Below are positions 1 through 64,000 of a DNA stretch of 64,000 bases, one piece after another. The position numbers and the translations under genes are program-made. Under the pieces are notes generated by a model. That model ran no database searches. It was not told where the DNA came from and saw only the letters and a list, made by a program, of their open reading frames with translations. The stretch comes from an uncultured virus (IMG/VR IMGVR_UViG_3300027732_001162). Lineage: Duplodnaviria; Heunggongvirae; Uroviricota; Caudoviricetes. The stretch lies in IMG/VR virus record IMGVR_UViG_3300027732_001162; one strand, 5' to 3'. Each line of letters starts with the position of its first letter. The first letter of the stretch is position 1.

Positions 1-166
1 CAAAATTAAGAAAAGCACCAGGAGTAGTGGCTGTAGGAATATCCTCAGGGCCAGAGATAATTTGAACATTGTGTCCTGCCTTTTTAAGTAAAGCAGGTAC
101 ATGAGTCTTCCACTGACCCGTGTACCTAGTCTCAACTGATTCCAAGTCAACTAAGAAGATTGTCAT
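1..166 (-). CDS. Partial (N-terminal) putative glycosyltransferase, runs off the window
   Basis: Manual translation from ATG at 166: MTIFLVDLESVETRYTGQWKTHVPALLKKAGHNVQIISGP...; the first strand plus the GHNVQII pattern resemble a GT-B glycosyltransferase N-terminus. Abuts the stop of the upstream gene. Confidence 0.55.
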   Translation of the reverse strand, partial: MTIFLVDLESVETRYTGQWKTHVPALLKKAGHNVQIISGPEDIPTATTPGAFLNF

Positions 167-436
167 TTAGTTGTTAAAACGTGGCTTGTTGAACGTATTT
201 TGTGGACGAGGGTTTTTGCCCAAGTACGGTTTACGTTCGCCAGTCCATGCCTTCTTAGGACGACGGCTGTTTTCAAAAGAGCGCCACACATGGCTTTCTC
301 TATTATACAAGTCTGCTTCGTTGTACGCAAGCAACTCGATTCTACAAAAATCCAACAATGCTTCAAGATCACCGAAGATCTTAACAATGTCAGGGCGGGT
401 TTCGAAATAATTAATTTCTTTGTAGTTTTTAGCCAT
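167..436 (-). CDS. Hypothetical protein, basic C-terminus
   Basis: 89-aa ORF tiling the operon, with an AAGG SD-like sequence upstream. Confidence 0.7.
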   Translation of the reverse strand: MAKNYKEINYFETRPDIVKIFGDLEALLDFCRIELLAYNEADLYNRESHVWRSFENSRRPKKAWTGERKPYLGKNPRPQNTFNKPRFNN

Positions 437-448
437 AAAGCCTTCTTA

Positions 449-844
449 TTAGTATTTGATAAAAGAACCATTTTCTCCGTCTTCGGAGACTTCAATCCAG
501 ACCTCACGGCCTGGATACTTATTGGAAATCATGCCATAAAGTTCGTCTGACATCATTTCGCAACTCTTATGATCTAGCGACAAAATATTTTGTGTGCTAG
601 AATACAGTTGTTCAAGCCATCGCTTGAATTGAATGAATTCCACATCTCTGTCATTGTGGGTGACACTAAGCCATACCCTGAAATGAAAAATATGGCGATG
701 AGGATTAGCCAAAAACGATACATCATATTGATCTCCTGTTGCTAGGTTAGGATCTGTGGCCGCGGCCGGGTAACAATGAATACCTTCTTTACGAAAGGTA
801 ACCCAGATCATTTTGTTAGGGCGGATGTCTTGTTTAATAATCAT
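449..844 (-). CDS. QueD-paralogue T-fold protein (DpdL-like)
   Basis: EGIHCYP...FLANPHRHIFHF (LxxxHRHxF in place of the QueD CxxxHGH), plus SCEMM and C-terminal EVSEDGENGS typical of the PTPS/QueD fold. Confidence 0.7.
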   Translation of the reverse strand: MIIKQDIRPNKMIWVTFRKEGIHCYPAAATDPNLATGDQYDVSFLANPHRHIFHFRVWLSVTHNDRDVEFIQFKRWLEQLYSSTQNILSLDHKSCEMMSDELYGMISNKYPGREVWIEVSEDGENGSFIKY

Positions 845-1356
845 GTTGTTTCAAATAGTAAGTTAAAATATGAATCTGCTCTATACATTTTTTTAGAAAC
901 TGTATTAGAACAAACACCCCAAGTTTTAATAATTTTATCTCTTAAAAAGGAATATGAATTTGCTTCCGAAGGAATATTAAGCGGGCATTCTCCGCTATTA
1001 CATGCAGAATATGGATAATCCAACTCTACTTTCTTAACATGCAATTTATAATTCTCAATTATCTTAGATAACTCTAGTAGTATAGCATCTTCTGGCATTT
1101 TAAAAAGTTCAGTTTGCCCACTTATTTTATTAATATGTGTACCGGAATACACATAAAAATCACGTTTAAAAGTCTCTTCAAGGAAGTTTATGTGTACTGG
1201 ATCTCCTAAAAAAACATGATTGAGATAAAACTTTTCAGAACAATTTTTTTGTCGACTGCGTACTGCCGAATACGGAGTCATTGCCTTACCAAGTTTTTTC
1301 CAATCAGGATTTCCTGATAGATCATTGTGCAAATACAGTATGAAACTTTTACTCAT
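841..1356 (-). CDS. Putative GIY-YIG/T5orf172-like protein
   Basis: Likely start at ATG 1356, overlapping the upstream TGA. ILYL...WKKLGKAMTP...RSRQ pattern; visibly AT-rich. Confidence 0.4.
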   Translation of the reverse strand: MSKSFILYLHNDLSGNPDWKKLGKAMTPYSAVRSRQKNCSEKFYLNHVFLGDPVHINFLEETFKRDFYVYSGTHINKISGQTELFKMPEDAILLELSKIIENYKLHVKKVELDYPYSACNSGECPLNIPSEANSYSFLRDKIIKTWGVCSNTVSKKMYRADSYFNLLFETT

Positions 1357-1868
1357 AATGTTGTATCTTGAGTGTACTGATCCCAATGAGTATACTTGTC
1401 TTTACTCATCAAGCTCTGTAAGTGATGTGTCCACACGCCTGGATTTGTAGCACCCCAAGTTCGGTCGTCCAGTTTAAGTGTGGCATTGTAATTGAGTTGA
1501 TTAATGTAAGGTAATTTGACACTAATCATAGGGACAAAGCGAGGATATTCGTTATATGCGGATTCCAATACACCTTCGATGTGTTCAACACCAAAGTCTA
1601 GTGATACCCAGTAGTCTGCTTTTAGACAGCCCATAATAACGTCATCCCACGCTTTATATTCTTCGTGGCTGATTGCCGTTGGATTAAAACTTTGGCTTGT
1701 ACCAAAGTAGATATGTTTTACATCAGCGTCTTTTGCTTTTGTAAGAATTTCTTCAATAGGTGGTGTACCTACAACAAACAATGTGAACATACCATGACAA
1801 ATAGTATGCTCGACCTCATAACCTGTAAAGTAAACGACGCCTTGTCGTTGTTCAGTGTTTAGTCCCAT
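1353..1868 (-). CDS. Hypothetical protein within the modification cluster
   Basis: 171-aa ORF coupled to both neighbours; motifs FTGYEVEHT and HIYFG, function not recognised. Confidence 0.75.
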   Translation of the reverse strand: MGLNTEQRQGVVYFTGYEVEHTICHGMFTLFVVGTPPIEEILTKAKDADVKHIYFGTSQSFNPTAISHEEYKAWDDVIMGCLKADYWVSLDFGVEHIEGVLESAYNEYPRFVPMISVKLPYINQLNYNATLKLDDRTWGATNPGVWTHHLQSLMSKDKYTHWDQYTQDTTL

Positions 1869-2758
1869 TTGATATAACCTCTGCTGTAATCGCTTGGACG
1901 ATCCCTACCATCCGCAAACGCTTGTTGCCATTCAGTGTTACGATTATAACACCGAGTCCAAAAACTATCAACCTCGAGATAACCGTTTTCAATCATCCAT
2001 ACTGCATCTTTCATACATTGGAAAAAGCCATCAGTACGTGGGCTTGGCCGAACTGTAGTACAGGCTTTCCAAAGTTGTGCCTGTGCTTCTTCTCTGCTTA
2101 CTGCTTTACCAATACCGTCGATAATAAGAGCATTGTTATTTAGGTTAATATCTATACCTAAAGAATATTTTCCACCCAAGTCAATAACTACGTCATAACT
2201 TTCGCTGGTACCAACCAATAGTTTATCACTCCACAGTTCAATATTGCTAGAACCTAGTACGTCAATTTGTTTTATCTTAGTACCAGTACTATAGGTATTC
2301 AATCTGTGAAAAGCCACCCAAGCAAGGAAACCACTGCCCAAAATCAATACTTTACCCTGCGACCGTTGTTTGATTTCGTGCCACGCTTGCTCTACCACAT
2401 TGATACCACATGCTACCGGTTCGATAATATAACGTGGATCAGCTTCTGGTACTACTACAAACTCTTTATCACGAACATTATAATAATCCGCATACGCAGG
2501 TTCACCACGTGTGGCAACATAGTCGCCTTCTTTAACACCGGTAACTAATGAACCAACTCGTGTAACTTGTCCTAATCCTTCATGCCCTTGCATACTGAGT
2601 GGCAATGGTCCAAAGTCGCCCATCATCATATCAATGTCACTGCGACATACACCAGTCATTACAGCTCTTACTTCAATTTGATCTGAAGCGGGTGCTGGTT
2701 TGTCGTACTCTACTTCTTCAAAGTAGCCTTGCCCTGTTGTTTGTAAACAGCGTGTCAT
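1859..2758 (-). CDS. Zn-dependent (MDR) alcohol/sugar dehydrogenase-like protein
   Basis: GVCRSD and GHEGLG catalytic Zn ligands, EPVAC, Rossmann-like ILGSGFLA; lacks the 4-Cys structural Zn loop. Confidence 0.85.
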   Translation of the reverse strand: MTRCLQTTGQGYFEEVEYDKPAPASDQIEVRAVMTGVCRSDIDMMMGDFGPLPLSMQGHEGLGQVTRVGSLVTGVKEGDYVATRGEPAYADYYNVRDKEFVVVPEADPRYIIEPVACGINVVEQAWHEIKQRSQGKVLILGSGFLAWVAFHRLNTYSTGTKIKQIDVLGSSNIELWSDKLLVGTSESYDVVIDLGGKYSLGIDINLNNNALIIDGIGKAVSREEAQAQLWKACTTVRPSPRTDGFFQCMKDAVWMIENGYLEVDSFWTRCYNRNTEWQQAFADGRDRPSDYSRGYIKWD

Positions 2759-3639
2759 AGTTTTTCTATTCTCTCATGGATCCAAGTATCAACGGCATAT
2801 TGCTGTAACCAGAAATCGGAATTGTCCATATTAGCAACAGCATCCACGATCATATTATGGTATGCCTCTTCCGGGCACCATCCCAATTCAAATCGTTCTA
2901 TCTTATTATCTGGCATGACAAACACAATGGAACTGTCTTCTTCGTCCTGACTACGCCAATTGGCCGCTAACCGCCATTTGTTACCAAAGTTAATCACGCA
3001 CATGTCATCAACGTTGTATGTACCAGTGGGATTGACAGTGCCGTACTCAGTGCTTTCGATATCCGTTAATTCCCAACATTGCATGGCAGTTTGCCCAGAT
3101 ACCGTTTCATGTTTCCAATCAGAATTCATAGCCACATACAAACTCAACAAGTGTGGCATTAGGTCTCTACTAACTCCGCCAAACGCCAACTTCTTAGTTG
3201 TAAACCAACTACCGGGACTGGGAATACAATTCTTTCTAATCCAACGTATTTTTACAGTCTTAGCTTGGCTGGCTAGAGTTTTTAATTCTTCTATGTTACT
3301 ACGCCACATATTGTTTTTAACCATTATGAAACGTGTTTGTTTAAATTCAGTTACAAGTTTAGTCCAAGTATCGCTAGTGGCAACTCCTGGTTTTTCAATA
3401 AACACAATTTTACTATGTGGAGCAACTCTGGCCGCAATTTCAAAGTGTGTAAAATTAGGAGTACAGATATGAGCAGTATCAAATAAGCCGTGTACTAGTA
3501 ATGCTTTATCAACAGAATCAAAGTCTGCTTTTTTACTAATATCTTGGTCAACAGTAACAACAGTGTGTCCAAGTTTTGTCAGTACATCTTTGTACAAGTT
3601 ACCAATACCCATGCCAATTACTAGACTACGCTTGCTCAT
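2755..3639 (-). CDS. Gfo/Idh/MocA-family oxidoreductase
   Basis: VIGMGIG, ICTPNFTH, FIEKP and GGVSRDLMPHLL motifs. Confidence 0.85.
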   Translation of the reverse strand: MSKRSLVIGMGIGNLYKDVLTKLGHTVVTVDQDISKKADFDSVDKALLVHGLFDTAHICTPNFTHFEIAARVAPHSKIVFIEKPGVATSDTWTKLVTEFKQTRFIMVKNNMWRSNIEELKTLASQAKTVKIRWIRKNCIPSPGSWFTTKKLAFGGVSRDLMPHLLSLYVAMNSDWKHETVSGQTAMQCWELTDIESTEYGTVNPTGTYNVDDMCVINFGNKWRLAANWRSQDEEDSSIVFVMPDNKIERFELGWCPEEAYHNMIVDAVANMDNSDFWLQQYAVDTWIHERIEKL

Positions 3640-3871
3640 TTTTCTTTTCCTCGTAGGATTTAAACAAACGGGTTACAGCTTCCATCTGTTCTTGGAATAT
3701 GTCTGGAGCACCTTCAGCCGCACGTTTCATATCCCAGTCGCTGGGATAATGACGTAAACAACTTCTTGCTTGATCTTTAATTGCTTTTGGAACTCGAGGA
3801 GTAGTTAAGATCTGTAATAAAAATCGTTGAGTCTGTACTACTGCTCGATATCGTTCGTCAGGTAATGTCAT
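3626..3871 (-). CDS. Small conserved protein (BPSL0761-like)
   Basis: MTLPDERYRAV...PRVPKAIKDQARSCLRHYP pattern; likely start 3871. Confidence 0.6.
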   Translation of the reverse strand: MTLPDERYRAVVQTQRFLLQILTTPRVPKAIKDQARSCLRHYPSDWDMKRAAEGAPDIFQEQMEAVTRLFKSYEEKKNEQA

Positions 3872-5555
3872 GATGTAATTGTGCTTCCAAGTCATCTAAT
3901 TTATCAGTGTCAAAATCTACTTCTTCTTCTAATTGTACACTATCTTCCTCTACTTCGTCAAAGAGAGTGGAAAACATAGTACTAGCGTTAACTGTTTTCT
4001 TACCAATGGCACCACGTGTGCCGGGAATAGCCATCCAAAATTTACTATATGCTTCGATAATCCCTTCAGCAATAGCTCTGTCGTCTGTACTAAAGATAGC
4101 ATCGACAACATCTTTAAAGTATGTACGATTGAATCTTTCATCTACCAGCATACTTGGGCATAGTCCAGCATCATATTGGCGATTAGCTTCTTGTACGCTG
4201 TTCAAATGTAACCAAACATTATGACCCATCATAATTGCGTAAGTAAAACTATCCCAGCTGGTCTTTCCTATCTTACCAATTTTGTTAACGTCATTTGGAC
4301 CGTAGATACAAATGTCTTTAACCTCTACCCCGTCCATCATTGGACTTGTAGTAAAACTGATAAAGTGTTTATCCTGAACAACTACATCTTGGAAGAGTCG
4401 TGTATCTTGGCTGTACTTTTTGTCATCAAGAGACGGCAACATTCGGTAGAGCCATTTTTCTCTGTCTTTGATTTCTGTTTGGACATAGATTTGACCGTTT
4501 GCTGTGGCAAGGAACGGTGAGGCGCAGTCAAAAGAGATGGTAAAGTTTTCATTATGATATTTCCTTATAGCTCGTTGTATGTCAGTTAATAACAATGCCC
4601 ACTCTAACTTAGAGGTGCCTAGGAAGTGCATCCAGTCTTGATGACCCTTTTCAAGGAGTCCATCGAACTTCAATGCCACTAATCTTCTTAAAACTAAATC
4701 CACATCACACATGTTTTGGCCACCCATGGCCCAACCATTGAACGGACGTTCATATTTTGTTGGATCGGAAAAGTCTTTCATTTGCTGATACCAATCTTCT
4801 GCCTGTGCGTGATTCTCGCCCTGTAATACATTTAAAAACTTACAAGCACCTGTACGATGTTTAATAAAGTACTCGTTATTGTATTTGGTTGCACTAACAG
4901 CTTGGTCGTAACTGGCAACTCCACTATTCTTAGCACCAACCGGACTGCGACCGACCCATGCTGGAATGTCAAGCACCATGCCATAGTCCATGAGAGCATC
5001 CATCCAAGTTAATACTTGTTCACGTTTCTTTTGTGCCGCATCCAGTTTGGCTTGATACACTTTAACATGATCAACTTTAGTATACTTGGGATTGCCATTT
5101 TTATCTGTTTTAGGATGACCAGTTGGATGCATTTGTGGCACTAGTTCAATGCCTTTTGCAACTGCTTCGGCCATACGTTGTGCAACTACTGGCCCAGTTG
5201 GATCATTCCATTCGCCTTCCCACACACCTTTACCAATCTGAAAACCTCCAGAGTCGCCTAGCACCCAACTGGTGCTACGGTCTCTATTACGAAACATATC
5301 TTCACTCGGGTCTGGTTTAGTCAAGTCCAAGTTAGCATGTCCAGCTGAATACAAACAATGGTCAAAGTAAAATGCCGCATTGGGATTCAAATAGTTCATA
5401 GCTTCAACGCCCATAGGGCCAAAGCTCGCAGGAATACGAGCAGGATCCACATAGTTGCTGTAACGCTGTTTACCTATGTACGTGCTGTAAAAACCACTTG
5501 TTGCTGGCAAGAAGTATGCGTAATCGCTCTGATGTGCTGTTAGGTTCTTATTCAA
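3858..5555 (-). CDS. Divergent tRNA/DNA-guanine transglycosylase-fold protein (DpdA-like)
   Basis: GDSGGFQ, VLDIP, VLQG, WAMGG, HFLG, SFDCASP and MGHN match the order of TGT barrel motifs; no CxCxxC Zn site. Confidence 0.75.
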   Translation of the reverse strand: MNKNLTAHQSDYAYFLPATSGFYSTYIGKQRYSNYVDPARIPASFGPMGVEAMNYLNPNAAFYFDHCLYSAGHANLDLTKPDPSEDMFRNRDRSTSWVLGDSGGFQIGKGVWEGEWNDPTGPVVAQRMAEAVAKGIELVPQMHPTGHPKTDKNGNPKYTKVDHVKVYQAKLDAAQKKREQVLTWMDALMDYGMVLDIPAWVGRSPVGAKNSGVASYDQAVSATKYNNEYFIKHRTGACKFLNVLQGENHAQAEDWYQQMKDFSDPTKYERPFNGWAMGGQNMCDVDLVLRRLVALKFDGLLEKGHQDWMHFLGTSKLEWALLLTDIQRAIRKYHNENFTISFDCASPFLATANGQIYVQTEIKDREKWLYRMLPSLDDKKYSQDTRLFQDVVVQDKHFISFTTSPMMDGVEVKDICIYGPNDVNKIGKIGKTSWDSFTYAIMMGHNVWLHLNSVQEANRQYDAGLCPSMLVDERFNRTYFKDVVDAIFSTDDRAIAEGIIEAYSKFWMAIPGTRGAIGKKTVNASTMFSTLFDEVEEDSVQLEEEVDFDTDKLDDLEAQLHHDIT

Positions 5556-5751
5556 TTTTGCCCCACTTTATTTTTAACCAAATTCTTTCATGAATATAAT
5601 AGTCTACACTTAAAAGAACATGTAATGCTGTGGCAAATCCTGTAGCACTAGTAATATCTTCTGTGAACAAATATGTCCAGACGATAGTGAACAACCATGC
5701 CGTTAACCGGTATGTAAGCATTCTCACCACTGTTCTTTTTTTAGTTTCCAT
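5548..5751 (-). CDS. DUF2061-like small membrane protein
   Basis: METKKRTVVRMLTYRL...YYIHERIWLKIKWG; two hydrophobic segments. Confidence 0.7.
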   Translation of the reverse strand: METKKRTVVRMLTYRLTAWLFTIVWTYLFTEDITSATGFATALHVLLSVDYYIHERIWLKIKWGKIE

Positions 5752-5752
5752 T

Positions 5753-5917
5753 CTATTTCCGTGATCGTACTTCATGCACGATCTGACCTATCTCATTTTT
5801 TGAACGAACTCGTTCTCTATCTAAATACTCTACACGAGTAGAAAGACGAATAACTTGTTCCTTCAAGAACTGTATCTGTCTTTCCAATTCGAGTATTTTT
5901 GGATCTACTTGGCTCAT
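5753..5917 (-). CDS. Small coiled-coil protein (54 aa, not in the ORF track)
   Basis: Manual translation MSQVDPKILELERQIQFLKEQVIRLSTRVEYLDRERVRSKNEIGQIVHEVRSRK; ATG overlaps the upstream TGA and the ORF fills the gap exactly. Confidence 0.65.
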   Translation of the reverse strand: MSQVDPKILELERQIQFLKEQVIRLSTRVEYLDRERVRSKNEIGQIVHEVRSRK

Positions 5918-6645
5918 TTAGCTTGTGCTGGCAAAATGTAATTGTATTCAGCCAATCCACTGTTTACTGTAATTTGCAATGCACCTGCATCACTGATACG
6001 CATTGTGCAGTCGCCGCTCAAGTTCAAAATGCTTTGTACTTGACTAACTGGCCATGCCCAAGTTTGTTTTAGTTTACCAGTAACTCCTGCTTGGAATACA
6101 AAATTACCAGAGTGTGTTGTTGCATCACCGAAACTAAAAATCAAGTTGTCATCCTTAGTTGTTACTTGGAATGTTGTTTCTTCAGTGTGCGCGGCCGCTT
6201 GATATTTCAACTTTTGAATACTAGCCACAGTGGGTTCGAATTCAATATTCCAACTTGCGCCTTTGAACTTGACAGTTTTCATTTGTTCATTGATAATTTC
6301 AGCATTCATAAAACGATAGTCGTTTTTAAAGTCGCCAAATGCATTTTCAAAATGCAGGCCTGTTGGGATATCTTCGCCGTTGCGTTGTTGTGTAACCACT
6401 TCAATGCTTGCGCCTTCTTTGTATTCGGGACACTTCAAATGCAAATCCAACTTGTTCAAGTTAGGCATACCAAACGTGCCTTCAAAATTACTGACGGGCG
6501 CATTTGTTTTGGCCTGCAAAATAACGCTACGGTCTTCTGCCATGCCTTCGATAACTGTTTCTTGGTCTGTGCTAGAAATTTTAACTAGCGGTAAAAATCC
6601 TAGACTATGCGTGTGTGCTACTAAGTCCTGTAAAATATCTTTCAT
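5914..6645 (-). CDS. Putative DNA sliding clamp (gp45/PCNA-like)
   Basis: 243 aa with an alternating beta pattern and C-terminal EYNYILPA; close to the polymerase, and a clamp loader is present in the window. Confidence 0.6.
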   Translation of the reverse strand: MKDILQDLVAHTHSLGFLPLVKISSTDQETVIEGMAEDRSVILQAKTNAPVSNFEGTFGMPNLNKLDLHLKCPEYKEGASIEVVTQQRNGEDIPTGLHFENAFGDFKNDYRFMNAEIINEQMKTVKFKGASWNIEFEPTVASIQKLKYQAAAHTEETTFQVTTKDDNLIFSFGDATTHSGNFVFQAGVTGKLKQTWAWPVSQVQSILNLSGDCTMRISDAGALQITVNSGLAEYNYILPAQAK

Positions 6646-6663
6646 ATGAATCTCCTTATGTGT

Positions 6664-6692
6664 ATTATATTTAGGTTTTTGTTTAAAGTCAA
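6664..6692 (-). promoter_or_regulatory. sigma70-type promoter TTGACT-N17-TATAAT with overlapping TAAATA
   Basis: Read directly; upstream of the putative clamp gene and its AAGGAG SD. Confidence 0.8.
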
Positions 6693-7462
6693 GAGTTTTT
6701 TCTTACTTTATTGTTGTATTGGATAGATGATTCTACCAATGTTGCTGGCATTCCAATTGTGTTAGACCACTTTAAAAATGCTTCAGTATCTTTGGGAAAA
6801 CATGCACCTCCCCATCCTCGCTGTCCATCTGGCCCTGGAACCAGTGTATGTCCTGCTCCAATGCGTGTATCCTGACCTACAATATGTCTTACAATATCGT
6901 AGTCCATTTTGTTGTTATCACAAATATCAGCTATTTGATTAAAGTAACTGGCCTTGAGAGCAAGAAAACAATTCACAGTATATTTGATCATGCATGCCTC
7001 TTCTTCACTGCATTGAAAAATCATTTTGCAATTAGGCAATGTAGTGGTGAATAATTCGTGCCAAAATCCTTCTGGATCTTCTCCGCCCACAATAATGTAT
7101 TTTTGATTAACAAAATCCGCCTCAGCACTGTTGGCCCGCAAAAATTCTGGACTGTAAACAATGCTGTGATTTTCGTAAACTTCTTTAAAGCCCTGCACGT
7201 TAGGAGGAGTCAATGTGCTTTTAATCATAACAGGCATGAAAAATGGAACATGATCTAACACATTGGCAATGTTGTTCGCATCACAAATTCCATTTTCAGT
7301 AGTTGGAGTAGATACACAAACAATAATGCCATCTGCATCTATATGGTCAGTGATTCGATTACTGTTATATTTTGGATCGATAATGACCAGTTCGTGTTTG
7401 GTTTGCAACGCACTGGCCACTGCCTTTCCAACAAATCCGTATCCTGCAATTATTATTTTCAT
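6689..7462 (-). CDS. UDP-glucose/GDP-mannose dehydrogenase family (lacks C-terminal UDP-binding domain)
   Basis: GYGFVG, VCVSTP, IKST, SPEFLR and catalytic GGACFPKD. Confidence 0.85.
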   Translation of the reverse strand: MKIIIAGYGFVGKAVASALQTKHELVIIDPKYNSNRITDHIDADGIIVCVSTPTTENGICDANNIANVLDHVPFFMPVMIKSTLTPPNVQGFKEVYENHSIVYSPEFLRANSAEADFVNQKYIIVGGEDPEGFWHELFTTTLPNCKMIFQCSEEEACMIKYTVNCFLALKASYFNQIADICDNNKMDYDIVRHIVGQDTRIGAGHTLVPGPDGQRGWGGACFPKDTEAFLKWSNTIGMPATLVESSIQYNNKVRKNS

Positions 7463-7463
7463 A

Positions 7464-10133
7464 TTAGAACTCAAATAAACTATTAAAGGTATTCTTTTCT
7501 TCAGTGCTACGAACGTCCCATTTCAATACGCCAATTAGGTTATCTAATTTGTTATCGATAATAGTTTGTTCCATTTCAGCGTGATCAAACGGCAAGTCTT
7601 TAAACCATTGTGGCAAACGTAATTCATCCACGGGATATGCCACTGATGTAAACCCCATGGGATTTTGTTTTAGTTTGCAAACAATAACTTTTTGACCGTC
7701 TGTGATGTTCATGCTGTATTTGTCACCGAACATACGTTTTAATGTATTCCAGTTAATGCTAGCACGAACATGTCCCGGCATGTTAGCTTTACCCGCATTG
7801 GCTTCTTTAGCTTGATATTCAGTAACTTTGTTGGCACGTTTGGGACTGCCTTTCTCCCAACCCGGCCTACTTTTAAATCTCAATCTAAATTCACTGATGT
7901 GTGCTAATACATCTTTTTCGGTGGTTCCTGTCAAGACCTTTTCAAGTACATCACTTAAAAAGTTCTGAATAAATTCCGGCGTATCACTACGCTTCAGATC
8001 CAAGCCCATGGCCTTGATCTTGCCAGGTTTACCATCTACGTCTGCCCGTTTGCCTTCCTTGTCATAGTACAGCACGGCATAACGCTTTTTAGTAATAAAC
8101 AAACTCTTACTACCAACGATTTCACGACCTGCTTTGATAACTTCACCGCGTGTTTTTGGCACGTGAAACGTATCCAACATAAACTGCGGAAAAGTTGTGT
8201 TAACTTCTTCGCTAATATTATCATATAGTTGAATTACATTTTCTTTGGTCCATTCGATGTTGCCAGAATCGATATCTTTCTTTAGTGTAGTGTATGCTGA
8301 AAAATAACAACTGTCAGTATCACCATAGATAATTGCTTTACCTCGGTAATCATAATCACCAGCAACAATTTCATTTACTTTGGCCGCCATGTGTTTAACA
8401 ATTTGCCGACCAGTCAATGTAGTTGACTGTCCAATACGCTTGTCAAAGAATCTACAACCGGGATTCAAAATAGCACCATACAAACTGTTCAAGTTAATCT
8501 TCTTAACCAACTGTCGTTTGTCCCAGTACTCTTCTTCAATTTTGTTGCCAGTCTTAATACAGTCTTTGAGTTTGGCCTGCATCTCTTTACGTTCAGCATA
8601 CCAACGCTTTAACAAGCCAGGAATAACGCCTTCCTTTTCATAAGTAAAGATAGTGCCGTTGGCACTGAGTACCCAGGGCTGGTGACTATCAAAGATCAAC
8701 TTGTATACTTCAGCCGCACTAATAACATCAGTTTGACCATTCTCCCAATCAATAGTAATGTCAGTACCAATCTCTTGATTCATTACTGCGGTATATTCCA
8801 GTGATCCAAATACACCTTCCCACGATGCCGCAAAGCTAGAACCTTTTGCCATCTTGTTATCAATGTACTCTTGAGTCATTGTTTGACGCAATTGTCCAAT
8901 AATAGTCTCCGGACCCATGTTCAGCGCACGAATAGCACTGGGATAAAGACTGTTGATGTCCAGCGAACCAATCCAGTCATGTATGCCTTCTTTGGGATAA
9001 GCAACATACGCACCTGCGGCCGCTGTGTTTTCTTCACGGTCGTCCATCTTAGTACGATTAGGCACTTGCATGTTACGTCTGTGTGCTTCGTTAATAATGG
9101 CCTGTTCAGTCACTGCAACAGCACCCATTGTGGTTTGTAACAGCACAGTATTTTCATGTGCCAGTGTGTTGGCAAGGTCAAGGAATTTCAGCTTCTTGTC
9201 TAAGCGATCAAGAAGCGCACAGTCTTGTCTGTTGTATTCAATGAACTTTTTAAAATCATGATTGTAAAGTTGATCCAGTGTGCCTTCGTATTGTGTTTTA
9301 CGTTCGCCCAGCTCGTATTCTGCAATAGCATCCAATCGATAACTGTGACGTTCTTCATATGTGTACTTGCGATACAGTTCAAGACTGTCCAAATGCACAC
9401 GCCCAACTAAATCATATGTAACTGAATCGCGACCAAACTTTTCATATTCACGACGTTTGGGATATTGATCAAACAAACAAAAACGTCTTGTGTCATCTTT
9501 GCTCAGTGCTTTGGTAACACGGTTAACTGTGTACGGAATATCATAACCTTCACTGTTCCAACCAGTTAAAATATCCGCTTCTTTGATCAGGTCTAAAAAC
9601 ACATCCAACATTTCCGCTTCTGTTTTAAACAACATGGTATTTGGAAACTCTTCGACCATTGCTTTGGCTTCTTCCATAGTAAGTGTCTTTGGAGGAACTG
9701 CCAAGCACACCATAGTATCCAACCATTGTAAGTGAACAGCGATAGCAGTGATAGGCATGAACGCATCATCTGGTGTGCTGTAGCCACGTTCTGGATCAAA
9801 GTCTACTTCGATGTCGAAAAACGCTACGTTTAGTTTGGGAGGGTCTGCATTTAGATAGTTTTCGCTCAGTGTTACAAAGATTGGATTGATATCACTTTCA
9901 AATAATTGCTTACCTGAATTGATTGCTTGTTCTTTGCGTAATTCTTTTGTGCTCTTAACTACAACTTTGCTTAGAGCGTCACCGTAAATTGAAAGATACT
10001 TTCCACGGGCGTCTTTATAGTAAAATGTGTGGCGTACAGGAATGTCTCTAAATTCCCTTTCACCTTTTTTGTTGCGTTCGACAACTTTAATAACATCGTT
10101 ATTACGGTCAAACCATGCGTCTACATAGCTCAT
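7464..10133 (-). CDS. Family B DNA polymerase
   Basis: Exonuclease motifs FDIEV, GWNSEGYD and YNRQD; polymerase motifs DINSLYPS, KINLNSLYG, YGDTDS and KKRY. Confidence 0.97.
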   Translation of the reverse strand: MSYVDAWFDRNNDVIKVVERNKKGEREFRDIPVRHTFYYKDARGKYLSIYGDALSKVVVKSTKELRKEQAINSGKQLFESDINPIFVTLSENYLNADPPKLNVAFFDIEVDFDPERGYSTPDDAFMPITAIAVHLQWLDTMVCLAVPPKTLTMEEAKAMVEEFPNTMLFKTEAEMLDVFLDLIKEADILTGWNSEGYDIPYTVNRVTKALSKDDTRRFCLFDQYPKRREYEKFGRDSVTYDLVGRVHLDSLELYRKYTYEERHSYRLDAIAEYELGERKTQYEGTLDQLYNHDFKKFIEYNRQDCALLDRLDKKLKFLDLANTLAHENTVLLQTTMGAVAVTEQAIINEAHRRNMQVPNRTKMDDREENTAAAGAYVAYPKEGIHDWIGSLDINSLYPSAIRALNMGPETIIGQLRQTMTQEYIDNKMAKGSSFAASWEGVFGSLEYTAVMNQEIGTDITIDWENGQTDVISAAEVYKLIFDSHQPWVLSANGTIFTYEKEGVIPGLLKRWYAERKEMQAKLKDCIKTGNKIEEEYWDKRQLVKKINLNSLYGAILNPGCRFFDKRIGQSTTLTGRQIVKHMAAKVNEIVAGDYDYRGKAIIYGDTDSCYFSAYTTLKKDIDSGNIEWTKENVIQLYDNISEEVNTTFPQFMLDTFHVPKTRGEVIKAGREIVGSKSLFITKKRYAVLYYDKEGKRADVDGKPGKIKAMGLDLKRSDTPEFIQNFLSDVLEKVLTGTTEKDVLAHISEFRLRFKSRPGWEKGSPKRANKVTEYQAKEANAGKANMPGHVRASINWNTLKRMFGDKYSMNITDGQKVIVCKLKQNPMGFTSVAYPVDELRLPQWFKDLPFDHAEMEQTIIDNKLDNLIGVLKWDVRSTEEKNTFNSLFEF

Positions 10134-10142
10134 TTATTCTCC

Positions 10143-10190
10143 ATATGCAATTTACGGCTTGCAAATACCTACTTGCGGTTTATGGCCCGC
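10143..10190 (-). promoter_or_regulatory. Tandem hairpin leader of the polymerase gene (putative translational operator)
   Basis: GCGG-GCCATAAA-CCGC and TGCAA-GCCGTAAA-TTGCA directly before the GGAG SD. Confidence 0.55.
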
Positions 10191-10211
10191 CGACCTTTCG
10201 TACAATATTTA

Positions 10212-10469
10212 TTAGATACGTTTTGTAATATCTAAAATAGCTTCAATTTCTGCCCAATCTTCGTTATGCGCAGTCCAGTCGCCCTTGTGTGCAATTTTGA
10301 TAGCACGATTGATAACGCTGGGTTTTACATTGAGTTCTTCTGCCACTGCCTTAACTGTTTCTTTCAAGCCTTCTGATAAATCTTCAATTTCGCGAAGCAC
10401 TGTAGAACCTTCACTAATCAATCTTTCTAGTTTTGCCTTTTCTTCTGCACCGTATGAACGTCCTGACAT
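10212..10469 (-). CDS. dsDNA-binding protein, T4 DsbA/GapR-like
   Basis: LREIEDLSEGLKETVKAVAEELNVKPSVINRAIKIAHK helical pattern. Confidence 0.6.
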   Translation of the reverse strand: MSGRSYGAEEKAKLERLISEGSTVLREIEDLSEGLKETVKAVAEELNVKPSVINRAIKIAHKGDWTAHNEDWAEIEAILDITKRI

Positions 10470-10493
10470 GTAAGTCTCCTTAACTATAGCCTA

Positions 10494-10522
10494 ATTATAT
10501 ACTAATTATCTGTGTAATGCAA
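10494..10522 (-). promoter_or_regulatory. sigma70-type promoter TTGCAT-N17-TATAAT
   Basis: Read directly; followed by an AAGGAG SD. Confidence 0.75.
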
Positions 10523-10535
10523 CCTTTAGAGGTGG

Positions 10536-10561
10536 AAATGGCAGAAATTAATCTGCCATTT
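10536..10561. terminator. Intergenic hairpin, probable terminator
   Basis: AAATGGCAGA-N6-TCTGCCATTT just downstream of the 899-aa gene. Confidence 0.65.
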
Positions 10562-10568
10562 TTATTAA

Positions 10569-13268
10569 TTAATACTTGGCGTTTAACCAGCCGTCACCAG
10601 TGGGTTTACGCTTGGTAGTATCTGCGGCTTTGGCCGCGTCACCGGATCCCATACCAGTTGGTGTGTAGTTGGCTTGTTTGAATAATTCGTCTACCTGAGT
10701 TTTTAATTCATTAGTGATATCATCAACTGGATACATGTTAACCAATTCTGTAATTAGTTTTTGTAATTTAGCACCATTGGCTTGAATCTTGCTTGTTTTT
10801 TCAGCGGTGGCTTTCTTTTCAGCGGCTTCTTTTTCTTTTGCTTCAGCTTCTCTTTTTAGTCTAGCTTCAGTTTCTTCTGGTTTTTCAACTCGTTGACCAT
10901 CGCTGTTACCGTTACCTTCAGGACCGTTGGTGGTATCTTGATTTACAAAGTAAGCACCGGCCACAAGCCCGGCCATAACCAACCACCATTTATAATTCCA
11001 ACCAAATTTAGCAACTGCTCCAATTGCACCTAGTGCGACCACAGTCTTTGGAAATTTTCCAGCCATTCTTGCCATTAAAGGAGTTTTAACTTCAGCGGCC
11101 GCTAACTTAGTTAGTAGCTTGTTTTTTGTAACTTGTGTAAACGTACCATTAGCTTCTGCTCTAAACCAATTGCCGGCTTTGTCTTTAACATATTTTACAC
11201 CTTGTATTTCAGCAGATGCAACTTGTTTACCAGCATTGAATGTTACTGCTCCTGGCCCAGGTGCTGGAGCAGGTGCTGGTGCTGGTGCTGGAGCAGGTGC
11301 TGGAGCAGGTGCTGGTGCTGGTGCTGGAGGTGCGGGTTTACCTAACAATTTCCAATCTTTTTCCGCTTGTTTTGTTAATGTTACTACATCTGTCTGTTGG
11401 CCAGTGGTTGTATTTTTCCAGACCTTGCCTTCTGTTCCTGGAATCATCTTCCAATTACCGGGATCTACAAATCTAGGCCCAAGTCGAGTACTGGCTGCGG
11501 CAATAACAACTTCGTCTGCTTGTTTTCCAATTATTTTTTCCAATGCAAACAATGCCTTACCTTCAGCAGTAGCGATACCAAATCTTGCCCCAAATCGACC
11601 TAACGCACCTAAAGGAAGACCAGCTTCATCTAGCTGTGATAATTTGTCACGCAAGTAAGACATGCGTTCTGTATCAGTCATGCTTGAATAGATTATGGAT
11701 TCATTAGCGACAGGAGCCTGAGAAGTAATACCCAGTATCTTTGCCACATACTCGCCGGCTTGATTAAGATCTCTCGGCATTTTGGTTTTTAATTCTTCTA
11801 AGTTCTTAACACCAACTTTGGCAAAGAATTCCTTCATAGCGGCCTGTTGTTCAGCACCACCCTCTGCAACTTCAGCTGGATCAGTTTTTGAACTCATAGT
11901 TGCTGATGTTTTGGTAATAGCTGTGCCTTGTTGTGCAACAGCATTTGCATCACCAGGAGTCAATACGCCAGTTGGTTCTGCACCAGCCGCTTTTTGTACT
12001 TTTTTAACTGCATCTGCATCAGCAGGTTTTTGTTTGGACATCGCATCGCCAACGTATTTTGCATTGTGCGGAGTACGTATGTATGCATCGCTTCCTGCTT
12101 GTACTGCCATTGCCCCGCCAACTTTCAATGCGCCAGCAACTAGTCCGCCACCTCCGGGAATAATAGCAATAGATCCAGCGGCTTGTCCGCCGTAGTACCA
12201 AACAGGACTACGTTTCTTTGCGGCTTCGCTGGCTTGCAATTGTTTTAATAATTCATCACCGTATTTTGTACCTTTGTATGTGGATATCATTTTGGCAATA
12301 GCATTGTCGCCCCAACCAAATGTCAATCCTGCCAACACACCTCTGCCCAATGCTTCAACATCTTCTGTAATGATGTATTCAACAGGGTTTCCATTGGCAT
12401 CATAGTAAATGTGTACTGCACTGATAGTGTCGTTTTCAGTTTCAATAAGATATACTTGTTCTTTTAAATATTGTTTTGATTCATTAACTGGGGTAGCTAC
12501 TGGGTTTAGTATGGCTTTCAATTCAGTTATAGCTGACTGTATAGCTGTGACTAACACAGTTCTATATTTTTTGTATTCTTGATATTTGGTAAGTAACTCT
12601 TGTACTTCTTTGTCGTCGGCGTATTTTGCATCCTTAGCAAGTATGTCAATTATTCCGTATAATTTTTTAGCTTGGTCAACGGTGATACTTTCTTTCAAAG
12701 GAGTAAATGTATAACCAAAGCCTTCTGTTAATGCCTGAGCAAGTTTGCCCTGTGGAGCAGACTCATCATATCGAACAGCTTTGCTTTTTAATGCTTGAGT
12801 AATAATGTCTTCTGCATCATCGATTAGGTCATACTTGGTACGATTTACGTTGCTGGCTTTGAATGCTTCACCCTCGTCCTTGCCCATCAATCCAAAAAAT
12901 GCACTGGTCTTTGCAATGTCAGGAACTAGTCCGTCTTTTTCCATCTGTTCAACTTCAGCTTTGTACGGACCAAACCAAGCATAATCGCCCTTGGCATCTA
13001 CCCACTTACCGTTGACTGGATCAAATAATCCTGGATAGTCGTTTCTTATTGCCAATTGCCCAAGCTGTTTTCTACGTACTCCGGCATCTTGTATGTTTGC
13101 TATGGCTTCTAGTTCTTTTCTGCGAACTCGCTCCATTAAAGCAATATATGATTCTTTTAATAATTGTAAATCAGCAGTTAACACTTCATCGATCATGGTG
13201 GCACTTTCCAACAACACTTGTCGTTGGTCAATAGTATCTAATTTATTTAAAAGTGCTTTCAAATCCAT
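10569..13268 (-). CDS. Large putative internal virion/ejection protein with Pro-Ala hinge and membrane segments
   Basis: MDLKALLNKLD N-terminus, several (L/V/A)xES sites, Gly-rich GVLAGLTFGWGD segment, (PA)n linker and hydrophobic WWLVMAGLVAGAYFV. Confidence 0.55.
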   Translation of the reverse strand: MDLKALLNKLDTIDQRQVLLESATMIDEVLTADLQLLKESYIALMERVRRKELEAIANIQDAGVRRKQLGQLAIRNDYPGLFDPVNGKWVDAKGDYAWFGPYKAEVEQMEKDGLVPDIAKTSAFFGLMGKDEGEAFKASNVNRTKYDLIDDAEDIITQALKSKAVRYDESAPQGKLAQALTEGFGYTFTPLKESITVDQAKKLYGIIDILAKDAKYADDKEVQELLTKYQEYKKYRTVLVTAIQSAITELKAILNPVATPVNESKQYLKEQVYLIETENDTISAVHIYYDANGNPVEYIITEDVEALGRGVLAGLTFGWGDNAIAKMISTYKGTKYGDELLKQLQASEAAKKRSPVWYYGGQAAGSIAIIPGGGGLVAGALKVGGAMAVQAGSDAYIRTPHNAKYVGDAMSKQKPADADAVKKVQKAAGAEPTGVLTPGDANAVAQQGTAITKTSATMSSKTDPAEVAEGGAEQQAAMKEFFAKVGVKNLEELKTKMPRDLNQAGEYVAKILGITSQAPVANESIIYSSMTDTERMSYLRDKLSQLDEAGLPLGALGRFGARFGIATAEGKALFALEKIIGKQADEVVIAAASTRLGPRFVDPGNWKMIPGTEGKVWKNTTTGQQTDVVTLTKQAEKDWKLLGKPAPPAPAPAPAPAPAPAPAPAPAPAPGPGAVTFNAGKQVASAEIQGVKYVKDKAGNWFRAEANGTFTQVTKNKLLTKLAAAEVKTPLMARMAGKFPKTVVALGAIGAVAKFGWNYKWWLVMAGLVAGAYFVNQDTTNGPEGNGNSDGQRVEKPEETEARLKREAEAKEKEAAEKKATAEKTSKIQANGAKLQKLITELVNMYPVDDITNELKTQVDELFKQANYTPTGMGSGDAAKAADTTKRKPTGDGWLNAKY
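11259..11336 (-). repeat. Hexamer tandem repeat encoding (Pro-Ala)n
   Basis: Repeated ggtgct/ggagca units on the plus strand; encodes PAPPAPAPAP... Confidence 0.9.
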
Positions 13269-13269
13269 T

Positions 13270-13716
13270 TTAAATTCCTGTGTTCTTCAAAGTGCTACGT
13301 AGCATCCATGCATGTTTGCCATGTGCAGTTTGACGATCTGCAATAAAGTTACTTAGTCCGTGTTCGTGTTCGCGTTCTGCGAGATCGAATGCTACTTTTA
13401 AAAAAGCAATAATTTTTTCACTGTCTGCCAACAATTCAGACAGCATGGCTTCTGGTGCTGGTACTGAGTTGCTTTCTTGGATGGCACTGTATTTTAAAAA
13501 TGCGCTGTTACTGCCAAGTGCATAGGATCCCAAATAGCGAATGTTTTCAGCAAACGGATCTTGTGCGGTATACACTTCTGTGTATATGTTGTTTAATAAA
13601 TCGTGATATTGGGGAAAGTTTGAACCTTCTATGTTCCAGTGAAATGATGAAGCTTTGACATAATAAACATGCTCGCTGGCAAATGCCACTTTTACTGCTT
13701 TGATTAATTCTTCCAT
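13270..13716 (-). CDS. dps: Dps/ferritin-like protein
   Basis: FHWNIEGSNFPQYHDLL, DPFAENIR and HGKHAWML. Confidence 0.9.
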   Translation of the reverse strand: MEELIKAVKVAFASEHVYYVKASSFHWNIEGSNFPQYHDLLNNIYTEVYTAQDPFAENIRYLGSYALGSNSAFLKYSAIQESNSVPAPEAMLSELLADSEKIIAFLKVAFDLAEREHEHGLSNFIADRQTAHGKHAWMLRSTLKNTGI

Positions 13717-14603
13717 TACTTGGCGCCTTCACTTACTGGAGCACCGGTAGCGTGTACTCCAATTTTCTTATCTGGATATTTACGTTCCATGGCATTTGAA
13801 ACACGATTAGCTTCTTGACGTGAACCAAACACTTTCCATTGTTTGCCGTTAATACTTACAGCATAGTTATTTGTTTCGTGAGCTAGTTCTTGCTCTAGCC
13901 CGCGATGATCGTGTTCACGACTAAAACCTGTTTGACTAGAATCATAATCTCGTTGATACGCATCTCTGCGATTACGCATTTCCGCCACACCTTGCTCGCC
14001 ATTTTCTTCACTTTTCATGTAGTCCCAAACTGTGACTAACATACTTTTAGCAACTGCGATTTTTTCTTGGCACCATTCTGGCAAATTGTCTCCAGCATTG
14101 ATAATATCATCGATACCGTCAACAGCACGTTCCAGTGTGTTTAAATTGTTATCTGCCATACCAGCTTCGTCATCATATTCTGGATTGAATGATTCTTTGA
14201 TACGCTTACCGTCTTTGTTGTATTTGCCAGATGCTTTCTTAGCAATGGCAATGGCCGCTTGTTGTGCGCCTTCTTTTGCAAGTACACGTTCAGCAATACG
14301 GCGTGCCTGTTCGCTAATAATTTCTTTCTTGGCTGTGTCTTGTTCAGCTATTTGTTGTTCAGCTTCTGTATAGTATTGATACAACATACTGGACATTGCT
14401 GTTTTCTTAACTTCTTTAATAGTTCTTGGTTGCGCAACAGCGGGAGTTGAATAATGTTGCATGGCCATTTGTACTGGCAATGCTACCTTATGTGTATTAG
14501 CACCTTCTGTCACAACTGACAAAAATTTCTTCATGTCGTTGGAATTTCCTACAGGCTTTGTAGAACCGCTATCAATTGCCTGTAAAATTTTCTTCATGTC
14601 CAT
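13716..14603 (-). CDS. Putative internal head protein, modular
   Basis: MDMKKILQAID N-terminus; modules separated by VTEG, IKES, VAEM and VSEG. Confidence 0.55.
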   Translation of the reverse strand: MDMKKILQAIDSGSTKPVGNSNDMKKFLSVVTEGANTHKVALPVQMAMQHYSTPAVAQPRTIKEVKKTAMSSMLYQYYTEAEQQIAEQDTAKKEIISEQARRIAERVLAKEGAQQAAIAIAKKASGKYNKDGKRIKESFNPEYDDEAGMADNNLNTLERAVDGIDDIINAGDNLPEWCQEKIAVAKSMLVTVWDYMKSEENGEQGVAEMRNRRDAYQRDYDSSQTGFSREHDHRGLEQELAHETNNYAVSINGKQWKVFGSRQEANRVSNAMERKYPDKKIGVHATGAPVSEGAK

Positions 14604-14607
14604 GGTA

Positions 14608-15753
14608 TTATCCGTTTAGACGTTGTGTTAACGCTTTTAAACGATCTAGCTCTGTAGACTCTTTCAATGGAATTTCTTTGTTGCCTACTTTAATCTTTTC
14701 ACCTTTCTGGATGCCATCTTTTTTAGCATTGACTACCGCCAGGCCAAATGCACTACCTTCCGTGTCCATCTTATCTTTCTTTTTGCCTTTGCCTTCTAAT
14801 ACATCTTTAGCACGGGCAATGGCTTCTTTGACTTTGCTAGATGCTTTCTTCTTTGCTAAATCATCTTTACCTTTACCGTCTGCCGCAAATGCTGGCACAC
14901 TCTTGCCACCAACTTTCTTCATTGGCATAGCACCTTCGTCGTACTTGTTGTATTTGGCTTTGATTGGCTCTAGACTTTTGCCTTCCTTACCAGCTTTAGC
15001 CAATGCGGCCATACCTTCTTTGCCGTACTTTTCATGACCCTTGGCCGCACGACTCATTGTCTTCTTGGCTTCGTACATGCCACCGCCACATTCTTTCAGA
15101 CCATGCACTGGACATTTTTTACCCTTAGCAGAATGATTGCACTTTTCATCTTTGGCTTCGTCTACTTTATCACGATTGTCAAATTTCTCGCTGTTTTTCA
15201 TTCCCCATGTCTTAGCACTCTTAGGACTTTGCTTTTGCGCTGGAGCTTTTTCTTTTTTCTGTGCCGCTGTTTCTGCTTTAGCATGACTTCCGCTACCTTT
15301 GCCTGATTTAGCATCGGTATCCATATCATCGCCACCGTCGGAGTATTTGCGCTCGTCTGTATGCTTTACACTCTTACGCTTGCCGTCATCATCAAATGTG
15401 GCTGTAGCTGTTCCGTGCTGAGTTTTTGTACTTTTGGTGGTATCCTCGTCCATCTTTTCAGACTTTTCTTTGGCCGCTTTTTTCTTAAGCTCTTTGACTT
15501 TTTCTTTGGCTTCTGCAAGTTTGCTGGTTAACACAGCACGTTTGCTTTCGCTTAGATCAGTACTTTCAGCAATCATTCGGCTGTAGTCTTGAAACTGTTT
15601 TTCATAGTTCAAGTACTGATATACCGTGGAAATATCTTCTGCGGCACTGATAATTTTGTTCTTGACCCAGCTTTCTAATAGCTGTTCGTCTTGAATTAAT
15701 TTGAATAGTTTTGCACTTTGTTGCGCTGTTTTATATAGATCTTGTTTGGCCAT
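14608..15753 (-). CDS. Lys-rich putative internal head protein, modular
   Basis: Glu-delimited modules, a CNH...CPVHGLKEC micro-motif and C-terminal LKESTELDRLKAL; TAAATA upstream at 15777-15782. Confidence 0.55.
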   Translation of the reverse strand: MAKQDLYKTAQQSAKLFKLIQDEQLLESWVKNKIISAAEDISTVYQYLNYEKQFQDYSRMIAESTDLSESKRAVLTSKLAEAKEKVKELKKKAAKEKSEKMDEDTTKSTKTQHGTATATFDDDGKRKSVKHTDERKYSDGGDDMDTDAKSGKGSGSHAKAETAAQKKEKAPAQKQSPKSAKTWGMKNSEKFDNRDKVDEAKDEKCNHSAKGKKCPVHGLKECGGGMYEAKKTMSRAAKGHEKYGKEGMAALAKAGKEGKSLEPIKAKYNKYDEGAMPMKKVGGKSVPAFAADGKGKDDLAKKKASSKVKEAIARAKDVLEGKGKKKDKMDTEGSAFGLAVVNAKKDGIQKGEKIKVGNKEIPLKESTELDRLKALTQRLNG

Positions 15754-15779
15754 GTTAGGACTCCGTTAACTTGTAATAT

Positions 15780-16040
15780 TTATCTTTTGATGGCTGAGCC
15801 GCCGCCGAAGATGTTGCCCTTCATGTCAAGAGCGTTTGTAGCTGTACCGTCTTTTTTCTTTTTCTGAACAATTTTGGGAGGTTTAGGAGCCTTTGTACCG
15901 GACTTTCCTGGACTTCCTGTATAACTCTTTTTACCGAGATTCTTACCAATAGCAAGATGTGGGCTTACCACAGTACCAATATTAGCCGCACTTGTGGCGC
16001 CGGCTGTGGCGGTTTCTGATATGATTTCTCTTAATCTCAT
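15780..16040 (-). CDS. Small putative virion protein
   Basis: MRLREIISE-TATAGATSAANIG N-terminus. Confidence 0.6.
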   Translation of the reverse strand: MRLREIISETATAGATSAANIGTVVSPHLAIGKNLGKKSYTGSPGKSGTKAPKPPKIVQKKKKDGTATNALDMKGNIFGGGSAIKR

Positions 16041-16384
16041 ATGCCGTACTGATTCTTTTTAACACTAGCCACTGGGCTAACAGTACTGGTACTGCGTAAT
16101 TCTTCGCTGGGTCCTTTTGGTACAATTACTGTGCCTTTCTGACCAAGTGTTTTTTCAGCAGTTTTAACTTTGTCTTCCTCAACACTGTTGGTAATCCAAA
16201 CAGTTGGACTTGCTCTTGCAGGGCCTTCAGCATCCGCATTTCCGCCACCAGCAATAGCAATACCCAAGCGATACATGTCATAATATGTGTCCATATCATC
16301 ATATCGTTTAGCATAAGGCCCAGCCAGACGTTCAGATTTACCAAGCGTGTTTGTTTTTTCTGTAATGAATTCAGTTGCTCTCAT
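16037..16384 (-). CDS. Small putative virion protein
   Basis: Likely start MRATEFITE at 16384. Confidence 0.6.
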   Translation of the reverse strand: MRATEFITEKTNTLGKSERLAGPYAKRYDDMDTYYDMYRLGIAIAGGGNADAEGPARASPTVWITNSVEEDKVKTAEKTLGQKGTVIVPKGPSEELRSTSTVSPVASVKKNQYGI

Positions 16385-16679
16385 TGTCGTTTCCCACTGG
16401 TTGTTCACCTGTCATATAAGGCAAACTAAACCATAATTTAAACCATTCTGGAGTTCCGGGTTGGATATTGTTTTTACGCATCAGTTCTCCTTTGCTACTG
16501 CCAGTTACACTGATATTGCTACCTTGGCCAGCACGATATTCGTGCAGTCTAGCTTCTCCACCTAAACCACCCATGCCCGATAAGATCTTTAATTCCTGTA
16601 TAGGATCGTTGGGTGCAAGATAGCAATCGTCAGGACTATCTTGATTTAGATCTTGTGAAGTTATTCTATACTGTTTCAT
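16371..16679 (-). CDS. Hypothetical protein
   Basis: 102-aa ORF with IQPGTPEWFKLWF; TAAATA immediately precedes the ATG. Confidence 0.7.
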   Translation of the reverse strand: MKQYRITSQDLNQDSPDDCYLAPNDPIQELKILSGMGGLGGEARLHEYRAGQGSNISVTGSSKGELMRKNNIQPGTPEWFKLWFSLPYMTGEQPVGNDNESN

Positions 16680-18532
16680 TATTTATTGAATCTCTGTTGC
16701 CAGATTTCCTCAAGCACGTAACCTATGCTTGCACGACCTTCGTTGGGCACACAGTTGTTCACACGAATGCCGCCTTTGATCTTGGTACCTTCCTTGTGTT
16801 TGCCCTTCCAGCATTTTGGGTCCAACCGTTGTTTTACTTCTGCTATATCTTGCTGACTCGGGTCAGTAAACTGCTTTTTCCCTTGGCTATCAGTTTTCCA
16901 AAATTTTGGATTTAATGGATTATATTGTTTCAGTGCGTTGTTCTGACTATCCTGTGCTGTGGCTAATTTTCGCTGTTTTTGTGCAACTTGTTCGCCGCCT
17001 TTTTGTGTTTTTATCCACTCAAGTGCTTCTGGTTGAGTAGTAGACTCTCTTAAAAATGCGTCAACTTTTTTTGTTGCCTGTGACAGATCTGGCGTGTTCT
17101 CGTTGTCAACATAGACAAAGTGCTTAGGTCCAAAATAGGCTGAGTACTTTTCAAGATTTTTTTGAACCTGTGAGTACGTATCTTTAGCTAGAGTGGCATC
17201 CACTTGACGACCCACTCCCCATTGTTGCTGTTGCTTGTCTGCTCTTGACTGTTGACGGGCTATGCTAGTGGCTTCACTGACATTTACAAATATCATCATG
17301 AATTCATAACCCAGCGGCTGTAGTTTTTCAATTACACCTATCGCTGTATCGGGGTTTCTGCCGGATCCGTCAACAATAATACCTAGCCTGCCATCGATAA
17401 AATTTCCTTGTTGAGTTTGACTAAGTTGCCAACTTTTTTCAAGTTGATCCGGCGCCAAGTGTCCAGTTGGTACTTCACCTTTTTTAATAAACATTTCGTT
17501 GAAATTATCTAGGTTTACACTACGCAAACCGGTATGTGTTAACAGCGGTCTAGCAATTGTGCTTTTGCCTGCACCCATTGGGCCAAATAATAATATACAT
17601 TTGAAAATGTGAGGATCATTAACACCTTCGTCTATTTTGCCTTTTACCACACTTTGCTGTCCGTGCTTTTTGAGATCGTTGTCAAACTGTTTATTGGTAG
17701 CTTTATTAATGCCTTTGAAACGCTTGTCGCCGCGAGCATAGTCACCTTCTGCATCTGCTTTTTTGGCATCAGCTCCAGCGGCTTTTTTATACTTGCCTAA
17801 TAATTCAGTAGATAATTCTTTTAAATTGCTTTCTGCTAATTCTTGCGCAGGCCCTTTTGTTTTGTTTTGTTTCATAGCGGCTTTCTCTGCTTTTTGTTGT
17901 TCTTTTTCAGCTTTTTGCTTTTCTCTTTCAGCCTTTTGCTTTTCTTTATCCATTTCAGCTTGCATATAAGGCATCATGTAATGTCTTACTAAATTGAAAT
18001 AAGGATGACCTGCTACTTCTGTATTAACAGATACTCCTGAATATGTTTCAAAGTCTTGTGGATTATTATCTTTGATTGCTTGTCTAACCTTGCTTGCTTC
18101 GCTTTTTCTTTCTGCTTCAGACCAAACGATATCGTTAAATTTATAAAATCCATGAGGTCCTTCTAGCCCGTTTTGTTTTTGTAACGCAGGCACAAATATT
18201 TTTGCATCATTTGCATCTGTAACGATGTGCAATGTAACAGCACCGTGTTGCTTGTAAACCATTGATGCTAGAGTAAACCAACTTTGTTCCGCCACTAAAT
18301 GATCCTCTAACTCGGGCATGAACGTTTTCATAGCTTCCATTTTAATGTCAAATGGAAGAGGATCTTTAGGACCTTGTGTACTTTGATTTGTACCCACGTA
18401 CCATATAGGAAAACCAGCCGCAATGTCCCACGCGGCTTTGTGGCCAAAGTGCGGAGGATTAAATCTTCCAAATATAATGGCCGCTTGATCTTGTTCAGAT
18501 TCTGTTAAGTGATATGTTTTCAATTTTTCCAC
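16679..18532 (-). CDS. Fusion: HIGH-family nucleotidyltransferase plus P-loop kinase (zeta/AAA_33-like)
   Basis: FGRFNPPHFGH and KDPLPF at the N-terminus; GPMGAGKST, NLDNF and IIVDGSG in the C-terminal half; terminal CWKG...NCV motif. Confidence 0.8.
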   Translation of the reverse strand: MEKLKTYHLTESEQDQAAIIFGRFNPPHFGHKAAWDIAAGFPIWYVGTNQSTQGPKDPLPFDIKMEAMKTFMPELEDHLVAEQSWFTLASMVYKQHGAVTLHIVTDANDAKIFVPALQKQNGLEGPHGFYKFNDIVWSEAERKSEASKVRQAIKDNNPQDFETYSGVSVNTEVAGHPYFNLVRHYMMPYMQAEMDKEKQKAEREKQKAEKEQQKAEKAAMKQNKTKGPAQELAESNLKELSTELLGKYKKAAGADAKKADAEGDYARGDKRFKGINKATNKQFDNDLKKHGQQSVVKGKIDEGVNDPHIFKCILLFGPMGAGKSTIARPLLTHTGLRSVNLDNFNEMFIKKGEVPTGHLAPDQLEKSWQLSQTQQGNFIDGRLGIIVDGSGRNPDTAIGVIEKLQPLGYEFMMIFVNVSEATSIARQQSRADKQQQQWGVGRQVDATLAKDTYSQVQKNLEKYSAYFGPKHFVYVDNENTPDLSQATKKVDAFLRESTTQPEALEWIKTQKGGEQVAQKQRKLATAQDSQNNALKQYNPLNPKFWKTDSQGKKQFTDPSQQDIAEVKQRLDPKCWKGKHKEGTKIKGGIRVNNCVPNEGRASIGYVLEEIWQQRFNK

Positions 18533-19740
18533 CCTGGTGCAACGATTTTCATATTACCGTGTTTGTGACCATCTTGTGCGTAACGAACATACCCTTCGCT
18601 ATTAGTTGCCCACACATCAGCAGTATGGGTGTTGTTTGCAATTTCGTATATTTCGTGTTTGATATCACGAATAACTTTCATAGCATGGAATACTTCGTCC
18701 AAAGCACCAGTCTGTTGTTCCAGTTGATATATCACCTGTTGCTTAGGCAAAGATACACGTGGCTTACCGTTGGCTTGTGCTTCAGCCATCCAATCAAAAA
18801 ATACTTTTGCATTTATTGAATCAAATGTTCCGCCTGCATTTTTTTGATTTAGGAACGGATAAAAAATACCATTCTTATCTGTATGTGAAACGCTTCCAAC
18901 AAATGTATCAATTTTATTACTATTCTTTTCTAACCAGCTTTGTGTTTCACCTAGTTCTGCATTTGCACTAGTAAGACTGCTGGATTTTGATTTGTCAATA
19001 TTAGGAGCAGTATCGTTGTAAATAGGGTTTAACACAATCAATTTAGGTGTGTCGTTAAACTCACTAAAATCATCTTTGGGTTTTTGTTCAGCATCTGGTG
19101 CACCAAATGTATCAAATGTGCCATGCGCGGCTATCATAAGGTTTGCACCTGCTATACGTTTACCCAGTTCGCTGTCTTTACTAACATGATATTCAGTTGC
19201 ACTATGCGGGTTAGGATGCATATTGTATGTACCACTTTTGTCCATCTTGGGTTTAGTAGCAGGCATAAAGATTGCATCAGCATATACAAACCCCACAAAG
19301 TCTTTAGGAGTAGCCGCATCAAACGTAGGATACAAATTTGCAAATTCTTCTGCAAAGCGTTGACGTTCGGGAGTTATTTCTTGCCCTTTTGCACCTTCAC
19401 CGCTTTTGTTAAGAATAAAATTCTTAACAGCTTCGGGACTAGTAAAGTCGTCCATTGTTGTACCAGTGTTACGTCCGCCCTTGCCCCAACCGTTGTGTCC
19501 TGCCAATATTAACGGACCGCCAGAAACTTCTCTGCCCCAATAAATTTGAGGATTGCCGTCCCATTTAAATCTTAATTGGTGAGGTTCGGCACTGATTTCG
19601 TCAAAATGTTGTAATGCTTCTAGTATACCGCTCACACCGTAGAAGATTACAAAATGTTCTGGGTGGTTAAATGCTCTCCCAAGCATAGGCGGGATTTTAG
19701 GCTTTGCATCTTCGCGGATGAATAATTCTCTAAGTAACAC
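18520..19740 (-). CDS. DUF6267-like protein with ligase-superfamily motifs
   Basis: HPEH, KWDG (motif I-like), EGYV (motif IV-like) and MKIV (motif V-like); GTG start. Confidence 0.6.
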   Translation of the reverse strand: MLLRELFIREDAKPKIPPMLGRAFNHPEHFVIFYGVSGILEALQHFDEISAEPHQLRFKWDGNPQIYWGREVSGGPLILAGHNGWGKGGRNTGTTMDDFTSPEAVKNFILNKSGEGAKGQEITPERQRFAEEFANLYPTFDAATPKDFVGFVYADAIFMPATKPKMDKSGTYNMHPNPHSATEYHVSKDSELGKRIAGANLMIAAHGTFDTFGAPDAEQKPKDDFSEFNDTPKLIVLNPIYNDTAPNIDKSKSSSLTSANAELGETQSWLEKNSNKIDTFVGSVSHTDKNGIFYPFLNQKNAGGTFDSINAKVFFDWMAEAQANGKPRVSLPKQQVIYQLEQQTGALDEVFHAMKVIRDIKHEIYEIANNTHTADVWATNSEGYVRYAQDGHKHGNMKIVAPGWKN

Positions 19741-20103
19741 TTATTTTCTCTTGTAATGACCGTCTTTGATCTTTTCACACTCATCTTCGTGTATATGCTT
19801 ACATACTTCGTCTAACAGTTCCTGATCTATATCGTCTGGAAGTTCGCGTATTTGAAATTCGTTACAGTATGAGTTATATGCTTGTTCCACAGCATTTTTA
19901 AATAATGCAGGATTGGTCTGCTTACCTGATTCTAGCATATCACTGCAATCCATAATTGCTGGGTAGGTATGGCGGCGATATGCATTATCGTTGTGAGTCA
20001 TATAGAATAACAAGTCATCCTTAAGATCGAAATCTAATCCGTGTTTGTTACCATTTTTCTCTAATTCTAAATCGATGCTTTCGCAGAGTTCATTTATACG
20101 CAT
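19741..20103 (-). CDS. Hypothetical, putative virion protein
   Basis: MRINELCES N-terminus; TAAATA upstream at 20151-20156. Confidence 0.65.
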   Translation of the reverse strand: MRINELCESIDLELEKNGNKHGLDFDLKDDLLFYMTHNDNAYRRHTYPAIMDCSDMLESGKQTNPALFKNAVEQAYNSYCNEFQIRELPDDIDQELLDEVCKHIHEDECEKIKDGHYKRK

Positions 20104-20177
20104 ATATTGGCCCGTTTATCAAAAAAATACCCTAACTGGTGCAGTTAGAGTATTTATCGTAATACACAAAATGACTT

Positions 20178-20816
20178 TTATACTTCAGGCTGGTGTATAA
20201 TACGCTGTACTTTGCTTATAGTACCGCCTAAATGCATCTTAGTCATGAGTAAGTTGTTGTCGCCTGTGACATAGAAGTGCGTACCACCCCAACTTCTGCC
20301 ACGGTTTAAATCTCGTGTACAGCTCTTAGTCAGCTTGATTTTAGCATTATTTTCAGCCCATTCGACAAAACTGCTGTATTCCTGCTTGGTCGCACCCATG
20401 GTAATACGATATTCAAAGTTCATCTTATTCATGATGATAGTATCGCTAGTTAACACACCATTCGCAGACGGCTTACTAATAAACTTAATAGTATCGGTAT
20501 ATTTCTTTTCAAATAACTTAACTGACTTGATATCGTTAGTGTAAATGTTAATAATGGGTTGTTCCACACGCAAATCATAATCTGTAATCTTTTTAAAATC
20601 ACTGCATAATGATCTCACATATTCTAAATCTTCTGTGGATTTGATTCGACTGGCCCAATAGGAAAAATGTTCAGGGTACTTGACATCAATTTTTGCCAAC
20701 TCCATAATGGCATTGTCAATATCGCCTCCCCTGAACAAGGTAGCACTGGAACATATCAGTGCAATTTTGTACTGGTATTTTCCTAAAAATAAACTACGGG
20801 TCTCTTTATACTTCAT
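20178..20816 (-). CDS. Hypothetical protein
   Basis: 212-aa ORF overlapping the clpA stop region. Confidence 0.7.
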   Translation of the reverse strand: MKYKETRSLFLGKYQYKIALICSSATLFRGGDIDNAIMELAKIDVKYPEHFSYWASRIKSTEDLEYVRSLCSDFKKITDYDLRVEQPIINIYTNDIKSVKLFEKKYTDTIKFISKPSANGVLTSDTIIMNKMNFEYRITMGATKQEYSSFVEWAENNAKIKLTKSCTRDLNRGRSWGGTHFYVTGDNNLLMTKMHLGGTISKVQRIIHQPEV

Positions 20817-23091
20817 TCTGTGTTATAGTAACTGTTTCAGCATCGCTTACTACTAATGGTAGTTTTGGAGTTTTAACTTTAGCAGTAAGCAAGATTTTAC
20901 CTTCCTCAACACTGATATGTAGCCAGCCGCCGTTTTTAAGTTCTCCAAACAACATCATCTTAGCAAGGTCACGTTTGATTTCCTTATCAATAGTACGTTG
21001 CAGTGGACGAGCACCCATCTTGCTGTCAAAGCCTTTTTCAATTAGCCAATCAACTGCTTCGTTATTGATTTTAATACGGATACCCTTTTCTTTGACTTGA
21101 TCACGCATCTCGTCAATGAACTTGTTAACGATCTTGACCATAACTGGCTTGCCAAGTTTCTTGAATGCAATAATACCGTCTAAACGATTACGGAACTCTG
21201 GTGTTAAGAACTTCTTCAAGTCTACATCGCTGTAGTCTTTTTCCTGTGCGCCAAAACCAATGGCATTCTTTTCAGCACTTTGAGCACCAGCGTTTGTTGT
21301 CAAAATAAGAATAAGTTGACGACAGTCTGCTTGCTTACCATTTGATCCAGTAATAAAACCATTATCCATTATTTGTAGCAATACTGTGGCTACATCCGGA
21401 TGTGACTTTTCAATTTCATCAAACAACAATACAGCATTGGGACTTTCTTGAATCTGCGTAATCAACAATCCTGAATTTTCTTCAAAGCCAACATAACCTG
21501 GAGGGCTACCAATTAGCTTGCTGATACTGTGTTTTTCCTGATACTCACTCATGTCAAAACGCAACAACTTAGTGCCTAGGTGTTTAGCCAGACTCTTGGC
21601 TGTTTCAGTTTTACCTGTGCCAGTCGGGCCCATGAACACAAATGATCCAACAGGTTTGTTTTCTGATTTAAGTCCTGCCTGTGCAACTATAATCTTATCA
21701 ACAATTTCTTGTAGTGCAGTGTCTTGTCCGTACACTTCTTTTGCAAGATGTCCTTGTAAATTAACAAGTCCTTCGCTTTCTTGTTCAGCCACAACTTCTT
21801 CCGGAATTTGAACCATCTTGGCAAGTTCAAAACGTATGCCTTCGGAATTGACCACCCGTTCGCTGTCCGGCATTTTTAAATTAAAACGTGAGCAAGCTAC
21901 ATCAATCAAGTCAATGGCTTTGTCCGGCAATTTTTTGTCTGCTTGATATTTCACACTCAGCTTGATTGCTTCTTGTAAAGCGTCATCTTTAATTTTAACT
22001 TTGTGATGCTCTTCGTAATATTTCTTAATACCTTTGAGAATTTGCATTGTGACTTCCACAGTGGGCTCGTCCACAGTGATGCGTTGAAATCTGCGCATCA
22101 ACGCACGATCCTTTTCAAAGTGCTTGCGATATTCTTCCCATGTAGTTGAAGCAATAACTTTAATAGTGCCTTTGCTCAGTGCTGGCTTCATCATGTTGCT
22201 CAAATCGTTAGCACTGTTGCTTGCTGACCCGGCACCACTGATCATGTGCGCTTCGTCAATAAACAAAATTGTCTTGCCTTTTTTAGCTAAACCCTTGAGT
22301 ACTAATTTAAAACGTTCTTCAAAGTCTCCGCGATATTTACTACCGGCTAACATTGCACTGATATCCAAATTGAACACTTGATATTCTTTTAAGAAGTCTG
22401 GAACTGCACCCTTGACAATGTTAAAAGCAAGCCCTTCTGCAATAGCAGTCTTACCCACACCAGGATCGCCCACAAGGATCACGTTGTTTTTACTGCGTCG
22501 ACCCATGCTCAACGCAATGTTTTCTAATTCGTCCACGCGGCCAATTACTGGATCAATCTTACCTTTCTTGACCAGTTCGTTAAGATTAGTTGTAAAGGCT
22601 TTAAGGGCTTTATTGCCTTGTACATCACTTTGATCCATCTCTTCTTCTTCGCCGCCTTCTAAGTTGTTGTTAATATAGTCAGCAAATTTGTCTTTGTCAA
22701 TTTCTGCTTGTTGAATGTAAAAGTGTGCCCACGAGCGTTTTTCGCTCATCATGGCAAGGAATACGTCTGTACTTTCGATGCGTTGACGTCCGTTGAATAA
22801 CACTTGTGTAAATGCTTTGTTAAGTACACGTTCAACTACTTGTGTTTTCTTGGGCTTGGCAACTGGGCCAGCCGCAGTAATTTCATCGCATTTATTTTTT
22901 AAGTAATGCTCGAGATTCTTTTTAATATATTCCGGATCACTTCCGTATCCTTGAATAGCATTTGAAAATCCTTCTTCACACAGCATAGCAAACAAAAGAT
23001 GTTCGATTGTTAAATATTCGTGATTAAGATTCTTAGCTGTGTCAATAGCCTTTTCAAATACTGCTTGTAGATTGTCGCTTGGTTCAACCAT
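20806..23091 (-). CDS. clpA: ATP-dependent Clp protease ATPase subunit ClpA
   Basis: Clp N-domain HEYLTIEHLL; two AAA+ domains (GDPGVGKT, GPTGTGKT); IGF ClpP-docking loop; GARPL; no ClpB middle domain. Confidence 0.93.
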   Translation of the reverse strand: MVEPSDNLQAVFEKAIDTAKNLNHEYLTIEHLLFAMLCEEGFSNAIQGYGSDPEYIKKNLEHYLKNKCDEITAAGPVAKPKKTQVVERVLNKAFTQVLFNGRQRIESTDVFLAMMSEKRSWAHFYIQQAEIDKDKFADYINNNLEGGEEEEMDQSDVQGNKALKAFTTNLNELVKKGKIDPVIGRVDELENIALSMGRRSKNNVILVGDPGVGKTAIAEGLAFNIVKGAVPDFLKEYQVFNLDISAMLAGSKYRGDFEERFKLVLKGLAKKGKTILFIDEAHMISGAGSASNSANDLSNMMKPALSKGTIKVIASTTWEEYRKHFEKDRALMRRFQRITVDEPTVEVTMQILKGIKKYYEEHHKVKIKDDALQEAIKLSVKYQADKKLPDKAIDLIDVACSRFNLKMPDSERVVNSEGIRFELAKMVQIPEEVVAEQESEGLVNLQGHLAKEVYGQDTALQEIVDKIIVAQAGLKSENKPVGSFVFMGPTGTGKTETAKSLAKHLGTKLLRFDMSEYQEKHSISKLIGSPPGYVGFEENSGLLITQIQESPNAVLLFDEIEKSHPDVATVLLQIMDNGFITGSNGKQADCRQLILILTTNAGAQSAEKNAIGFGAQEKDYSDVDLKKFLTPEFRNRLDGIIAFKKLGKPVMVKIVNKFIDEMRDQVKEKGIRIKINNEAVDWLIEKGFDSKMGARPLQRTIDKEIKRDLAKMMLFGELKNGGWLHISVEEGKILLTAKVKTPKLPLVVSDAETVTITQNEV

Positions 23092-23572
23092 TTAGTTTCC
23101 TTTGTTTTTTCCGTGCCATTTGTAATTTAAGATTGCTTACATATTCAGTAAACGTAACACCATTTAAATGGTCTAATTCATGCTGGAAGCATCTAGCATC
23201 CAGGCCTTCAAGTTCTATTATACATGGTTTACCAGCATTGTCAAGATAGCTGGCAGTAATTTTATTGTGTCGTGCAACTTTAAGCCAGAGATTTGGAAAG
23301 CTCAAACAACCTTCCGCACCTTCTGCCTTATCGTTATCGCCAAACATGATCCACGGATTAAAACATCCAAATTCACGACCGTCTGTAGTGCGCATAACAA
23401 ATATTCTGCGTAACAAGCCAATTTGGTTGCCTGCTAGACCAATAGCATTATTAGCTCGCATTAGTTCTAACATTTCACGTTCTACCACAGCCGCATTGAC
23501 ATGGTTTTCAAAATCCCAGTTCTCTGCTGGTTGTTTAAGAATTGGATCATCCTCTTTGTGCAATTTCAACAT
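23084..23572 (-). CDS. def: Peptide deformylase
   Basis: GLAGNQIG, EGCLS and QHELDHLNG. Confidence 0.95.
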   Translation of the reverse strand: MLKLHKEDDPILKQPAENWDFENHVNAAVVEREMLELMRANNAIGLAGNQIGLLRRIFVMRTTDGREFGCFNPWIMFGDNDKAEGAEGCLSFPNLWLKVARHNKITASYLDNAGKPCIIELEGLDARCFQHELDHLNGVTFTEYVSNLKLQMARKKQRKLNG

Positions 23573-24392
23573 CTAGTTGCCTCAATCTTTCTATTAATAC
23601 AGGATCTGTAACTGGTTTAGATCTAATTTTAACCACCGCTACAAATCTTCCTTTGGTACGGCGTTGTACATTATTAAATCCTTGGCCGGTACTGGCAAAC
23701 TCAACGCCAGTATCAACTCCTGGACGAATATCGATATCGATATGTTGGCCGCTGATAGTTCTAACGCTTTTTCTGCAACCAATCAGTGACTCAATAGGAG
23801 TAAGTTCAACAACTGTATACAAGTCATCGTTGCGACGTTCAAAATTAGGATCGCTCATCACAATAATAGTTACATTGAGATCTCCGCGCTGTATACCCTG
23901 TACACTGTCGTCACCCAACCCGTTGTATCTAATAGTTTCGCCATGGCTTATACCAGCAGGAACATTGATTACTACGGTCTGTGTTCGACCACTGGGCAAT
24001 TGAAACTGCGCTTCCAACTGTTTGCCAAGATAACTGTCAAGTAATGTAATTTGACATTGTATGTTCAAATCTCTATTTCTTCGAACTTGTTGTCTGTGCA
24101 TTTGCCCAAATATATCTCCAAACGGACTAGCACCCCCAAATATATCTCCAAAAGGATTATTTCCGGTATGGAAATGAAATTGCTGACCTTGTGGGGCTCG
24201 CCGTTGTTGGTCGTACTCAGCCCGTTTCTGTGGGTCGCTTAATGTGTCGTTTGCAACACTAATATTTTTGAACATTGCTTGGTCACCACCTTTGTCGGGA
24301 TGATGTTTATTGGCCAAGCTTCGGTATGCTCGCTTAATTTCTTCTGGACTAGCACCTTCGCTAATCCCTAGGGTTTGGTAATAATCAGTCAT
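23547..24392 (-). CDS. dnaJ: DnaJ/CbpA-type co-chaperone (no Zn finger)
   Basis: DYYQTLG, HHPDK J-domain, G/F-rich linker and a C-terminal substrate domain. Confidence 0.92.
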   Translation of the reverse strand: MTDYYQTLGISEGASPEEIKRAYRSLANKHHPDKGGDQAMFKNISVANDTLSDPQKRAEYDQQRRAPQGQQFHFHTGNNPFGDIFGGASPFGDIFGQMHRQQVRRNRDLNIQCQITLLDSYLGKQLEAQFQLPSGRTQTVVINVPAGISHGETIRYNGLGDDSVQGIQRGDLNVTIIVMSDPNFERRNDDLYTVVELTPIESLIGCRKSVRTISGQHIDIDIRPGVDTGVEFASTGQGFNNVQRRTKGRFVAVVKIRSKPVTDPVLIERLRQLDVEIAQRG

Positions 24393-24425
24393 AGTCGTAA
24401 TAACAGGTCTCGGTTAATAATAGTA

Positions 24426-24454
24426 ATTATACTATCTTAAAGGAGACCTGTCAA
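24426..24454 (-). promoter_or_regulatory. Perfect sigma70 promoter TTGACA-N17-TATAAT for dnaJ-def-clpA
   Basis: Read directly. Confidence 0.85.
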
Positions 24455-24462
24455 GTTTTTGA

Positions 24463-24678
24463 TTACTTCTTCTTGGCAGGTTCTGGAACTTTTTCGCCTT
24501 CTACTTTCTTGTGTACTTTGATTTTTTTACAATCTTGAGCTTGCTTTCCAGTCTTTTTATCATTTACTGGCTTGCCTGCTTTGTCCACTTTTGGTGTGCA
24601 AACTTCTTTCATTTCGCCGCCGGCGTATGCTGTGCCAACTAATGCCAAACTTGCTACTAATGCTAAAATTAATTTCAT
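24463..24678 (-). CDS. Small secreted Lys-rich protein
   Basis: Signal peptide MKLILALVASLALVGTAYA; two Cys residues. Confidence 0.75.
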   Translation of the reverse strand: MKLILALVASLALVGTAYAGGEMKEVCTPKVDKAGKPVNDKKTGKQAQDCKKIKVHKKVEGEKVPEPAKKK

Positions 24679-24679
24679 A

Positions 24680-24802
24680 TTATACTCCTTTTTTAGCTAA
24701 CATGGCTTGAATTTTTTCTTGAATAATCTTTGCCCAAAATGGCTGTGGAAAATTCCAACCTACAAATGCTCCTACTGCTACCCATAATAATGTATCTAAC
24801 AT
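24680..24802 (-). CDS. Small membrane protein (40 aa, not in the ORF track)
   Basis: MLDTLLWVAVGAFVGWNFPQPFWAKIIQEKIQAMLAKKGV with an AGGAG SD. Confidence 0.65.
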   Translation of the reverse strand: MLDTLLWVAVGAFVGWNFPQPFWAKIIQEKIQAMLAKKGV

Positions 24803-24814
24803 ATCTTGCTCCTA

Positions 24815-25294
24815 TTAAATTGCTGGCTGATCAGCATCCGGTACAATCTTCTTACCGCTTGCTGTTGTTACTGGGGTTGTGCCCCAACTTGGTGCTGGCG
24901 CAAAACTTGTACTTGTTGGAGCAACAAACGGTGTGTTACCAAAACTAGGAGCAGGCGCTACTGGTGCAGGACTAAATGTTGGCGCAGGTGTTGGAGTTTG
25001 TGCTCCGCCATTGTTTGCTCCTGCCATTTTTTCTTGTGTACGACCAAATGCCGCAATACCTAATACTGCGCCCATTGCAATGTGGAATAAGCCAGCACCT
25101 TGCAATGTTAATGGATTCCATTGGCTTGTGACTTGCCCGCCGTTTAACGACTGTAACAAACTCCATAACACTGGGAATATAACCATGTCCATAGTACAGA
25201 CCAGCATATACATCCAACCCATCATTGGACGCCATTTAGAATTCATCCAATCTTCTTTTTTTGATTCGCTCGCGCTTTTAACTTCTTCTGACAT
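24815..25294 (-). CDS. Holin-like protein (3TM gene-transfer-release holin family)
   Basis: WRPMMGWMY...MGAVLGIAAFGRTQEK; lies within the lysis cassette. Confidence 0.7.
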   Translation of the reverse strand: MSEEVKSASESKKEDWMNSKWRPMMGWMYMLVCTMDMVIFPVLWSLLQSLNGGQVTSQWNPLTLQGAGLFHIAMGAVLGIAAFGRTQEKMAGANNGGAQTPTPAPTFSPAPVAPAPSFGNTPFVAPTSTSFAPAPSWGTTPVTTASGKKIVPDADQPAI

Positions 25295-25322
25295 AGTTCG
25301 CTCCTTTGTCTTTATAATATAT

Positions 25323-25571
25323 TTAGTACATACTTGCTACATTAACTAGTGCCTCTAAAGCCGCATTGACTGCTATTTTTATTTGTAAATCGTGTGCTGA
25401 TTCGTTGATATTCTTTTCGTGGGCTAAATCCTGTAACATTTCCATAAATTCGCCCTTGCTAATTTCTCTAGCTTCTAAGGATTTTTTTAATTCGTTAGCT
25501 CTTACTGCTAAATCTTGTAAACTTGGGTCGCCGGTGTTAAACAAGGCTTCTAATTGTTGTTCCACGCTCAT
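25323..25571 (-). CDS. Hypothetical helical protein
   Basis: 82-aa ORF coupled to the upstream gene. Confidence 0.65.
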   Translation of the reverse strand: MSVEQQLEALFNTGDPSLQDLAVRANELKKSLEAREISKGEFMEMLQDLAHEKNINESAHDLQIKIAVNAALEALVNVASMY

Positions 25572-25969
25572 CTTGGTTTCTTCCCTATAACGTTTTGGAT
25601 AGTAACAGCATTACGCTCAATACTGCTAAATTTTGTAGTACAGTACATCATGCTGACTGGTTCAGTGCCCTTGTAACGATCACTCAGCCCTTTAACAATT
25701 TCTGCTAGCTCTGCGCTCATTTTAGTGGCTTCTTCGTTGCGTGGAATACTTTGAGTGTAATTTTTTAACTCCACAGTGGTACGCCATATGCTATCTACTT
25801 CTTCAACTACTTCGGGTTTACCACACTTGGCCGCACCTAAATTTGCTTGGGTACGCACACGATTAATCAGCATGTATTCGTTGTTGTCAAATCTGGCCAT
25901 TAAATATGCATCAATTAATGCACAACCCGATAAGCCCCATACTGCTAAAATTATTAATAATTTTTTCAT
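25568..25969 (-). CDS. Lipoprotein
   Basis: Lipobox LSGC after a hydrophobic N-terminus. Confidence 0.75.
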   Translation of the reverse strand: MKKLLIILAVWGLSGCALIDAYLMARFDNNEYMLINRVRTQANLGAAKCGKPEVVEEVDSIWRTTVELKNYTQSIPRNEEATKMSAELAEIVKGLSDRYKGTEPVSMMYCTTKFSSIERNAVTIQNVIGKKPR

Positions 25970-26253
25970 TTGATGCTCTCAAATATTTTCTTTTGGCTAT
26001 TGTACCACTGCGTCCATGCATCTATTTTAATTTTACATTCTTGGTACTGTCCGTAGTTTTCACTAACGCTACTAACAACTTCACTTAGTTTAGTAGTGCC
26101 TTCGGGAATAGTTTTTAAGTCTGGGCAAGCTGTTTTTAACTCTTCAGGAACTTGTGGAAAATTCATAGTAACTGGAACGCTAGTAGCACACCCTGTTATC
26201 AAAAATGCCAGTATGATAAAAATTACAAGAAAGAATAATTTAATCAAGTTCAT
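25966..26253 (-). CDS. o-spanin-like lipoprotein
   Basis: Lipobox ITGC, Pro-rich segment and Cys pair; follows an i-spanin-like gene. Confidence 0.7.
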   Translation of the reverse strand: MNLIKLFFLVIFIILAFLITGCATSVPVTMNFPQVPEELKTACPDLKTIPEGTTKLSEVVSSVSENYGQYQECKIKIDAWTQWYNSQKKIFESIK

Positions 26254-26702
26254 TTCTTACCTCCCGCGGCTTGATTTAAAATACTAATGGCTTCTGCATC
26301 AACTTTGCACTCTGCATCCATTTTAGCGGCTTCTTTAACTATGCGTTCTTGTACAACAACTTGTATTTCTTTAACAGTTTTTATTTTGTCTCTGTACTGT
26401 GTTTGTATAACAGTATTAATTTCTTTGGATTTAGCTTCAGCCGCAACTACTTTTGCTTCTGCTTCTGCTACTTTGGCACGCCATGCTAGTTCAGTGTCGT
26501 ACCCACCACGCAACCATACACCCAGCACAAGAACAACAATGCCGATAGGTTTTAATATTCCAGCATATCTTCCGTATACTGGAATCCATTTGCCCAACCA
26601 CCCGGCTACAACACCAGTCAATCCCACAGCAATGATGCCCCAGTAGACCCAGTTCAATATTGCATCTGGTATGATGCTAAACATCCACTGAAATTGTTCC
26701 AT
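26250..26702 (-). CDS. i-spanin (Rz)-like protein
   Basis: N-terminal TM helices, coiled coil and C-terminal Cys; immediately after the endolysin. Confidence 0.7.
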   Translation of the reverse strand: MEQFQWMFSIIPDAILNWVYWGIIAVGLTGVVAGWLGKWIPVYGRYAGILKPIGIVVLVLGVWLRGGYDTELAWRAKVAEAEAKVVAAEAKSKEINTVIQTQYRDKIKTVKEIQVVVQERIVKEAAKMDAECKVDAEAISILNQAAGGKK

Positions 26703-26705
26703 GGG

Positions 26706-27335
26706 TTAACCCTCTAATACATGCAGTGCGTGGTCATAATGTTTAATGCGATCTTCAAGACCAATAGTGCCACCGTTAATACGTTTGGTCATTGTTAGTA
26801 TGTCACCTGAGTCTGCCCACTGATTTAAATTATTTGCTTCCCAGAACCAAGCCGCTGATTGTACACAACCTTCAAATGTTGTCAAATGTTCGCTGGCTTC
26901 TTCCACACTAATTTCTAAACTTTGGGCGTAACGTGTGTAGTTGTCTTTACCAGTTAACTGAATAAGACCTTTACCTGCATATTTCCAACCATCACCTGAC
27001 TCTTCTGGACCGTTGCCCATGCGATTACCATATGCTCGATTGGCTATGCGTTCTGGTTGTTTTTCATAAGACTTGGCCACTGCCAAGTCTGGAAAATATC
27101 TCGGCCATACTTTGCAAAGACTTTCTGCTTTGTAATTTAAGTTTTCTTTGATTGCACGATAGTTACCGCTTTCGTGTGCGGTTTGAGCCAAGAATGCCGC
27201 AACACGTGGTACAGTGTCAATATCATAATCGGGAAGTATTTGACATAGAGATTCGTACCAATCATCAAGGTAAGGGTTGTTACCAATGATAGCTTTGAAT
27301 TTATCTTTTGTAAAATTAAATTTAAAATCCGCCAT
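26706..27335 (-). CDS. GH19 (chitinase-like) endolysin
   Basis: FLAQTAHES, ENLNY, GKGLIQLTGKDNY, SAAWFW and TKRINGG. Confidence 0.92.
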   Translation of the reverse strand: MADFKFNFTKDKFKAIIGNNPYLDDWYESLCQILPDYDIDTVPRVAAFLAQTAHESGNYRAIKENLNYKAESLCKVWPRYFPDLAVAKSYEKQPERIANRAYGNRMGNGPEESGDGWKYAGKGLIQLTGKDNYTRYAQSLEISVEEASEHLTTFEGCVQSAAWFWEANNLNQWADSGDILTMTKRINGGTIGLEDRIKHYDHALHVLEG

Positions 27336-28065
27336 TTGCTTTCTCCAGTATTAAGGCATAACCGTCTTTTTCTAATATAAACTTTGAACCTATTTTGTTT
27401 ATATTATAGTTGCCAATGTATTTTGTTAGATAGATAGTTTCAGCCATGCCGTTACCTTCTAATATGATTGGGCCTTTTGTTTGTTCATGCATTTCTTGCT
27501 TGGATCCAAAATCAACAATTTTTAATGTAATGGGATCTTTGTGAATACGTTTTAATCTAATAGTTTCGCTGAGTAATTGTACATTGTCTACATAGCTACT
27601 ACTAAAAAAATTACTAAAATTATTTAATCCTTCTGTTTGGATAGACACATCATATGCATCACCATCCATTGGAATTTTAGCAGTTAATTTTTCTAATGTG
27701 GCATCTTGGCTTTTAAATTCTTTATGATATCGAAATTTAAAATCTTCTATGTCTGTCAATTTACTAATACCATCTAGCATTTCTATAATTTGCTCTGGTA
27801 CATGCCTACTGCGTTCCAACTCAACAAACACTCGAAAATTTCCATCATCAAGTTCGCCTTTGGTTGCTTCGGAATCCAATACAAATTCATAACCCATCTC
27901 AATAAAATTTTCTAAATCTTTTGCAGGATCATGAGAAAAAACTGTAAATGTCAATACAACAGTATCTCTATCGTCTCCAACCTTACTTCTGTAATTATCA
28001 ATTTCGAAAATATTGTCTACGAGATTTCTAAGATCTTTTGCTTTGAGTGATTCGTTAATATTCAT
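27322..28065 (-). CDS. Hypothetical phage protein
   Basis: Likely start MNINESLK at 28065. Confidence 0.7.
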   Translation of the reverse strand: MNINESLKAKDLRNLVDNIFEIDNYRSKVGDDRDTVVLTFTVFSHDPAKDLENFIEMGYEFVLDSEATKGELDDGNFRVFVELERSRHVPEQIIEMLDGISKLTDIEDFKFRYHKEFKSQDATLEKLTAKIPMDGDAYDVSIQTEGLNNFSNFFSSSYVDNVQLLSETIRLKRIHKDPITLKIVDFGSKQEMHEQTKGPIILEGNGMAETIYLTKYIGNYNINKIGSKFILEKDGYALILEKANGGF

Positions 28066-28066
28066 A

Positions 28067-28660
28067 TTATGCCGCCATCGGTGCGCCACCCGGCGGTGGT
28101 GTGATTGGTGCTCCGCCTAGAGGCATACCACCTGGCATTGGAGGGCTAATTGGAGCGGTATTTAATTGACTGGCCGCATTGGTATCCAGTGGAGTTGGCG
28201 GTTGAGTTTTCAATCCATCATCGCCTAGTTCTTCGCGCATTCTGTTCATGTAACCTTTGTAAATATCAACTACCAGTTTCTTTGGCATGGTAACTTCCAC
28301 GACCCAAATAGGTTTACGATCCATGAATCCTTTTTTGGTACCTGGACGAATGTCACCAGGATTTTTAATAGGACGAGCTTCCATCAAGTGTGTTTTCTGA
28401 TAGCTGATTTTACAGCCAATTTCTTGTAATCGTTTAGCGGCCATGGGATCTGGCATCTTATCACGTGGCCACATAAAGCTAGCAGTGATCCAATGACGCT
28501 CCACTTTGGGACCAAATGCCAATTCACCATCACTCCAGTTTTTATATACGTACATATCCATTTCGTCCAGTACTCGCTCAAAGTCTTTAAGCGCGGCCAA
28601 ACTACTATTATTTTCGTATAGTTCTTGTATGTTTGTAATAATGTCTATAATATCATGCAT
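28067..28660 (-). CDS. Hypothetical phage protein with Pro-rich tail
   Basis: 197-aa ORF; TAAATA upstream at 28687-28692. Confidence 0.75.
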   Translation of the reverse strand: MHDIIDIITNIQELYENNSSLAALKDFERVLDEMDMYVYKNWSDGELAFGPKVERHWITASFMWPRDKMPDPMAAKRLQEIGCKISYQKTHLMEARPIKNPGDIRPGTKKGFMDRKPIWVVEVTMPKKLVVDIYKGYMNRMREELGDDGLKTQPPTPLDTNAASQLNTAPISPPMPGGMPLGGAPITPPPGGAPMAA

Positions 28661-28739
28661 GATTTGTCCCTAGAAGCTTCTACACTTATTTAGCTGGTTC
28701 GAAATCATAACGTATCAGTTTATTATTCTGTGTATTCTG

Positions 28740-28811
28740 TAAATACTATGTAGGACGAACGGTAGTTATCGGGCGGTCACTACAGTCGTTCTACATTCCC
28801 CAATGTAGGAG
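28740..28811 (+). promoter_or_regulatory. TAAATA element plus structured phoH leader
   Basis: Long hairpin 28748-28796 and an alternative SD-covering hairpin 28789-28810. Confidence 0.55.
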
Positions 28812-28821
28812 ACATTAAACA

Positions 28822-29538
28822 ATGAGTAAACAAAGAGTGAAAAAACGTTTTCAATCAGAAGTTAACGTGTTAGATTTTCAACCATATCTTCCGCAGAAAA
28901 AGCAGAGAGTAAGTCTGTATGCGAGAAGTCCCAACCAGCAAACATACCTCCAAAAGTTACAAGATGAAACCAAAAGTATTGTCTTGGCTATTGGCCCAGC
29001 AGGCACGGGTAAAACTATGCTAGCCGTGCAAAATGGTATCAAGCAGTTTCAAGAAGGTTTAGTTGATAAAATCATTGTTACAAGACCCGCCGTTAGTGTG
29101 GACGAAGATTTAGGATTTTTACCAGGAACGCTTAATGAAAAAATGGCACCTTGGACAAGACCTATATTTGACGTCCTAGGAGAGTATTATCAAACCAAAG
29201 ACATCGCTAAGATGTTAGAAGAAGGAGTGATAGAAATAAGTCCACTGGCATACATGCGTGGACGCACATTCAAGAATGCCTATATTATTGCAGATGAAAT
29301 GCAAAATGCGACAACTAATCAAATGAAAATGCTACTGACCCGATTGGGAGAAGGGTCTAAGATGGTAGTGACAGGAGATTTGGCGCAAGCAGATCGTGTC
29401 AATGATAATGGTTTAGTGAACTTTTGCGGCCTGTTGACCAGCAAAACACTAAAACATATTGACATCGTGCAATTTGATCACAAAGATATTGAACGTCACA
29501 ATGCAGTCAAGGAGGTGTTATCGCTGTACGGTGATTAA
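28822..29538 (+). CDS. phoH: PhoH-family ATPase
   Basis: GPAGTGKT, LGFLPG, YMRGRTF, DEMQN and TGDLAQ. Confidence 0.95.
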   Translation: MSKQRVKKRFQSEVNVLDFQPYLPQKKQRVSLYARSPNQQTYLQKLQDETKSIVLAIGPAGTGKTMLAVQNGIKQFQEGLVDKIIVTRPAVSVDEDLGFLPGTLNEKMAPWTRPIFDVLGEYYQTKDIAKMLEEGVIEISPLAYMRGRTFKNAYIIADEMQNATTNQMKMLLTRLGEGSKMVVTGDLAQADRVNDNGLVNFCGLLTSKTLKHIDIVQFDHKDIERHNAVKEVLSLYGD

Positions 29539-29553
29539 ATCAACGTCAAAAGG

Positions 29554-29579
29554 ATAGGGGCGTTGTTGCCCCTATTTTT
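29554..29579. terminator. Terminator hairpin between convergent genes
   Basis: ATAGGGGC-N6-GCCCCTAT followed by a T tract. Confidence 0.8.
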
Positions 29580-30024
29580 ATATCTGCGTTACTTGAATAC
29601 CCGACTTTTTAAGAAACGTGACACCACTAGTATCCCTATAAGAGTTCCTATATAGAACACTGCCAATGCCACTTTGGTATATAAGTTTGGCACAGTCCAA
29701 ACATGGAGCATGGGTAATAAACATAGTAGCACCCATACCAGATTCGTTAGACTTAGCAAGTTTAGCAATGGCATTAGTTTCAGCATGAAGTACCTCTGGT
29801 TTAGTTTTTAATCTAATTTCAACAACATTTTCATCAACGTCTAGCACATGTCCAACTTCATCTTCGCAGTTGTTGTCCCAACCTGCCGGCATACCGTTGT
29901 AGCCGATAGATATTATTCTATCATCCTTAACCACAATAGCACCTACATGAAGTCTACGTGCCGAGCTTAATTCAGCAAAGCGTTCGGCCACATCCATATA
30001 GGCATCTATGAACTTGTCTTTCAT
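29578..30024 (-). CDS. dCMP deaminase
   Basis: IGYNG, HAETNAI and PCLDC. Confidence 0.92.
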   Translation of the reverse strand: MKDKFIDAYMDVAERFAELSSARRLHVGAIVVKDDRIISIGYNGMPAGWDNNCEDEVGHVLDVDENVVEIRLKTKPEVLHAETNAIAKLAKSNESGMGATMFITHAPCLDCAKLIYQSGIGSVLYRNSYRDTSGVTFLKKSGIQVTQI

Positions 30025-30935
30025 ATATTAGTAAGTCTAACAAGAACCGATGCAAGATTAATTTCAGGATCCATCACAAGTGTATGGTCAACCATGCCTT
30101 GTTTGATAATGTGAATAGCCTTGAACTGACTTGCTTCTTCACCGAATATTTCAATGTTATCGTACAGCCATCGATAAATTTCACCCATGTCTTCTGGTCT
30201 AGCTTTGCTACACAACATCTTACGTGCTTCGCTAATCTTACCTGCTTTGAACAATGCAACCATTTCAAACCTGTAATCCAAACTGCCTGCATCTTCTTTG
30301 TGCGGAGCGTGTAACGCACCCTCGCTGGTATTTTGCTGTAGCATATTAATGCATTTACGCAAATCTGGATAGGTCGCACTGACATATAAATCTAGGGTTT
30401 CTAGATCAAACTCGATGTTTTCTTCTACTAGAATTGTTGCCGAACGAGCTGTAAATTCTGTTTGATCCAACTTGGTAAAGTGAAACTGCTGACAACGACT
30501 GTGCAATGCTGGCACAACCATGTTGGGATTATTACAAGTAAGAATAAAACGGGCAAAGCTACTGTACTCTTCAACAATGCCTTTTAAGCTATCCTGTGCT
30601 TGCGGACTCAACCGATCTGCTTCGTCCAGCAATACTACCTTAAATGGGCCCCAGGCAATGCTACTGATAAACGGAACAATCTTGTTACGAATAAAATCAA
30701 TACCAGTTTCGCGACTTGCATTGACTTCTAGCACATCAGCTTCTTCAATGCCTATTTCATTAACCAGCATCTTGGCCATTGTTGTTTTGCCAATACCAGG
30801 CGGCCCGCTCAGTAGCAAGTGGGGAATTGATTTGTCTTTGATCCAACTTTCCACCTGACGTTTCTGTCCACCATCACGCCAGACATATCCGTCAATAGTG
30901 CTGGGACGATATTTTTCCACCCATAATTCAATCAT
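30021..30935 (-). CDS. Clamp loader AAA+ subunit (gp44/RFC small-like)
   Basis: WVEKYRP, GPPGIGKTT, NAS, LDEAD and SRC motifs. Confidence 0.93.
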   Translation of the reverse strand: MIELWVEKYRPSTIDGYVWRDGGQKRQVESWIKDKSIPHLLLSGPPGIGKTTMAKMLVNEIGIEEADVLEVNASRETGIDFIRNKIVPFISSIAWGPFKVVLLDEADRLSPQAQDSLKGIVEEYSSFARFILTCNNPNMVVPALHSRCQQFHFTKLDQTEFTARSATILVEENIEFDLETLDLYVSATYPDLRKCINMLQQNTSEGALHAPHKEDAGSLDYRFEMVALFKAGKISEARKMLCSKARPEDMGEIYRWLYDNIEIFGEEASQFKAIHIIKQGMVDHTLVMDPEINLASVLVRLTNI

Positions 30936-31156
30936 TGTATCACTGGCCTTTCAAATGTTTTAACTCTGTCTCTACTTGCTGAAATATTGTCAACAATCTG
31001 ATTATATTCTTTTTCACTTAATGAACTTTTGTAAATGGTAAGAGATTGTGCCATCATAATTCCCGCAACTTCCATAGCACCATACTCACCACACAGTGTA
31101 TCCACAAATGCTAAATTTTTAGAATATAATTCTTGTAATTGATCATCAGCAATCAT
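30932..31156 (-). CDS. Hypothetical protein
   Basis: 74-aa ORF coupled to both neighbours. Confidence 0.65.
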   Translation of the reverse strand: MIADDQLQELYSKNLAFVDTLCGEYGAMEVAGIMMAQSLTIYKSSLSEKEYNQIVDNISASRDRVKTFERPVIQ

Positions 31157-31380
31157 ACTAATTCCTCTGCAATTCCTAGTAACTCTGCAACAATTAACAA
31201 TGCCCCGGCAACTACAAAATCACCAAAACATAATGCTAAACCTGCTAAAATGCGAAATCCACTTTTAATCATACTAACGCTAGTATGTGTAAAAATTTTG
31301 TTAGTTACTGTAGTTTTTCCTGCGTCTAAAACACTTTTTGCCTTTTTAATATCTTCTACTGCTTCGCCATGTGTACTCAT
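31153..31380 (-). CDS. Small membrane protein
   Basis: Two hydrophobic segments ending AELLGIAEELV; GGAG SD before the ATG at 31380. Confidence 0.65.
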   Translation of the reverse strand: MSTHGEAVEDIKKAKSVLDAGKTTVTNKIFTHTSVSMIKSGFRILAGLALCFGDFVVAGALLIVAELLGIAEELV

Positions 31381-31400
31381 AATGTTCTCCAATAATGTTT

Positions 31401-31439
31401 ATTGTACAGGTGAAAACAGGGCTAGTCAATAGCCCTGTT
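31401..31439 (-). terminator. Terminator hairpin overlapping a sigma70 promoter (TTGACT-N17-TACAAT)
   Basis: AACAGGGCTA-N5-TAGCCCTGTT plus TT; -35 at 31424-31429 (mostly the loop), -10 at 31401-31406. Confidence 0.75.
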
Positions 31440-31455
31440 GCTCGAAATAATAAAA

Positions 31456-31857
31456 TTAATTTTCGAAAGATTTATTCACAAACGTGGATGGATCAACAGT
31501 GGCATGAGTAACTGACTCGTGTACACCGTGAATAATTTCGCTTGGTTTATCATCGGCAACCGCCAAAATAGCTTTGATATCAGCACGACGAATAATAGTT
31601 TGAGTACCATCTTCATGCTCGATGGTAATACCGCGAGACCAACGGCCATGTTCAAGTAAAATCCATTCACCTACTTTTACATCTTTTTGTTCAGCGCCAA
31701 CGGCCCAAACTTTGCCCCAACGATTCTTAACGCCCTCGCTTTTGCCATCGTCACTGAGAATAACAATTCCACCTTTGGATTTTTGCTCTCCGAAATCCAT
31801 ATCTGAAATAAGGACATTGTCACGTACAGGTATAAGTTTTCCTTTTACTACACTCAT
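31456..31857 (-). CDS. groES: GroES-like co-chaperonin
   Basis: PVRDNVLI, KSKGGIVI mobile loop, GKVWAVG, VKVGE and DIKAILAV. Confidence 0.85.
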   Translation of the reverse strand: MSVVKGKLIPVRDNVLISDMDFGEQKSKGGIVILSDDGKSEGVKNRWGKVWAVGAEQKDVKVGEWILLEHGRWSRGITIEHEDGTQTIIRRADIKAILAVADDKPSEIIHGVHESVTHATVDPSTFVNKSFEN

Positions 31858-32075
31858 ACGCCGCCTGTGGTATCATTTGCTTGTTGTTTCTCTGCTAGCA
31901 ATTCTTCTCTAGTTTGAACAATTTTGCCACCGGGGCCTAATTTGTCACCTCGAGCATTAACACGCATATTGCCCACAGCAATAGTCATTTCGTTTTGGTT
32001 AATTAGTTTACCCATATCAATTTCTTTACCTTGCATTGTACGATAAACTTTTTTTGGTTGTTCTTTCATTGCCAT
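31854..32075 (-). CDS. Hypothetical protein
   Basis: 73-aa ORF with AVGNMRVNARGDKLG; AGGAG SD. Confidence 0.7.
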   Translation of the reverse strand: MAMKEQPKKVYRTMQGKEIDMGKLINQNEMTIAVGNMRVNARGDKLGPGGKIVQTREELLAEKQQANDTTGGV

Positions 32076-32101
32076 ATTAATCTCCTGGATTATGATATTA
32101 C

Positions 32102-32611
32102 TTATCTCAAGAATTCCTGCCAGTCTAAATTATATTTTATACTGTCAATTCTATGTACGCCTATTAAAAATAGCACGTAACTAGCCACACTACTGCCCCG
32201 ACCAACACCCCAAACGGTATTATTAGCTTGGCAAGTGTCTACAAAGTATTTTAACCACCGTAATAAATCTATCATATTGCGTTCTTTAAACGCGGCCAGT
32301 TCCTCAGTTACTCTAGAGTGTTGAGGATCCCACGGTGGTGTTTGTTTCCATATCCATGCTTCGATGTCCAGTGTTTTGTATTCATTGGGCATAAACCAAT
32401 TGCTTTGGCAAGCTGAATCATAATCACTTACCTCAAAGTGAGTTTCGTAAGGTTCAAGAAATTTGAAACCAAGTTCAGTTTCTAATTGTTTGATAGACTC
32501 TGTTCGTTCAACAAGCATGGTGTCGTTGACATTGAATTGATGGCTTTGATACAAGGCATCAAATAGGTCTTGTTCTGAAAATATAGGATTGGAATACTTG
32601 TCTAGGCGCAT
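32102..32611 (-). CDS. Stand-alone fragment of DNA polymerase III alpha (DnaE)
   Basis: RVTEEL...GVGRGSSVASYVLFLIGVHRIDSIKYNLDWQEFLR matches the DnaE GRGS region; own TTGACA-N17-TAAACT promoter at 32619-32647. Confidence 0.8.
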   Translation of the reverse strand: MRLDKYSNPIFSEQDLFDALYQSHQFNVNDTMLVERTESIKQLETELGFKFLEPYETHFEVSDYDSACQSNWFMPNEYKTLDIEAWIWKQTPPWDPQHSRVTEELAAFKERNMIDLLRWLKYFVDTCQANNTVWGVGRGSSVASYVLFLIGVHRIDSIKYNLDWQEFLR

Positions 32612-32621
32612 AGCCTATAGT

Positions 32622-32846
32622 TTAACTGAGTTTAATTAAACTGTCAAGGTTTTTATCTTTCATTTGTTCTTCGATTATTCGGCGATTTCGATCACTGAGT
32701 TCGATACGTAACTCGTCTAAGATATTGGCAATTTGTCTTTGAATATCTGGATTGCGTGTCATAAAATACTTTTTGGTAAGATCATTTATCTTATTGTGTA
32801 TTTCTTGATCCTTCAATCCAGACAGTTCATTAACTAATGGATGCAT
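32622..32846 (-). CDS. Hypothetical helical protein
   Basis: 74-aa ORF coupled to the upstream gene. Confidence 0.65.
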   Translation of the reverse strand: MHPLVNELSGLKDQEIHNKINDLTKKYFMTRNPDIQRQIANILDELRIELSDRNRRIIEEQMKDKNLDSLIKLS

Positions 32847-34144
32847 TAGTTATATTCGCCAATATATCGCATGTACACGTTTGCGCCAGCATCACGTGTC
32901 CAGGCTTCGATAACTTTTGGGTTATCACCGGTCAATGCGGTAATTGCAGTTGTCACCGATGTATTCGATCCACCACCAGTTGGATTAAATGAAACACTTG
33001 GAGGACTGGTGTAACCGTCACCGTAGTTAGTAACAACTATTCCGCCAACTCCGAATCCCATTATCACTCGGGCGCCAAAACCAATACCAACAATTGGACT
33101 AGTAGAATAAGATGTTGTGCCCAATGGCAATGGCAGGGTTCCGCCTGAGCTGACAATCAGGCCACCGATCGGGCCTGTCAATGTACCGTCACTGTAAGTA
33201 ACTGTTACACCGGTAGCAGTTGCCTGTGCTGTTGCACTCATAGTAATTGTGCCGCCTGACTCACTGAATGAGTTTACTGTAGTCCCAACTGGAATACCTG
33301 CACCAGTAAGAGCTACACCAGCCGCAATGTTTCTAAAATCCGTTACGTTTGTCAAGTTGGCCTGCCCGTTAGTGGTATTAGCAAGTAATGTTAGATTCAA
33401 TGCGCTGACTTGTAAAATAATTCCAGAATTTGCATTGATGATAATTTGATCGTTTAGTTTATAACTGTTACCAGAGTAACCGCCAACAATTGTGGCACTT
33501 ACGCAAGTATAAGTAGCTGTTCCGGTTGCTTGTGTACCGTTTGTTTGCAAACCACCACCGCTGAATACCACAGTTGCCGCACTGGTATAACCTGAACCGG
33601 GACTGCCAACCACTGCGGTAGCTAAACTTTCTCCACCAACTGTGATGCCTCTGGTGCTTGAACTATTTGGTAATGTTGGGAACGCCGTGTCATAACGTAG
33701 TGTACCTGCATTTTCTGTTGAAAAACTGGGAATACGAACAGCAGTTTGGTCGCTATAAAGCATCATACGCACAGCCGCATATTTGCCAGTGGTTGGCCAA
33801 TTTTTAAATGTAAGTGTAGCGTTGGTAGCAAGTGTTACACTTTGCAATGGGCCATTGGTTAAACTAATATCAGTGTTGGTAACAATGGTACCTAAATCCA
33901 ATGCCACGCCATAAAATGTTTTAATAACAGCATTTGATAACGTGTTCTGTCCAAAATCGTTAGCGGAATTTTTGAATGCCGCATTGTTTTGTAACGCAGT
34001 AATTTCTGTACTGGCTTGTCCTAAGCCAGTCTTAATTGTACCAAAGTTATCTCTAAAACCTTGGCTGTTGTTGTCCTGCCCTGCAACAGGGTATGTGGCA
34101 TCTACTGAGCCAAAGTTGATTAAACTTGCGGTTGGGTTTGACAT
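32846..34144 (-). CDS. Tail/baseplate structural protein
   Basis: YPVAGQDNNSQGFRDNF N-terminus, Thr/Gly-rich GSGYT repeats; two TAAATA upstream. Confidence 0.7.
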   Translation of the reverse strand: MSNPTASLINFGSVDATYPVAGQDNNSQGFRDNFGTIKTGLGQASTEITALQNNAAFKNSANDFGQNTLSNAVIKTFYGVALDLGTIVTNTDISLTNGPLQSVTLATNATLTFKNWPTTGKYAAVRMMLYSDQTAVRIPSFSTENAGTLRYDTAFPTLPNSSSTRGITVGGESLATAVVGSPGSGYTSAATVVFSGGGLQTNGTQATGTATYTCVSATIVGGYSGNSYKLNDQIIINANSGIILQVSALNLTLLANTTNGQANLTNVTDFRNIAAGVALTGAGIPVGTTVNSFSESGGTITMSATAQATATGVTVTYSDGTLTGPIGGLIVSSGGTLPLPLGTTSYSTSPIVGIGFGARVIMGFGVGGIVVTNYGDGYTSPPSVSFNPTGGGSNTSVTTAITALTGDNPKVIEAWTRDAGANVYMRYIGEYN

Positions 34145-34182
34145 ACTTTCATCCTATATATTTACTGTGTATTTATCGTTCG

Positions 34183-36696
34183 TTACACTATGCTACTGTG
34201 ATTTTTAAACACTAGATATTTATCGTTAGAATATCCAGTGACTGAATCTATGATATAGCGATCTGCGGTATAATCCAGCAATTTGAAGTCAAAACCGCTA
34301 TATTTGATATTAATAATAATATCATCTGCTTTTCCTGGCAAACAATAGCACAGGGGCACAGCAAGTTTAAACCCCAACTGCAACTTTTCACCAGGCTGTA
34401 TACTGCGCATCCATAAGGGCAAGTAGTTTCTTTCAGTAGTTCCAGTGTCTGCCAAATTATTTCGCCAGTTGGATATGCTGTTAATATAGTGTTTTTTTGG
34501 CGCAGTATCTGAAATATTGTATGCTGTGCTGTCTATAGTTATGTTATTGATTGGACGATCCAGCCAACTTTCTGCTAATTCCATAGCTGTTATTCCAGCA
34601 GGATCCACTGGACTTGCCCAAATCTCGTTGCTTATATCTCCAGTCAATTTATACTGATCTCGTGCATTGTTAGTAATTGTTTGGCCAGGAGCGATACCAT
34701 TAATTTCTAAAGGATCTATCATTTCAATATAAACAATTTCGTATGTTATTGCGCTGTCTTTAATAGCAACTGCTTTTTTAATGGATCCAAATTGAAAACG
34801 TTTACGTTTGTTATTCAGTCCCATTGCACCCAAAAATTTAGCGGCCTCGCTAGTTTCTATTCCAGAATAGATTAACATTCCTAAATCTCTTTTGACTCCA
34901 AAATTTGAATCTCCCGGACGGAAAATACTTGTGCTGGTGAATATATCAGTGTCTGTGATAAACTGCTTAAACACAGTTCTTTGCGGAATACTTAATAAAG
35001 GCTGAGTTCGAATATTACTGTATAATTTTTGATTTGGTGTAGTAACTTTAATAAAAAATTCTTTTGTACTGTCTGCAAATCCATACTGATCTTTAACCAA
35101 CACAGTAAACTTATATGATCTGTCAAAAGTAGTTGTGCCGCTGTCTATGCTAAACAAACTATTTTGTGAATCAAACAATATTAATCCACGTACACCAATG
35201 ATATCATATTGATGGCCCTTGTCAATTGTTGTAAACCTGTTGTCCAAGGTTAATGCGTCGTTGTCTATAGAAATTTCTCTACTGATGTTTGCAACACCAA
35301 ATTGATTAACTTTGCCAGTGATTTCGCCATCGCTGGATAATATCAAACCTGGAGGTAAACTTCCAGAACTAATGGTATAAATTAAATTTGAATTTAAACT
35401 TGAACTGGCTGATACTGAAAGATCCGATACAAAATTAGCAGATATTTCTCCAAGATTGTACGGACTGTTCCAAGTGATATTATTATCAATCTCTCCAATC
35501 ACACGTATTGTAAATGTTCTACTTGTTACTGCGGGCTGTACATCTTCTCCGGTACGGGATGCAGTAACAGTAAACGTATAAGATTTAGCAATGGATGTTT
35601 GGAATGGAATACGTCCTGCAATATACACAGTGGAGTCAACGGGGTTGAATGTTAAACCCGGAGGCAAATTGTTTACATTGTTTATTGTAAAGACGATAGG
35701 AAAACTATCAACAATTTCTAAACATTCAAGAGCAAACATAACGTAATTATCTGCTCTACAAACGCCAAGATTGCTGTTAGTTAACCAAATGGGTTCTTGT
35801 AAGAATGTGACGTCTGCGGTAAACAGTTCTGAATCGTCTGTAATTTGTGTATAGTCAGCATGAAAGCTGTCTTCACCTATTACAAAAATTGCAAATTTTC
35901 GTTTGACAATAACACTGCCAGTCGAAACGCTTACTAAAAATTCATAAGTTTGATTTAAATTTCTAGGAGTTCTTGTGGGAGTGCTGTAATCAAAATCAGT
36001 TGTGTCAAAAATATAGCTGTCATATCCGCTGGTACTTCTTAAACCAAAGTCAAAATATGATGTGTCATAAAAGCTGTTATCATAAGTGCCGTCTCCAGAT
36101 GTTCTAACATCCACATTGGCCACAGTTTCGACCAAGCCAGTAAGTTTGCCATTGGGCAATAGTGTTACGCCCGGCGGCAACTTTCCGTCTCCTGAAGATA
36201 TAAAATAAGTTAAGGCTTCTCCATCTGGATCAAATGCACTCAATTGATAATCAATTACTGATTTTCCTACAGCGAATTTTTGACCGTATCGCCCAACTGG
36301 CAACAAGCCTGCTGGAGTAACTATAGTGGGAAGTTGTCCGCCATTGACTATTATATTAAATGTTCTGTCGGAAATATCAGTACCCAACTGCGCACGTACA
36401 CAAAATATAAATGTAGTAGTTCTAGCAACATTATAAGGATTGCCTGCAATAAACGCCCCGTTGACTTTTAAACCTTCTGGTAATTTTCCTGAAATCAGTC
36501 TAAAGGTAATACCAGTTAAATTTCCTGTAGTTGGCAGAGGTATATTTACAACCACACGTTCTTGGAATGTTCCTGTGTCAAATGTAGTGGTTCGGCCGTC
36601 GAAGGATGTTCTTGCAGTGTCTAACGCAAGATTTCCAGTAAGTCCTGAAATACCAGGTAACGTGTATCCAGAGGGTTTTGTCCAAACATTAAGCAT
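34183..36696 (-). CDS. Baseplate wedge-like protein with Ig-like repeats
   Basis: Repeated SGxLPxGL Ig-like motifs; C-terminal LPLWMRS...DRY...DKYLVF. Confidence 0.7.
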   Translation of the reverse strand: MLNVWTKPSGYTLPGISGLTGNLALDTARTSFDGRTTTFDTGTFQERVVVNIPLPTTGNLTGITFRLISGKLPEGLKVNGAFIAGNPYNVARTTTFIFCVRAQLGTDISDRTFNIIVNGGQLPTIVTPAGLLPVGRYGQKFAVGKSVIDYQLSAFDPDGEALTYFISSGDGKLPPGVTLLPNGKLTGLVETVANVDVRTSGDGTYDNSFYDTSYFDFGLRSTSGYDSYIFDTTDFDYSTPTRTPRNLNQTYEFLVSVSTGSVIVKRKFAIFVIGEDSFHADYTQITDDSELFTADVTFLQEPIWLTNSNLGVCRADNYVMFALECLEIVDSFPIVFTINNVNNLPPGLTFNPVDSTVYIAGRIPFQTSIAKSYTFTVTASRTGEDVQPAVTSRTFTIRVIGEIDNNITWNSPYNLGEISANFVSDLSVSASSSLNSNLIYTISSGSLPPGLILSSDGEITGKVNQFGVANISREISIDNDALTLDNRFTTIDKGHQYDIIGVRGLILFDSQNSLFSIDSGTTTFDRSYKFTVLVKDQYGFADSTKEFFIKVTTPNQKLYSNIRTQPLLSIPQRTVFKQFITDTDIFTSTSIFRPGDSNFGVKRDLGMLIYSGIETSEAAKFLGAMGLNNKRKRFQFGSIKKAVAIKDSAITYEIVYIEMIDPLEINGIAPGQTITNNARDQYKLTGDISNEIWASPVDPAGITAMELAESWLDRPINNITIDSTAYNISDTAPKKHYINSISNWRNNLADTGTTERNYLPLWMRSIQPGEKLQLGFKLAVPLCYCLPGKADDIIINIKYSGFDFKLLDYTADRYIIDSVTGYSNDKYLVFKNHSSIV

Positions 36697-36721
36697 TTTT
36701 TAATTCCGGCGACTTAGACAA

Positions 36722-37510
36722 TTAAATTATGCCAAAGTCTAAATTATTATTAACCAACGGTCCTAGGCCTGGTGATGTGTAACCCATGTCCAGATCTATG
36801 GTGTTGTAATTTCCAATGATAACTCCCATGTCAATATTAAAACTGTTTGTTTGAACCATCATGCTAAAAATAGCGTCCATGACATCAACACGAATACCAT
36901 AAACTGTGGTTTGTACATCGCCAGTTCCTACGGTATCAATTAATCTATAGCCATTGATATTTAAATCGCCGCCCAACACAGGTGCTGGGTCATTGACAAC
37001 ACCGGCTGAACTTTTTAAGTCAATTGTGTTTGTGCCTGGAATAATATTAATACTGTTATCGCTACTGGTTATACTTTTAAATTCTGCGGTGGTGTCGTTT
37101 TTATTTTTAAAAACTCCAATGGTAGAACTAATGACTGTGCCGTCAGCAGTGCCATATACTCCGGGATCTGTGGGATAGCGTAATGTAATTTGTGTCTGCG
37201 AACTGGCAGTACAAATCCAGTGCCCATTATACAAGGGATTAGTATTGCCAGTTAGATAGAAATACTGATTGGTGACAGGTACCACACTTTGCTGGCTGAT
37301 AATCAGTGTTACCAAATATGGACCAGTACCAGTTTTAGTTAAAAAACGGTTAACAACAATGGTGTTTACACCCAAGTTTGATGCTTGAGAAATTGGAATG
37401 TCAGTTCCAAGCAAACTGAAGTTTTCGTTAACTTTTTTAAATGCACCACGCAAGTCATCACCTGACCCATCGTTTGCATAGCTTCCTACATTAATTGTTT
37501 GAATTGGCAT
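36722..37510 (-). CDS. Tail-associated structural protein
   Basis: Start MPIQTINVG at 37510 after TAAATA; NDGSGDDLRGAFKKVNENF module and PVLGGDLNING motif. Confidence 0.7.
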   Translation of the reverse strand: MPIQTINVGSYANDGSGDDLRGAFKKVNENFSLLGTDIPISQASNLGVNTIVVNRFLTKTGTGPYLVTLIISQQSVVPVTNQYFYLTGNTNPLYNGHWICTASSQTQITLRYPTDPGVYGTADGTVISSTIGVFKNKNDTTAEFKSITSSDNSINIIPGTNTIDLKSSAGVVNDPAPVLGGDLNINGYRLIDTVGTGDVQTTVYGIRVDVMDAIFSMMVQTNSFNIDMGVIIGNYNTIDLDMGYTSPGLGPLVNNNLDFGII

Positions 37511-37542
37511 GTTTGCGCTCTCTTTAGTATATTTACCGTATT

Positions 37543-37791
37543 TTAATAACTGCCGGTCAACGCCGCACGTTTCCAAGTGTCAGTTGCTGTGCAGATATAG
37601 ATATAGTTAGCATCCCAAGTGATTTGCCCAGCAGTACCGGTAGCAGTGGCCGTTTTGGTTCCGTTAGGAACAGTGCCTAATGCTGTATACAATTCGGTAA
37701 AGTTTGCATTTACTTTTGTAAAAGCCGTGCGCAACGGGTCACCGTTCTTGGCATTGGCCGCAGTGCCAGTGTTAATTACTTGTTTAGCCAT
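37543..37791 (-). CDS. Short tail-associated protein
   Basis: GDPLRTAFTKVNANFTELY module followed by GTAGQITWDANYIYICTATDTWKR. Confidence 0.7.
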   Translation of the reverse strand: MAKQVINTGTAANAKNGDPLRTAFTKVNANFTELYTALGTVPNGTKTATATGTAGQITWDANYIYICTATDTWKRAALTGSY

Positions 37792-40700
37792 TATACTCTC
37801 CCTACAGCAACTTGGATAATTCCAGCTTCGCCGTTGTCTTTGTCTTCCAGTGCTTTACCAATAATGCTACCTAGTTTTGGATCTGTAGCTCGCACAGCAT
37901 AACCCGGTGTACTGGATGTTGTCAGCATGTCGCCTTTCTTCACACGACCCACTACCTTACATGGCACACGACCTGCCAATGCTAAACAAACACGCATGCC
38001 AGTTTGTGCATCGTTCATCACGTATGCTGGATTGGTTGTTACAACACCTGCTGAACGTGTGTCGTTCATTTCACCAGTGGTAGTAACTTCTTTGTCTCCA
38101 CCAAACACCAACACAGTACCTGGTTCGTATTCCTGATCACCTTCATAATATTCTGCCAAGTCAGCATAGGTAGCTTGTAGTTTACTTGCACCACTTAAAG
38201 TGTAAGTACCCTGCATTGTACAACCAGTAGCATCTGCGCCTGTTGATATAGTGGCCACTTTCAAAGTAACCAAACTTGCATCAAGCAAACTACTGGCCGC
38301 AAATTGCCACTGTCCGGTAATTGTACCTGCTGTGCCCGATGCACCAGTTGTTAAAGTCTTACTTTGTAGTGTAGCACCTGTTTGACTAAAATCGCTTGTA
38401 CCGTAGAATGTATTGGTAGAACTTGAAGTTCCCACAGCAGTTAAGAATTTAAAGTTACCTGGTGTATAAAATTCCAACGTTGTACTAGCAACTTGTAAAA
38501 TGTTGCCACTTGTAGGTAACGAACTTATTTTAATACCTTTAACATCAACAACACCGCCACTGTCTGTTTGTACCAACATGTTGTTAGCACCGGTAGCAGT
38601 GATACCAATAACTCCGTATGCTTTGACACCAGTTCTAATAACAGCACCAGTTGAAGTTGCCAGTGTACCAGTACCACCAACTGGTATTGTAGTGCTATTT
38701 CCAGTTGATGAAATATCTTGATTACGTATACCATCACCGTTGGCCACCATGGCCTGTGTAGTGGTAACACTGACTGCCGCAGCCACGCCGCTGATATTGG
38801 CCAACACACTGTTACCAGTAATCCATTGCAACTTAGTTGATGGAACACCAGTTGACGTACTGGTTGAAGTTTGTAATGTTACCCAGCCGTCAGTAACAGT
38901 AAATTGACTACTGTCGTATTGACTTACACCAGTTGCGGCTTGTAGTGCGTCTATATCAATAGCAGTACCGGTGCCGCCACCAATTGTAAATGCTTGGAAA
39001 ATTGTACCAGCAGTTCCAGCAGTAGCACCTGCCCATAAAGCAGTTCCTGGTGCAGTCCAGTTTGTAGTTCCCACTGTAGCAATTCTGTAACGTTTTCCTA
39101 CAACAAAACTTCCTGCGGTAACTGTTACCAATGTCGGAACAGCACTAATTGTAGCAGTGGCCAAGTTCATTCCCAACTTGCTTTGTGCAATGGCCGCTGT
39201 TGCGCTGACCTTGCCGTCATTCACAGCACCGTTGCGGGTAAATGCTAATCTACCGCTTGGTGTTGTGTTATAAACCGCACTCATTGAAACTACACTGGCA
39301 TTGATACTTCCGGTTACAACTTGGCTTCCAGTATATCCAGTACCACTAACGATCATTCCAGGAATAATGCCAGTTGAACTGTTTAATGTCAATAAGAAAA
39401 CACTTCCGCCTGTACATGTTGATACTTGTGGAATATTAATCAAGTATGTTCCAGCTCCGCCAGTGCCAGTAACTGAGGTAGTTGTTAATCCAGTATCAAC
39501 AATATATGTTCCTGCTGTTACAGTACCACCAGTTAACATCATACCCTTTTGTACTGTGACTGTTGGACTTCCAGAAACAGTCAATATATTTCCACTAATG
39601 GTGGCACTAAATGTTCCAGTAGCCGCAGTACCACCACTAACATAGGTTGCATATACAACAGCACCTTGAATTGTACTAGTTAATGTGATGCCGTCCCAGT
39701 TTATGGTTAAATCACCAGCTTTATCAAATGCCGCATTTGTCCATGCGCCTGACTGTAAGTTGTTATTAGCGTTGGTGAATCCCCAAACAGCAATTTGATT
39801 TTGTGCAACATTAAATTGCATACTTGATGCAGTATCTTTTAATTTAAAGAAACTGTCACGAGCATTAACAACGTTATCAACATACAGTTTGTTAGTGGCA
39901 TCAGAATTTAAAATTGGCAAGCCCATGCTACCAACTGTAAAGCCTCCCATTGACATATTGCCCTTCATTGGCAACTGCCCACTTAGGTTCATGTAACCAG
40001 AACCAATCAACGCTGTGGCAGGAGTTGTAGCACCTGAGTGTTGTACACCCAGCCTGTTGTCAATGTATCCACGTACCGCACTCTGCGTTGGCACAGTATC
40101 TGAAGCATCGTTGGTCATTGACGAGTCAGTTGAAAATTCACTAACTGTAACACCACGTTTAAATCCTAGTCCGTCCAAGTTGCTCAACGCAATTGAAGCT
40201 GAGAATGTAACTGTACCAGTACCTTGGTCAACTGTAAAGAATCTGCCCACACGGAAGATACCGTTTTGGTCAGTGGTTACATAGAACACACGACCAACTG
40301 TTTCTTCAAGCACTTCGTTTGTTTGGTCTGCCTTCTGATACGGGTTACCAAAAATTTGATATGGATAGTTGGTAGTGTTATAACCGCCTGTACCAATGTC
40401 CAACAAGTCATGTGCTGAACAACGAGTAGTACTAATACGTGTTGTAATTTGTGCGGCAGTGCCAGAAAGGTAACCGGCACGTAACGGCTGTGCCACAGTG
40501 CTGTTCATCGGCCGACTAATACCAGTAATAATTGGTGTAAGTATCACAGGACTAGCAGTTTGTGACGGTGCTGTAAACGTTATGTTTCCGGTTGGAGTGC
40601 CACTTGGAGGAGCACTAACAGTTAATGTAATTCCATCAGCATTGATATTTGTAACAAATTGACCTAAGAAGAAGCCGCTAGTTCCACCGCCTCGAACAAT

Positions 40701-43700
40701 GTCACCTATAGCAACACCTGTTGAGCTTGCAACTTTTAATGTTGTACCTACACTTCCTGATGGGTTATATGTACTAACCACTGTTGATTCTGGATCTACA
40801 GAATACGCCAGTGTTATACTAGTAAGTGAACTAGCAATGCATTGAACAAATTTGTTATAATCACTATTTCCATTTCCAGACACCTGATAGAATGTATCAA
40901 CAATTGGAGCAACACTTTGAGTTGGAATTTCCAAAGTGGTGTACCATGGCCCGGCAACGCTACTTAATTCTGTAAATCCTAAAACTCCAAATGGCGTACT
41001 ATCTGGAGATGCACTCAACACTATTGTGGTAACTGGGGCCCCGCTAGTGCTTGCTGTTGCACTAACAACAGTTTGCCCGCTAGTGAATCCAGAACCAAAT
41101 ACTGACATGCCTGCTTTGATAAATTGTGTTCTATCACTGGTGTAGACTGTAATACTTGTACTTAAATTGTTGTATGTTAAAAATTGTCCTGTAGCAGTAG
41201 CAGTAGCAGTGGCATTTAATACGACTGTGTTGGTTGTACAAGTTACTGTGACTGGACTACCACCGCCATTTGCTTGATTACTCATTACAATAGTGCTTGC
41301 ACCAGTATTCAACGAAATAATAACTGTACCAGCTACAATGCCAGTGCCACTAACTGGAGCACCTACCACTAGGTTAGTAAAACTGCCGACCGATGTTAGC
41401 GTAGCACTACCATTAGTTGGTGTTGCAGTAAATGTTGTTGTACTGCTTGTACTTGCAACAGTGTTGTCTGAACGTGCAGTAACTGGAGCTTGTGTTAATG
41501 TAAATGTTGCGCCAGCAGTAGCAGTACCGATAGTTGTTGTTAAATCAAATACCGGTGTACTTGCAGTGGCTTTTGTAAATGAACTGGTAAGTTGAATACT
41601 GGTAGCACTGTTTACTTTACCAATGTAATATGTTGTGCCAGTGGTATATCCACCAATACCGCCTGCACTGAATGTGCCAGTAACAGTGATAGCTTGTCCA
41701 ACGGTATAAGTTCCGCTAGTTACTGTGGCAGTTCCTACCAAGTCTGCAATTGCAAACGAAGCAATAGTGGTTGTGGCCGCCACTGAAGTAATTCCAGTTA
41801 CTGCGGCTCCGCCAAATGTTGCTGAAATAGTGATAGCATTGGTAGCAATGGTTTTGACATAGTACTGTGCTTGGTTAACAGCCGTGGCCAGTGTGAACGT
41901 CATGTCGTTGGTGCTGGTACTGCCACCCAACAGCGCACCATCAATTGTAATGGTATCGCCCACTACGTAACCAACACCCTGAGCAACTAATGTGATAGTG
42001 GTAAATCCGCTGTATGCTGTGCCAGCACCAGTTTTGGTAATAGTAAATGTTGCGCCAGTGCCTTTGCCACTGCTGGACTTTGTCACCACCGCAGTATAAG
42101 TGGCCGCACTTGTAACACTGACACCTGATATAGGTGTATATGTGGTTGAACTGTTTAATCCGCCCCTAACAGGTATTCCACCAAATGTTGCTGTTGATGC
42201 TTGAAATGTGATTAAATTACCAACACTTAACAGTGTACCATTGTCTACTGTAATAGTGCTTGGGCTAGTTGTGCTGACCGCAGACACAGCGACCTGACTA
42301 TTTAATCCTACTCCTGCAATGCTTGTTCCAGCACCTAAATTGGTTAAACTGTTTACACCGAGAATACTTGCACTACCACTTGTGATGTTACCTAGGAAAC
42401 TACCTGTTGGAACATAAGTTGCGGCCACTTGCCCTCTACTTTGTATTCTTGTAATGGTAATTGGATTAGCATCTGTACTTGTGATACTGTATTTGATTGC
42501 ACCCAGAGTAATAAACGGTATCGTTGATTTAGTAAATGTTAAAACTCCGCTTGGGGTACTTGTTGGGCCGGCAGTTAATACAACAGTATCGCTAATCCTT
42601 GCATAAGTAAGTCCGGATGGTGTTCCTGCACTACTTGTAATAAACACTGGAGTTTGCGCAATAGCATTTGCATATGAACTGGCTAATTGAATACTGGTAG
42701 CACTGTTTACTCTACCGATGTAAAAAATAATGCCGGCAGTCATATTGCTGGTTGCGCCAGAACTGTATGTGGTACCTCCTACTGTCAGTGATCCAGTGCT
42801 ACCAAATGTTCCAGTTATAGTGATAGCTTCACCGACCACATACGTTCCACTAGTTACGGTTACAGTTCCTACTGTATCAGCAATCACAAATGAAGCAATA
42901 TTATTTGATGAAATACTCAAAACAGATTGACCACTGGTAAATCCAACAGCACTGACTATCATGCCTGTTAAAATACCCGAAGTACTACCATATGTAAATG
43001 TAGCACCACTACCAGTACTCACAGCGGCCGCACTTAGAGCAATGCTGGAAGACCCTGTATTGATACTGATAATTGTAGTTCCAGCAGGAATACCAAATCC
43101 TGTGATTAATTCTCCAACCACAAGTCCAGTAAAGCTACTTACAAATGTAACAGTAGACGAGGCACTGGCAATTGTTCCAGTAAATGTTCCACCAATAACT
43201 AAAGTAGTTCCGCTAGATCCAGTTGGATTGTATCCTGTAATAACTGTAGTTGTTATAGGTGCAGTGTAACTGGTAATTCCGTGTACTTTACCACCAAATG
43301 CAAAAGCGTATGTGCCTTTATTAACTTGGTCAATATTTTGTTGCGGGCCAAATGCAGTTACCGCAATGCGTGTGTCGCCTGGTGTGGCCCCCATGGTTTT
43401 TGCACCGCCGTCAACTGGGTCGGGCTTTGTGATATTTCCAGTGTCTGCTTGGAATAGATAGTAGGAAAATGATTGGTCAGTACTTAAAATAGCCTGGAAA
43501 GCTGGCAATATTTCGTTAGTGGCTTCTGTCAAGTTGTATGTTAAAACACGATAGATACTGCCCAAGTTATCAGTAAATTGAACAGCAGTACTTGGACGGG
43601 TTGGGTTTACGTTGTCAATTTCATAAAACTTGAAGTTTTGTAACATACGCAGTTGGACCAGCTGGCCGTCATACAATGGAGCGGCCAAACCAGTGCTAGA

Positions 43701-46700
43701 TGTTCCACCCGACCCGCTTGTGCTTAGTGTTAACAAGAGAACATTTTGTCCGCCAATTGTGGCACTTGTATATGCACTGGATGTTTGAATTGCGGTTACT
43801 GTACCAGCAGTGGGAGTTGTTCCTCCTACCACTGCGTATGTGATACTTGTGCCTGAAACGATACTGGTAATAACAATTGTTGTTGGAGTACCACCAAACA
43901 ATGTACCAGTACCTGCTGTGGCACTCAGGGTATTACCAACACGCATACCAGTAGTTGAAGTTATTCCAGTAATGGTCGCAGTCCATGGAGCACCTGATGT
44001 GCCACTACCTGCAATAGTTCCAACAGTGCCGGAACCAAACAACGGAGTTACGATGATATTAAAGTTTGAATACACACCAATAGCACTGCTTGATGTAGAG
44101 AATAAATTGTTGTATACTGCACTACCACCAGTTACAGCATTTCCAGTATAGATAAATGTTGCAAGGGCAGTGTTCACGATTCCAGTTACATAAGCAGTTA
44201 AGTCGTTGCCCGCATTACTGCTGAATGTTGATCCTGATGCTGTTGCACTGGCAACATTACTTAGAATAACAGTGTTGCCTCCTGTAGTTGCCAATGCTGT
44301 TGTTCCAAACGGAATATTAGGGCCTGTGATAGTGGCACCGTTAAAGTAATAAGTTGTTGCTGATCCACCACTTGAACCTGGATCAACAGTGTAACGCAAT
44401 GTTATACTGGTCAGTGTACTACCAACACATACAAATGTTCCATTGTAATCAGTATTGGAATTGCCAGCAATAGTGAATAATCCACCAACCAATGGTATGG
44501 TAGTTACTGCCGCAGTGGTAAATGTAACAAATACGTTTGGAGCAGTTCCTGTTTTTGCTAGATAGGTAGCTGATGTTGTTACTGGTGCTTGGATTGTTGT
44601 GTAATTTACAGTACTAAACACTCCAGGGTCACTAGCATAACTTATTGTAATAGTGGTAAATGTACTCGAAGATACAGTATTGCTACCATTATAGCTGGTA
44701 TTGGAATTGCCGCTGATTACATATCCGCTGGACGGTGTTGGAGCAGATAGCTGAGTTGGAATATTAAATGTTACTAAGTAAGGACCTGTTCCTGTTTTGC
44801 TTACATAACCTGTAACCAACAATGCTGGGCTTGTGCGTATTGCGGCCAATGTGCCAGCACTGGCAATAAAGTTAGTATTCAAAGCAGTGTTACCACTAAA
44901 TGAACTTGAAACTCCTCCAAGACTTGCACCGCTAACAATTACTGTATCACTAAAATACAAAGTTCCGCTTGGAGTGGAGTCTGGAGATCCGTCCAATGTT
45001 AAAGTGATACCGTCTAGACTAATGCCTGTAACTTTTTGGTTGCGTGTGAATCCAGTTCCAGTTACAGTTTGTCCAATTTTAATATTTGCTGTGCTGTTAA
45101 CAGTCATAGTAGTACTTGCAGTGCTACCTGTGGCAAATGTTGCTGATGCATAAGCATAGTTAGAACCAACACTACCAGTTGGCACATAAACTGTTGTATG
45201 GCTAACTGAGTTAACCTGATAACGTACGATACCTTTACCAGCTAACGAATGATCAATTTCTAATTCTGTGATTTGAGTTGGATAATAATCGTAAGAATAA
45301 ACGTACACGCTGATAGCCGCAGTATTCATGTTGCCGTAGAACGCATTACCGGTTGAACTTTGTGGTAATGTTGTTGGATTAAAGATACGTGCAGTTTGCA
45401 TCAAGTTTTGTGCAAGTGAAACTGTGTCTGGTTTTTCAGTCACATCGTATCCGCTGGCACGTAACGCATACTGACCGTGTGCGCTTGAGCTACCAACAGA
45501 ACGAATCTGCCCACCATTCAAGGCCCAAAACGCTGTCCAACAGTAGTATGTGAATGTTGAAACTTGTTCAGTGAGACCGCCGTTGGTTGCAAGAATAGCA
45601 TAGCCCAAGTCATTAATCATGGCAAAGTCATTAGCCAACATGGATTTATTACCAGCCATTTCAATATTAATTTTTTGTCCAGCGCCCCCAAGCCATGGTG
45701 TTTGAGCACCAAGATTTAATTGAACAGTTCCGCCAATAACATTTCCATTCACATCAAATGTTTGTGCATAATTGCTTACAGTATTAATCTGATAACGGCC
45801 GCCACGCACAAAGAATGCACTAGGAGTTTGGGGAGCACGTATGTCTAATCCACTATTAACACCGCCTGTTACAATTAATGTAAATCCGTCAACACTTGCG
45901 AATGTTATTTGTCCAAACAAACGTCCGGCAAATCCATCTACAAATTGTCCACCGGCAAAAACTTGTTTGTTTTGGCTTCGGCTAAAACTGGTAGCAACCT
46001 GTCCATACGGTGATTTAGATTTGATTTGGCCTTCTGGATCCAGCACCATCATAAATCCGCCATGACCTTCACCGGTCATGTTGTTCATACGTACAGCATT
46101 ACCGCATAAAAATACGTCAATGTCTCTATTGTTCTTTGGAGTACTGTTTATATCCGCCGGGTCAGTCAAATAATGACGTCCGTAGTTTTTAGTTTCATAG
46201 AGATGCCATGAAGTAGGTGCAAGAACACCAAACGATATAGAACTCACACTGGCCTGCGCCCCGCTGGTCGCTCCAATAATAGCACCGTTGGTGTTTGACA
46301 TGATGCCCGAAGTAACTTTATAAGTTAACTGTGTTGCTGTTGCTGAAATAACAACGCCAGTAGCACTGGATGTTGTTCCGCTTTGTGCAATTGTTTCGCC
46401 TACTGCAAATGTAAAAGCATTTGTATAGTTAATTGTTGCTACCGCTGTTTGTGTAAACGGATACATCACTGTGGCATTCATGAAGTTACCAGATACACTG
46501 TCAACTACTGCACGACCAGGCTTGCCGTTGCTGTCTAATACATCCGATTGGAATACATAGCCTAGATAACTGACACTGACCTGTGTGTTACTACTCAATG
46601 TAATAATAATTTTGCCAACAGTTCCGCTGATAGTCGCTGTAACTAATGGTCCGATAGTTGAAACAGTACTTGTGCCATATGTTCCTGGATCACTTGCATA

Positions 46701-49700
46701 ACGCAATGTAATTTGTGTAGTAGAACTTGCAACACAAGTGAATGTTCCATTATAAGACAAGTTTGTATTGCCAGCAACCGTATATGTTAATAAGGTGCTG
46801 GGGGTAAATGTTTGCGTAGGTATATTAAACACAACATCGTATGCACCACTACCAACACTGGTCTTGCTTACAAAACTAATGAGGTTTGTAGATGGAACAT
46901 AGTCAACACTGTTATCAATAGGACCAATCTGCATACCGTCAATGACTGAATCGCGGTAGAAGAATAGTTTACGCCATGGACTTTGACTAACTCGATCCAA
47001 TGGTCGAATAATTGTTCTACGGAATTCATCACCTTTGATTGAAACGTTGGCGGTTAATCGTATTGGGTAATCTTCGTTGTAAATACCAGCTTCAACAAAT
47101 ATAACAATTTGCAATGCACCGACACTTTCAGCAAATTCTAATTCTTCATTATTTGCTTGGTCAAAGAATCCAGGTTGTAGTAACTGGCAAGTGATTGTGT
47201 CATTTGATGCACCAGTTAATGATCCAGGACTATAGCTTAATATATTTGCTGTGGCACCAGAAGAACCACCTCGTAAAATTTTTCCTGGCAAAATATTAAA
47301 ATCACCAGGAGGGCATTGGTCAACATAGCCGTTGCCGCCGTTGGTAAATGTAATGGTATAGATACCTGTTCCAAAGTCTGGTGTAGGTGCAACACCTACA
47401 CCATTAACTACAATGCTTAACATAATAGCATAGTTGTTGGTAAATGTGGTAATAGCTGTAATGGTAAAAGTTAATGCGCCGCTTGGTGTACCATTAGCGG
47501 CCGCACTTAATGTAAGTTGATTTCCATTCACCGCAGTAACAACTTGTCCAGCAGTATATCCAGTGCCCGATACGGTCATACCAACTTTGACAGTTCCACT
47601 TATGCTGGTAACATTCAATGTAGTGCTGGATGATGTTGAATATGTAGCAGATGCAGTGTATCCTCGATTTGCATCTTTACTACCGTCCACGGCCTGCGTT
47701 ACCAACACTTGATAACGACTTGCAACTGTTTGATTTAAAACTTGCAATCCTAAAGTTCTAGCATATTGAATACCATCGAGAGTTTCTGTCAACTGTGTTG
47801 TAATAGCTAGCCTAGCACTGGCACTTTTGTAATAACTCTTACCAGCATTGATACTTTGATATGTGCCACCACTTAACAGATCAATGCTCATGGCATCAAC
47901 AATATATCCCACGTCTCTGCGACAAAGGGCTTCGTTATAGTTGAAGCCGCCTTTGTATTTTTCATTTAAGTAAGTTGTGGTTGACTGTGCAACTGTTAAT
48001 GCATTGGCTAAAATTGTAGAACGCACTGCAACATAACCTGTACTAGCATATGAACTATTGGTTAAATCTGGTGTTGCTGTAACCAAGTTGGGAGGATTAA
48101 GATCTATTACATTAATAATTCTATCCCACTTGGTATTCATAGCGGTAACAGCACCAGCTCCATCTGTATAAGTTCCGCTGGTTGTTTGAGCCAATTCAAA
48201 TGTAGTGGTGGTTGCAATACTCCATGTACCAGGATCACTTGGGTAAGAAATTGTTGTACTGGTTGATGTACTGGCAGTTACTACGAATGTCCCGTTGTAA
48301 CCAGTATTTGAGTTGCCGGCCACTGTAATTTTTTCACCAACTGGGATTGGTATAATTCGAGTAGGTGTAGATAGTCTAACTAGATAAGGGCCCGATCCGG
48401 CCTTGGATATAAATGTCGCTGTCTTGGGTAAAATACTTTGATACAGCGCACTTGGTGGATTGTTACCGATGATAGAAGCAGATATTGTTTGCAGATAACT
48501 AAGACTGGCTACCTTGGCTGCTTTTTCAGTTGGATCAATAGCACTGGTATATACTGTTAGCGCATTTACTACTGCACTGGTCCAAAATTGATTGGCCGCA
48601 GTAGTTGAGCCACTTAACCCGCCGTAAGTCAAATCATAGGCCACTGCTTCCACAAGCAATTGCACATCTTTCTGCCATTGTATTTGGCCGTCAGCATCAA
48701 CATAATTTAGTGATGCGTAATTTTGTTTGATCCAACCAGTAACTTCTGCTGATATAAATCCAACGTTGGCCAATAATAATTGAGATGCACTATTAAATGG
48801 AGACCCTAATGAAGAAGGCGCAACTAATGATACACTTGTTCTATTTGCCAAGCTGAACAACAGTGTATTAGTAATTGTATTGAACAACGCGGTAATCTGC
48901 GTGATAGCAGTTGCATTATTAATATATGGATATGTGTTGTTAACAAACGTTATGGTATTGGTAATTGCTGAAGTTTTTGCAGAATTAATATTTCCATAAA
49001 CTGTTACCAGTGTTGCGGCACCTGCGGCATAATTTGGCGGCGTAACAGCAGGCGCATTGTTAGCTGATATCAACCCTGCCCATGTTGCTGTTGTTGTAAC
49101 TTGTGTATTTGTTAATGTAATTGCCGAGCCGCCCGACGATGATGAAATTTTGAAACGTGTGGCATCTGTAATTTCAATTACATAGTAAGCTGTGCCGCCA
49201 GTAATGCCGCCAAAGTAAGAAGTAATAGTTGTTGCACCACCTCCATAAACACCAGGATCATTAGGATAGCTAAGGGTAACTGTTGTAGGTGTAGAACTGT
49301 TAACAGCAAAATTACCGTTGTAACTGGTGTTGGCATTGCCGGCCATGGTAAATGATGTGTTAGCTAAAGGTTGCACAGTCCATGCTGGTACTGCAAACGT
49401 TACCAAGTATGGGCCTGAGCCTGACTTACTTTGGAAACCAGTAACAGTTATAGCAGATGCTAGGTCAAAAGTTAACAACATACCAGCAGTCATATTTGTT
49501 GTGCTAGCAGTTGTAATTCCACTAATGCTATTAGTAGCAGTAATTGTAAATGTAGTGCCTGAAATAAGTGCAACTAAATTTGAAATAGTTGGGCCTTGTG
49601 CCGCGCCGCCAGTGTATGTTTGATTCTGATACTGATTAACACTGTTTTGATAAACTTGTGCTGGTCCAACATTATTAATAATTGCTTGCGCCAGCGTATT

Positions 49701-51614
49701 GATATATGCAATGGCACCCTTGGTCGCCGCAAGTTCGCTACTAGCAATCTGTCTAACGGCATTTTCCCAATATCTTTGTCCTGCATAAACAGTTCTGCTG
49801 TTACCACCATACAACTGATCATATGCAATGGCTTCCATAATGTAAGCAACATCTCGTTTACAAGTAGTTTGACTATATGCTAATTTTGGATAATTGGCCG
49901 CTATCCAAGCAATAATTTCAGCCTGTGCAAATGCTATGTTGTTCAATAACAAAGTTCTTGCGCTTTGTTTTGCTATGCTTGAACTGCTGGTTGCAGTCAT
50001 GATCAATGCTGGTTCAATACCGCCCTGAACCACCACAATCATGGCATTGATGCAACTGGTAATTCTATCCCGAGCAACCGTTACTGGGTTACCACCAATT
50101 TGTGCTAAATTATTTAATTCTAGTTTTAACTGGCCGAGTGCTCCAACTATTTCTTCAACTGTTAATCCGGTAGCCGCATCTGGATAATATCTAGCAGAAA
50201 CGATACTCTGATAGTTGGAATTCAACACCATGTCATAATTAACAGCATCGATCACAGAATTAAGATAGGTAGTAAGCGAAGCAGAGTTATAGGCAAAAGC
50301 CAACACTTCATCTCTGGCATAGTTAATAGCATCAACAGTCTGAATCAATTGATTACTAATAATTGCGGAATTTTGCTTTGCAAAGTAAGAAGTGGCAAAT
50401 TGCAGACTATTGTAATTAGAACCAATCACAAGGTCAGTGCCAACTGCTGTTAAAATTGATGCTATGTCACTTTGATATCTAACTTGGTCGTAAGTGAATG
50501 TGTTTACATATTTGTTATTGATGTATGCAATAGTTTCTGCTTGAATGAATGCTTTGTTTGCAGTGAGCAATGCCGCGGCATCTTCATAACCAGCAACACC
50601 TGTATTTCCGCCACTGCGTGTGACAGATTGTATTGTTGAGTTAAACTGATTGGGACTAATTGTAAAGCTGATCTTTTGACGATATGGCCCAGGTTCCAAG
50701 CTGGCCAGACTTTGTAGTGTTTCAGCTTGAAGTGCGGCCGCACCAATAGTTTTATAAGCATGTGCCCAGTTCCGGCCTTCGCGTCCGGGAGGAGTTTTTA
50801 ATTGTGTGTCATCGCCGTCTGTGCGTACATACAAGTTGGTTGAGCTGACAAATACTTCATTATCAACATAAAATTTTGTAGCGGCCTGCTTGTCATCTGC
50901 ACTGTTTGGAGTGCCAAAGCCAGCTACTGGAGCAGGATGATCGCTGAGAGTCAACTTGCCAATCATTGTGTCACCGCCACGATACACTGTATTTTTACGT
51001 GGCAATGCTTCGTTTGATAGATAGTTGCTAGTTAACGTTGAATCATAAGTTATGTCAGTTAAATCTGGAGTCAGCGGTTCATCACGTAAACGCAATGCTC
51101 CTACAACCACGTTGCCGTCGCCTTTGCCAACATAGTGAGTGTCAGCATAACCCTTGCTAATTGCCAATTTATCAATAGTTGTTGAAATACCAAGACTTGC
51201 ATACGTGGCATTGAACGCATTGACCAATGCTGAGCTTGGATCAGGAATGTTACCAACTGCTAAATTATTAATGTTTAATGGTCCACCTAAACGAGGAGCA
51301 ATGTCGTTTCTCAAATCGGATGTGGTACCAACCAAACGTAATTCGCCAGCACGGCTGTTATCAATACTAACACCTCCAGTGGCAGTTAGTGTTTTAGCAA
51401 GTATTGATGTGCCTGCACCGTTAGTAATAAACACCTGATCAGCAGTATAGCTATCCGGAGTATCCCCTAGAGCAGTGAATTTAATCGTGCCGCCCAGGCC
51501 AAAAATTGCATATACTTCTGTAAAGTTATCATTTACCTTGCGGAACGAGTCACGAATACTGTCGCCTGTGCCGTCATTACCTTGTATACCAATATCAATT
51601 TCTTGTTTTGCCAT
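37791..51614 (-). CDS. Giant (4607 aa) tail fibre/structural protein
   Basis: N-terminal GDSIRDSFRKVNDNF module, Thr/Ser/Gly-rich beta repeats, helical RDVxYI repeats and a C-terminal YADLAEYY...PGTVLVFGG domain. Confidence 0.8.
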   Translation of the reverse strand: MAKQEIDIGIQGNDGTGDSIRDSFRKVNDNFTEVYAIFGLGGTIKFTALGDTPDSYTADQVFITNGAGTSILAKTLTATGGVSIDNSRAGELRLVGTTSDLRNDIAPRLGGPLNINNLAVGNIPDPSSALVNAFNATYASLGISTTIDKLAISKGYADTHYVGKGDGNVVVGALRLRDEPLTPDLTDITYDSTLTSNYLSNEALPRKNTVYRGGDTMIGKLTLSDHPAPVAGFGTPNSADDKQAATKFYVDNEVFVSSTNLYVRTDGDDTQLKTPPGREGRNWAHAYKTIGAAALQAETLQSLASLEPGPYRQKISFTISPNQFNSTIQSVTRSGGNTGVAGYEDAAALLTANKAFIQAETIAYINNKYVNTFTYDQVRYQSDIASILTAVGTDLVIGSNYNSLQFATSYFAKQNSAIISNQLIQTVDAINYARDEVLAFAYNSASLTTYLNSVIDAVNYDMVLNSNYQSIVSARYYPDAATGLTVEEIVGALGQLKLELNNLAQIGGNPVTVARDRITSCINAMIVVVQGGIEPALIMTATSSSSIAKQSARTLLLNNIAFAQAEIIAWIAANYPKLAYSQTTCKRDVAYIMEAIAYDQLYGGNSRTVYAGQRYWENAVRQIASSELAATKGAIAYINTLAQAIINNVGPAQVYQNSVNQYQNQTYTGGAAQGPTISNLVALISGTTFTITATNSISGITTASTTNMTAGMLLTFDLASAITVTGFQSKSGSGPYLVTFAVPAWTVQPLANTSFTMAGNANTSYNGNFAVNSSTPTTVTLSYPNDPGVYGGGATTITSYFGGITGGTAYYVIEITDATRFKISSSSGGSAITLTNTQVTTTATWAGLISANNAPAVTPPNYAAGAATLVTVYGNINSAKTSAITNTITFVNNTYPYINNATAITQITALFNTITNTLLFSLANRTSVSLVAPSSLGSPFNSASQLLLANVGFISAEVTGWIKQNYASLNYVDADGQIQWQKDVQLLVEAVAYDLTYGGLSGSTTAANQFWTSAVVNALTVYTSAIDPTEKAAKVASLSYLQTISASIIGNNPPSALYQSILPKTATFISKAGSGPYLVRLSTPTRIIPIPVGEKITVAGNSNTGYNGTFVVTASTSTSTTISYPSDPGTWSIATTTTFELAQTTSGTYTDGAGAVTAMNTKWDRIINVIDLNPPNLVTATPDLTNSSYASTGYVAVRSTILANALTVAQSTTTYLNEKYKGGFNYNEALCRRDVGYIVDAMSIDLLSGGTYQSINAGKSYYKSASARLAITTQLTETLDGIQYARTLGLQVLNQTVASRYQVLVTQAVDGSKDANRGYTASATYSTSSSTTLNVTSISGTVKVGMTVSGTGYTAGQVVTAVNGNQLTLSAAANGTPSGALTFTITAITTFTNNYAIMLSIVVNGVGVAPTPDFGTGIYTITFTNGGNGYVDQCPPGDFNILPGKILRGGSSGATANILSYSPGSLTGASNDTITCQLLQPGFFDQANNEELEFAESVGALQIVIFVEAGIYNEDYPIRLTANVSIKGDEFRRTIIRPLDRVSQSPWRKLFFYRDSVIDGMQIGPIDNSVDYVPSTNLISFVSKTSVGSGAYDVVFNIPTQTFTPSTLLTYTVAGNTNLSYNGTFTCVASSTTQITLRYASDPGTYGTSTVSTIGPLVTATISGTVGKIIITLSSNTQVSVSYLGYVFQSDVLDSNGKPGRAVVDSVSGNFMNATVMYPFTQTAVATINYTNAFTFAVGETIAQSGTTSSATGVVISATATQLTYKVTSGIMSNTNGAIIGATSGAQASVSSISFGVLAPTSWHLYETKNYGRHYLTDPADINSTPKNNRDIDVFLCGNAVRMNNMTGEGHGGFMMVLDPEGQIKSKSPYGQVATSFSRSQNKQVFAGGQFVDGFAGRLFGQITFASVDGFTLIVTGGVNSGLDIRAPQTPSAFFVRGGRYQINTVSNYAQTFDVNGNVIGGTVQLNLGAQTPWLGGAGQKINIEMAGNKSMLANDFAMINDLGYAILATNGGLTEQVSTFTYYCWTAFWALNGGQIRSVGSSSAHGQYALRASGYDVTEKPDTVSLAQNLMQTARIFNPTTLPQSSTGNAFYGNMNTAAISVYVYSYDYYPTQITELEIDHSLAGKGIVRYQVNSVSHTTVYVPTGSVGSNYAYASATFATGSTASTTMTVNSTANIKIGQTVTGTGFTRNQKVTGISLDGITLTLDGSPDSTPSGTLYFSDTVIVSGASLGGVSSSFSGNTALNTNFIASAGTLAAIRTSPALLVTGYVSKTGTGPYLVTFNIPTQLSAPTPSSGYVISGNSNTSYNGSNTVSSSTFTTITISYASDPGVFSTVNYTTIQAPVTTSATYLAKTGTAPNVFVTFTTAAVTTIPLVGGLFTIAGNSNTDYNGTFVCVGSTLTSITLRYTVDPGSSGGSATTYYFNGATITGPNIPFGTTALATTGGNTVILSNVASATASGSTFSSNAGNDLTAYVTGIVNTALATFIYTGNAVTGGSAVYNNLFSTSSSAIGVYSNFNIIVTPLFGSGTVGTIAGSGTSGAPWTATITGITSTTGMRVGNTLSATAGTGTLFGGTPTTIVITSIVSGTSITYAVVGGTTPTAGTVTAIQTSSAYTSATIGGQNVLLLTLSTSGSGGTSSTGLAAPLYDGQLVQLRMLQNFKFYEIDNVNPTRPSTAVQFTDNLGSIYRVLTYNLTEATNEILPAFQAILSTDQSFSYYLFQADTGNITKPDPVDGGAKTMGATPGDTRIAVTAFGPQQNIDQVNKGTYAFAFGGKVHGITSYTAPITTTVITGYNPTGSSGTTLVIGGTFTGTIASASSTVTFVSSFTGLVVGELITGFGIPAGTTIISINTGSSSIALSAAAVSTGSGATFTYGSTSGILTGMIVSAVGFTSGQSVLSISSNNIASFVIADTVGTVTVTSGTYVVGEAITITGTFGSTGSLTVGGTTYSSGATSNMTAGIIFYIGRVNSATSIQLASSYANAIAQTPVFITSSAGTPSGLTYARISDTVVLTAGPTSTPSGVLTFTKSTIPFITLGAIKYSITSTDANPITITRIQSRGQVAATYVPTGSFLGNITSGSASILGVNSLTNLGAGTSIAGVGLNSQVAVSAVSTTSPSTITVDNGTLLSVGNLITFQASTATFGGIPVRGGLNSSTTYTPISGVSVTSAATYTAVVTKSSSGKGTGATFTITKTGAGTAYSGFTTITLVAQGVGYVVGDTITIDGALLGGSTSTNDMTFTLATAVNQAQYYVKTIATNAITISATFGGAAVTGITSVAATTTIASFAIADLVGTATVTSGTYTVGQAITVTGTFSAGGIGGYTTGTTYYIGKVNSATSIQLTSSFTKATASTPVFDLTTTIGTATAGATFTLTQAPVTARSDNTVASTSSTTTFTATPTNGSATLTSVGSFTNLVVGAPVSGTGIVAGTVIISLNTGASTIVMSNQANGGGSPVTVTCTTNTVVLNATATATATGQFLTYNNLSTSITVYTSDRTQFIKAGMSVFGSGFTSGQTVVSATASTSGAPVTTIVLSASPDSTPFGVLGFTELSSVAGPWYTTLEIPTQSVAPIVDTFYQVSGNGNSDYNKFVQCIASSLTSITLAYSVDPESTVVSTYNPSGSVGTTLKVASSTGVAIGDIVRGGGTSGFFLGQFVTNINADGITLTVSAPPSGTPTGNITFTAPSQTASPVILTPIITGISRPMNSTVAQPLRAGYLSGTAAQITTRISTTRCSAHDLLDIGTGGYNTTNYPYQIFGNPYQKADQTNEVLEETVGRVFYVTTDQNGIFRVGRFFTVDQGTGTVTFSASIALSNLDGLGFKRGVTVSEFSTDSSMTNDASDTVPTQSAVRGYIDNRLGVQHSGATTPATALIGSGYMNLSGQLPMKGNMSMGGFTVGSMGLPILNSDATNKLYVDNVVNARDSFFKLKDTASSMQFNVAQNQIAVWGFTNANNNLQSGAWTNAAFDKAGDLTINWDGITLTSTIQGAVVYATYVSGGTAATGTFSATISGNILTVSGSPTVTVQKGMMLTGGTVTAGTYIVDTGLTTTSVTGTGGAGTYLINIPQVSTCTGGSVFLLTLNSSTGIIPGMIVSGTGYTGSQVVTGSINASVVSMSAVYNTTPSGRLAFTRNGAVNDGKVSATAAIAQSKLGMNLATATISAVPTLVTVTAGSFVVGKRYRIATVGTTNWTAPGTALWAGATAGTAGTIFQAFTIGGGTGTAIDIDALQAATGVSQYDSSQFTVTDGWVTLQTSTSTSTGVPSTKLQWITGNSVLANISGVAAAVSVTTTQAMVANGDGIRNQDISSTGNSTTIPVGGTGTLATSTGAVIRTGVKAYGVIGITATGANNMLVQTDSGGVVDVKGIKISSLPTSGNILQVASTTLEFYTPGNFKFLTAVGTSSSTNTFYGTSDFSQTGATLQSKTLTTGASGTAGTITGQWQFAASSLLDASLVTLKVATISTGADATGCTMQGTYTLSGASKLQATYADLAEYYEGDQEYEPGTVLVFGGDKEVTTTGEMNDTRSAGVVTTNPAYVMNDAQTGMRVCLALAGRVPCKVVGRVKKGDMLTTSSTPGYAVRATDPKLGSIIGKALEDKDNGEAGIIQVAVGRV

Positions 51615-51619
51615 TTTTA

Positions 51620-51943
51620 TTAAACTCCGAAGCTAGAACCGCAACCGCATGTTGATTTTGCGTTGGGATTTGTGATTGTGAAAGAACTGCCTGCAAGCTC
51701 TTCTTTATAGTCTATTTCTGCACCCTGCAGATATTGCATACTCATTGCATCTACAAGTAACTTAAATTCATCTAGAGGAACTTCAAAATCATCCTCATTC
51801 ATTACATCGTCAAAAGTAAAACCGTAGCTAAAGCCACTACAGCCTCCACCTTGTACAAAAGTGCGTAATGATAATTGGGGATTGTTTTCTTCAAGGAGTA
51901 GGTCCTTGATTTTTGTTTTTGCTGACTCGGATATAGTGATCAT
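51620..51943 (-). CDS. erpA: Fe-S cluster insertion protein (ErpA/IscA/HesB)
   Basis: GGGCSGFSY and TCGCGSSF; likely start MITISESA at 51943. Confidence 0.92.
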
Positions 51944-52001
51944 GATTGCCCTCGATATGATATTTATCAAACCAATTTTATAATCCGAATGTAAATAGTA
52001 T

Positions 52002-52289
52002 ATGTTCATACGCACTGAGTTTAGAGAATCACATCATGTACGCACCAGCAATAGGGGCATTACTCATACCTACAAGCGTAAAAAAACTGTGGTTGTGCTA
52101 CAATGTGATGCATGTAGCGAAGTAATTTATCGAGATAAAGGAAGTATGGATCCCAAACGCATAAACAATAATTTTTACCATGTGTGTGCTGACTGTGACC
52201 CAAAAAAGTTTGCACAACTCAAAGGTGTAGAAGCACGTAAGATTTGGGATATACCGGCTAGTAGCTTAAAAACTATAGGCCAATTATAG
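52002..52289 (+). CDS. Small Cys-containing (Zn-ribbon-like) protein
   Basis: CDAC...HVCADC; TAAATA at 51992-51997. Confidence 0.7.
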
Positions 52290-52292
52290 CTA

Positions 52293-52300
52293 TATAAATA
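52293..52300 (+). promoter_or_regulatory. T4-type late promoter TATAAATA
   Basis: Exact T4 late consensus followed by an AGGAG SD. Confidence 0.75.
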
Positions 52301-52318
52301 CTCAACAGGAGATTAACC

Positions 52319-52579
52319 ATGTTACATTATATTAAAAGTTTGTTTGGAATTACACCTAAGGAAGCACCAGTTGCCGAAGTACCGTATAAAGTAGAAGCAA
52401 AATCATGGGAAGATACATCAGATATTGCTCTTGCCCAACGTCCAATTCCAGTTGCTGACCAGGCTACTCAAGCAGTTGTTGAATCAATGGCTCCAGCTAA
52501 AAAGCCAGCGGCTAAGAAAACTACAGCTAAGAAAGCACCAGCGGCTAAAAAGCCACGTACTCCAAAAGCGGCAAAATAA
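52319..52579 (+). CDS. Small protein with histone H1-like AKKP tail
   Basis: PAKKPAAKKTTAKKAPAAKKPRTPKAAK C-terminus. Confidence 0.75.
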   Translation: MLHYIKSLFGITPKEAPVAEVPYKVEAKSWEDTSDIALAQRPIPVADQATQAVVESMAPAKKPAAKKTTAKKAPAAKKPRTPKAAK

Positions 52580-52605
52580 TATAAGGGTCTTGTGCCCTTA
52601 TATTA
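52577..52605. terminator. Hairpin between convergent genes
   Basis: TAATATAAGGG-N7-CCCTTATATTA. Confidence 0.7.
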
Positions 52606-52825
52606 ACTTGTCTAATTGCTCAGAGTATCGAGCCATATCCTCTTGAATCCTGGCCTTGCGCTGTTCATTCAAATTGGGATTTTCTTCCAGCTCTTCTCGG
52701 AGAGTTTCCAACCTGTGTATCAGTTGATCTCGAGATAGCTTTGGGCTTGATTTTGTAGCGCCATATTGCCGAGGCGCTTGTCGTTGTGTGGTGCGCTGAC
52801 CTTTTTTACTAGTGTTATTTCCCAT
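52598..52825 (-). CDS. Hypothetical protein
   Basis: 75-aa ORF. Confidence 0.55.
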   Translation of the reverse strand: MGNNTSKKGQRTTQRQAPRQYGATKSSPKLSRDQLIHRLETLREELEENPNLNEQRKARIQEDMARYSEQLDKLI

Positions 52826-52843
52826 CTATTTGTTTCATAATTC

Positions 52844-53866
52844 CTATACTAATTTTAGTTCTACTGCCCTATTGTACACTTGCTCACTGCTCAAGTTTTT
52901 ACCTTTGCTTTCACACATGATGTCAAAGTTTTCCCAGAAGCCCAACGCCCAATCAGTCACTGGCTGATTCCAGTACCAATCACTGTGTGCCCGCATCTTT
53001 TGTTTCTTGTAGCCTTGTGCTAACAGTTCAGTATGATCTGGCAACACATTCACTGGGTGATCCACCAACACATCTTCTCTACTCACACTGTAATGGCATA
53101 CTGGCCGTACACCACGCCAAGAATCAATGATACGTTTGACTCTATCATCTGCAGGCTGAATGTACTCGCCGGTGCGAATCCAATGATGGTGAATGTCCAA
53201 TACCAGCGCACAGTGATCCACCAGTTCAATACTGCTATCCACACCCCAGCAGTTCTCATCATTCTCAATAGTGATGCAGTTACGGGCTTCGGGGCTCAAC
53301 TTCTTCAGCGTTTCTTTGATGCCTTCAGGACCACGCTTGCCTGAAATATGCACATTGATCTTCATGTCTTGGAATGTCTTACCAAAGCCCATCCATCTAG
53401 CCATGTCCGCATGATATTCAAATTCTTCAATGCTACGTTCTACGATGCCGGGATTCTCACTGGCCAGCACACAGAACTGTCCTGGATGGAAACTAATACG
53501 CACATCATGTTTGCGAGCGGCTTCACCTACTGGAGCAAAGATACGTTCGCAATGCTGTTGTTGATCTGGATGTTGCCACCAAGTAATCCAATCTTTTTCA
53601 GTGTAGCCACTCAGCATTTCAGATCCAATACGCATCATTCTGCGCTCAGGTGGCAGAGTAGCAACTTTTTCAATCATTTTAACCGCGGCACTTGTGTTGT
53701 GATTCATCAAGTCATATTGACGTTGTTCAGCTTCAAGCGGATGTTCACGCAACCATCGCATGGTGGTACTGCGACCATTCATTACTCTATTAGCGGCATT
53801 TACTTTCATGCCTCTCACTTCACTAGCATCGTCTAACCATTTGCAAGCATAGCCTATACGTTTCAT
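52844..53866 (-). CDS. uvsE: UV damage endonuclease
   Basis: RIGYAC, SFHPGQF, IENDE, LDIHHH, HYS and RAHSD. Confidence 0.92.
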   Translation of the reverse strand: MKRIGYACKWLDDASEVRGMKVNAANRVMNGRSTTMRWLREHPLEAEQRQYDLMNHNTSAAVKMIEKVATLPPERRMMRIGSEMLSGYTEKDWITWWQHPDQQQHCERIFAPVGEAARKHDVRISFHPGQFCVLASENPGIVERSIEEFEYHADMARWMGFGKTFQDMKINVHISGKRGPEGIKETLKKLSPEARNCITIENDENCWGVDSSIELVDHCALVLDIHHHWIRTGEYIQPADDRVKRIIDSWRGVRPVCHYSVSREDVLVDHPVNVLPDHTELLAQGYKKQKMRAHSDWYWNQPVTDWALGFWENFDIMCESKGKNLSSEQVYNRAVELKLV

Positions 53867-53874
53867 GTGTGCCT

Positions 53875-54057
53875 TTACCAGTGTCGTACGACACCTAAGA
53901 TTATAAAAAAGTTTGTAAGTACATATATTAACACAATCGCAGTTCTAATGCAAGCAATTCGGTCCGCTTCCACGTCCGAACTGCCCGATTTTTCACCCAG
54001 AGCTTTTGCCCACAGTCTCCAGTAATGCTTAACCTTCGTACGTAGCCGAATTAGCAC
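53875..54057 (-). CDS. Small membrane protein (start uncertain)
   Basis: WRLWAKALGEK...ADRIACIRT plus a C-terminal TM segment. Confidence 0.55.
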   Translation of the reverse strand: MLIRLRTKVKHYWRLWAKALGEKSGSSDVEADRIACIRTAIVLIYVLTNFFIILGVVRHW

Positions 54058-54544
54058 CGTGTTCAAATACCTCAACTGATTTGATCCTGACTGTTGGATT
54101 GATTGGGTAATGCATATCGCCACTAGCCAAAAGCTCAGCCATTTTGTCATATGCCATTTTGGCAAACATTTCACAGCCTACACCTGGAACAATTCTTAGA
54201 TCGCACAGTGCGCCGCGCTCGTGTGGCAGTTTGCTTAGATGATCTTTACTTTCAATATCCACCATCTCATTCATATGTTTGAAAAATTCCAGCATAGGAT
54301 CGTCTTCAGCAACCACTAGTGTGTGATCGAACATAGAATCGGCCCAGGCCTTAAATTCTTTTAAGCCACCAAAGTCCATGCACCAGTTTTTGTCATCTAG
54401 AGTATCACATTCAAATATTAATTTGATACCAATTGAATAACCATGTATTGTTGAGCAATGGCTGTGTGTGGCACGCCATTGTCTAAAACAGCAGGATAAG
54501 CCTCTGTCGTTACCGTAAGTTTTTGTTGAGTAAAATTTTGCCAT
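54029..54544 (-). CDS. queD: 6-carboxy-5,6,7,8-tetrahydropterin synthase (QueD/PTPS)
   Basis: CCFRQW...HCSTIHGY, MDFGGLK, FDHT, GCEMFA and EVFEHGANSA. Confidence 0.88.
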   Translation of the reverse strand: MAKFYSTKTYGNDRGLSCCFRQWRATHSHCSTIHGYSIGIKLIFECDTLDDKNWCMDFGGLKEFKAWADSMFDHTLVVAEDDPMLEFFKHMNEMVDIESKDHLSKLPHERGALCDLRIVPGVGCEMFAKMAYDKMAELLASGDMHYPINPTVRIKSVEVFEHGANSATYEG

Positions 54545-54560
54545 TGTATTCTCCTTGAAT

Positions 54561-54645
54561 AAGCAATGACACGCAGAGTTTATATTGCGGGATGAGCGTC
54601 TTAGTCCGCATGTAGTAATTATACGCTTTTATGCGTAAAGGTCAA
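54561..54645 (-). promoter_or_regulatory. sigma70 promoter (TTGACC-N16-TATAAT) and pseudoknot-capable queD leader
   Basis: Promoter at 54618-54645; leader UGCGG-loop-CCGCA, A-rich linker, then GCGU complementary to loop ACGC. Confidence 0.55.
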
Positions 54646-54654
54646 TGGTATTGG

Positions 54655-56151
54655 TTAACCAATCATACCAAATTTAAACCACATGCCCGGAGCACCTGCA
54701 ACGCAACAGATCCAACCAACATTACCGCCAATCTGTGGAACATCGCTCCAACAAATGTCGCCAACATTGTAATTACCTTGTTCAGGCGCACTCGCACCAG
54801 TAATGAATTTTCGGCCAGCGAACCCAATATTACCAGCCACTGCAAACTGTAGCTCTGGATCTGGATTATTTACGTTAACGCTTAGTGTACCAAACGCTCG
54901 AATTTGTCTACGGGTATTTTCTGAAGAACCAATTGTAATACTTCCGCTGTCAGCATAGATGATGTTTTGTTCACCCACTGTTAGATTGAAACTTAGGCTA
55001 CTAGTAACGCCTCTATCATTAACTTTAACCAGTTGACTACCTTCACCAAAATTAATTTCTGTTGCTTGTATCTTTTGTGCAGTAGTATCGCTAAGAACCG
55101 ACGCCCCATTTACAGTTAATGACGTGAGATTACCCACGCTAGTCAAACTAGAATCTGTAACAGATACACCTAGTGTGGTTTCGTCCAATACTCTATTATT
55201 ATTAATCATTAAACTGCGATGCGCCGCAAGTTCAATATGTTCACTTGACCATAGTCTATCTGGATCAGGGCGTAGGATAAGTTGCTTAGGACTTCCAGAA
55301 CCCACCCACTGCAAACCAATACCGAAAACTGTGCCGTCGGTTGCTAGAAATTTAACGCTGTCAGTACGTTCAATTTTAGTTTCAGTAACAATGTTTTCTG
55401 CATGTATTGTACCATGTACAAAGAACTTAGCGCCACGACTTGTGACATTTCCAACATGTACATCACCGCCTGTTTTAACTGTAACACGGGCAATATTGTC
55501 TGTAGTAATAGCAACATCGTGATTGCTGTAAGTACCGATGTTTACTGTGCCTGTACTTGGACTGCCAATAACAAATTCTGCACCGTTGTCAACAATACTA
55601 AATGAACCGTTAGGACTTTCAGTACCAAAACCAACTCGTCCAGTATCGCTATCTACATAAACAAACTGTCCAATCTCAACATTACCATTAACAATTAAGT
55701 TGTTTAATGGACCTAATTGACGCAAACTTGAACGGCTAACGCTACTACCTAACGTATTACCAGTCAGTACTTCGATATTATCTATCTTGTAAGCACGGCC
55801 ACGCTCCAAATCCAAATGTAAGTTGGTGTATAGTCTGTTGCCTGGACGGTATACGAGTGTGCTTTCTGTATCGCCAACGTTCCAAGTAACACCTTGTCCG
55901 TTTAATGACTCTTCGGATTCAGCTCTAAAATTAGTAGTGTCTCCACTGCCGCCGCCAAGTCCCTTATTAATAATTTGGTTAGCTTCGATAACATCGGCAA
56001 CAATTCTGCCTTTCACAATCAAATTATCTTGTACACTAGCGCCGCCCAAGATTTCAAGTGACCCAGTAAGGGAAGTAGGACCTTCTACATAACGTAGCAG
56101 GGCCTTGTTAATTACAATTTTATCGTCTAGTATAGTGAATAGTTGGCTCAT
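54655..56151 (-). CDS. Tail fibre/structural protein
   Basis: Repeated LGxSVxxSSLxxxGxL motifs and C-terminal GDICW...GWIC...PGMW; TATAAATA at 56170-56177. Confidence 0.7.
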   Translation of the reverse strand: MSQLFTILDDKIVINKALLRYVEGPTSLTGSLEILGGASVQDNLIVKGRIVADVIEANQIINKGLGGGSGDTTNFRAESEESLNGQGVTWNVGDTESTLVYRPGNRLYTNLHLDLERGRAYKIDNIEVLTGNTLGSSVSRSSLRQLGPLNNLIVNGNVEIGQFVYVDSDTGRVGFGTESPNGSFSIVDNGAEFVIGSPSTGTVNIGTYSNHDVAITTDNIARVTVKTGGDVHVGNVTSRGAKFFVHGTIHAENIVTETKIERTDSVKFLATDGTVFGIGLQWVGSGSPKQLILRPDPDRLWSSEHIELAAHRSLMINNNRVLDETTLGVSVTDSSLTSVGNLTSLTVNGASVLSDTTAQKIQATEINFGEGSQLVKVNDRGVTSSLSFNLTVGEQNIIYADSGSITIGSSENTRRQIRAFGTLSVNVNNPDPELQFAVAGNIGFAGRKFITGASAPEQGNYNVGDICWSDVPQIGGNVGWICCVAGAPGMWFKFGMIG

Positions 56152-56199
56152 GTAGGCAGTCCTTTTGTATATTTATACCAAAAGACACAAACATAAAAG

Positions 56200-56231
56200 C
56201 CAAAAGAAAGCCCAGGAGTCCTGGGCTTTCT
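56200..56231 (-). terminator. Rho-independent terminator
   Basis: AGAAAGCCCAG-GACTC-CTGGGCTTTCT-TTTG directly after the stop of the 56234 gene. Confidence 0.85.
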
Positions 56232-56233
56232 AA

Positions 56234-57439
56234 TTATGCTACTTTGAGTAGGATAGTATCTTCGTTAATGCGTCCGTTCATTCGAGTGTCTGTGGCGTTG
56301 ATATCTTCCAAGAACTTACGCAACTGTACCTTGCCAGCGGCTTTGAATTCCTTGAGCTTGTCCTCAGGCTTGCGAACAGTCTTTTGTACACTGGTATTCT
56401 CATTAAATCCAGTGATTGTGGTGCCTTTAACACCTAGCACATTAAACTCTTTAGCAACATACTTGCCCAACTTGCGTGTTTTAGTGTTGAAGATCCACAG
56501 TTCGCTAGTGCCAATAATGTCAGCTGGGTTAATACTCACAAGTTTTAGAGGCTCGTTGGTCTTCATGTACTTGAGTTTGGCAACAATCTTTTCTGCTGGA
56601 ACTGCTTTCTTAGCACGTGGCGCACGATTAACTTTGGCTTCTTGTGCCAGCATATCACATGCACTCATAATCTCTTGATAGAATGCAATCAAGTTCTTGA
56701 TTTGCTTCTTCGTACGGTGGCTGTAGCCCTCACGTAGCTGTTCGTCTGCACCGCCGGATGCCAACTCCTCCAGCTCAGCTAAATCCTTGCTGTAGAACCC
56801 TTTAATGATCCTTGCGTGAGCGGCTTTGACTTCTTTGCCTTTGAGCAAGTTAAGCATCTTAAATGCTTTGGGATCAAAAGATTCTGGATCAGTTTGGAAG
56901 CCTTCGATGGCATCTTCAATTTCTTCAGTCATTCTGTAGGCAGATTCTTTAACCCGCTCTTGGATGGTTGGAACATACACCGATGGTTTGGCCGCTTCAG
57001 CCGCTTTGACTTCGTCCGGGTCAACATCATTTTTGCCTTCAGCAATAACTTTGACAATCTCAGCTCGCAACCAAGCGGCCGTGTCGCGTCCTTGATTAAA
57101 GTCAGCGCGGTGTGGAGTCATACCGCGATTCAAACAGCAGGCCACTGCACCCATTGTGGTACCAACACGCGAATCTTTTACTTTTTTGAACGCTGTAATG
57201 TCAGATTTGACGCAACCAACAGTTTCCATCCACTTGGCAACAGCAGGCTTGTAACTCTTAATGTCACTTTCTAAACGATAGAAATCCATCGAGCGTTTGA
57301 AATGACGATGGAATGTGTCTGCGTCCCAAGTTTCGCAACCTTCCCAAACTGGGCTATAGTCTTTGACAGCACGAGTACGATGTGCGGTTACTTGTTTCTT
57401 AGTAATGCGTGACTTTTTTACTGGTGCTTTAGTAGCCAA
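56234..57439 (-). CDS. Conserved hypothetical phage protein (early)
   Basis: Likely TTG start after an AGGAG SD; PTIQER, VKGTTI and NGRIN motifs. Confidence 0.75.
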   Translation of the reverse strand: MATKAPVKKSRITKKQVTAHRTRAVKDYSPVWEGCETWDADTFHRHFKRSMDFYRLESDIKSYKPAVAKWMETVGCVKSDITAFKKVKDSRVGTTMGAVACCLNRGMTPHRADFNQGRDTAAWLRAEIVKVIAEGKNDVDPDEVKAAEAAKPSVYVPTIQERVKESAYRMTEEIEDAIEGFQTDPESFDPKAFKMLNLLKGKEVKAAHARIIKGFYSKDLAELEELASGGADEQLREGYSHRTKKQIKNLIAFYQEIMSACDMLAQEAKVNRAPRAKKAVPAEKIVAKLKYMKTNEPLKLVSINPADIIGTSELWIFNTKTRKLGKYVAKEFNVLGVKGTTITGFNENTSVQKTVRKPEDKLKEFKAAGKVQLRKFLEDINATDTRMNGRINEDTILLKVA

Positions 57440-57470
57440 TTTCTGCTCCTGTTTGTTTAACAATGTATGT

Positions 57471-57499
57471 ATTATAGCGTCTCTGGGTCATGATGTCAA
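57471..57499 (-). promoter_or_regulatory. Perfect sigma70 promoter TTGACA-N17-TATAAT
   Basis: Read directly. Confidence 0.85.
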
Positions 57500-58201
57500 C
57501 CGCTCTTTTATGTAGGGAACCAAAATAGTTCTTGCCCAAATGTCGTGCCCGTCAATGTTATAGTGGCCGCAAGACATCTGAGTTGCTGGAAAATTTCGAA
57601 TTAAATAATCTGAAAATGTTTCCTTCAAATGATTTTGACTAGGATCAGGAGTTGCCAATTTCATCTTCTCAATTTCTGTAGCTGTACACTTGGGCATATT
57701 GTCCATGTAATACTCAAATTTTTCATACACATCCAAATACGAATCGGTAAACCAAATGAATTTCTTTTTATGAAAATGTAATAAATTTATTAAACTGTAA
57801 AAATTTATATACCATAATCGATTAAAATGATTGTCGCCGGTAAGTATACCATAGTACTGATTTAAGGCTGTCTTAAATTGTCGACCCTTAGGATCTAAGC
57901 TATCAGGTTTAATTATACTAATTGCTTCATTTTCAGAAGTAATCAATTTAAACCAACTTGTGTTTGTTGGTAAATGAACAAGTAGTATGTCATCGGGCAA
58001 ACTGCTAGGCAAAAATCCGTATACATCTGTATAGATCTGATCTAAGCCATTTCCTGTACGTGCTAGATTAATACATTCACACTTTAAGTCGTTGGCAACA
58101 ACCTGAGGATATGCAAATTTACTAATAGCATCAGTATCTCCTTTGATATCCTGCAAATTATATCCAGTAGTATGACTACTGCCAAATGCTATTATTCTCA
58201 T
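57488..58201 (-). CDS. SGNH/GDSL-like protein
   Basis: FGSSHTTG block I, NLARTGNG block II and C-terminal GHYNIDGH. Confidence 0.7.
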   Translation of the reverse strand: MRIIAFGSSHTTGYNLQDIKGDTDAISKFAYPQVVANDLKCECINLARTGNGLDQIYTDVYGFLPSSLPDDILLVHLPTNTSWFKLITSENEAISIIKPDSLDPKGRQFKTALNQYYGILTGDNHFNRLWYINFYSLINLLHFHKKKFIWFTDSYLDVYEKFEYYMDNMPKCTATEIEKMKLATPDPSQNHLKETFSDYLIRNFPATQMSCGHYNIDGHDIWARTILVPYIKERLTS

Positions 58202-58719
58202 AATTCTTCTAAGATATTTTCTAATACCATACAATTACCAGCATCGTCCATATGGTTTATATTGCCAGGGTTACTGGTCCATATATCGTAGTAGCAACTG
58301 CTATCAAAAAAATTTAAATGTATGCTGTTAGGTACAGATGTTAGATCCTTGTACATTAGTTCGTATGTATCTTTGAAATAAATTTCATCCCATATTTGTT
58401 TTAAAATACTAATAAATTTATCTTCTTTTTTATCGTGTATATCTGCTAAGATTAAATCGCACAATGGATGACTTGGTAGTAATCTACTCCATATAGTCTC
58501 TGTATTTTTTAGATATACTCTGCTAAAACTGGTGTGACAAAAAATTACACGGTCGCTGGGATTGATGTTTATCTTGTGCTGTTGATATGTTTTCCATATT
58601 CTATATTCGCTACTACCATTGCTGGCAAGATTAATAACATTGGGACCAAGCATCTTGCTCCATGATTTGCTATCAGAGCTTGACGCAAAACTATCTCCAA
58701 ATATCCAAATTCTATTCAT
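58198..58719 (-). CDS. SGNH/GDSL-like protein
   Basis: FGDSF, NLASNGSS and C-terminal NHMDDAGN. Confidence 0.7.
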   Translation of the reverse strand: MNRIWIFGDSFASSSDSKSWSKMLGPNVINLASNGSSEYRIWKTYQQHKININPSDRVIFCHTSFSRVYLKNTETIWSRLLPSHPLCDLILADIHDKKEDKFISILKQIWDEIYFKDTYELMYKDLTSVPNSIHLNFFDSSCYYDIWTSNPGNINHMDDAGNCMVLENILEEL

Positions 58720-59908
58720 AGTAAGGTCTGATCTCTTCCACAATCTCTTCCGGCAAAATATCCAACAAGTTTTCATTACGCACAGTATCGTGTTGTTTGA
58801 ATGTTTTGTAGGCTTGTTTGATTTCATCATCACTGGGCTGTTGACTATACATCAAACTAACAATGCCTGCGATGTCGTTTTTATATCTGCCCCAATCGTA
58901 GGTAGCCCACTTGGCCTTAATACGATCTTTAAGTGTGGCAGGAATCATATACACTGCCATATGCGGCGGATAGTGAATAATGTTATTCCATATTTTAAAT
59001 TCATCTAGTTCATCTTTGACAAACGTATGAAATTCTGGTAACTCCCAAGCATTGATCCAACCAATAGTATGGCTAACGCTTGGTCCTATTTTTCTGCGAT
59101 TGATAGTTTTAATCATGTCGTTATAGGCAAACATATTGGCCTTGACTTCTTCCCATTCGCCAGGATGTCTTAAGTAATTGTATACTTTGCCCATGCCGTC
59201 AACACTAAGCCCGAGCCCAATGTGTCTAAAATTCTCTACTAGATCTGCAACTGTATCTCCAGCATAGATAGTGCAGTTAGTACTAATATCCATGTTGATA
59301 TTCTTAGCCAAGTCTTGTTCAATAAACTCCTGCCACAGTATCTTCCAACGATTAATGTAAAAAGGCTCACCGCCTACAATTTCTAATCTAGCAACACTGG
59401 GCATCCACTCACTACGCTTGTTCCATAACACGCTGTCGTTTTCGCCACTCTGTCCTTCGGGCATTTTGTAACCAGTATTACCCCAGATAACTTTGTGTTC
59501 AGCTTGCCACAAACTGCTATGACTCGGCGTACAGCTACGACATTTCAAGTTACAGGCATTGCTCAGTATCATTTGATACTCTACTGGGAATTCTGGCTCT
59601 TTAGTATAGTCCGGTAAAAAATAAAAATCACCTTCAATGTGACGTTGACGCTTGCTTGTGTAGTTGTTCTGTTCGTCAACAATACAAGTTTCGCAAGCAC
59701 TGGGTTTGGCACCGTCACGAAACTGCTGTCGTAAATCCTTCATGTATTTGCTGGAGAATATCTCCTTGACTGAGCTGGTTTGCACATACATTATCTGACC
59801 AGCATCGTCTTTGATGTGATCCTTGTACAGGCAACAGGGCCGTGCTTTGCCGTCTGGGTCATTACTGAATCCAGTCCAGGGTAATTTACAGTACCAGTTA
59901 GAGTCCAT
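58712..59908 (-). CDS. Radical SAM protein with N-terminal twitch/SPASM-like domain
   Basis: CKLPW...RPCC...CETC, CNLKCRSC and GGEP; start uncertain. Confidence 0.88.
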   Translation of the reverse strand: MDSNWYCKLPWTGFSNDPDGKARPCCLYKDHIKDDAGQIMYVQTSSVKEIFSSKYMKDLRQQFRDGAKPSACETCIVDEQNNYTSKRQRHIEGDFYFLPDYTKEPEFPVEYQMILSNACNLKCRSCTPSHSSLWQAEHKVIWGNTGYKMPEGQSGENDSVLWNKRSEWMPSVARLEIVGGEPFYINRWKILWQEFIEQDLAKNINMDISTNCTIYAGDTVADLVENFRHIGLGLSVDGMGKVYNYLRHPGEWEEVKANMFAYNDMIKTINRRKIGPSVSHTIGWINAWELPEFHTFVKDELDEFKIWNNIIHYPPHMAVYMIPATLKDRIKAKWATYDWGRYKNDIAGIVSLMYSQQPSDDEIKQAYKTFKQHDTVRNENLLDILPEEIVEEIRPYYE

Positions 59909-61217
59909 CGTACCACTCAACAAATCTTTTATCCAAGGCATGTCTAAAATTCTTTCCTCTACGGGTGTCATATTGCACAATGAAGTTCTTCAAATCATTG
60001 TACGCATCTTTAATTTCGTAATCTTGATCAATCCAGCCTGCATCCATAGTACTTATGAATCGCAATATGTGCTGTTGTTCTTTATCGTTAAGCAGTTTTT
60101 TATTCAACACGAACCAATTATTGACTTCATCGGCAAGTATCCTACGCTGTGCGGCGGGAATCATTTGTACACGCATAAACGCAGGGTAATGTACAAAGTT
60201 ACAATTGATCTCCACACGCTTCTTTCCGTACTTAGTCTTTAACTCACGCATGAGTTTCAGATAATCGATAAAACTCCAAACAGCCATATTATTAATGGCA
60301 GTGGTGACATTTAGCATAACACGTCTATGATGTAATATAAAATGTACGTTGGCTAACCATACTGTTTTATCAAAACCATCCCTAACATATTCAGCTTGGT
60401 CTAGATTGCTTTCCATACTGGTGTGTATGCGTAATTCTACCTTACGGGTTTTGTTCAGTAGAGACTGAAGTTCATCCTTGTAGCAAATCAAATTAGTGTT
60501 GACTATTAATGTGCCTTTGAATTTTTTAAACATATCCAAACAGCGCCAAAAATTTGGACTCATTAACGGCTCACCACCTGTGATGCGTAAACAGTTCAAA
60601 TCACGTTCTATGAGAGGCCACCATTTAAAAAATGATTCAGTGTATGGATTATGATCGTTATCTATAACATCATTACCAGAGTCGGTGTTGTAACGACTGT
60701 CTGTTATCAAGTTTACATACGGACCGCGCTTCTTTATATCACTTGCCCATTTGCTACTAAAACTTGGCCCACAATATGCACAGGCCAAATTACAAGTACG
60801 TTCAAAAGCAATTTCTAAAAGTGTAGGAGTAACAACCAGCGGTTTACTTTGAAACCAACGTTTAAATATTTTTGTAGGTACGCTGTTAGTTTTTATCACA
60901 CGATCACTCAGTGTTCCATTAGCTTCCGCATTCCAGCAATAACTACAATTGGTTGGCTTGCCGCCTGCCAACATGTCTATACGTTCTTTTAATTTGACAG
61001 GAGTGTTATGTAAAGAGCCAGGATCGTTTTGATCCAACTGTATCTTATGGAACGGGTTATGATGACAACTGGCAGTAGTTCCCTGATACAGCCATATAGT
61101 ACTTTCAAACCATTTAGCCCCACAAAATGTAGGGCTAACAGGATCCATTTTTTCTTCTTTAAAGTAAAAATATTTCTTTGCAGGATCCTTGGGTTTAAAC
61201 CAATTAAATAGATTCAT
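59898..61217 (-). CDS. Radical SAM protein (twitch-like N-domain)
   Basis: FCGAKW, SCHH, CSYCW, CNLACAYC and GGEP. Confidence 0.9.
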   Translation of the reverse strand: MNLFNWFKPKDPAKKYFYFKEEKMDPVSPTFCGAKWFESTIWLYQGTTASCHHNPFHKIQLDQNDPGSLHNTPVKLKERIDMLAGGKPTNCSYCWNAEANGTLSDRVIKTNSVPTKIFKRWFQSKPLVVTPTLLEIAFERTCNLACAYCGPSFSSKWASDIKKRGPYVNLITDSRYNTDSGNDVIDNDHNPYTESFFKWWPLIERDLNCLRITGGEPLMSPNFWRCLDMFKKFKGTLIVNTNLICYKDELQSLLNKTRKVELRIHTSMESNLDQAEYVRDGFDKTVWLANVHFILHHRRVMLNVTTAINNMAVWSFIDYLKLMRELKTKYGKKRVEINCNFVHYPAFMRVQMIPAAQRRILADEVNNWFVLNKKLLNDKEQQHILRFISTMDAGWIDQDYEIKDAYNDLKNFIVQYDTRRGKNFRHALDKRFVEWYDGL

Positions 61218-62553
61218 ACCATTCTACAAGCATGGGGCTAAATGTTTTACGGAAATCTTTTCCTCTACGAACATCATATTGTTCGTAAAATTGTTTGAAA
61301 TCTTTTTGTGCTGTGGCTTGTACATAACCCTCACCGTGTGGAGTTTTAACAATGTCTAAGTAATCTATCAAACGTTCAATATTACTCTTTTCAAAGTTAT
61401 TCAAATCCGGATTGCCACGATTAAGTTCATACCACTCAGCAAGACGTTTATTATATTCTTGTCTAACGTGATCCGGCAAAGTTAATGCACTTTGGAAACT
61501 TGGAAAACGCAGTATGTTAAGACTAAAGTTAATGTGCCATTGTCCATACGTCTTCTTCCAAGCCATTACTTGATCCAACATCTCAGGCAAACTTTCCAAG
61601 CATAATGCGTTAATAGTCATCATAACACTTAGACGCATACGTTCTGCTTTAAGCAAGAATTCCATATTACTGATCCATTGACTCCATTCCAATCCGTCAC
61701 GAATGTATTCAGCATGTGGCCCTACACTTTCATTGCTGGTATACAGCATCATCTTAACACCGTCAGTACTGTCTAGCATACGTTGTACTACATCTTGCCC
61801 GAATCCCAAATTACTATTAATGGCTAGCTGACATGTACTCTTATTTTTGTTTGCTTTAAACCAATCAAACAACTTCCAAGTGTGCCCACTCATCAAGGGC
61901 TCGCCACCTGTGATGCGTAACTCTTTCAGTGTGCGGTGTAGGTCACTTTCCCACCATTTAAAAAATGCTTCAATATACGGATTCTCTTCATGAAAGTCAA
62001 ACAACTGATCGTTTTCGTGTACATGAGTAAAATGTCCACGACCATCTGTGACTAGATTAACATAAGGACCGTTCTTCTTAATATCTTTAACCCATGTTGT
62101 ACTGAACGCTGGGTTACAATAACTACAAGCAAACTGACAAGTACGGTCAAATGCTATTTCAAGTGTTTGCAAATCCACATCCTGGTCCACTGGAGTTCTT
62201 GTTGCTTCCAGCAATGCTTCTTCGGTGTATGTCATACTCTTGTAAGGTCTGTCACTTACAGCGTCCACACCCATATCTTCAATCTTCCAGCAGTACTCAC
62301 ACCCTGAAGGACGTTCTCCAGCCAACATCTTACGGCGATCTTCTTTCTTCTGGGGAGTGTTATGAATTGCCTTGGGATTAAATTTAACTATTTGTATGTC
62401 TGCTTTATGTGCAGGCGGATGATGACAACTTGTTGTTTGCCCTGATCCAAGCCAGATAGTGGCATTGTACCACTTGGCTCCGCAGAAGCTGGGGCTAATA
62501 GCATCCAGTACACGTTTTTTATATTCTAAATCGGTTTCGTTAGGTCTTTTCAC
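61204..62553 (-). CDS. Radical SAM protein (twitch-like N-domain)
   Basis: FCGAKW, SCHH, CEYCW, CQFACSYC and GGEP. Confidence 0.9.
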   Translation of the reverse strand: MKRPNETDLEYKKRVLDAISPSFCGAKWYNATIWLGSGQTTSCHHPPAHKADIQIVKFNPKAIHNTPQKKEDRRKMLAGERPSGCEYCWKIEDMGVDAVSDRPYKSMTYTEEALLEATRTPVDQDVDLQTLEIAFDRTCQFACSYCNPAFSTTWVKDIKKNGPYVNLVTDGRGHFTHVHENDQLFDFHEENPYIEAFFKWWESDLHRTLKELRITGGEPLMSGHTWKLFDWFKANKNKSTCQLAINSNLGFGQDVVQRMLDSTDGVKMMLYTSNESVGPHAEYIRDGLEWSQWISNMEFLLKAERMRLSVMMTINALCLESLPEMLDQVMAWKKTYGQWHINFSLNILRFPSFQSALTLPDHVRQEYNKRLAEWYELNRGNPDLNNFEKSNIERLIDYLDIVKTPHGEGYVQATAQKDFKQFYEQYDVRRGKDFRKTFSPMLVEWYESI

Positions 62554-63940
62554 AAGTGTTCCAAAAGTCTGTTAGTTCGGGGAATGTATTTAAAAAACTT
62601 GTTCCCCTGCGTTCATCATGCTGGCTAAAGAATAGATAAAAGTTCTTCATTGCTGTGGCTCTGTCAAACTTGCTGTCACTCTTTACCCAGTCAATCAGGC
62701 GTTGTACTTTGCTGATTTCAAAATCTTTAAAACCCTTAAAGCGATTGTGTTCGCCTTCTTCATTTGCCTTCATAAAATCTATAGCACGTTCTAATTCAGA
62801 CACCATGTTAGGTAGCAGTTTGGGATTCATCCACATAGGGTCATTCAGCATAGGAATGTCAAACCAGATCAGCTGTCTATCTGTGTTGTATTCTTGTCTT
62901 AATTTATGTATGTTCTCAATGTACTTAACAAAGCCAGTATAGCTCAGGGCATTGAATGTGATAATAAAGGTAAGACTGTGTTTGCTACTGTTCTTCAAGT
63001 AGTCAGTTATGTTAGTATATAGGGTACAGAAGTCTAAACCATTACGAATATACTCTGCTTGAGCACCCCACGAGTCTAAACTACAGAACAACATAAAGTG
63101 ATTAACAGCATCCGTATCTGTAATCTCTTTCAAGCTGGTCATGAACTTAGTCCATTGTCCTTTAGGTGGACAACAGTTTGATGTGATGCTTAGATGTAAC
63201 CGCTCGCTTGGGTGTTCTTTAACGTAATCAAACATACGGAATGTATTCTTGTCCATCAAAGGTTCGCCGCCAGTCATGCGGAAGGTGTGTAGTGTGGGAT
63301 ATATCTGTGGTAACCATTCCCAAAAAGCTAACAAGTATGGATTGTCTAAACTGTTGTTGGGAACCATGTTTTGATTCCGCATCCATTGTGTGTCGTTGTG
63401 TGTTTTATTGTCTGCTAACAAGTAAGGCCCGTGTCGGTCTATTTCCTTGTTCCACTCTGTGCTTAGGTGCGGAGAGCAATAACTACATTTCAAGTTACAG
63501 GCTTGATTAAAGTTTACTTCCACATAACGTGGATTAGGATTCTCTACCAACTGCGCTTCTTCTATCAAGCCAGGCTCATACACATCCTTGCTACGATAAG
63601 CTCTGTCACTTAGTTGTGTGCCGCTGTCTTCAATTTGCCAGCAAAATCCGCACTCGATCGGCCGCTCACCTTTCAGCATGAGTTTACGCTGATTCTTTTT
63701 ATATTTGGTATTGTGTAGTGCTGATACATCAATAGCAATTTCCTTCAGAGGAATTTGATGTGTGGGCGGATGATAACAACTGTGTGTGCGACCTGTGGGT
63801 ATGTGTATGCTGACATTGTACCACTTGGCAAGACAGAAACTAGGGCTGACTTTGTTAAGGGCAGAAAAGACCGACTCCGAATCATTTAAGTAATGTGATT
63901 CAAAGCGGCCGTTTACGTTAGTTACTTCATCGCCCTTCAT
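62540..63940 (-). CDS. Radical SAM protein (twitch-like N-domain)
   Basis: FCLAKW, SCYH, CGFCW, CNLKCSYC and GGEP; ATG overlaps the upstream TAA. Confidence 0.9.
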   Translation of the reverse strand: MKGDEVTNVNGRFESHYLNDSESVFSALNKVSPSFCLAKWYNVSIHIPTGRTHSCYHPPTHQIPLKEIAIDVSALHNTKYKKNQRKLMLKGERPIECGFCWQIEDSGTQLSDRAYRSKDVYEPGLIEEAQLVENPNPRYVEVNFNQACNLKCSYCSPHLSTEWNKEIDRHGPYLLADNKTHNDTQWMRNQNMVPNNSLDNPYLLAFWEWLPQIYPTLHTFRMTGGEPLMDKNTFRMFDYVKEHPSERLHLSITSNCCPPKGQWTKFMTSLKEITDTDAVNHFMLFCSLDSWGAQAEYIRNGLDFCTLYTNITDYLKNSSKHSLTFIITFNALSYTGFVKYIENIHKLRQEYNTDRQLIWFDIPMLNDPMWMNPKLLPNMVSELERAIDFMKANEEGEHNRFKGFKDFEISKVQRLIDWVKSDSKFDRATAMKNFYLFFSQHDERRGTSFLNTFPELTDFWNTCEKT

Positions 63941-64000
63941 TAGGTCCAAAGACTTTGACGTATTTTGATAAGACGAATCATCATGGCTTCATCTTCTGCT
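63940..64000 (-). CDS. Partial (C-terminal) hypothetical protein
   Basis: Manual translation ...AEDEAMMIRLIKIRQSLWT-stop. Confidence 0.6.
   Translation of the reverse strand, partial: AEDEAMMIRLIKIRQSLWT

What the first reader, a model, noticed from the sequence alone, without database searches (positions are those of the whole stretch)
1..7462. Candidate novel 7-deazaguanine DNA hypermodification operon combining transglycosylase, DpdL-like protein, oxidoreductases and glycosyltransferase
Seen: one coupled minus-strand run holds a TGT-fold protein, an LxxxHRHxF T-fold protein, a Zn dehydrogenase, a Gfo/Idh/MocA oxidoreductase, an unknown 171-aa protein, a GT-like gene and a UDP-Glc dehydrogenase, next to the clamp and polymerase. 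A canonical QueD lies at 54029. Established: phage DpdA proteins exchange G in DNA for 7-deazaguanines made via FolE/QueD/QueE. As I recall, DpdL (LxxxHRHxF) is linked to unsubstituted 7-deazaguanine. Inference: sugar and redox enzymes are not part of the Dpd pathways I know, so the product may be a reduced and/or glycosylated deazaguanine used against restriction.
Basis: partly seen in the sequence, partly recalled or inferred. Interest (0 to 1): 0.85.

Follow-up and report, generated by a model that had tools for sequence, protein, structure and literature searches.

The report
Sugar-tailoring enzymes in phage deazaguanine module
A fragment of a giant uncultured phage carries relatives of the genes that swap guanine in DNA for 7-deazaguanine, together with a sugar-transferring enzyme and two dehydrogenases that likely reshape the sugar, which predicts a sugar-bearing purine in DNA that I found measured in no paper and that could be tested in the cultured phage PA5oct.

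Summary
The genes are real. The 565-aa protein is a homologue of PA5oct DpdA (E 1e-66; listed as DpdA3 by Cui 2023). The 131-aa protein is DpdL. The contig-cut gene is a full GT4-like glycosyltransferase. Identical contigs continue into folE and queE, and QueC was not found.

This GT family hits 23 of 50,697 phage records; 18 of them, from six cultured lineages, also encode DpdL. So the GT belongs to the module.

The Gfo and zinc-dehydrogenase genes are an optional pair: always together, in 12 of 39 relatives from the least biased set. A second GT clade has galE instead (59 of 62) and never the pair (0 of 62). They likely tailor the sugar rather than reduce the base. UDP-glucose dehydrogenase is only loosely linked. 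The 171-aa protein is tentatively a cysteine-less QueE-like fold.

Best reading (0.55): a glycosylated 7-deazaguanine at a subset of G's. It is unmeasured; dDG was measured only in a GT-less DpdA clade (phiST). The scan noted this module on at least 24 other genomes before. New variant of a known kind.

The parts
1..166 (-). 5' end (55 codons) of a 365-aa GT-B, GT4-like retaining glycosyltransferase ('type A'); the rest lies beyond the contig end
   Evidence: Complete ORF in identical contigs L004:15390-16487 and L006; model pLDDT 85; full-length match to GT4 enzymes, Z 25.0 (sucrose-phosphate synthase 6kih) and 23.8 (BshA 6n1x); homologues between or beside dpdA/dpdL in cultured phages
167..436 (-). 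89-aa ORF of unknown function, conserved in this phage clade only
   Evidence: no Pfam or PHROG hit
449..844 (-). DpdL, QueD paralogue (LxxxHRHxF), proposed CDG decarboxylase
   Evidence: 54% to PA5oct QCG76199.1 and ACP17, 34% to phiST CGPG_00067; named DpdL in Cui 2023 DS1; motif L..R in 186 of 189 distinct DpdL proteins
841..1356 (-). T5orf172/GIY-YIG-like protein, likely a mobile passenger
   Evidence: Atlas features 0.93 and TM 0.56-0.62 to T5orf172 clusters; in 5 of 80 related loci, 4 of them identical to the window
1353..1868 (-). 171-aa protein, tentatively a QueE-like partial barrel without the CxxxCxxC motif; frequent but not universal member of the module
   Evidence: AlphaFold pLDDT 95.8; three QueE structures at Z 6.0-6.2 over 121-127 residues, tied with a 93-residue STAS match at Z 6.6; profile test against QueE negative; 0 of 133 rows carry CxxxCxxC; homologues in PA5oct, ACP17, BCSR5
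1859..2758 (-). Zn-dependent MDR dehydrogenase of polyol-dehydrogenase type (C38, H59, E60, E113-P; no structural-zinc lobe); likely sugar tailoring
   Evidence: motifs kept in 42 of 43 distinct homologues, lost only in Paride; never without Gfo
2755..3639 (-). Gfo/Idh/MocA NAD-dependent oxidoreductase; likely sugar tailoring
   Evidence: PF01408; best PDB sequence hit DgpA 7xr9, E 2.3e-8; motifs kept in 47 of 48; DpdA nearby in 57 of 57 and GT in 45 of 45 informative cases
3626..3871 (-). small ORF of unknown function, clade-specific
3858..5555 (-). Long-form DpdA DNA transglycosylase (PA5oct type)
   Evidence: 32.6%, E 1e-66 to PA5oct QCG76197.1, listed as DpdA3; TGT motifs D101-SGGFQ, D196, Q245-G, H310-FLG, D343; family profile hits TGT structures at E 2.6e-4 and DpdA 7ui4 at E 0.03
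5548..5775 (-). DUF2061 small membrane protein, sporadic passenger
5914..6645 (-). Sliding clamp (context, not part of the module)
   Evidence: 34% to the Phosso gene annotated as sliding clamp
6689..7462 (-). UDP-glucose dehydrogenase-like; loosely associated possible donor-sugar enzyme
   Evidence: in 10 of 39, 47 of 109 and 25 of 62 loci of the three counts; position varies
54029..54544 (-). Canonical QueD (CPH4 synthase), precursor pathway
   Evidence: PF01242 8.9e-16, phrog_2389; CSTIHGY motif

Best explanation
This phage likely makes 7-deazaguanine, likely swaps it into a subset of guanines in its DNA with DpdA, and is predicted to add a sugar to it with the GT4-like enzyme, while the Gfo/MDR pair likely reshapes that sugar. 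Steps: (1) GTP to CDG by FolE, QueD and QueE. The genes are shown; the chemistry is established. (2) No QueC was found, so the route stops at CDG; DpdL would decarboxylate it to 7-deazaguanine (Cui 2023's proposal, not reconstituted). (3) The long DpdA would exchange G for the base after replication, probably in a sequence motif (inferred from PA5oct restriction resistance). (4) The GT would transfer a hexose or uronic acid from an NDP-sugar. My first guess for the site is the exocyclic N2 amine (about 40% if glycosylation is real; huimycin precedent); a C7/C8 carbon link or an ester on CDG are the alternatives. (5) Gfo and MDR would oxidise and re-reduce one sugar hydroxyl (an epimerisation), an option that the other GT clade fills with GalE. 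(6) The 171-aa QueE-like protein would bind the base or hand it on without radical chemistry. The purpose is inferred: to block restriction enzymes and modification-dependent defences that recognise plain dDG.
For: The GT family hits 23 of 50,697 phage records (union); 18 of the 23 are among the 29 DpdL records, from six cultured lineages. The GT lies between dpdA and dpdL in PA5oct/Paride and ACP17, and directly beside dpdA or dpdL in BUDD, BCSR5, Phosso and BUCT-ZZ01. The one of the other five that I examined (PhiXhv-12) has the GT next to Gat-QueC, a PIG-L deacetylase and a Gfo, with a DpdA elsewhere. Environmental loci, distinct GTs with DpdA in the locus: DpdL in 107 of 109 (type A) and 59 of 62 (type B). 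Sugar-nucleotide neighbours change with GT type: galE in 59 of 62 type B and 7 of 109 type A; Gfo+MDR in 0 of 62 type B; GT plus PIG-L deacetylase in BCSR5 and PhiXhv-12. The GT has a complete GT4-like fold and invariant R221/K226/E281. QueC was found in 0 of 3 near-complete relatives and not in Paride; the control rang in 13 of 14 genomes. [quoted passage not shown] An N2-GlcNAc 7-deazapurine is assigned to a GT in huimycin (PMC7439116, passages).
Against: No nucleoside from any DpdL+GT phage has been measured in the papers I could search. dDG was measured only in phiST and two relatives; phiST lacks the GT and its DpdA sits in a separate clade. 7-Deazaguanine has no obvious sugar acceptor at C7. 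DpdL activity was not reconstituted in E. coli. The GT fold is closer to small-molecule GT4s (Z 25.0, 23.8) than to phage enzymes (HY126 GT Z 19.5, T4 alpha-glucosyltransferase Z 18.2), so DNA as the acceptor is not shown. Most environmental counts come from one family of large phages with conserved gene order, so they are not independent. GT absence maps to one DpdA clade, that is, one event. The Gfo/MDR copies in Paride have lost their NAD and Zn motifs, which an enzymatic role does not explain. Gfo/MDR and GalE are not strictly exclusive (both in 4 of 109).
Confidence: 0.55

Rival explanations
1. The DNA carries plain dDG (or dCDG), as in phiST. The GT glycosylates something else: a free deazapurine or pterin (storage, signalling, detoxification), or a protein of the pathway.
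For: The only measured DpdL product is dDG. The best structural neighbours of the GT are small-molecule GT4s, among them BshA and a tetrahydrobiopterin glucosyltransferase (Z 19.4). Huimycin is a free metabolite.
Against: Every GT-bearing record examined also has a DpdA, often as the adjacent gene; a metabolite-only role would not need it.
Confidence: 0.22
2. The sugar goes onto the free base (or nucleotide) first and DpdA inserts the glycosylated base; or DpdL is not a decarboxylase here, and DpdL with the 171-aa protein builds a different C7 handle that takes the sugar.
For: HuiG is proposed to act on a free base. DpdL chemistry is unproven. The 171-aa protein resembles QueE and often sits beside the GT.
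Against: TGT-type pockets read N2/O6/N1 of the base and would not easily take an N2 sugar (own knowledge). The 171-aa protein was not detected in Phosso, BUCT-ZZ01 or PhiXhv-12, and only at E 0.05 in BUDD, so it cannot be required for the acceptor.
Confidence: 0.13
3. One reading: Gfo and MDR reduce the C7 carboxyl or aldehyde to a hydroxymethyl group, which the GT then glycosylates, as with T4 hydroxymethylcytosine.
For: It would supply a proper sugar acceptor; both enzymes keep their catalytic motifs in this clade and sit between dpdA and the GT.
Against: GT, DpdL and DpdA occur without the pair in 27 of 39 relatives, in all 62 type-B loci and in five cultured lineages. NAD dehydrogenases do not reduce an unactivated carboxylate (own knowledge). 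The best PDB sequence match of the Gfo is DgpA, recalled as a glycoside oxidase.
Confidence: 0.06
4. The sugar genes are hitch-hikers in a conserved replication region and serve cell-surface or virion glycosylation unrelated to deazaguanines.
For: These giant phages carry many auxiliary genes; UGD, DUF2061 and the GIY-YIG-like gene come and go.
Against: The GT stays beside dpdA/dpdL in unrelated genome layouts and with two DpdA clades, and the family was found in only 23 of 50,697 phage records.
Confidence: 0.04

Closest known systems
DpdL/DpdA3 dDG system of Cellulophaga phage phiST (Cui et al. 2023, PMC10516641)
   Same: FolE, QueD, QueE and DpdL (LxxxHRHxF), no QueC, and a TGT-like DpdA. 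PA5oct, the closest cultured relative, is in that paper's table as DpdA3+DpdL.
   Different: phiST has a short DpdA (259 aa, DN motif) in a separate clade with no pairwise similarity to the window protein (phmmer E 2.1), replaces all G, and has no GT, no 171-aa protein and no Gfo/MDR by my searches. The main text has 0 occurrences of words starting 'glycosyl'.
Pseudomonas jumbo phages PA5oct / Paride (Wroclawvirus)
   Same: pol-clamp-dpdA-GT-dpdL...queE, and a Gfo-MDR-171-aa block in the same order about 27 kb away; DNA resists G-containing restriction sites.
   Different: In Paride, Gfo and MDR have lost catalytic motifs and a short epimerase-like gene lies near the GT; the nucleoside is not identified in the passages I saw.
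T4 glucosyl-hydroxymethylcytosine (alpha/beta-glucosyltransferases)
   Same: Two-tier logic, a modified base and then a GT-B sugar cap; T4 alpha-glucosyltransferase appears among the structural matches (Z 18.2).
   Different: The acceptor would be a purine inserted by transglycosylation, with no hydroxymethyl handle; the GT shows no sequence similarity to AGT/BGT in the PDB searches.
Huimycin / dapiramicin (N2-glycosyl 7-deazapurine metabolites; PMC7439116)
   Same: FolE/QueD/QueE plus a GT give a sugar on the 2-amino group of a 7-deazapurine.
   Different: Free antibiotic-type metabolites of actinomycetes; use QueC and an O-methyltransferase; no DpdA and no DNA.

Membership tests
DpdA (DNA-guanine transglycosylase) | TGT-fold barrel with the catalytic Asp pair and guanine-pocket motifs | tested here: met
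   D101-SGGFQ, D196, Q245-G246, H310-FLG, D343 conserved; 12-row family profile hits TGTs at E 2.6e-4 and DpdA 7ui4 at E 0.03. Sequence evidence only; no structural model of this protein was obtained.
DpdA (DNA-guanine transglycosylase) | Encoded with deazaguanine precursor genes in a phage | tested here: met
   queD in the window; folE and queE in identical contigs
DpdA (DNA-guanine transglycosylase) | Acts on DNA, not tRNA | not testable with these tools
   Indirect only: PA5oct DNA resists restriction (PMC12191111)
DpdA3 subfamily (Cui 2023) | Homology to a protein listed as DpdA3 | tested here: met
   PA5oct QCG76197.1, E 1e-66
DpdA3 subfamily (Cui 2023) | Groups with the type member phiST CGPG_00065 | tested here: not met
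   The window and PA5oct proteins form an 11-row clade (100/99) apart from the 5-row phiST clade (100/99) in a 23-row tree; no one-clade test was run; phmmer to phiST E 2.1
DpdA3 subfamily (Cui 2023) | Complete replacement of G | not testable with these tools
   The PA5oct digest was read as a GA/GG motif, which suggests partial replacement
DpdL | QueD paralogue with LxxxHRHxF in place of CxxxHGH | tested here: met
DpdL | Genome has DpdA, FolE, QueD and QueE but no QueC | tested here: met
   the window's contig is 31% complete, so absence rests on 3 near-complete relatives and Paride
DpdL | CDG decarboxylase activity | not testable with these tools
   Unproven also in Cui 2023
dDG system of phiST type | Final nucleoside is dDG | not testable with these tools
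   Needs LC-MS/MS
GT-B / GT4-like retaining glycosyltransferase | Two Rossmann domains with conserved R, K and E donor-binding residues | tested here: met
DNA-base glycosyltransferase (T4 AGT/BGT kind) | Closest structural or sequence kin are DNA glucosyltransferases | tested here: inconclusive
   AGT Z 18.2 and HY126 GT Z 19.5 rank below small-molecule GT4s
QueE (radical SAM CDG synthase), for the 171-aa protein | CxxxCxxC cluster motif | tested here: not met
   0 of 133 rows
QueE (radical SAM CDG synthase), for the 171-aa protein | QueE partial-barrel fold | tested here: inconclusive
   Z 6.0-6.2 over 121-127 residues to three QueE structures; Foldseek no hit at E<=0.001; hhalign probability 2.9%

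The most novel reading that the evidence does not exclude
A large, abundant family of aquatic jumbo phages and cultured phages such as PA5oct carry the first glycosylated purine in DNA, and they vary the sugar: one GT clade uses GalE, another uses a Gfo/MDR pair to make a rare epimer, others deacetylate GlcNAc to glucosamine. This gives a diversifying glycan coat on 7-deazaguanine, with a cysteine-less QueE copy as a new base-binding component.
Probability: 0.3. Interest if true: 0.92.

Novelty: new variant of a known kind. Interest (0 to 1): 0.72.

Why it matters
Known sugar hypermodifications of phage DNA sit on pyrimidines (own knowledge), and none of the eight deazaguanine derivatives in Cui 2023 carries a sugar. 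A glycosylated deazaguanine would be a new class of DNA base, in a very common phage group (7,618 homologues among 7,999 scored candidates). It is directly testable in cultured phages: PA5oct and Paride, whose modified G is inferred but not identified, and BUCT-ZZ01. It may explain why DpdL+DpdA of ACP17 gave no dDG in E. coli: the GT between the two genes and the 171-aa homologue upstream were not among the genes expressed. The enzymes would also be tools for site-specific DNA labelling at G.

Tried and rejected
Direct Pfam, PHROG and PDB sequence searches with the 565-aa protein, the 171-aa protein and the window-type GT gave nothing useful; assignments came from homologues and profiles. No structural model of the DpdA was obtained, so its fold rests on sequence profiles. 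The profile-profile test of the 171-aa family against QueE was negative, Foldseek gave no hit at E<=0.001, and Atlas leads were under 0.9. No fusion of the 171-aa protein to DpdL, GT, DpdA, QueE, Gfo or MDR was found among 150 representatives. Complex prediction of GT with the 171-aa protein: no answer, score 0.00, not evidence either way. Search for a Tet/JBP oxygenase as an alternative source of GT acceptor: 0 of 5 genomes, but the control also rang nowhere, so it shows nothing. The whole-record searches for GT and the 171-aa protein in five GT-less phages had no positive control in the same call, and the same 171-aa search missed the BUDD candidate, so these absences are soft. A strict Gfo/MDR-versus-GalE swap was rejected: 4 of 109 type-A loci have both, and many have neither. 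The scan of bacterial genomes with the window-type GT gave 4 short contigs in MAGs, three with phage-like neighbours and one too short to tell; I did not find or test the bacterial islands named in earlier notes. In one search five single-sequence profiles were mis-built; those genes were read from clusters and the profiles were rebuilt. Literature: searches listed no paper describing a glycosylated 7-deazaguanine in DNA or a GT in dpd clusters; subscription papers are not covered, and I read only the five papers named in the full report.

Full report
Observation. The window is the first 64 kb of a linear 118,042-nt phage contig, about 31% complete; close relatives are 329-383 kb. From DUF2061 down to the glycosyltransferase (GT) the genes abut or overlap (-14 to +12 nt); the UDP-glucose dehydrogenase (UGD) and clamp are set off by 43 and 138 nt. 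Only 55 codons of the GT are in the window. Contigs L004, L005 and L006 are 100% identical to window 1-15555 and L007 is 99.99% identical; L004 and L006 carry the whole GT (365 and 364 aa) and go on to a phosphoribosyltransferase-like gene, folE and queE. The two GT alleles are identical in the first third and 80% identical overall, so I cannot say which one follows in this genome. QueD lies at 54029. QueC was found neither in the contig nor in 3 of 3 near-complete relatives, a fragment and Paride, while the control rang in 13 of 14 genomes.

The known core. The 565-aa protein has no Pfam, PHROG or direct PDB hit. It matches 13 phage records, best the Wroclawviruses at 32.6% and E 1e-66. The PA5oct match is QCG76197.1, which Cui et al. 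2023 list as DpdA3 (PMC10516641, supplement sheet DS1). TGT motifs are conserved, and a 12-row profile hits TGT structures and a DpdA structure. The 131-aa protein matches 29 records, among them the named DpdL proteins of PA5oct, ACP17 and phiST. Cui et al. measured dDG in phiST and two relatives, proposed DpdL as the decarboxylase and could not reconstitute it in E. coli (sections 15 and 16). A 23-row tree splits the proteins called DpdA3 in two: a short form (phiST, Ahp1, RHph_I1_18, plus D479 and Bakedbeans) and a long form that holds the window, PA5oct, Phosso and Vibrio 2.275.O; DpdA2 proteins form a further group (midpoint root for drawing only, no one-clade test). So the measured dDG comes from a different DpdA clade than the window's.

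The GT belongs to the module. Three tblastn searches with divergent GTs hit 22, 7 and 18 records, 23 in union, of 50,697. Of the 23, 18 are also DpdL records: 11 Wroclawvirus, 2 ACP17, Phosso, BUDD, X1, BCSR5 and BUCT-ZZ01. The order is dpdA-GT-dpdL in PA5oct/Paride and ACP17, GT-dpdA-dpdL in BUDD, dpdL...GT-dpdA in BCSR5, dpdL-GT in Phosso (dpdA far away) and GT2-dpdA-dpdL-GT in BUCT-ZZ01. Of the other five records I examined one, PhiXhv-12: Gat-QueC, PIG-L deacetylase, GT, Gfo, with a DpdA elsewhere. Eleven of the 29 DpdL records have no GT hit. Five of these were searched whole with a GT profile, 0 of 5 (no control in that call), and all five have the short DpdA; MA9V-3, Roos and the other Cellulophaga records were not examined. 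GT absence is therefore one clade, not many events. Vibrio 2.275.O has the long DpdA with QueC/QueF annotations and is in neither the DpdL nor the GT lists. The GT model (pLDDT 85) is a full GT-B of GT4 type; small-molecule enzymes rank first (Z 25.0, rmsd 3.2, 317 aligned; BshA Z 23.8), phage HY126 GT (Z 19.5) and T4 alpha-glucosyltransferase (Z 18.2) lower. The fold does not tell the acceptor.

Environmental counts. I counted only loci in which both the DpdA and the GT ORF were complete. Of 80 loci seeded by the window DpdA, 39 qualified: DpdL 39, 171-aa 39, Gfo 38, MDR 38, UGD 36, GalE 0. Of 80 loci seeded by the BUCT-ZZ01 GT (21-24% identical to the window type, 'type B'), 75 qualified: DpdL 72, 171-aa 69, GalE 71, UGD 31, Gfo 0, MDR 0. 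Of 73 loci seeded by the Phosso GT, the least biased type-A set, 39 distinct GTs qualified: DpdL 37, 171-aa 30, Gfo 12, MDR 12, GalE 6, UGD 10. Pooled by distinct GT: type A, n=109, Gfo+MDR 81 (inflated by the seeds), never one without the other, GalE 7, both 4; type B, n=62, GalE 59, Gfo/MDR 0. Seen from Gfo (80 loci, 59 distinct proteins): DpdA in 57 of 57, MDR in 54 of 54 and GT in 45 of 45 cases with enough flank. Nearly all these loci belong to one family of large phages with conserved order behind pol and clamp, so they show retention, not independent assembly; the cultured lineages give the independent cases.

The two oxidoreductases. They are optional, so they cannot make the group that takes the sugar. 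Among cultured phages, full-length homologues occur only in Wroclawviruses, as a Gfo-MDR-171-aa block about 27 kb from dpdA. The Gfo's best PDB sequence match is DgpA (E 2.3e-8; its role as a C-glycoside 3-oxidase is recalled). The MDR has C38/H59/E60 and an E-P motif and lacks the structural-zinc lobe, as in polyol dehydrogenases (sequence; family pattern recalled). Catalytic motifs are kept in 47 of 48 Gfo and 42 of 43 MDR proteins; the exception is Paride, which I cannot explain. Together with the GalE, deacetylase and DegT-like genes that sit beside the GT in other clades, this points to sugar tailoring, most simply an oxidise-then-reduce epimerisation. This step is inference. UGD moves about and is often missing; it may supply UDP-glucuronate but is not core.

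The 171-aa protein. It has 518 representatives at 50% clustering and is folded with confidence. Its only near-full-length matches at the top are three QueE structures (Z 6.0-6.2, rmsd 3.3-4.1, 121-127 aligned), tied with a shorter STAS match. Z under 8 is weak, and the profile test failed. It has no cluster cysteines but keeps G-x-E-x-E near the N-terminus, where QueE has its QGE motif. It was found in PA5oct, ACP17 and BCSR5, weakly in BUDD, and not in Phosso, BUCT-ZZ01 or PhiXhv-12. I read it as a non-radical base-binding helper; this is a lead.

Mechanism and odds. GTP to CDG (established enzymes, genes shown); CDG to 7-deazaguanine by DpdL (published proposal); exchange into a subset of G by the long DpdA (inferred; PA5oct DNA resists five enzymes, read as a GA/GG motif, PMC12191111); sugar added in DNA by the GT (inferred from co-occurrence), first guess at N2 by analogy with huimycin (PMC7439116); sugar identity set by Gfo/MDR, GalE or a deacetylase (inferred). 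I put 0.55 on this, 0.22 on plain dDG with the GT acting on a metabolite or protein, 0.13 on glycosylation before insertion or on another C7 handle, 0.06 on a reduced base, and 0.04 on hitch-hiking.

Literature seen. PMC10516641: abstract, passages, sections 15-16, supplement part 1 of 19 and search passages; the unread supplement parts may bear on DpdA3 membership. PMC12191111: passages; its extended data were not seen and could hold more on PA5oct. PMC10761892 (Paride): passages, 0 occurrences of 'deazaguan'. PMC7439116: passages. bioRxiv 10.64898/2026.04.15.718813: passages, 0 occurrences of 'phage' or 'dpdl'; supplements not seen. All other papers: search listings only. Searches listed no report of a glycosylated 7-deazaguanine in DNA.

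Earlier notes of this scan. 25 findings in at least 24 other genomes describe GT+DpdL+DpdA, two of the eight shown with a 'stripped-down QueE', and one describes the version with two dehydrogenases. They agree with my reading, which I had noted before looking; they are not independent evidence.

Verdict. Real, and a new variant of the Dpd systems. The DpdA/DpdL core is known; the GT, the clade-specific sugar-tailoring genes and the QueE-like protein are not described in the papers I could search. The product is a prediction that one LC-MS run on PA5oct DNA could settle. Interest 0.72.

Noticed in passing
L004:15390-16487 vs L006:15390-16484: Contigs identical for more than 15.5 kb switch to 80%-identical alleles inside the GT gene (after about residue 128) and differ in gene content downstream: a likely recombination point in the GT. 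The window's contig and L005 both end at the same base in this gene.
   Followed up: partly
L093, L095, L096, L103 (phiST, Ahp1, D479, Bakedbeans): The short, GT-less DpdA clade has nucleotide kinase and MazG/dUTPase-like neighbours. With full G replacement in phiST this hints at modification at the nucleotide-pool level rather than after replication.
   Followed up: no
L099:7007-8775 (Paride): Gfo and MDR homologues keep their order with the 171-aa gene but have lost NAD- and Zn-binding motifs; possibly pseudo-enzymes or a structural role.
   Followed up: partly
L091, L092, L184-L186: DpdA2-type clusters add a PIG-L deacetylase-like and a PAPS-reductase-like gene beside the GT (Pfam hits in BUDD and BCSR5, by eye in L184-L186), suggesting GlcNAc transfer, deacetylation and a further step.
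   Followed up: no
L098:4819-8905 (PhiXhv-12): The same GT family with Gat-QueC, a deacetylase and an unrelated Gfo and no DpdL hit: a candidate glycosylated archaeosine-type base; GNAT-like genes lie upstream.
   Followed up: partly
L097:4388-8545 (BUCT-ZZ01): Two different GT4-like genes flank dpdA-dpdL: a possible disaccharide.
   Followed up: no
window 58712-63949; G000:C1 82065-103417: Four tandem radical SAM/SPASM genes in the window, and a long run of further radical SAM-like and oxygenase-like ORFs later in the contig (the latter judged by eye).
   Followed up: no
window 37791-51614: A 4,607-aa ORF, not examined.
   Followed up: no
window 52844-53866: UvdE UV-damage endonuclease (PF03851 1e-31) next to queD.
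   Followed up: no
G000:C1 about 113000-118042: A dense array of tRNA-like sequences at the far end of the contig, seen in translations; not run through ARAGORN.
   Followed up: no
window 841-1356: T5orf172/GIY-YIG-like gene inserted between the 171-aa gene and dpdL; 93% identical in L076, whose DpdA is only 80% identical, which suggests recent spread.
   Followed up: partly
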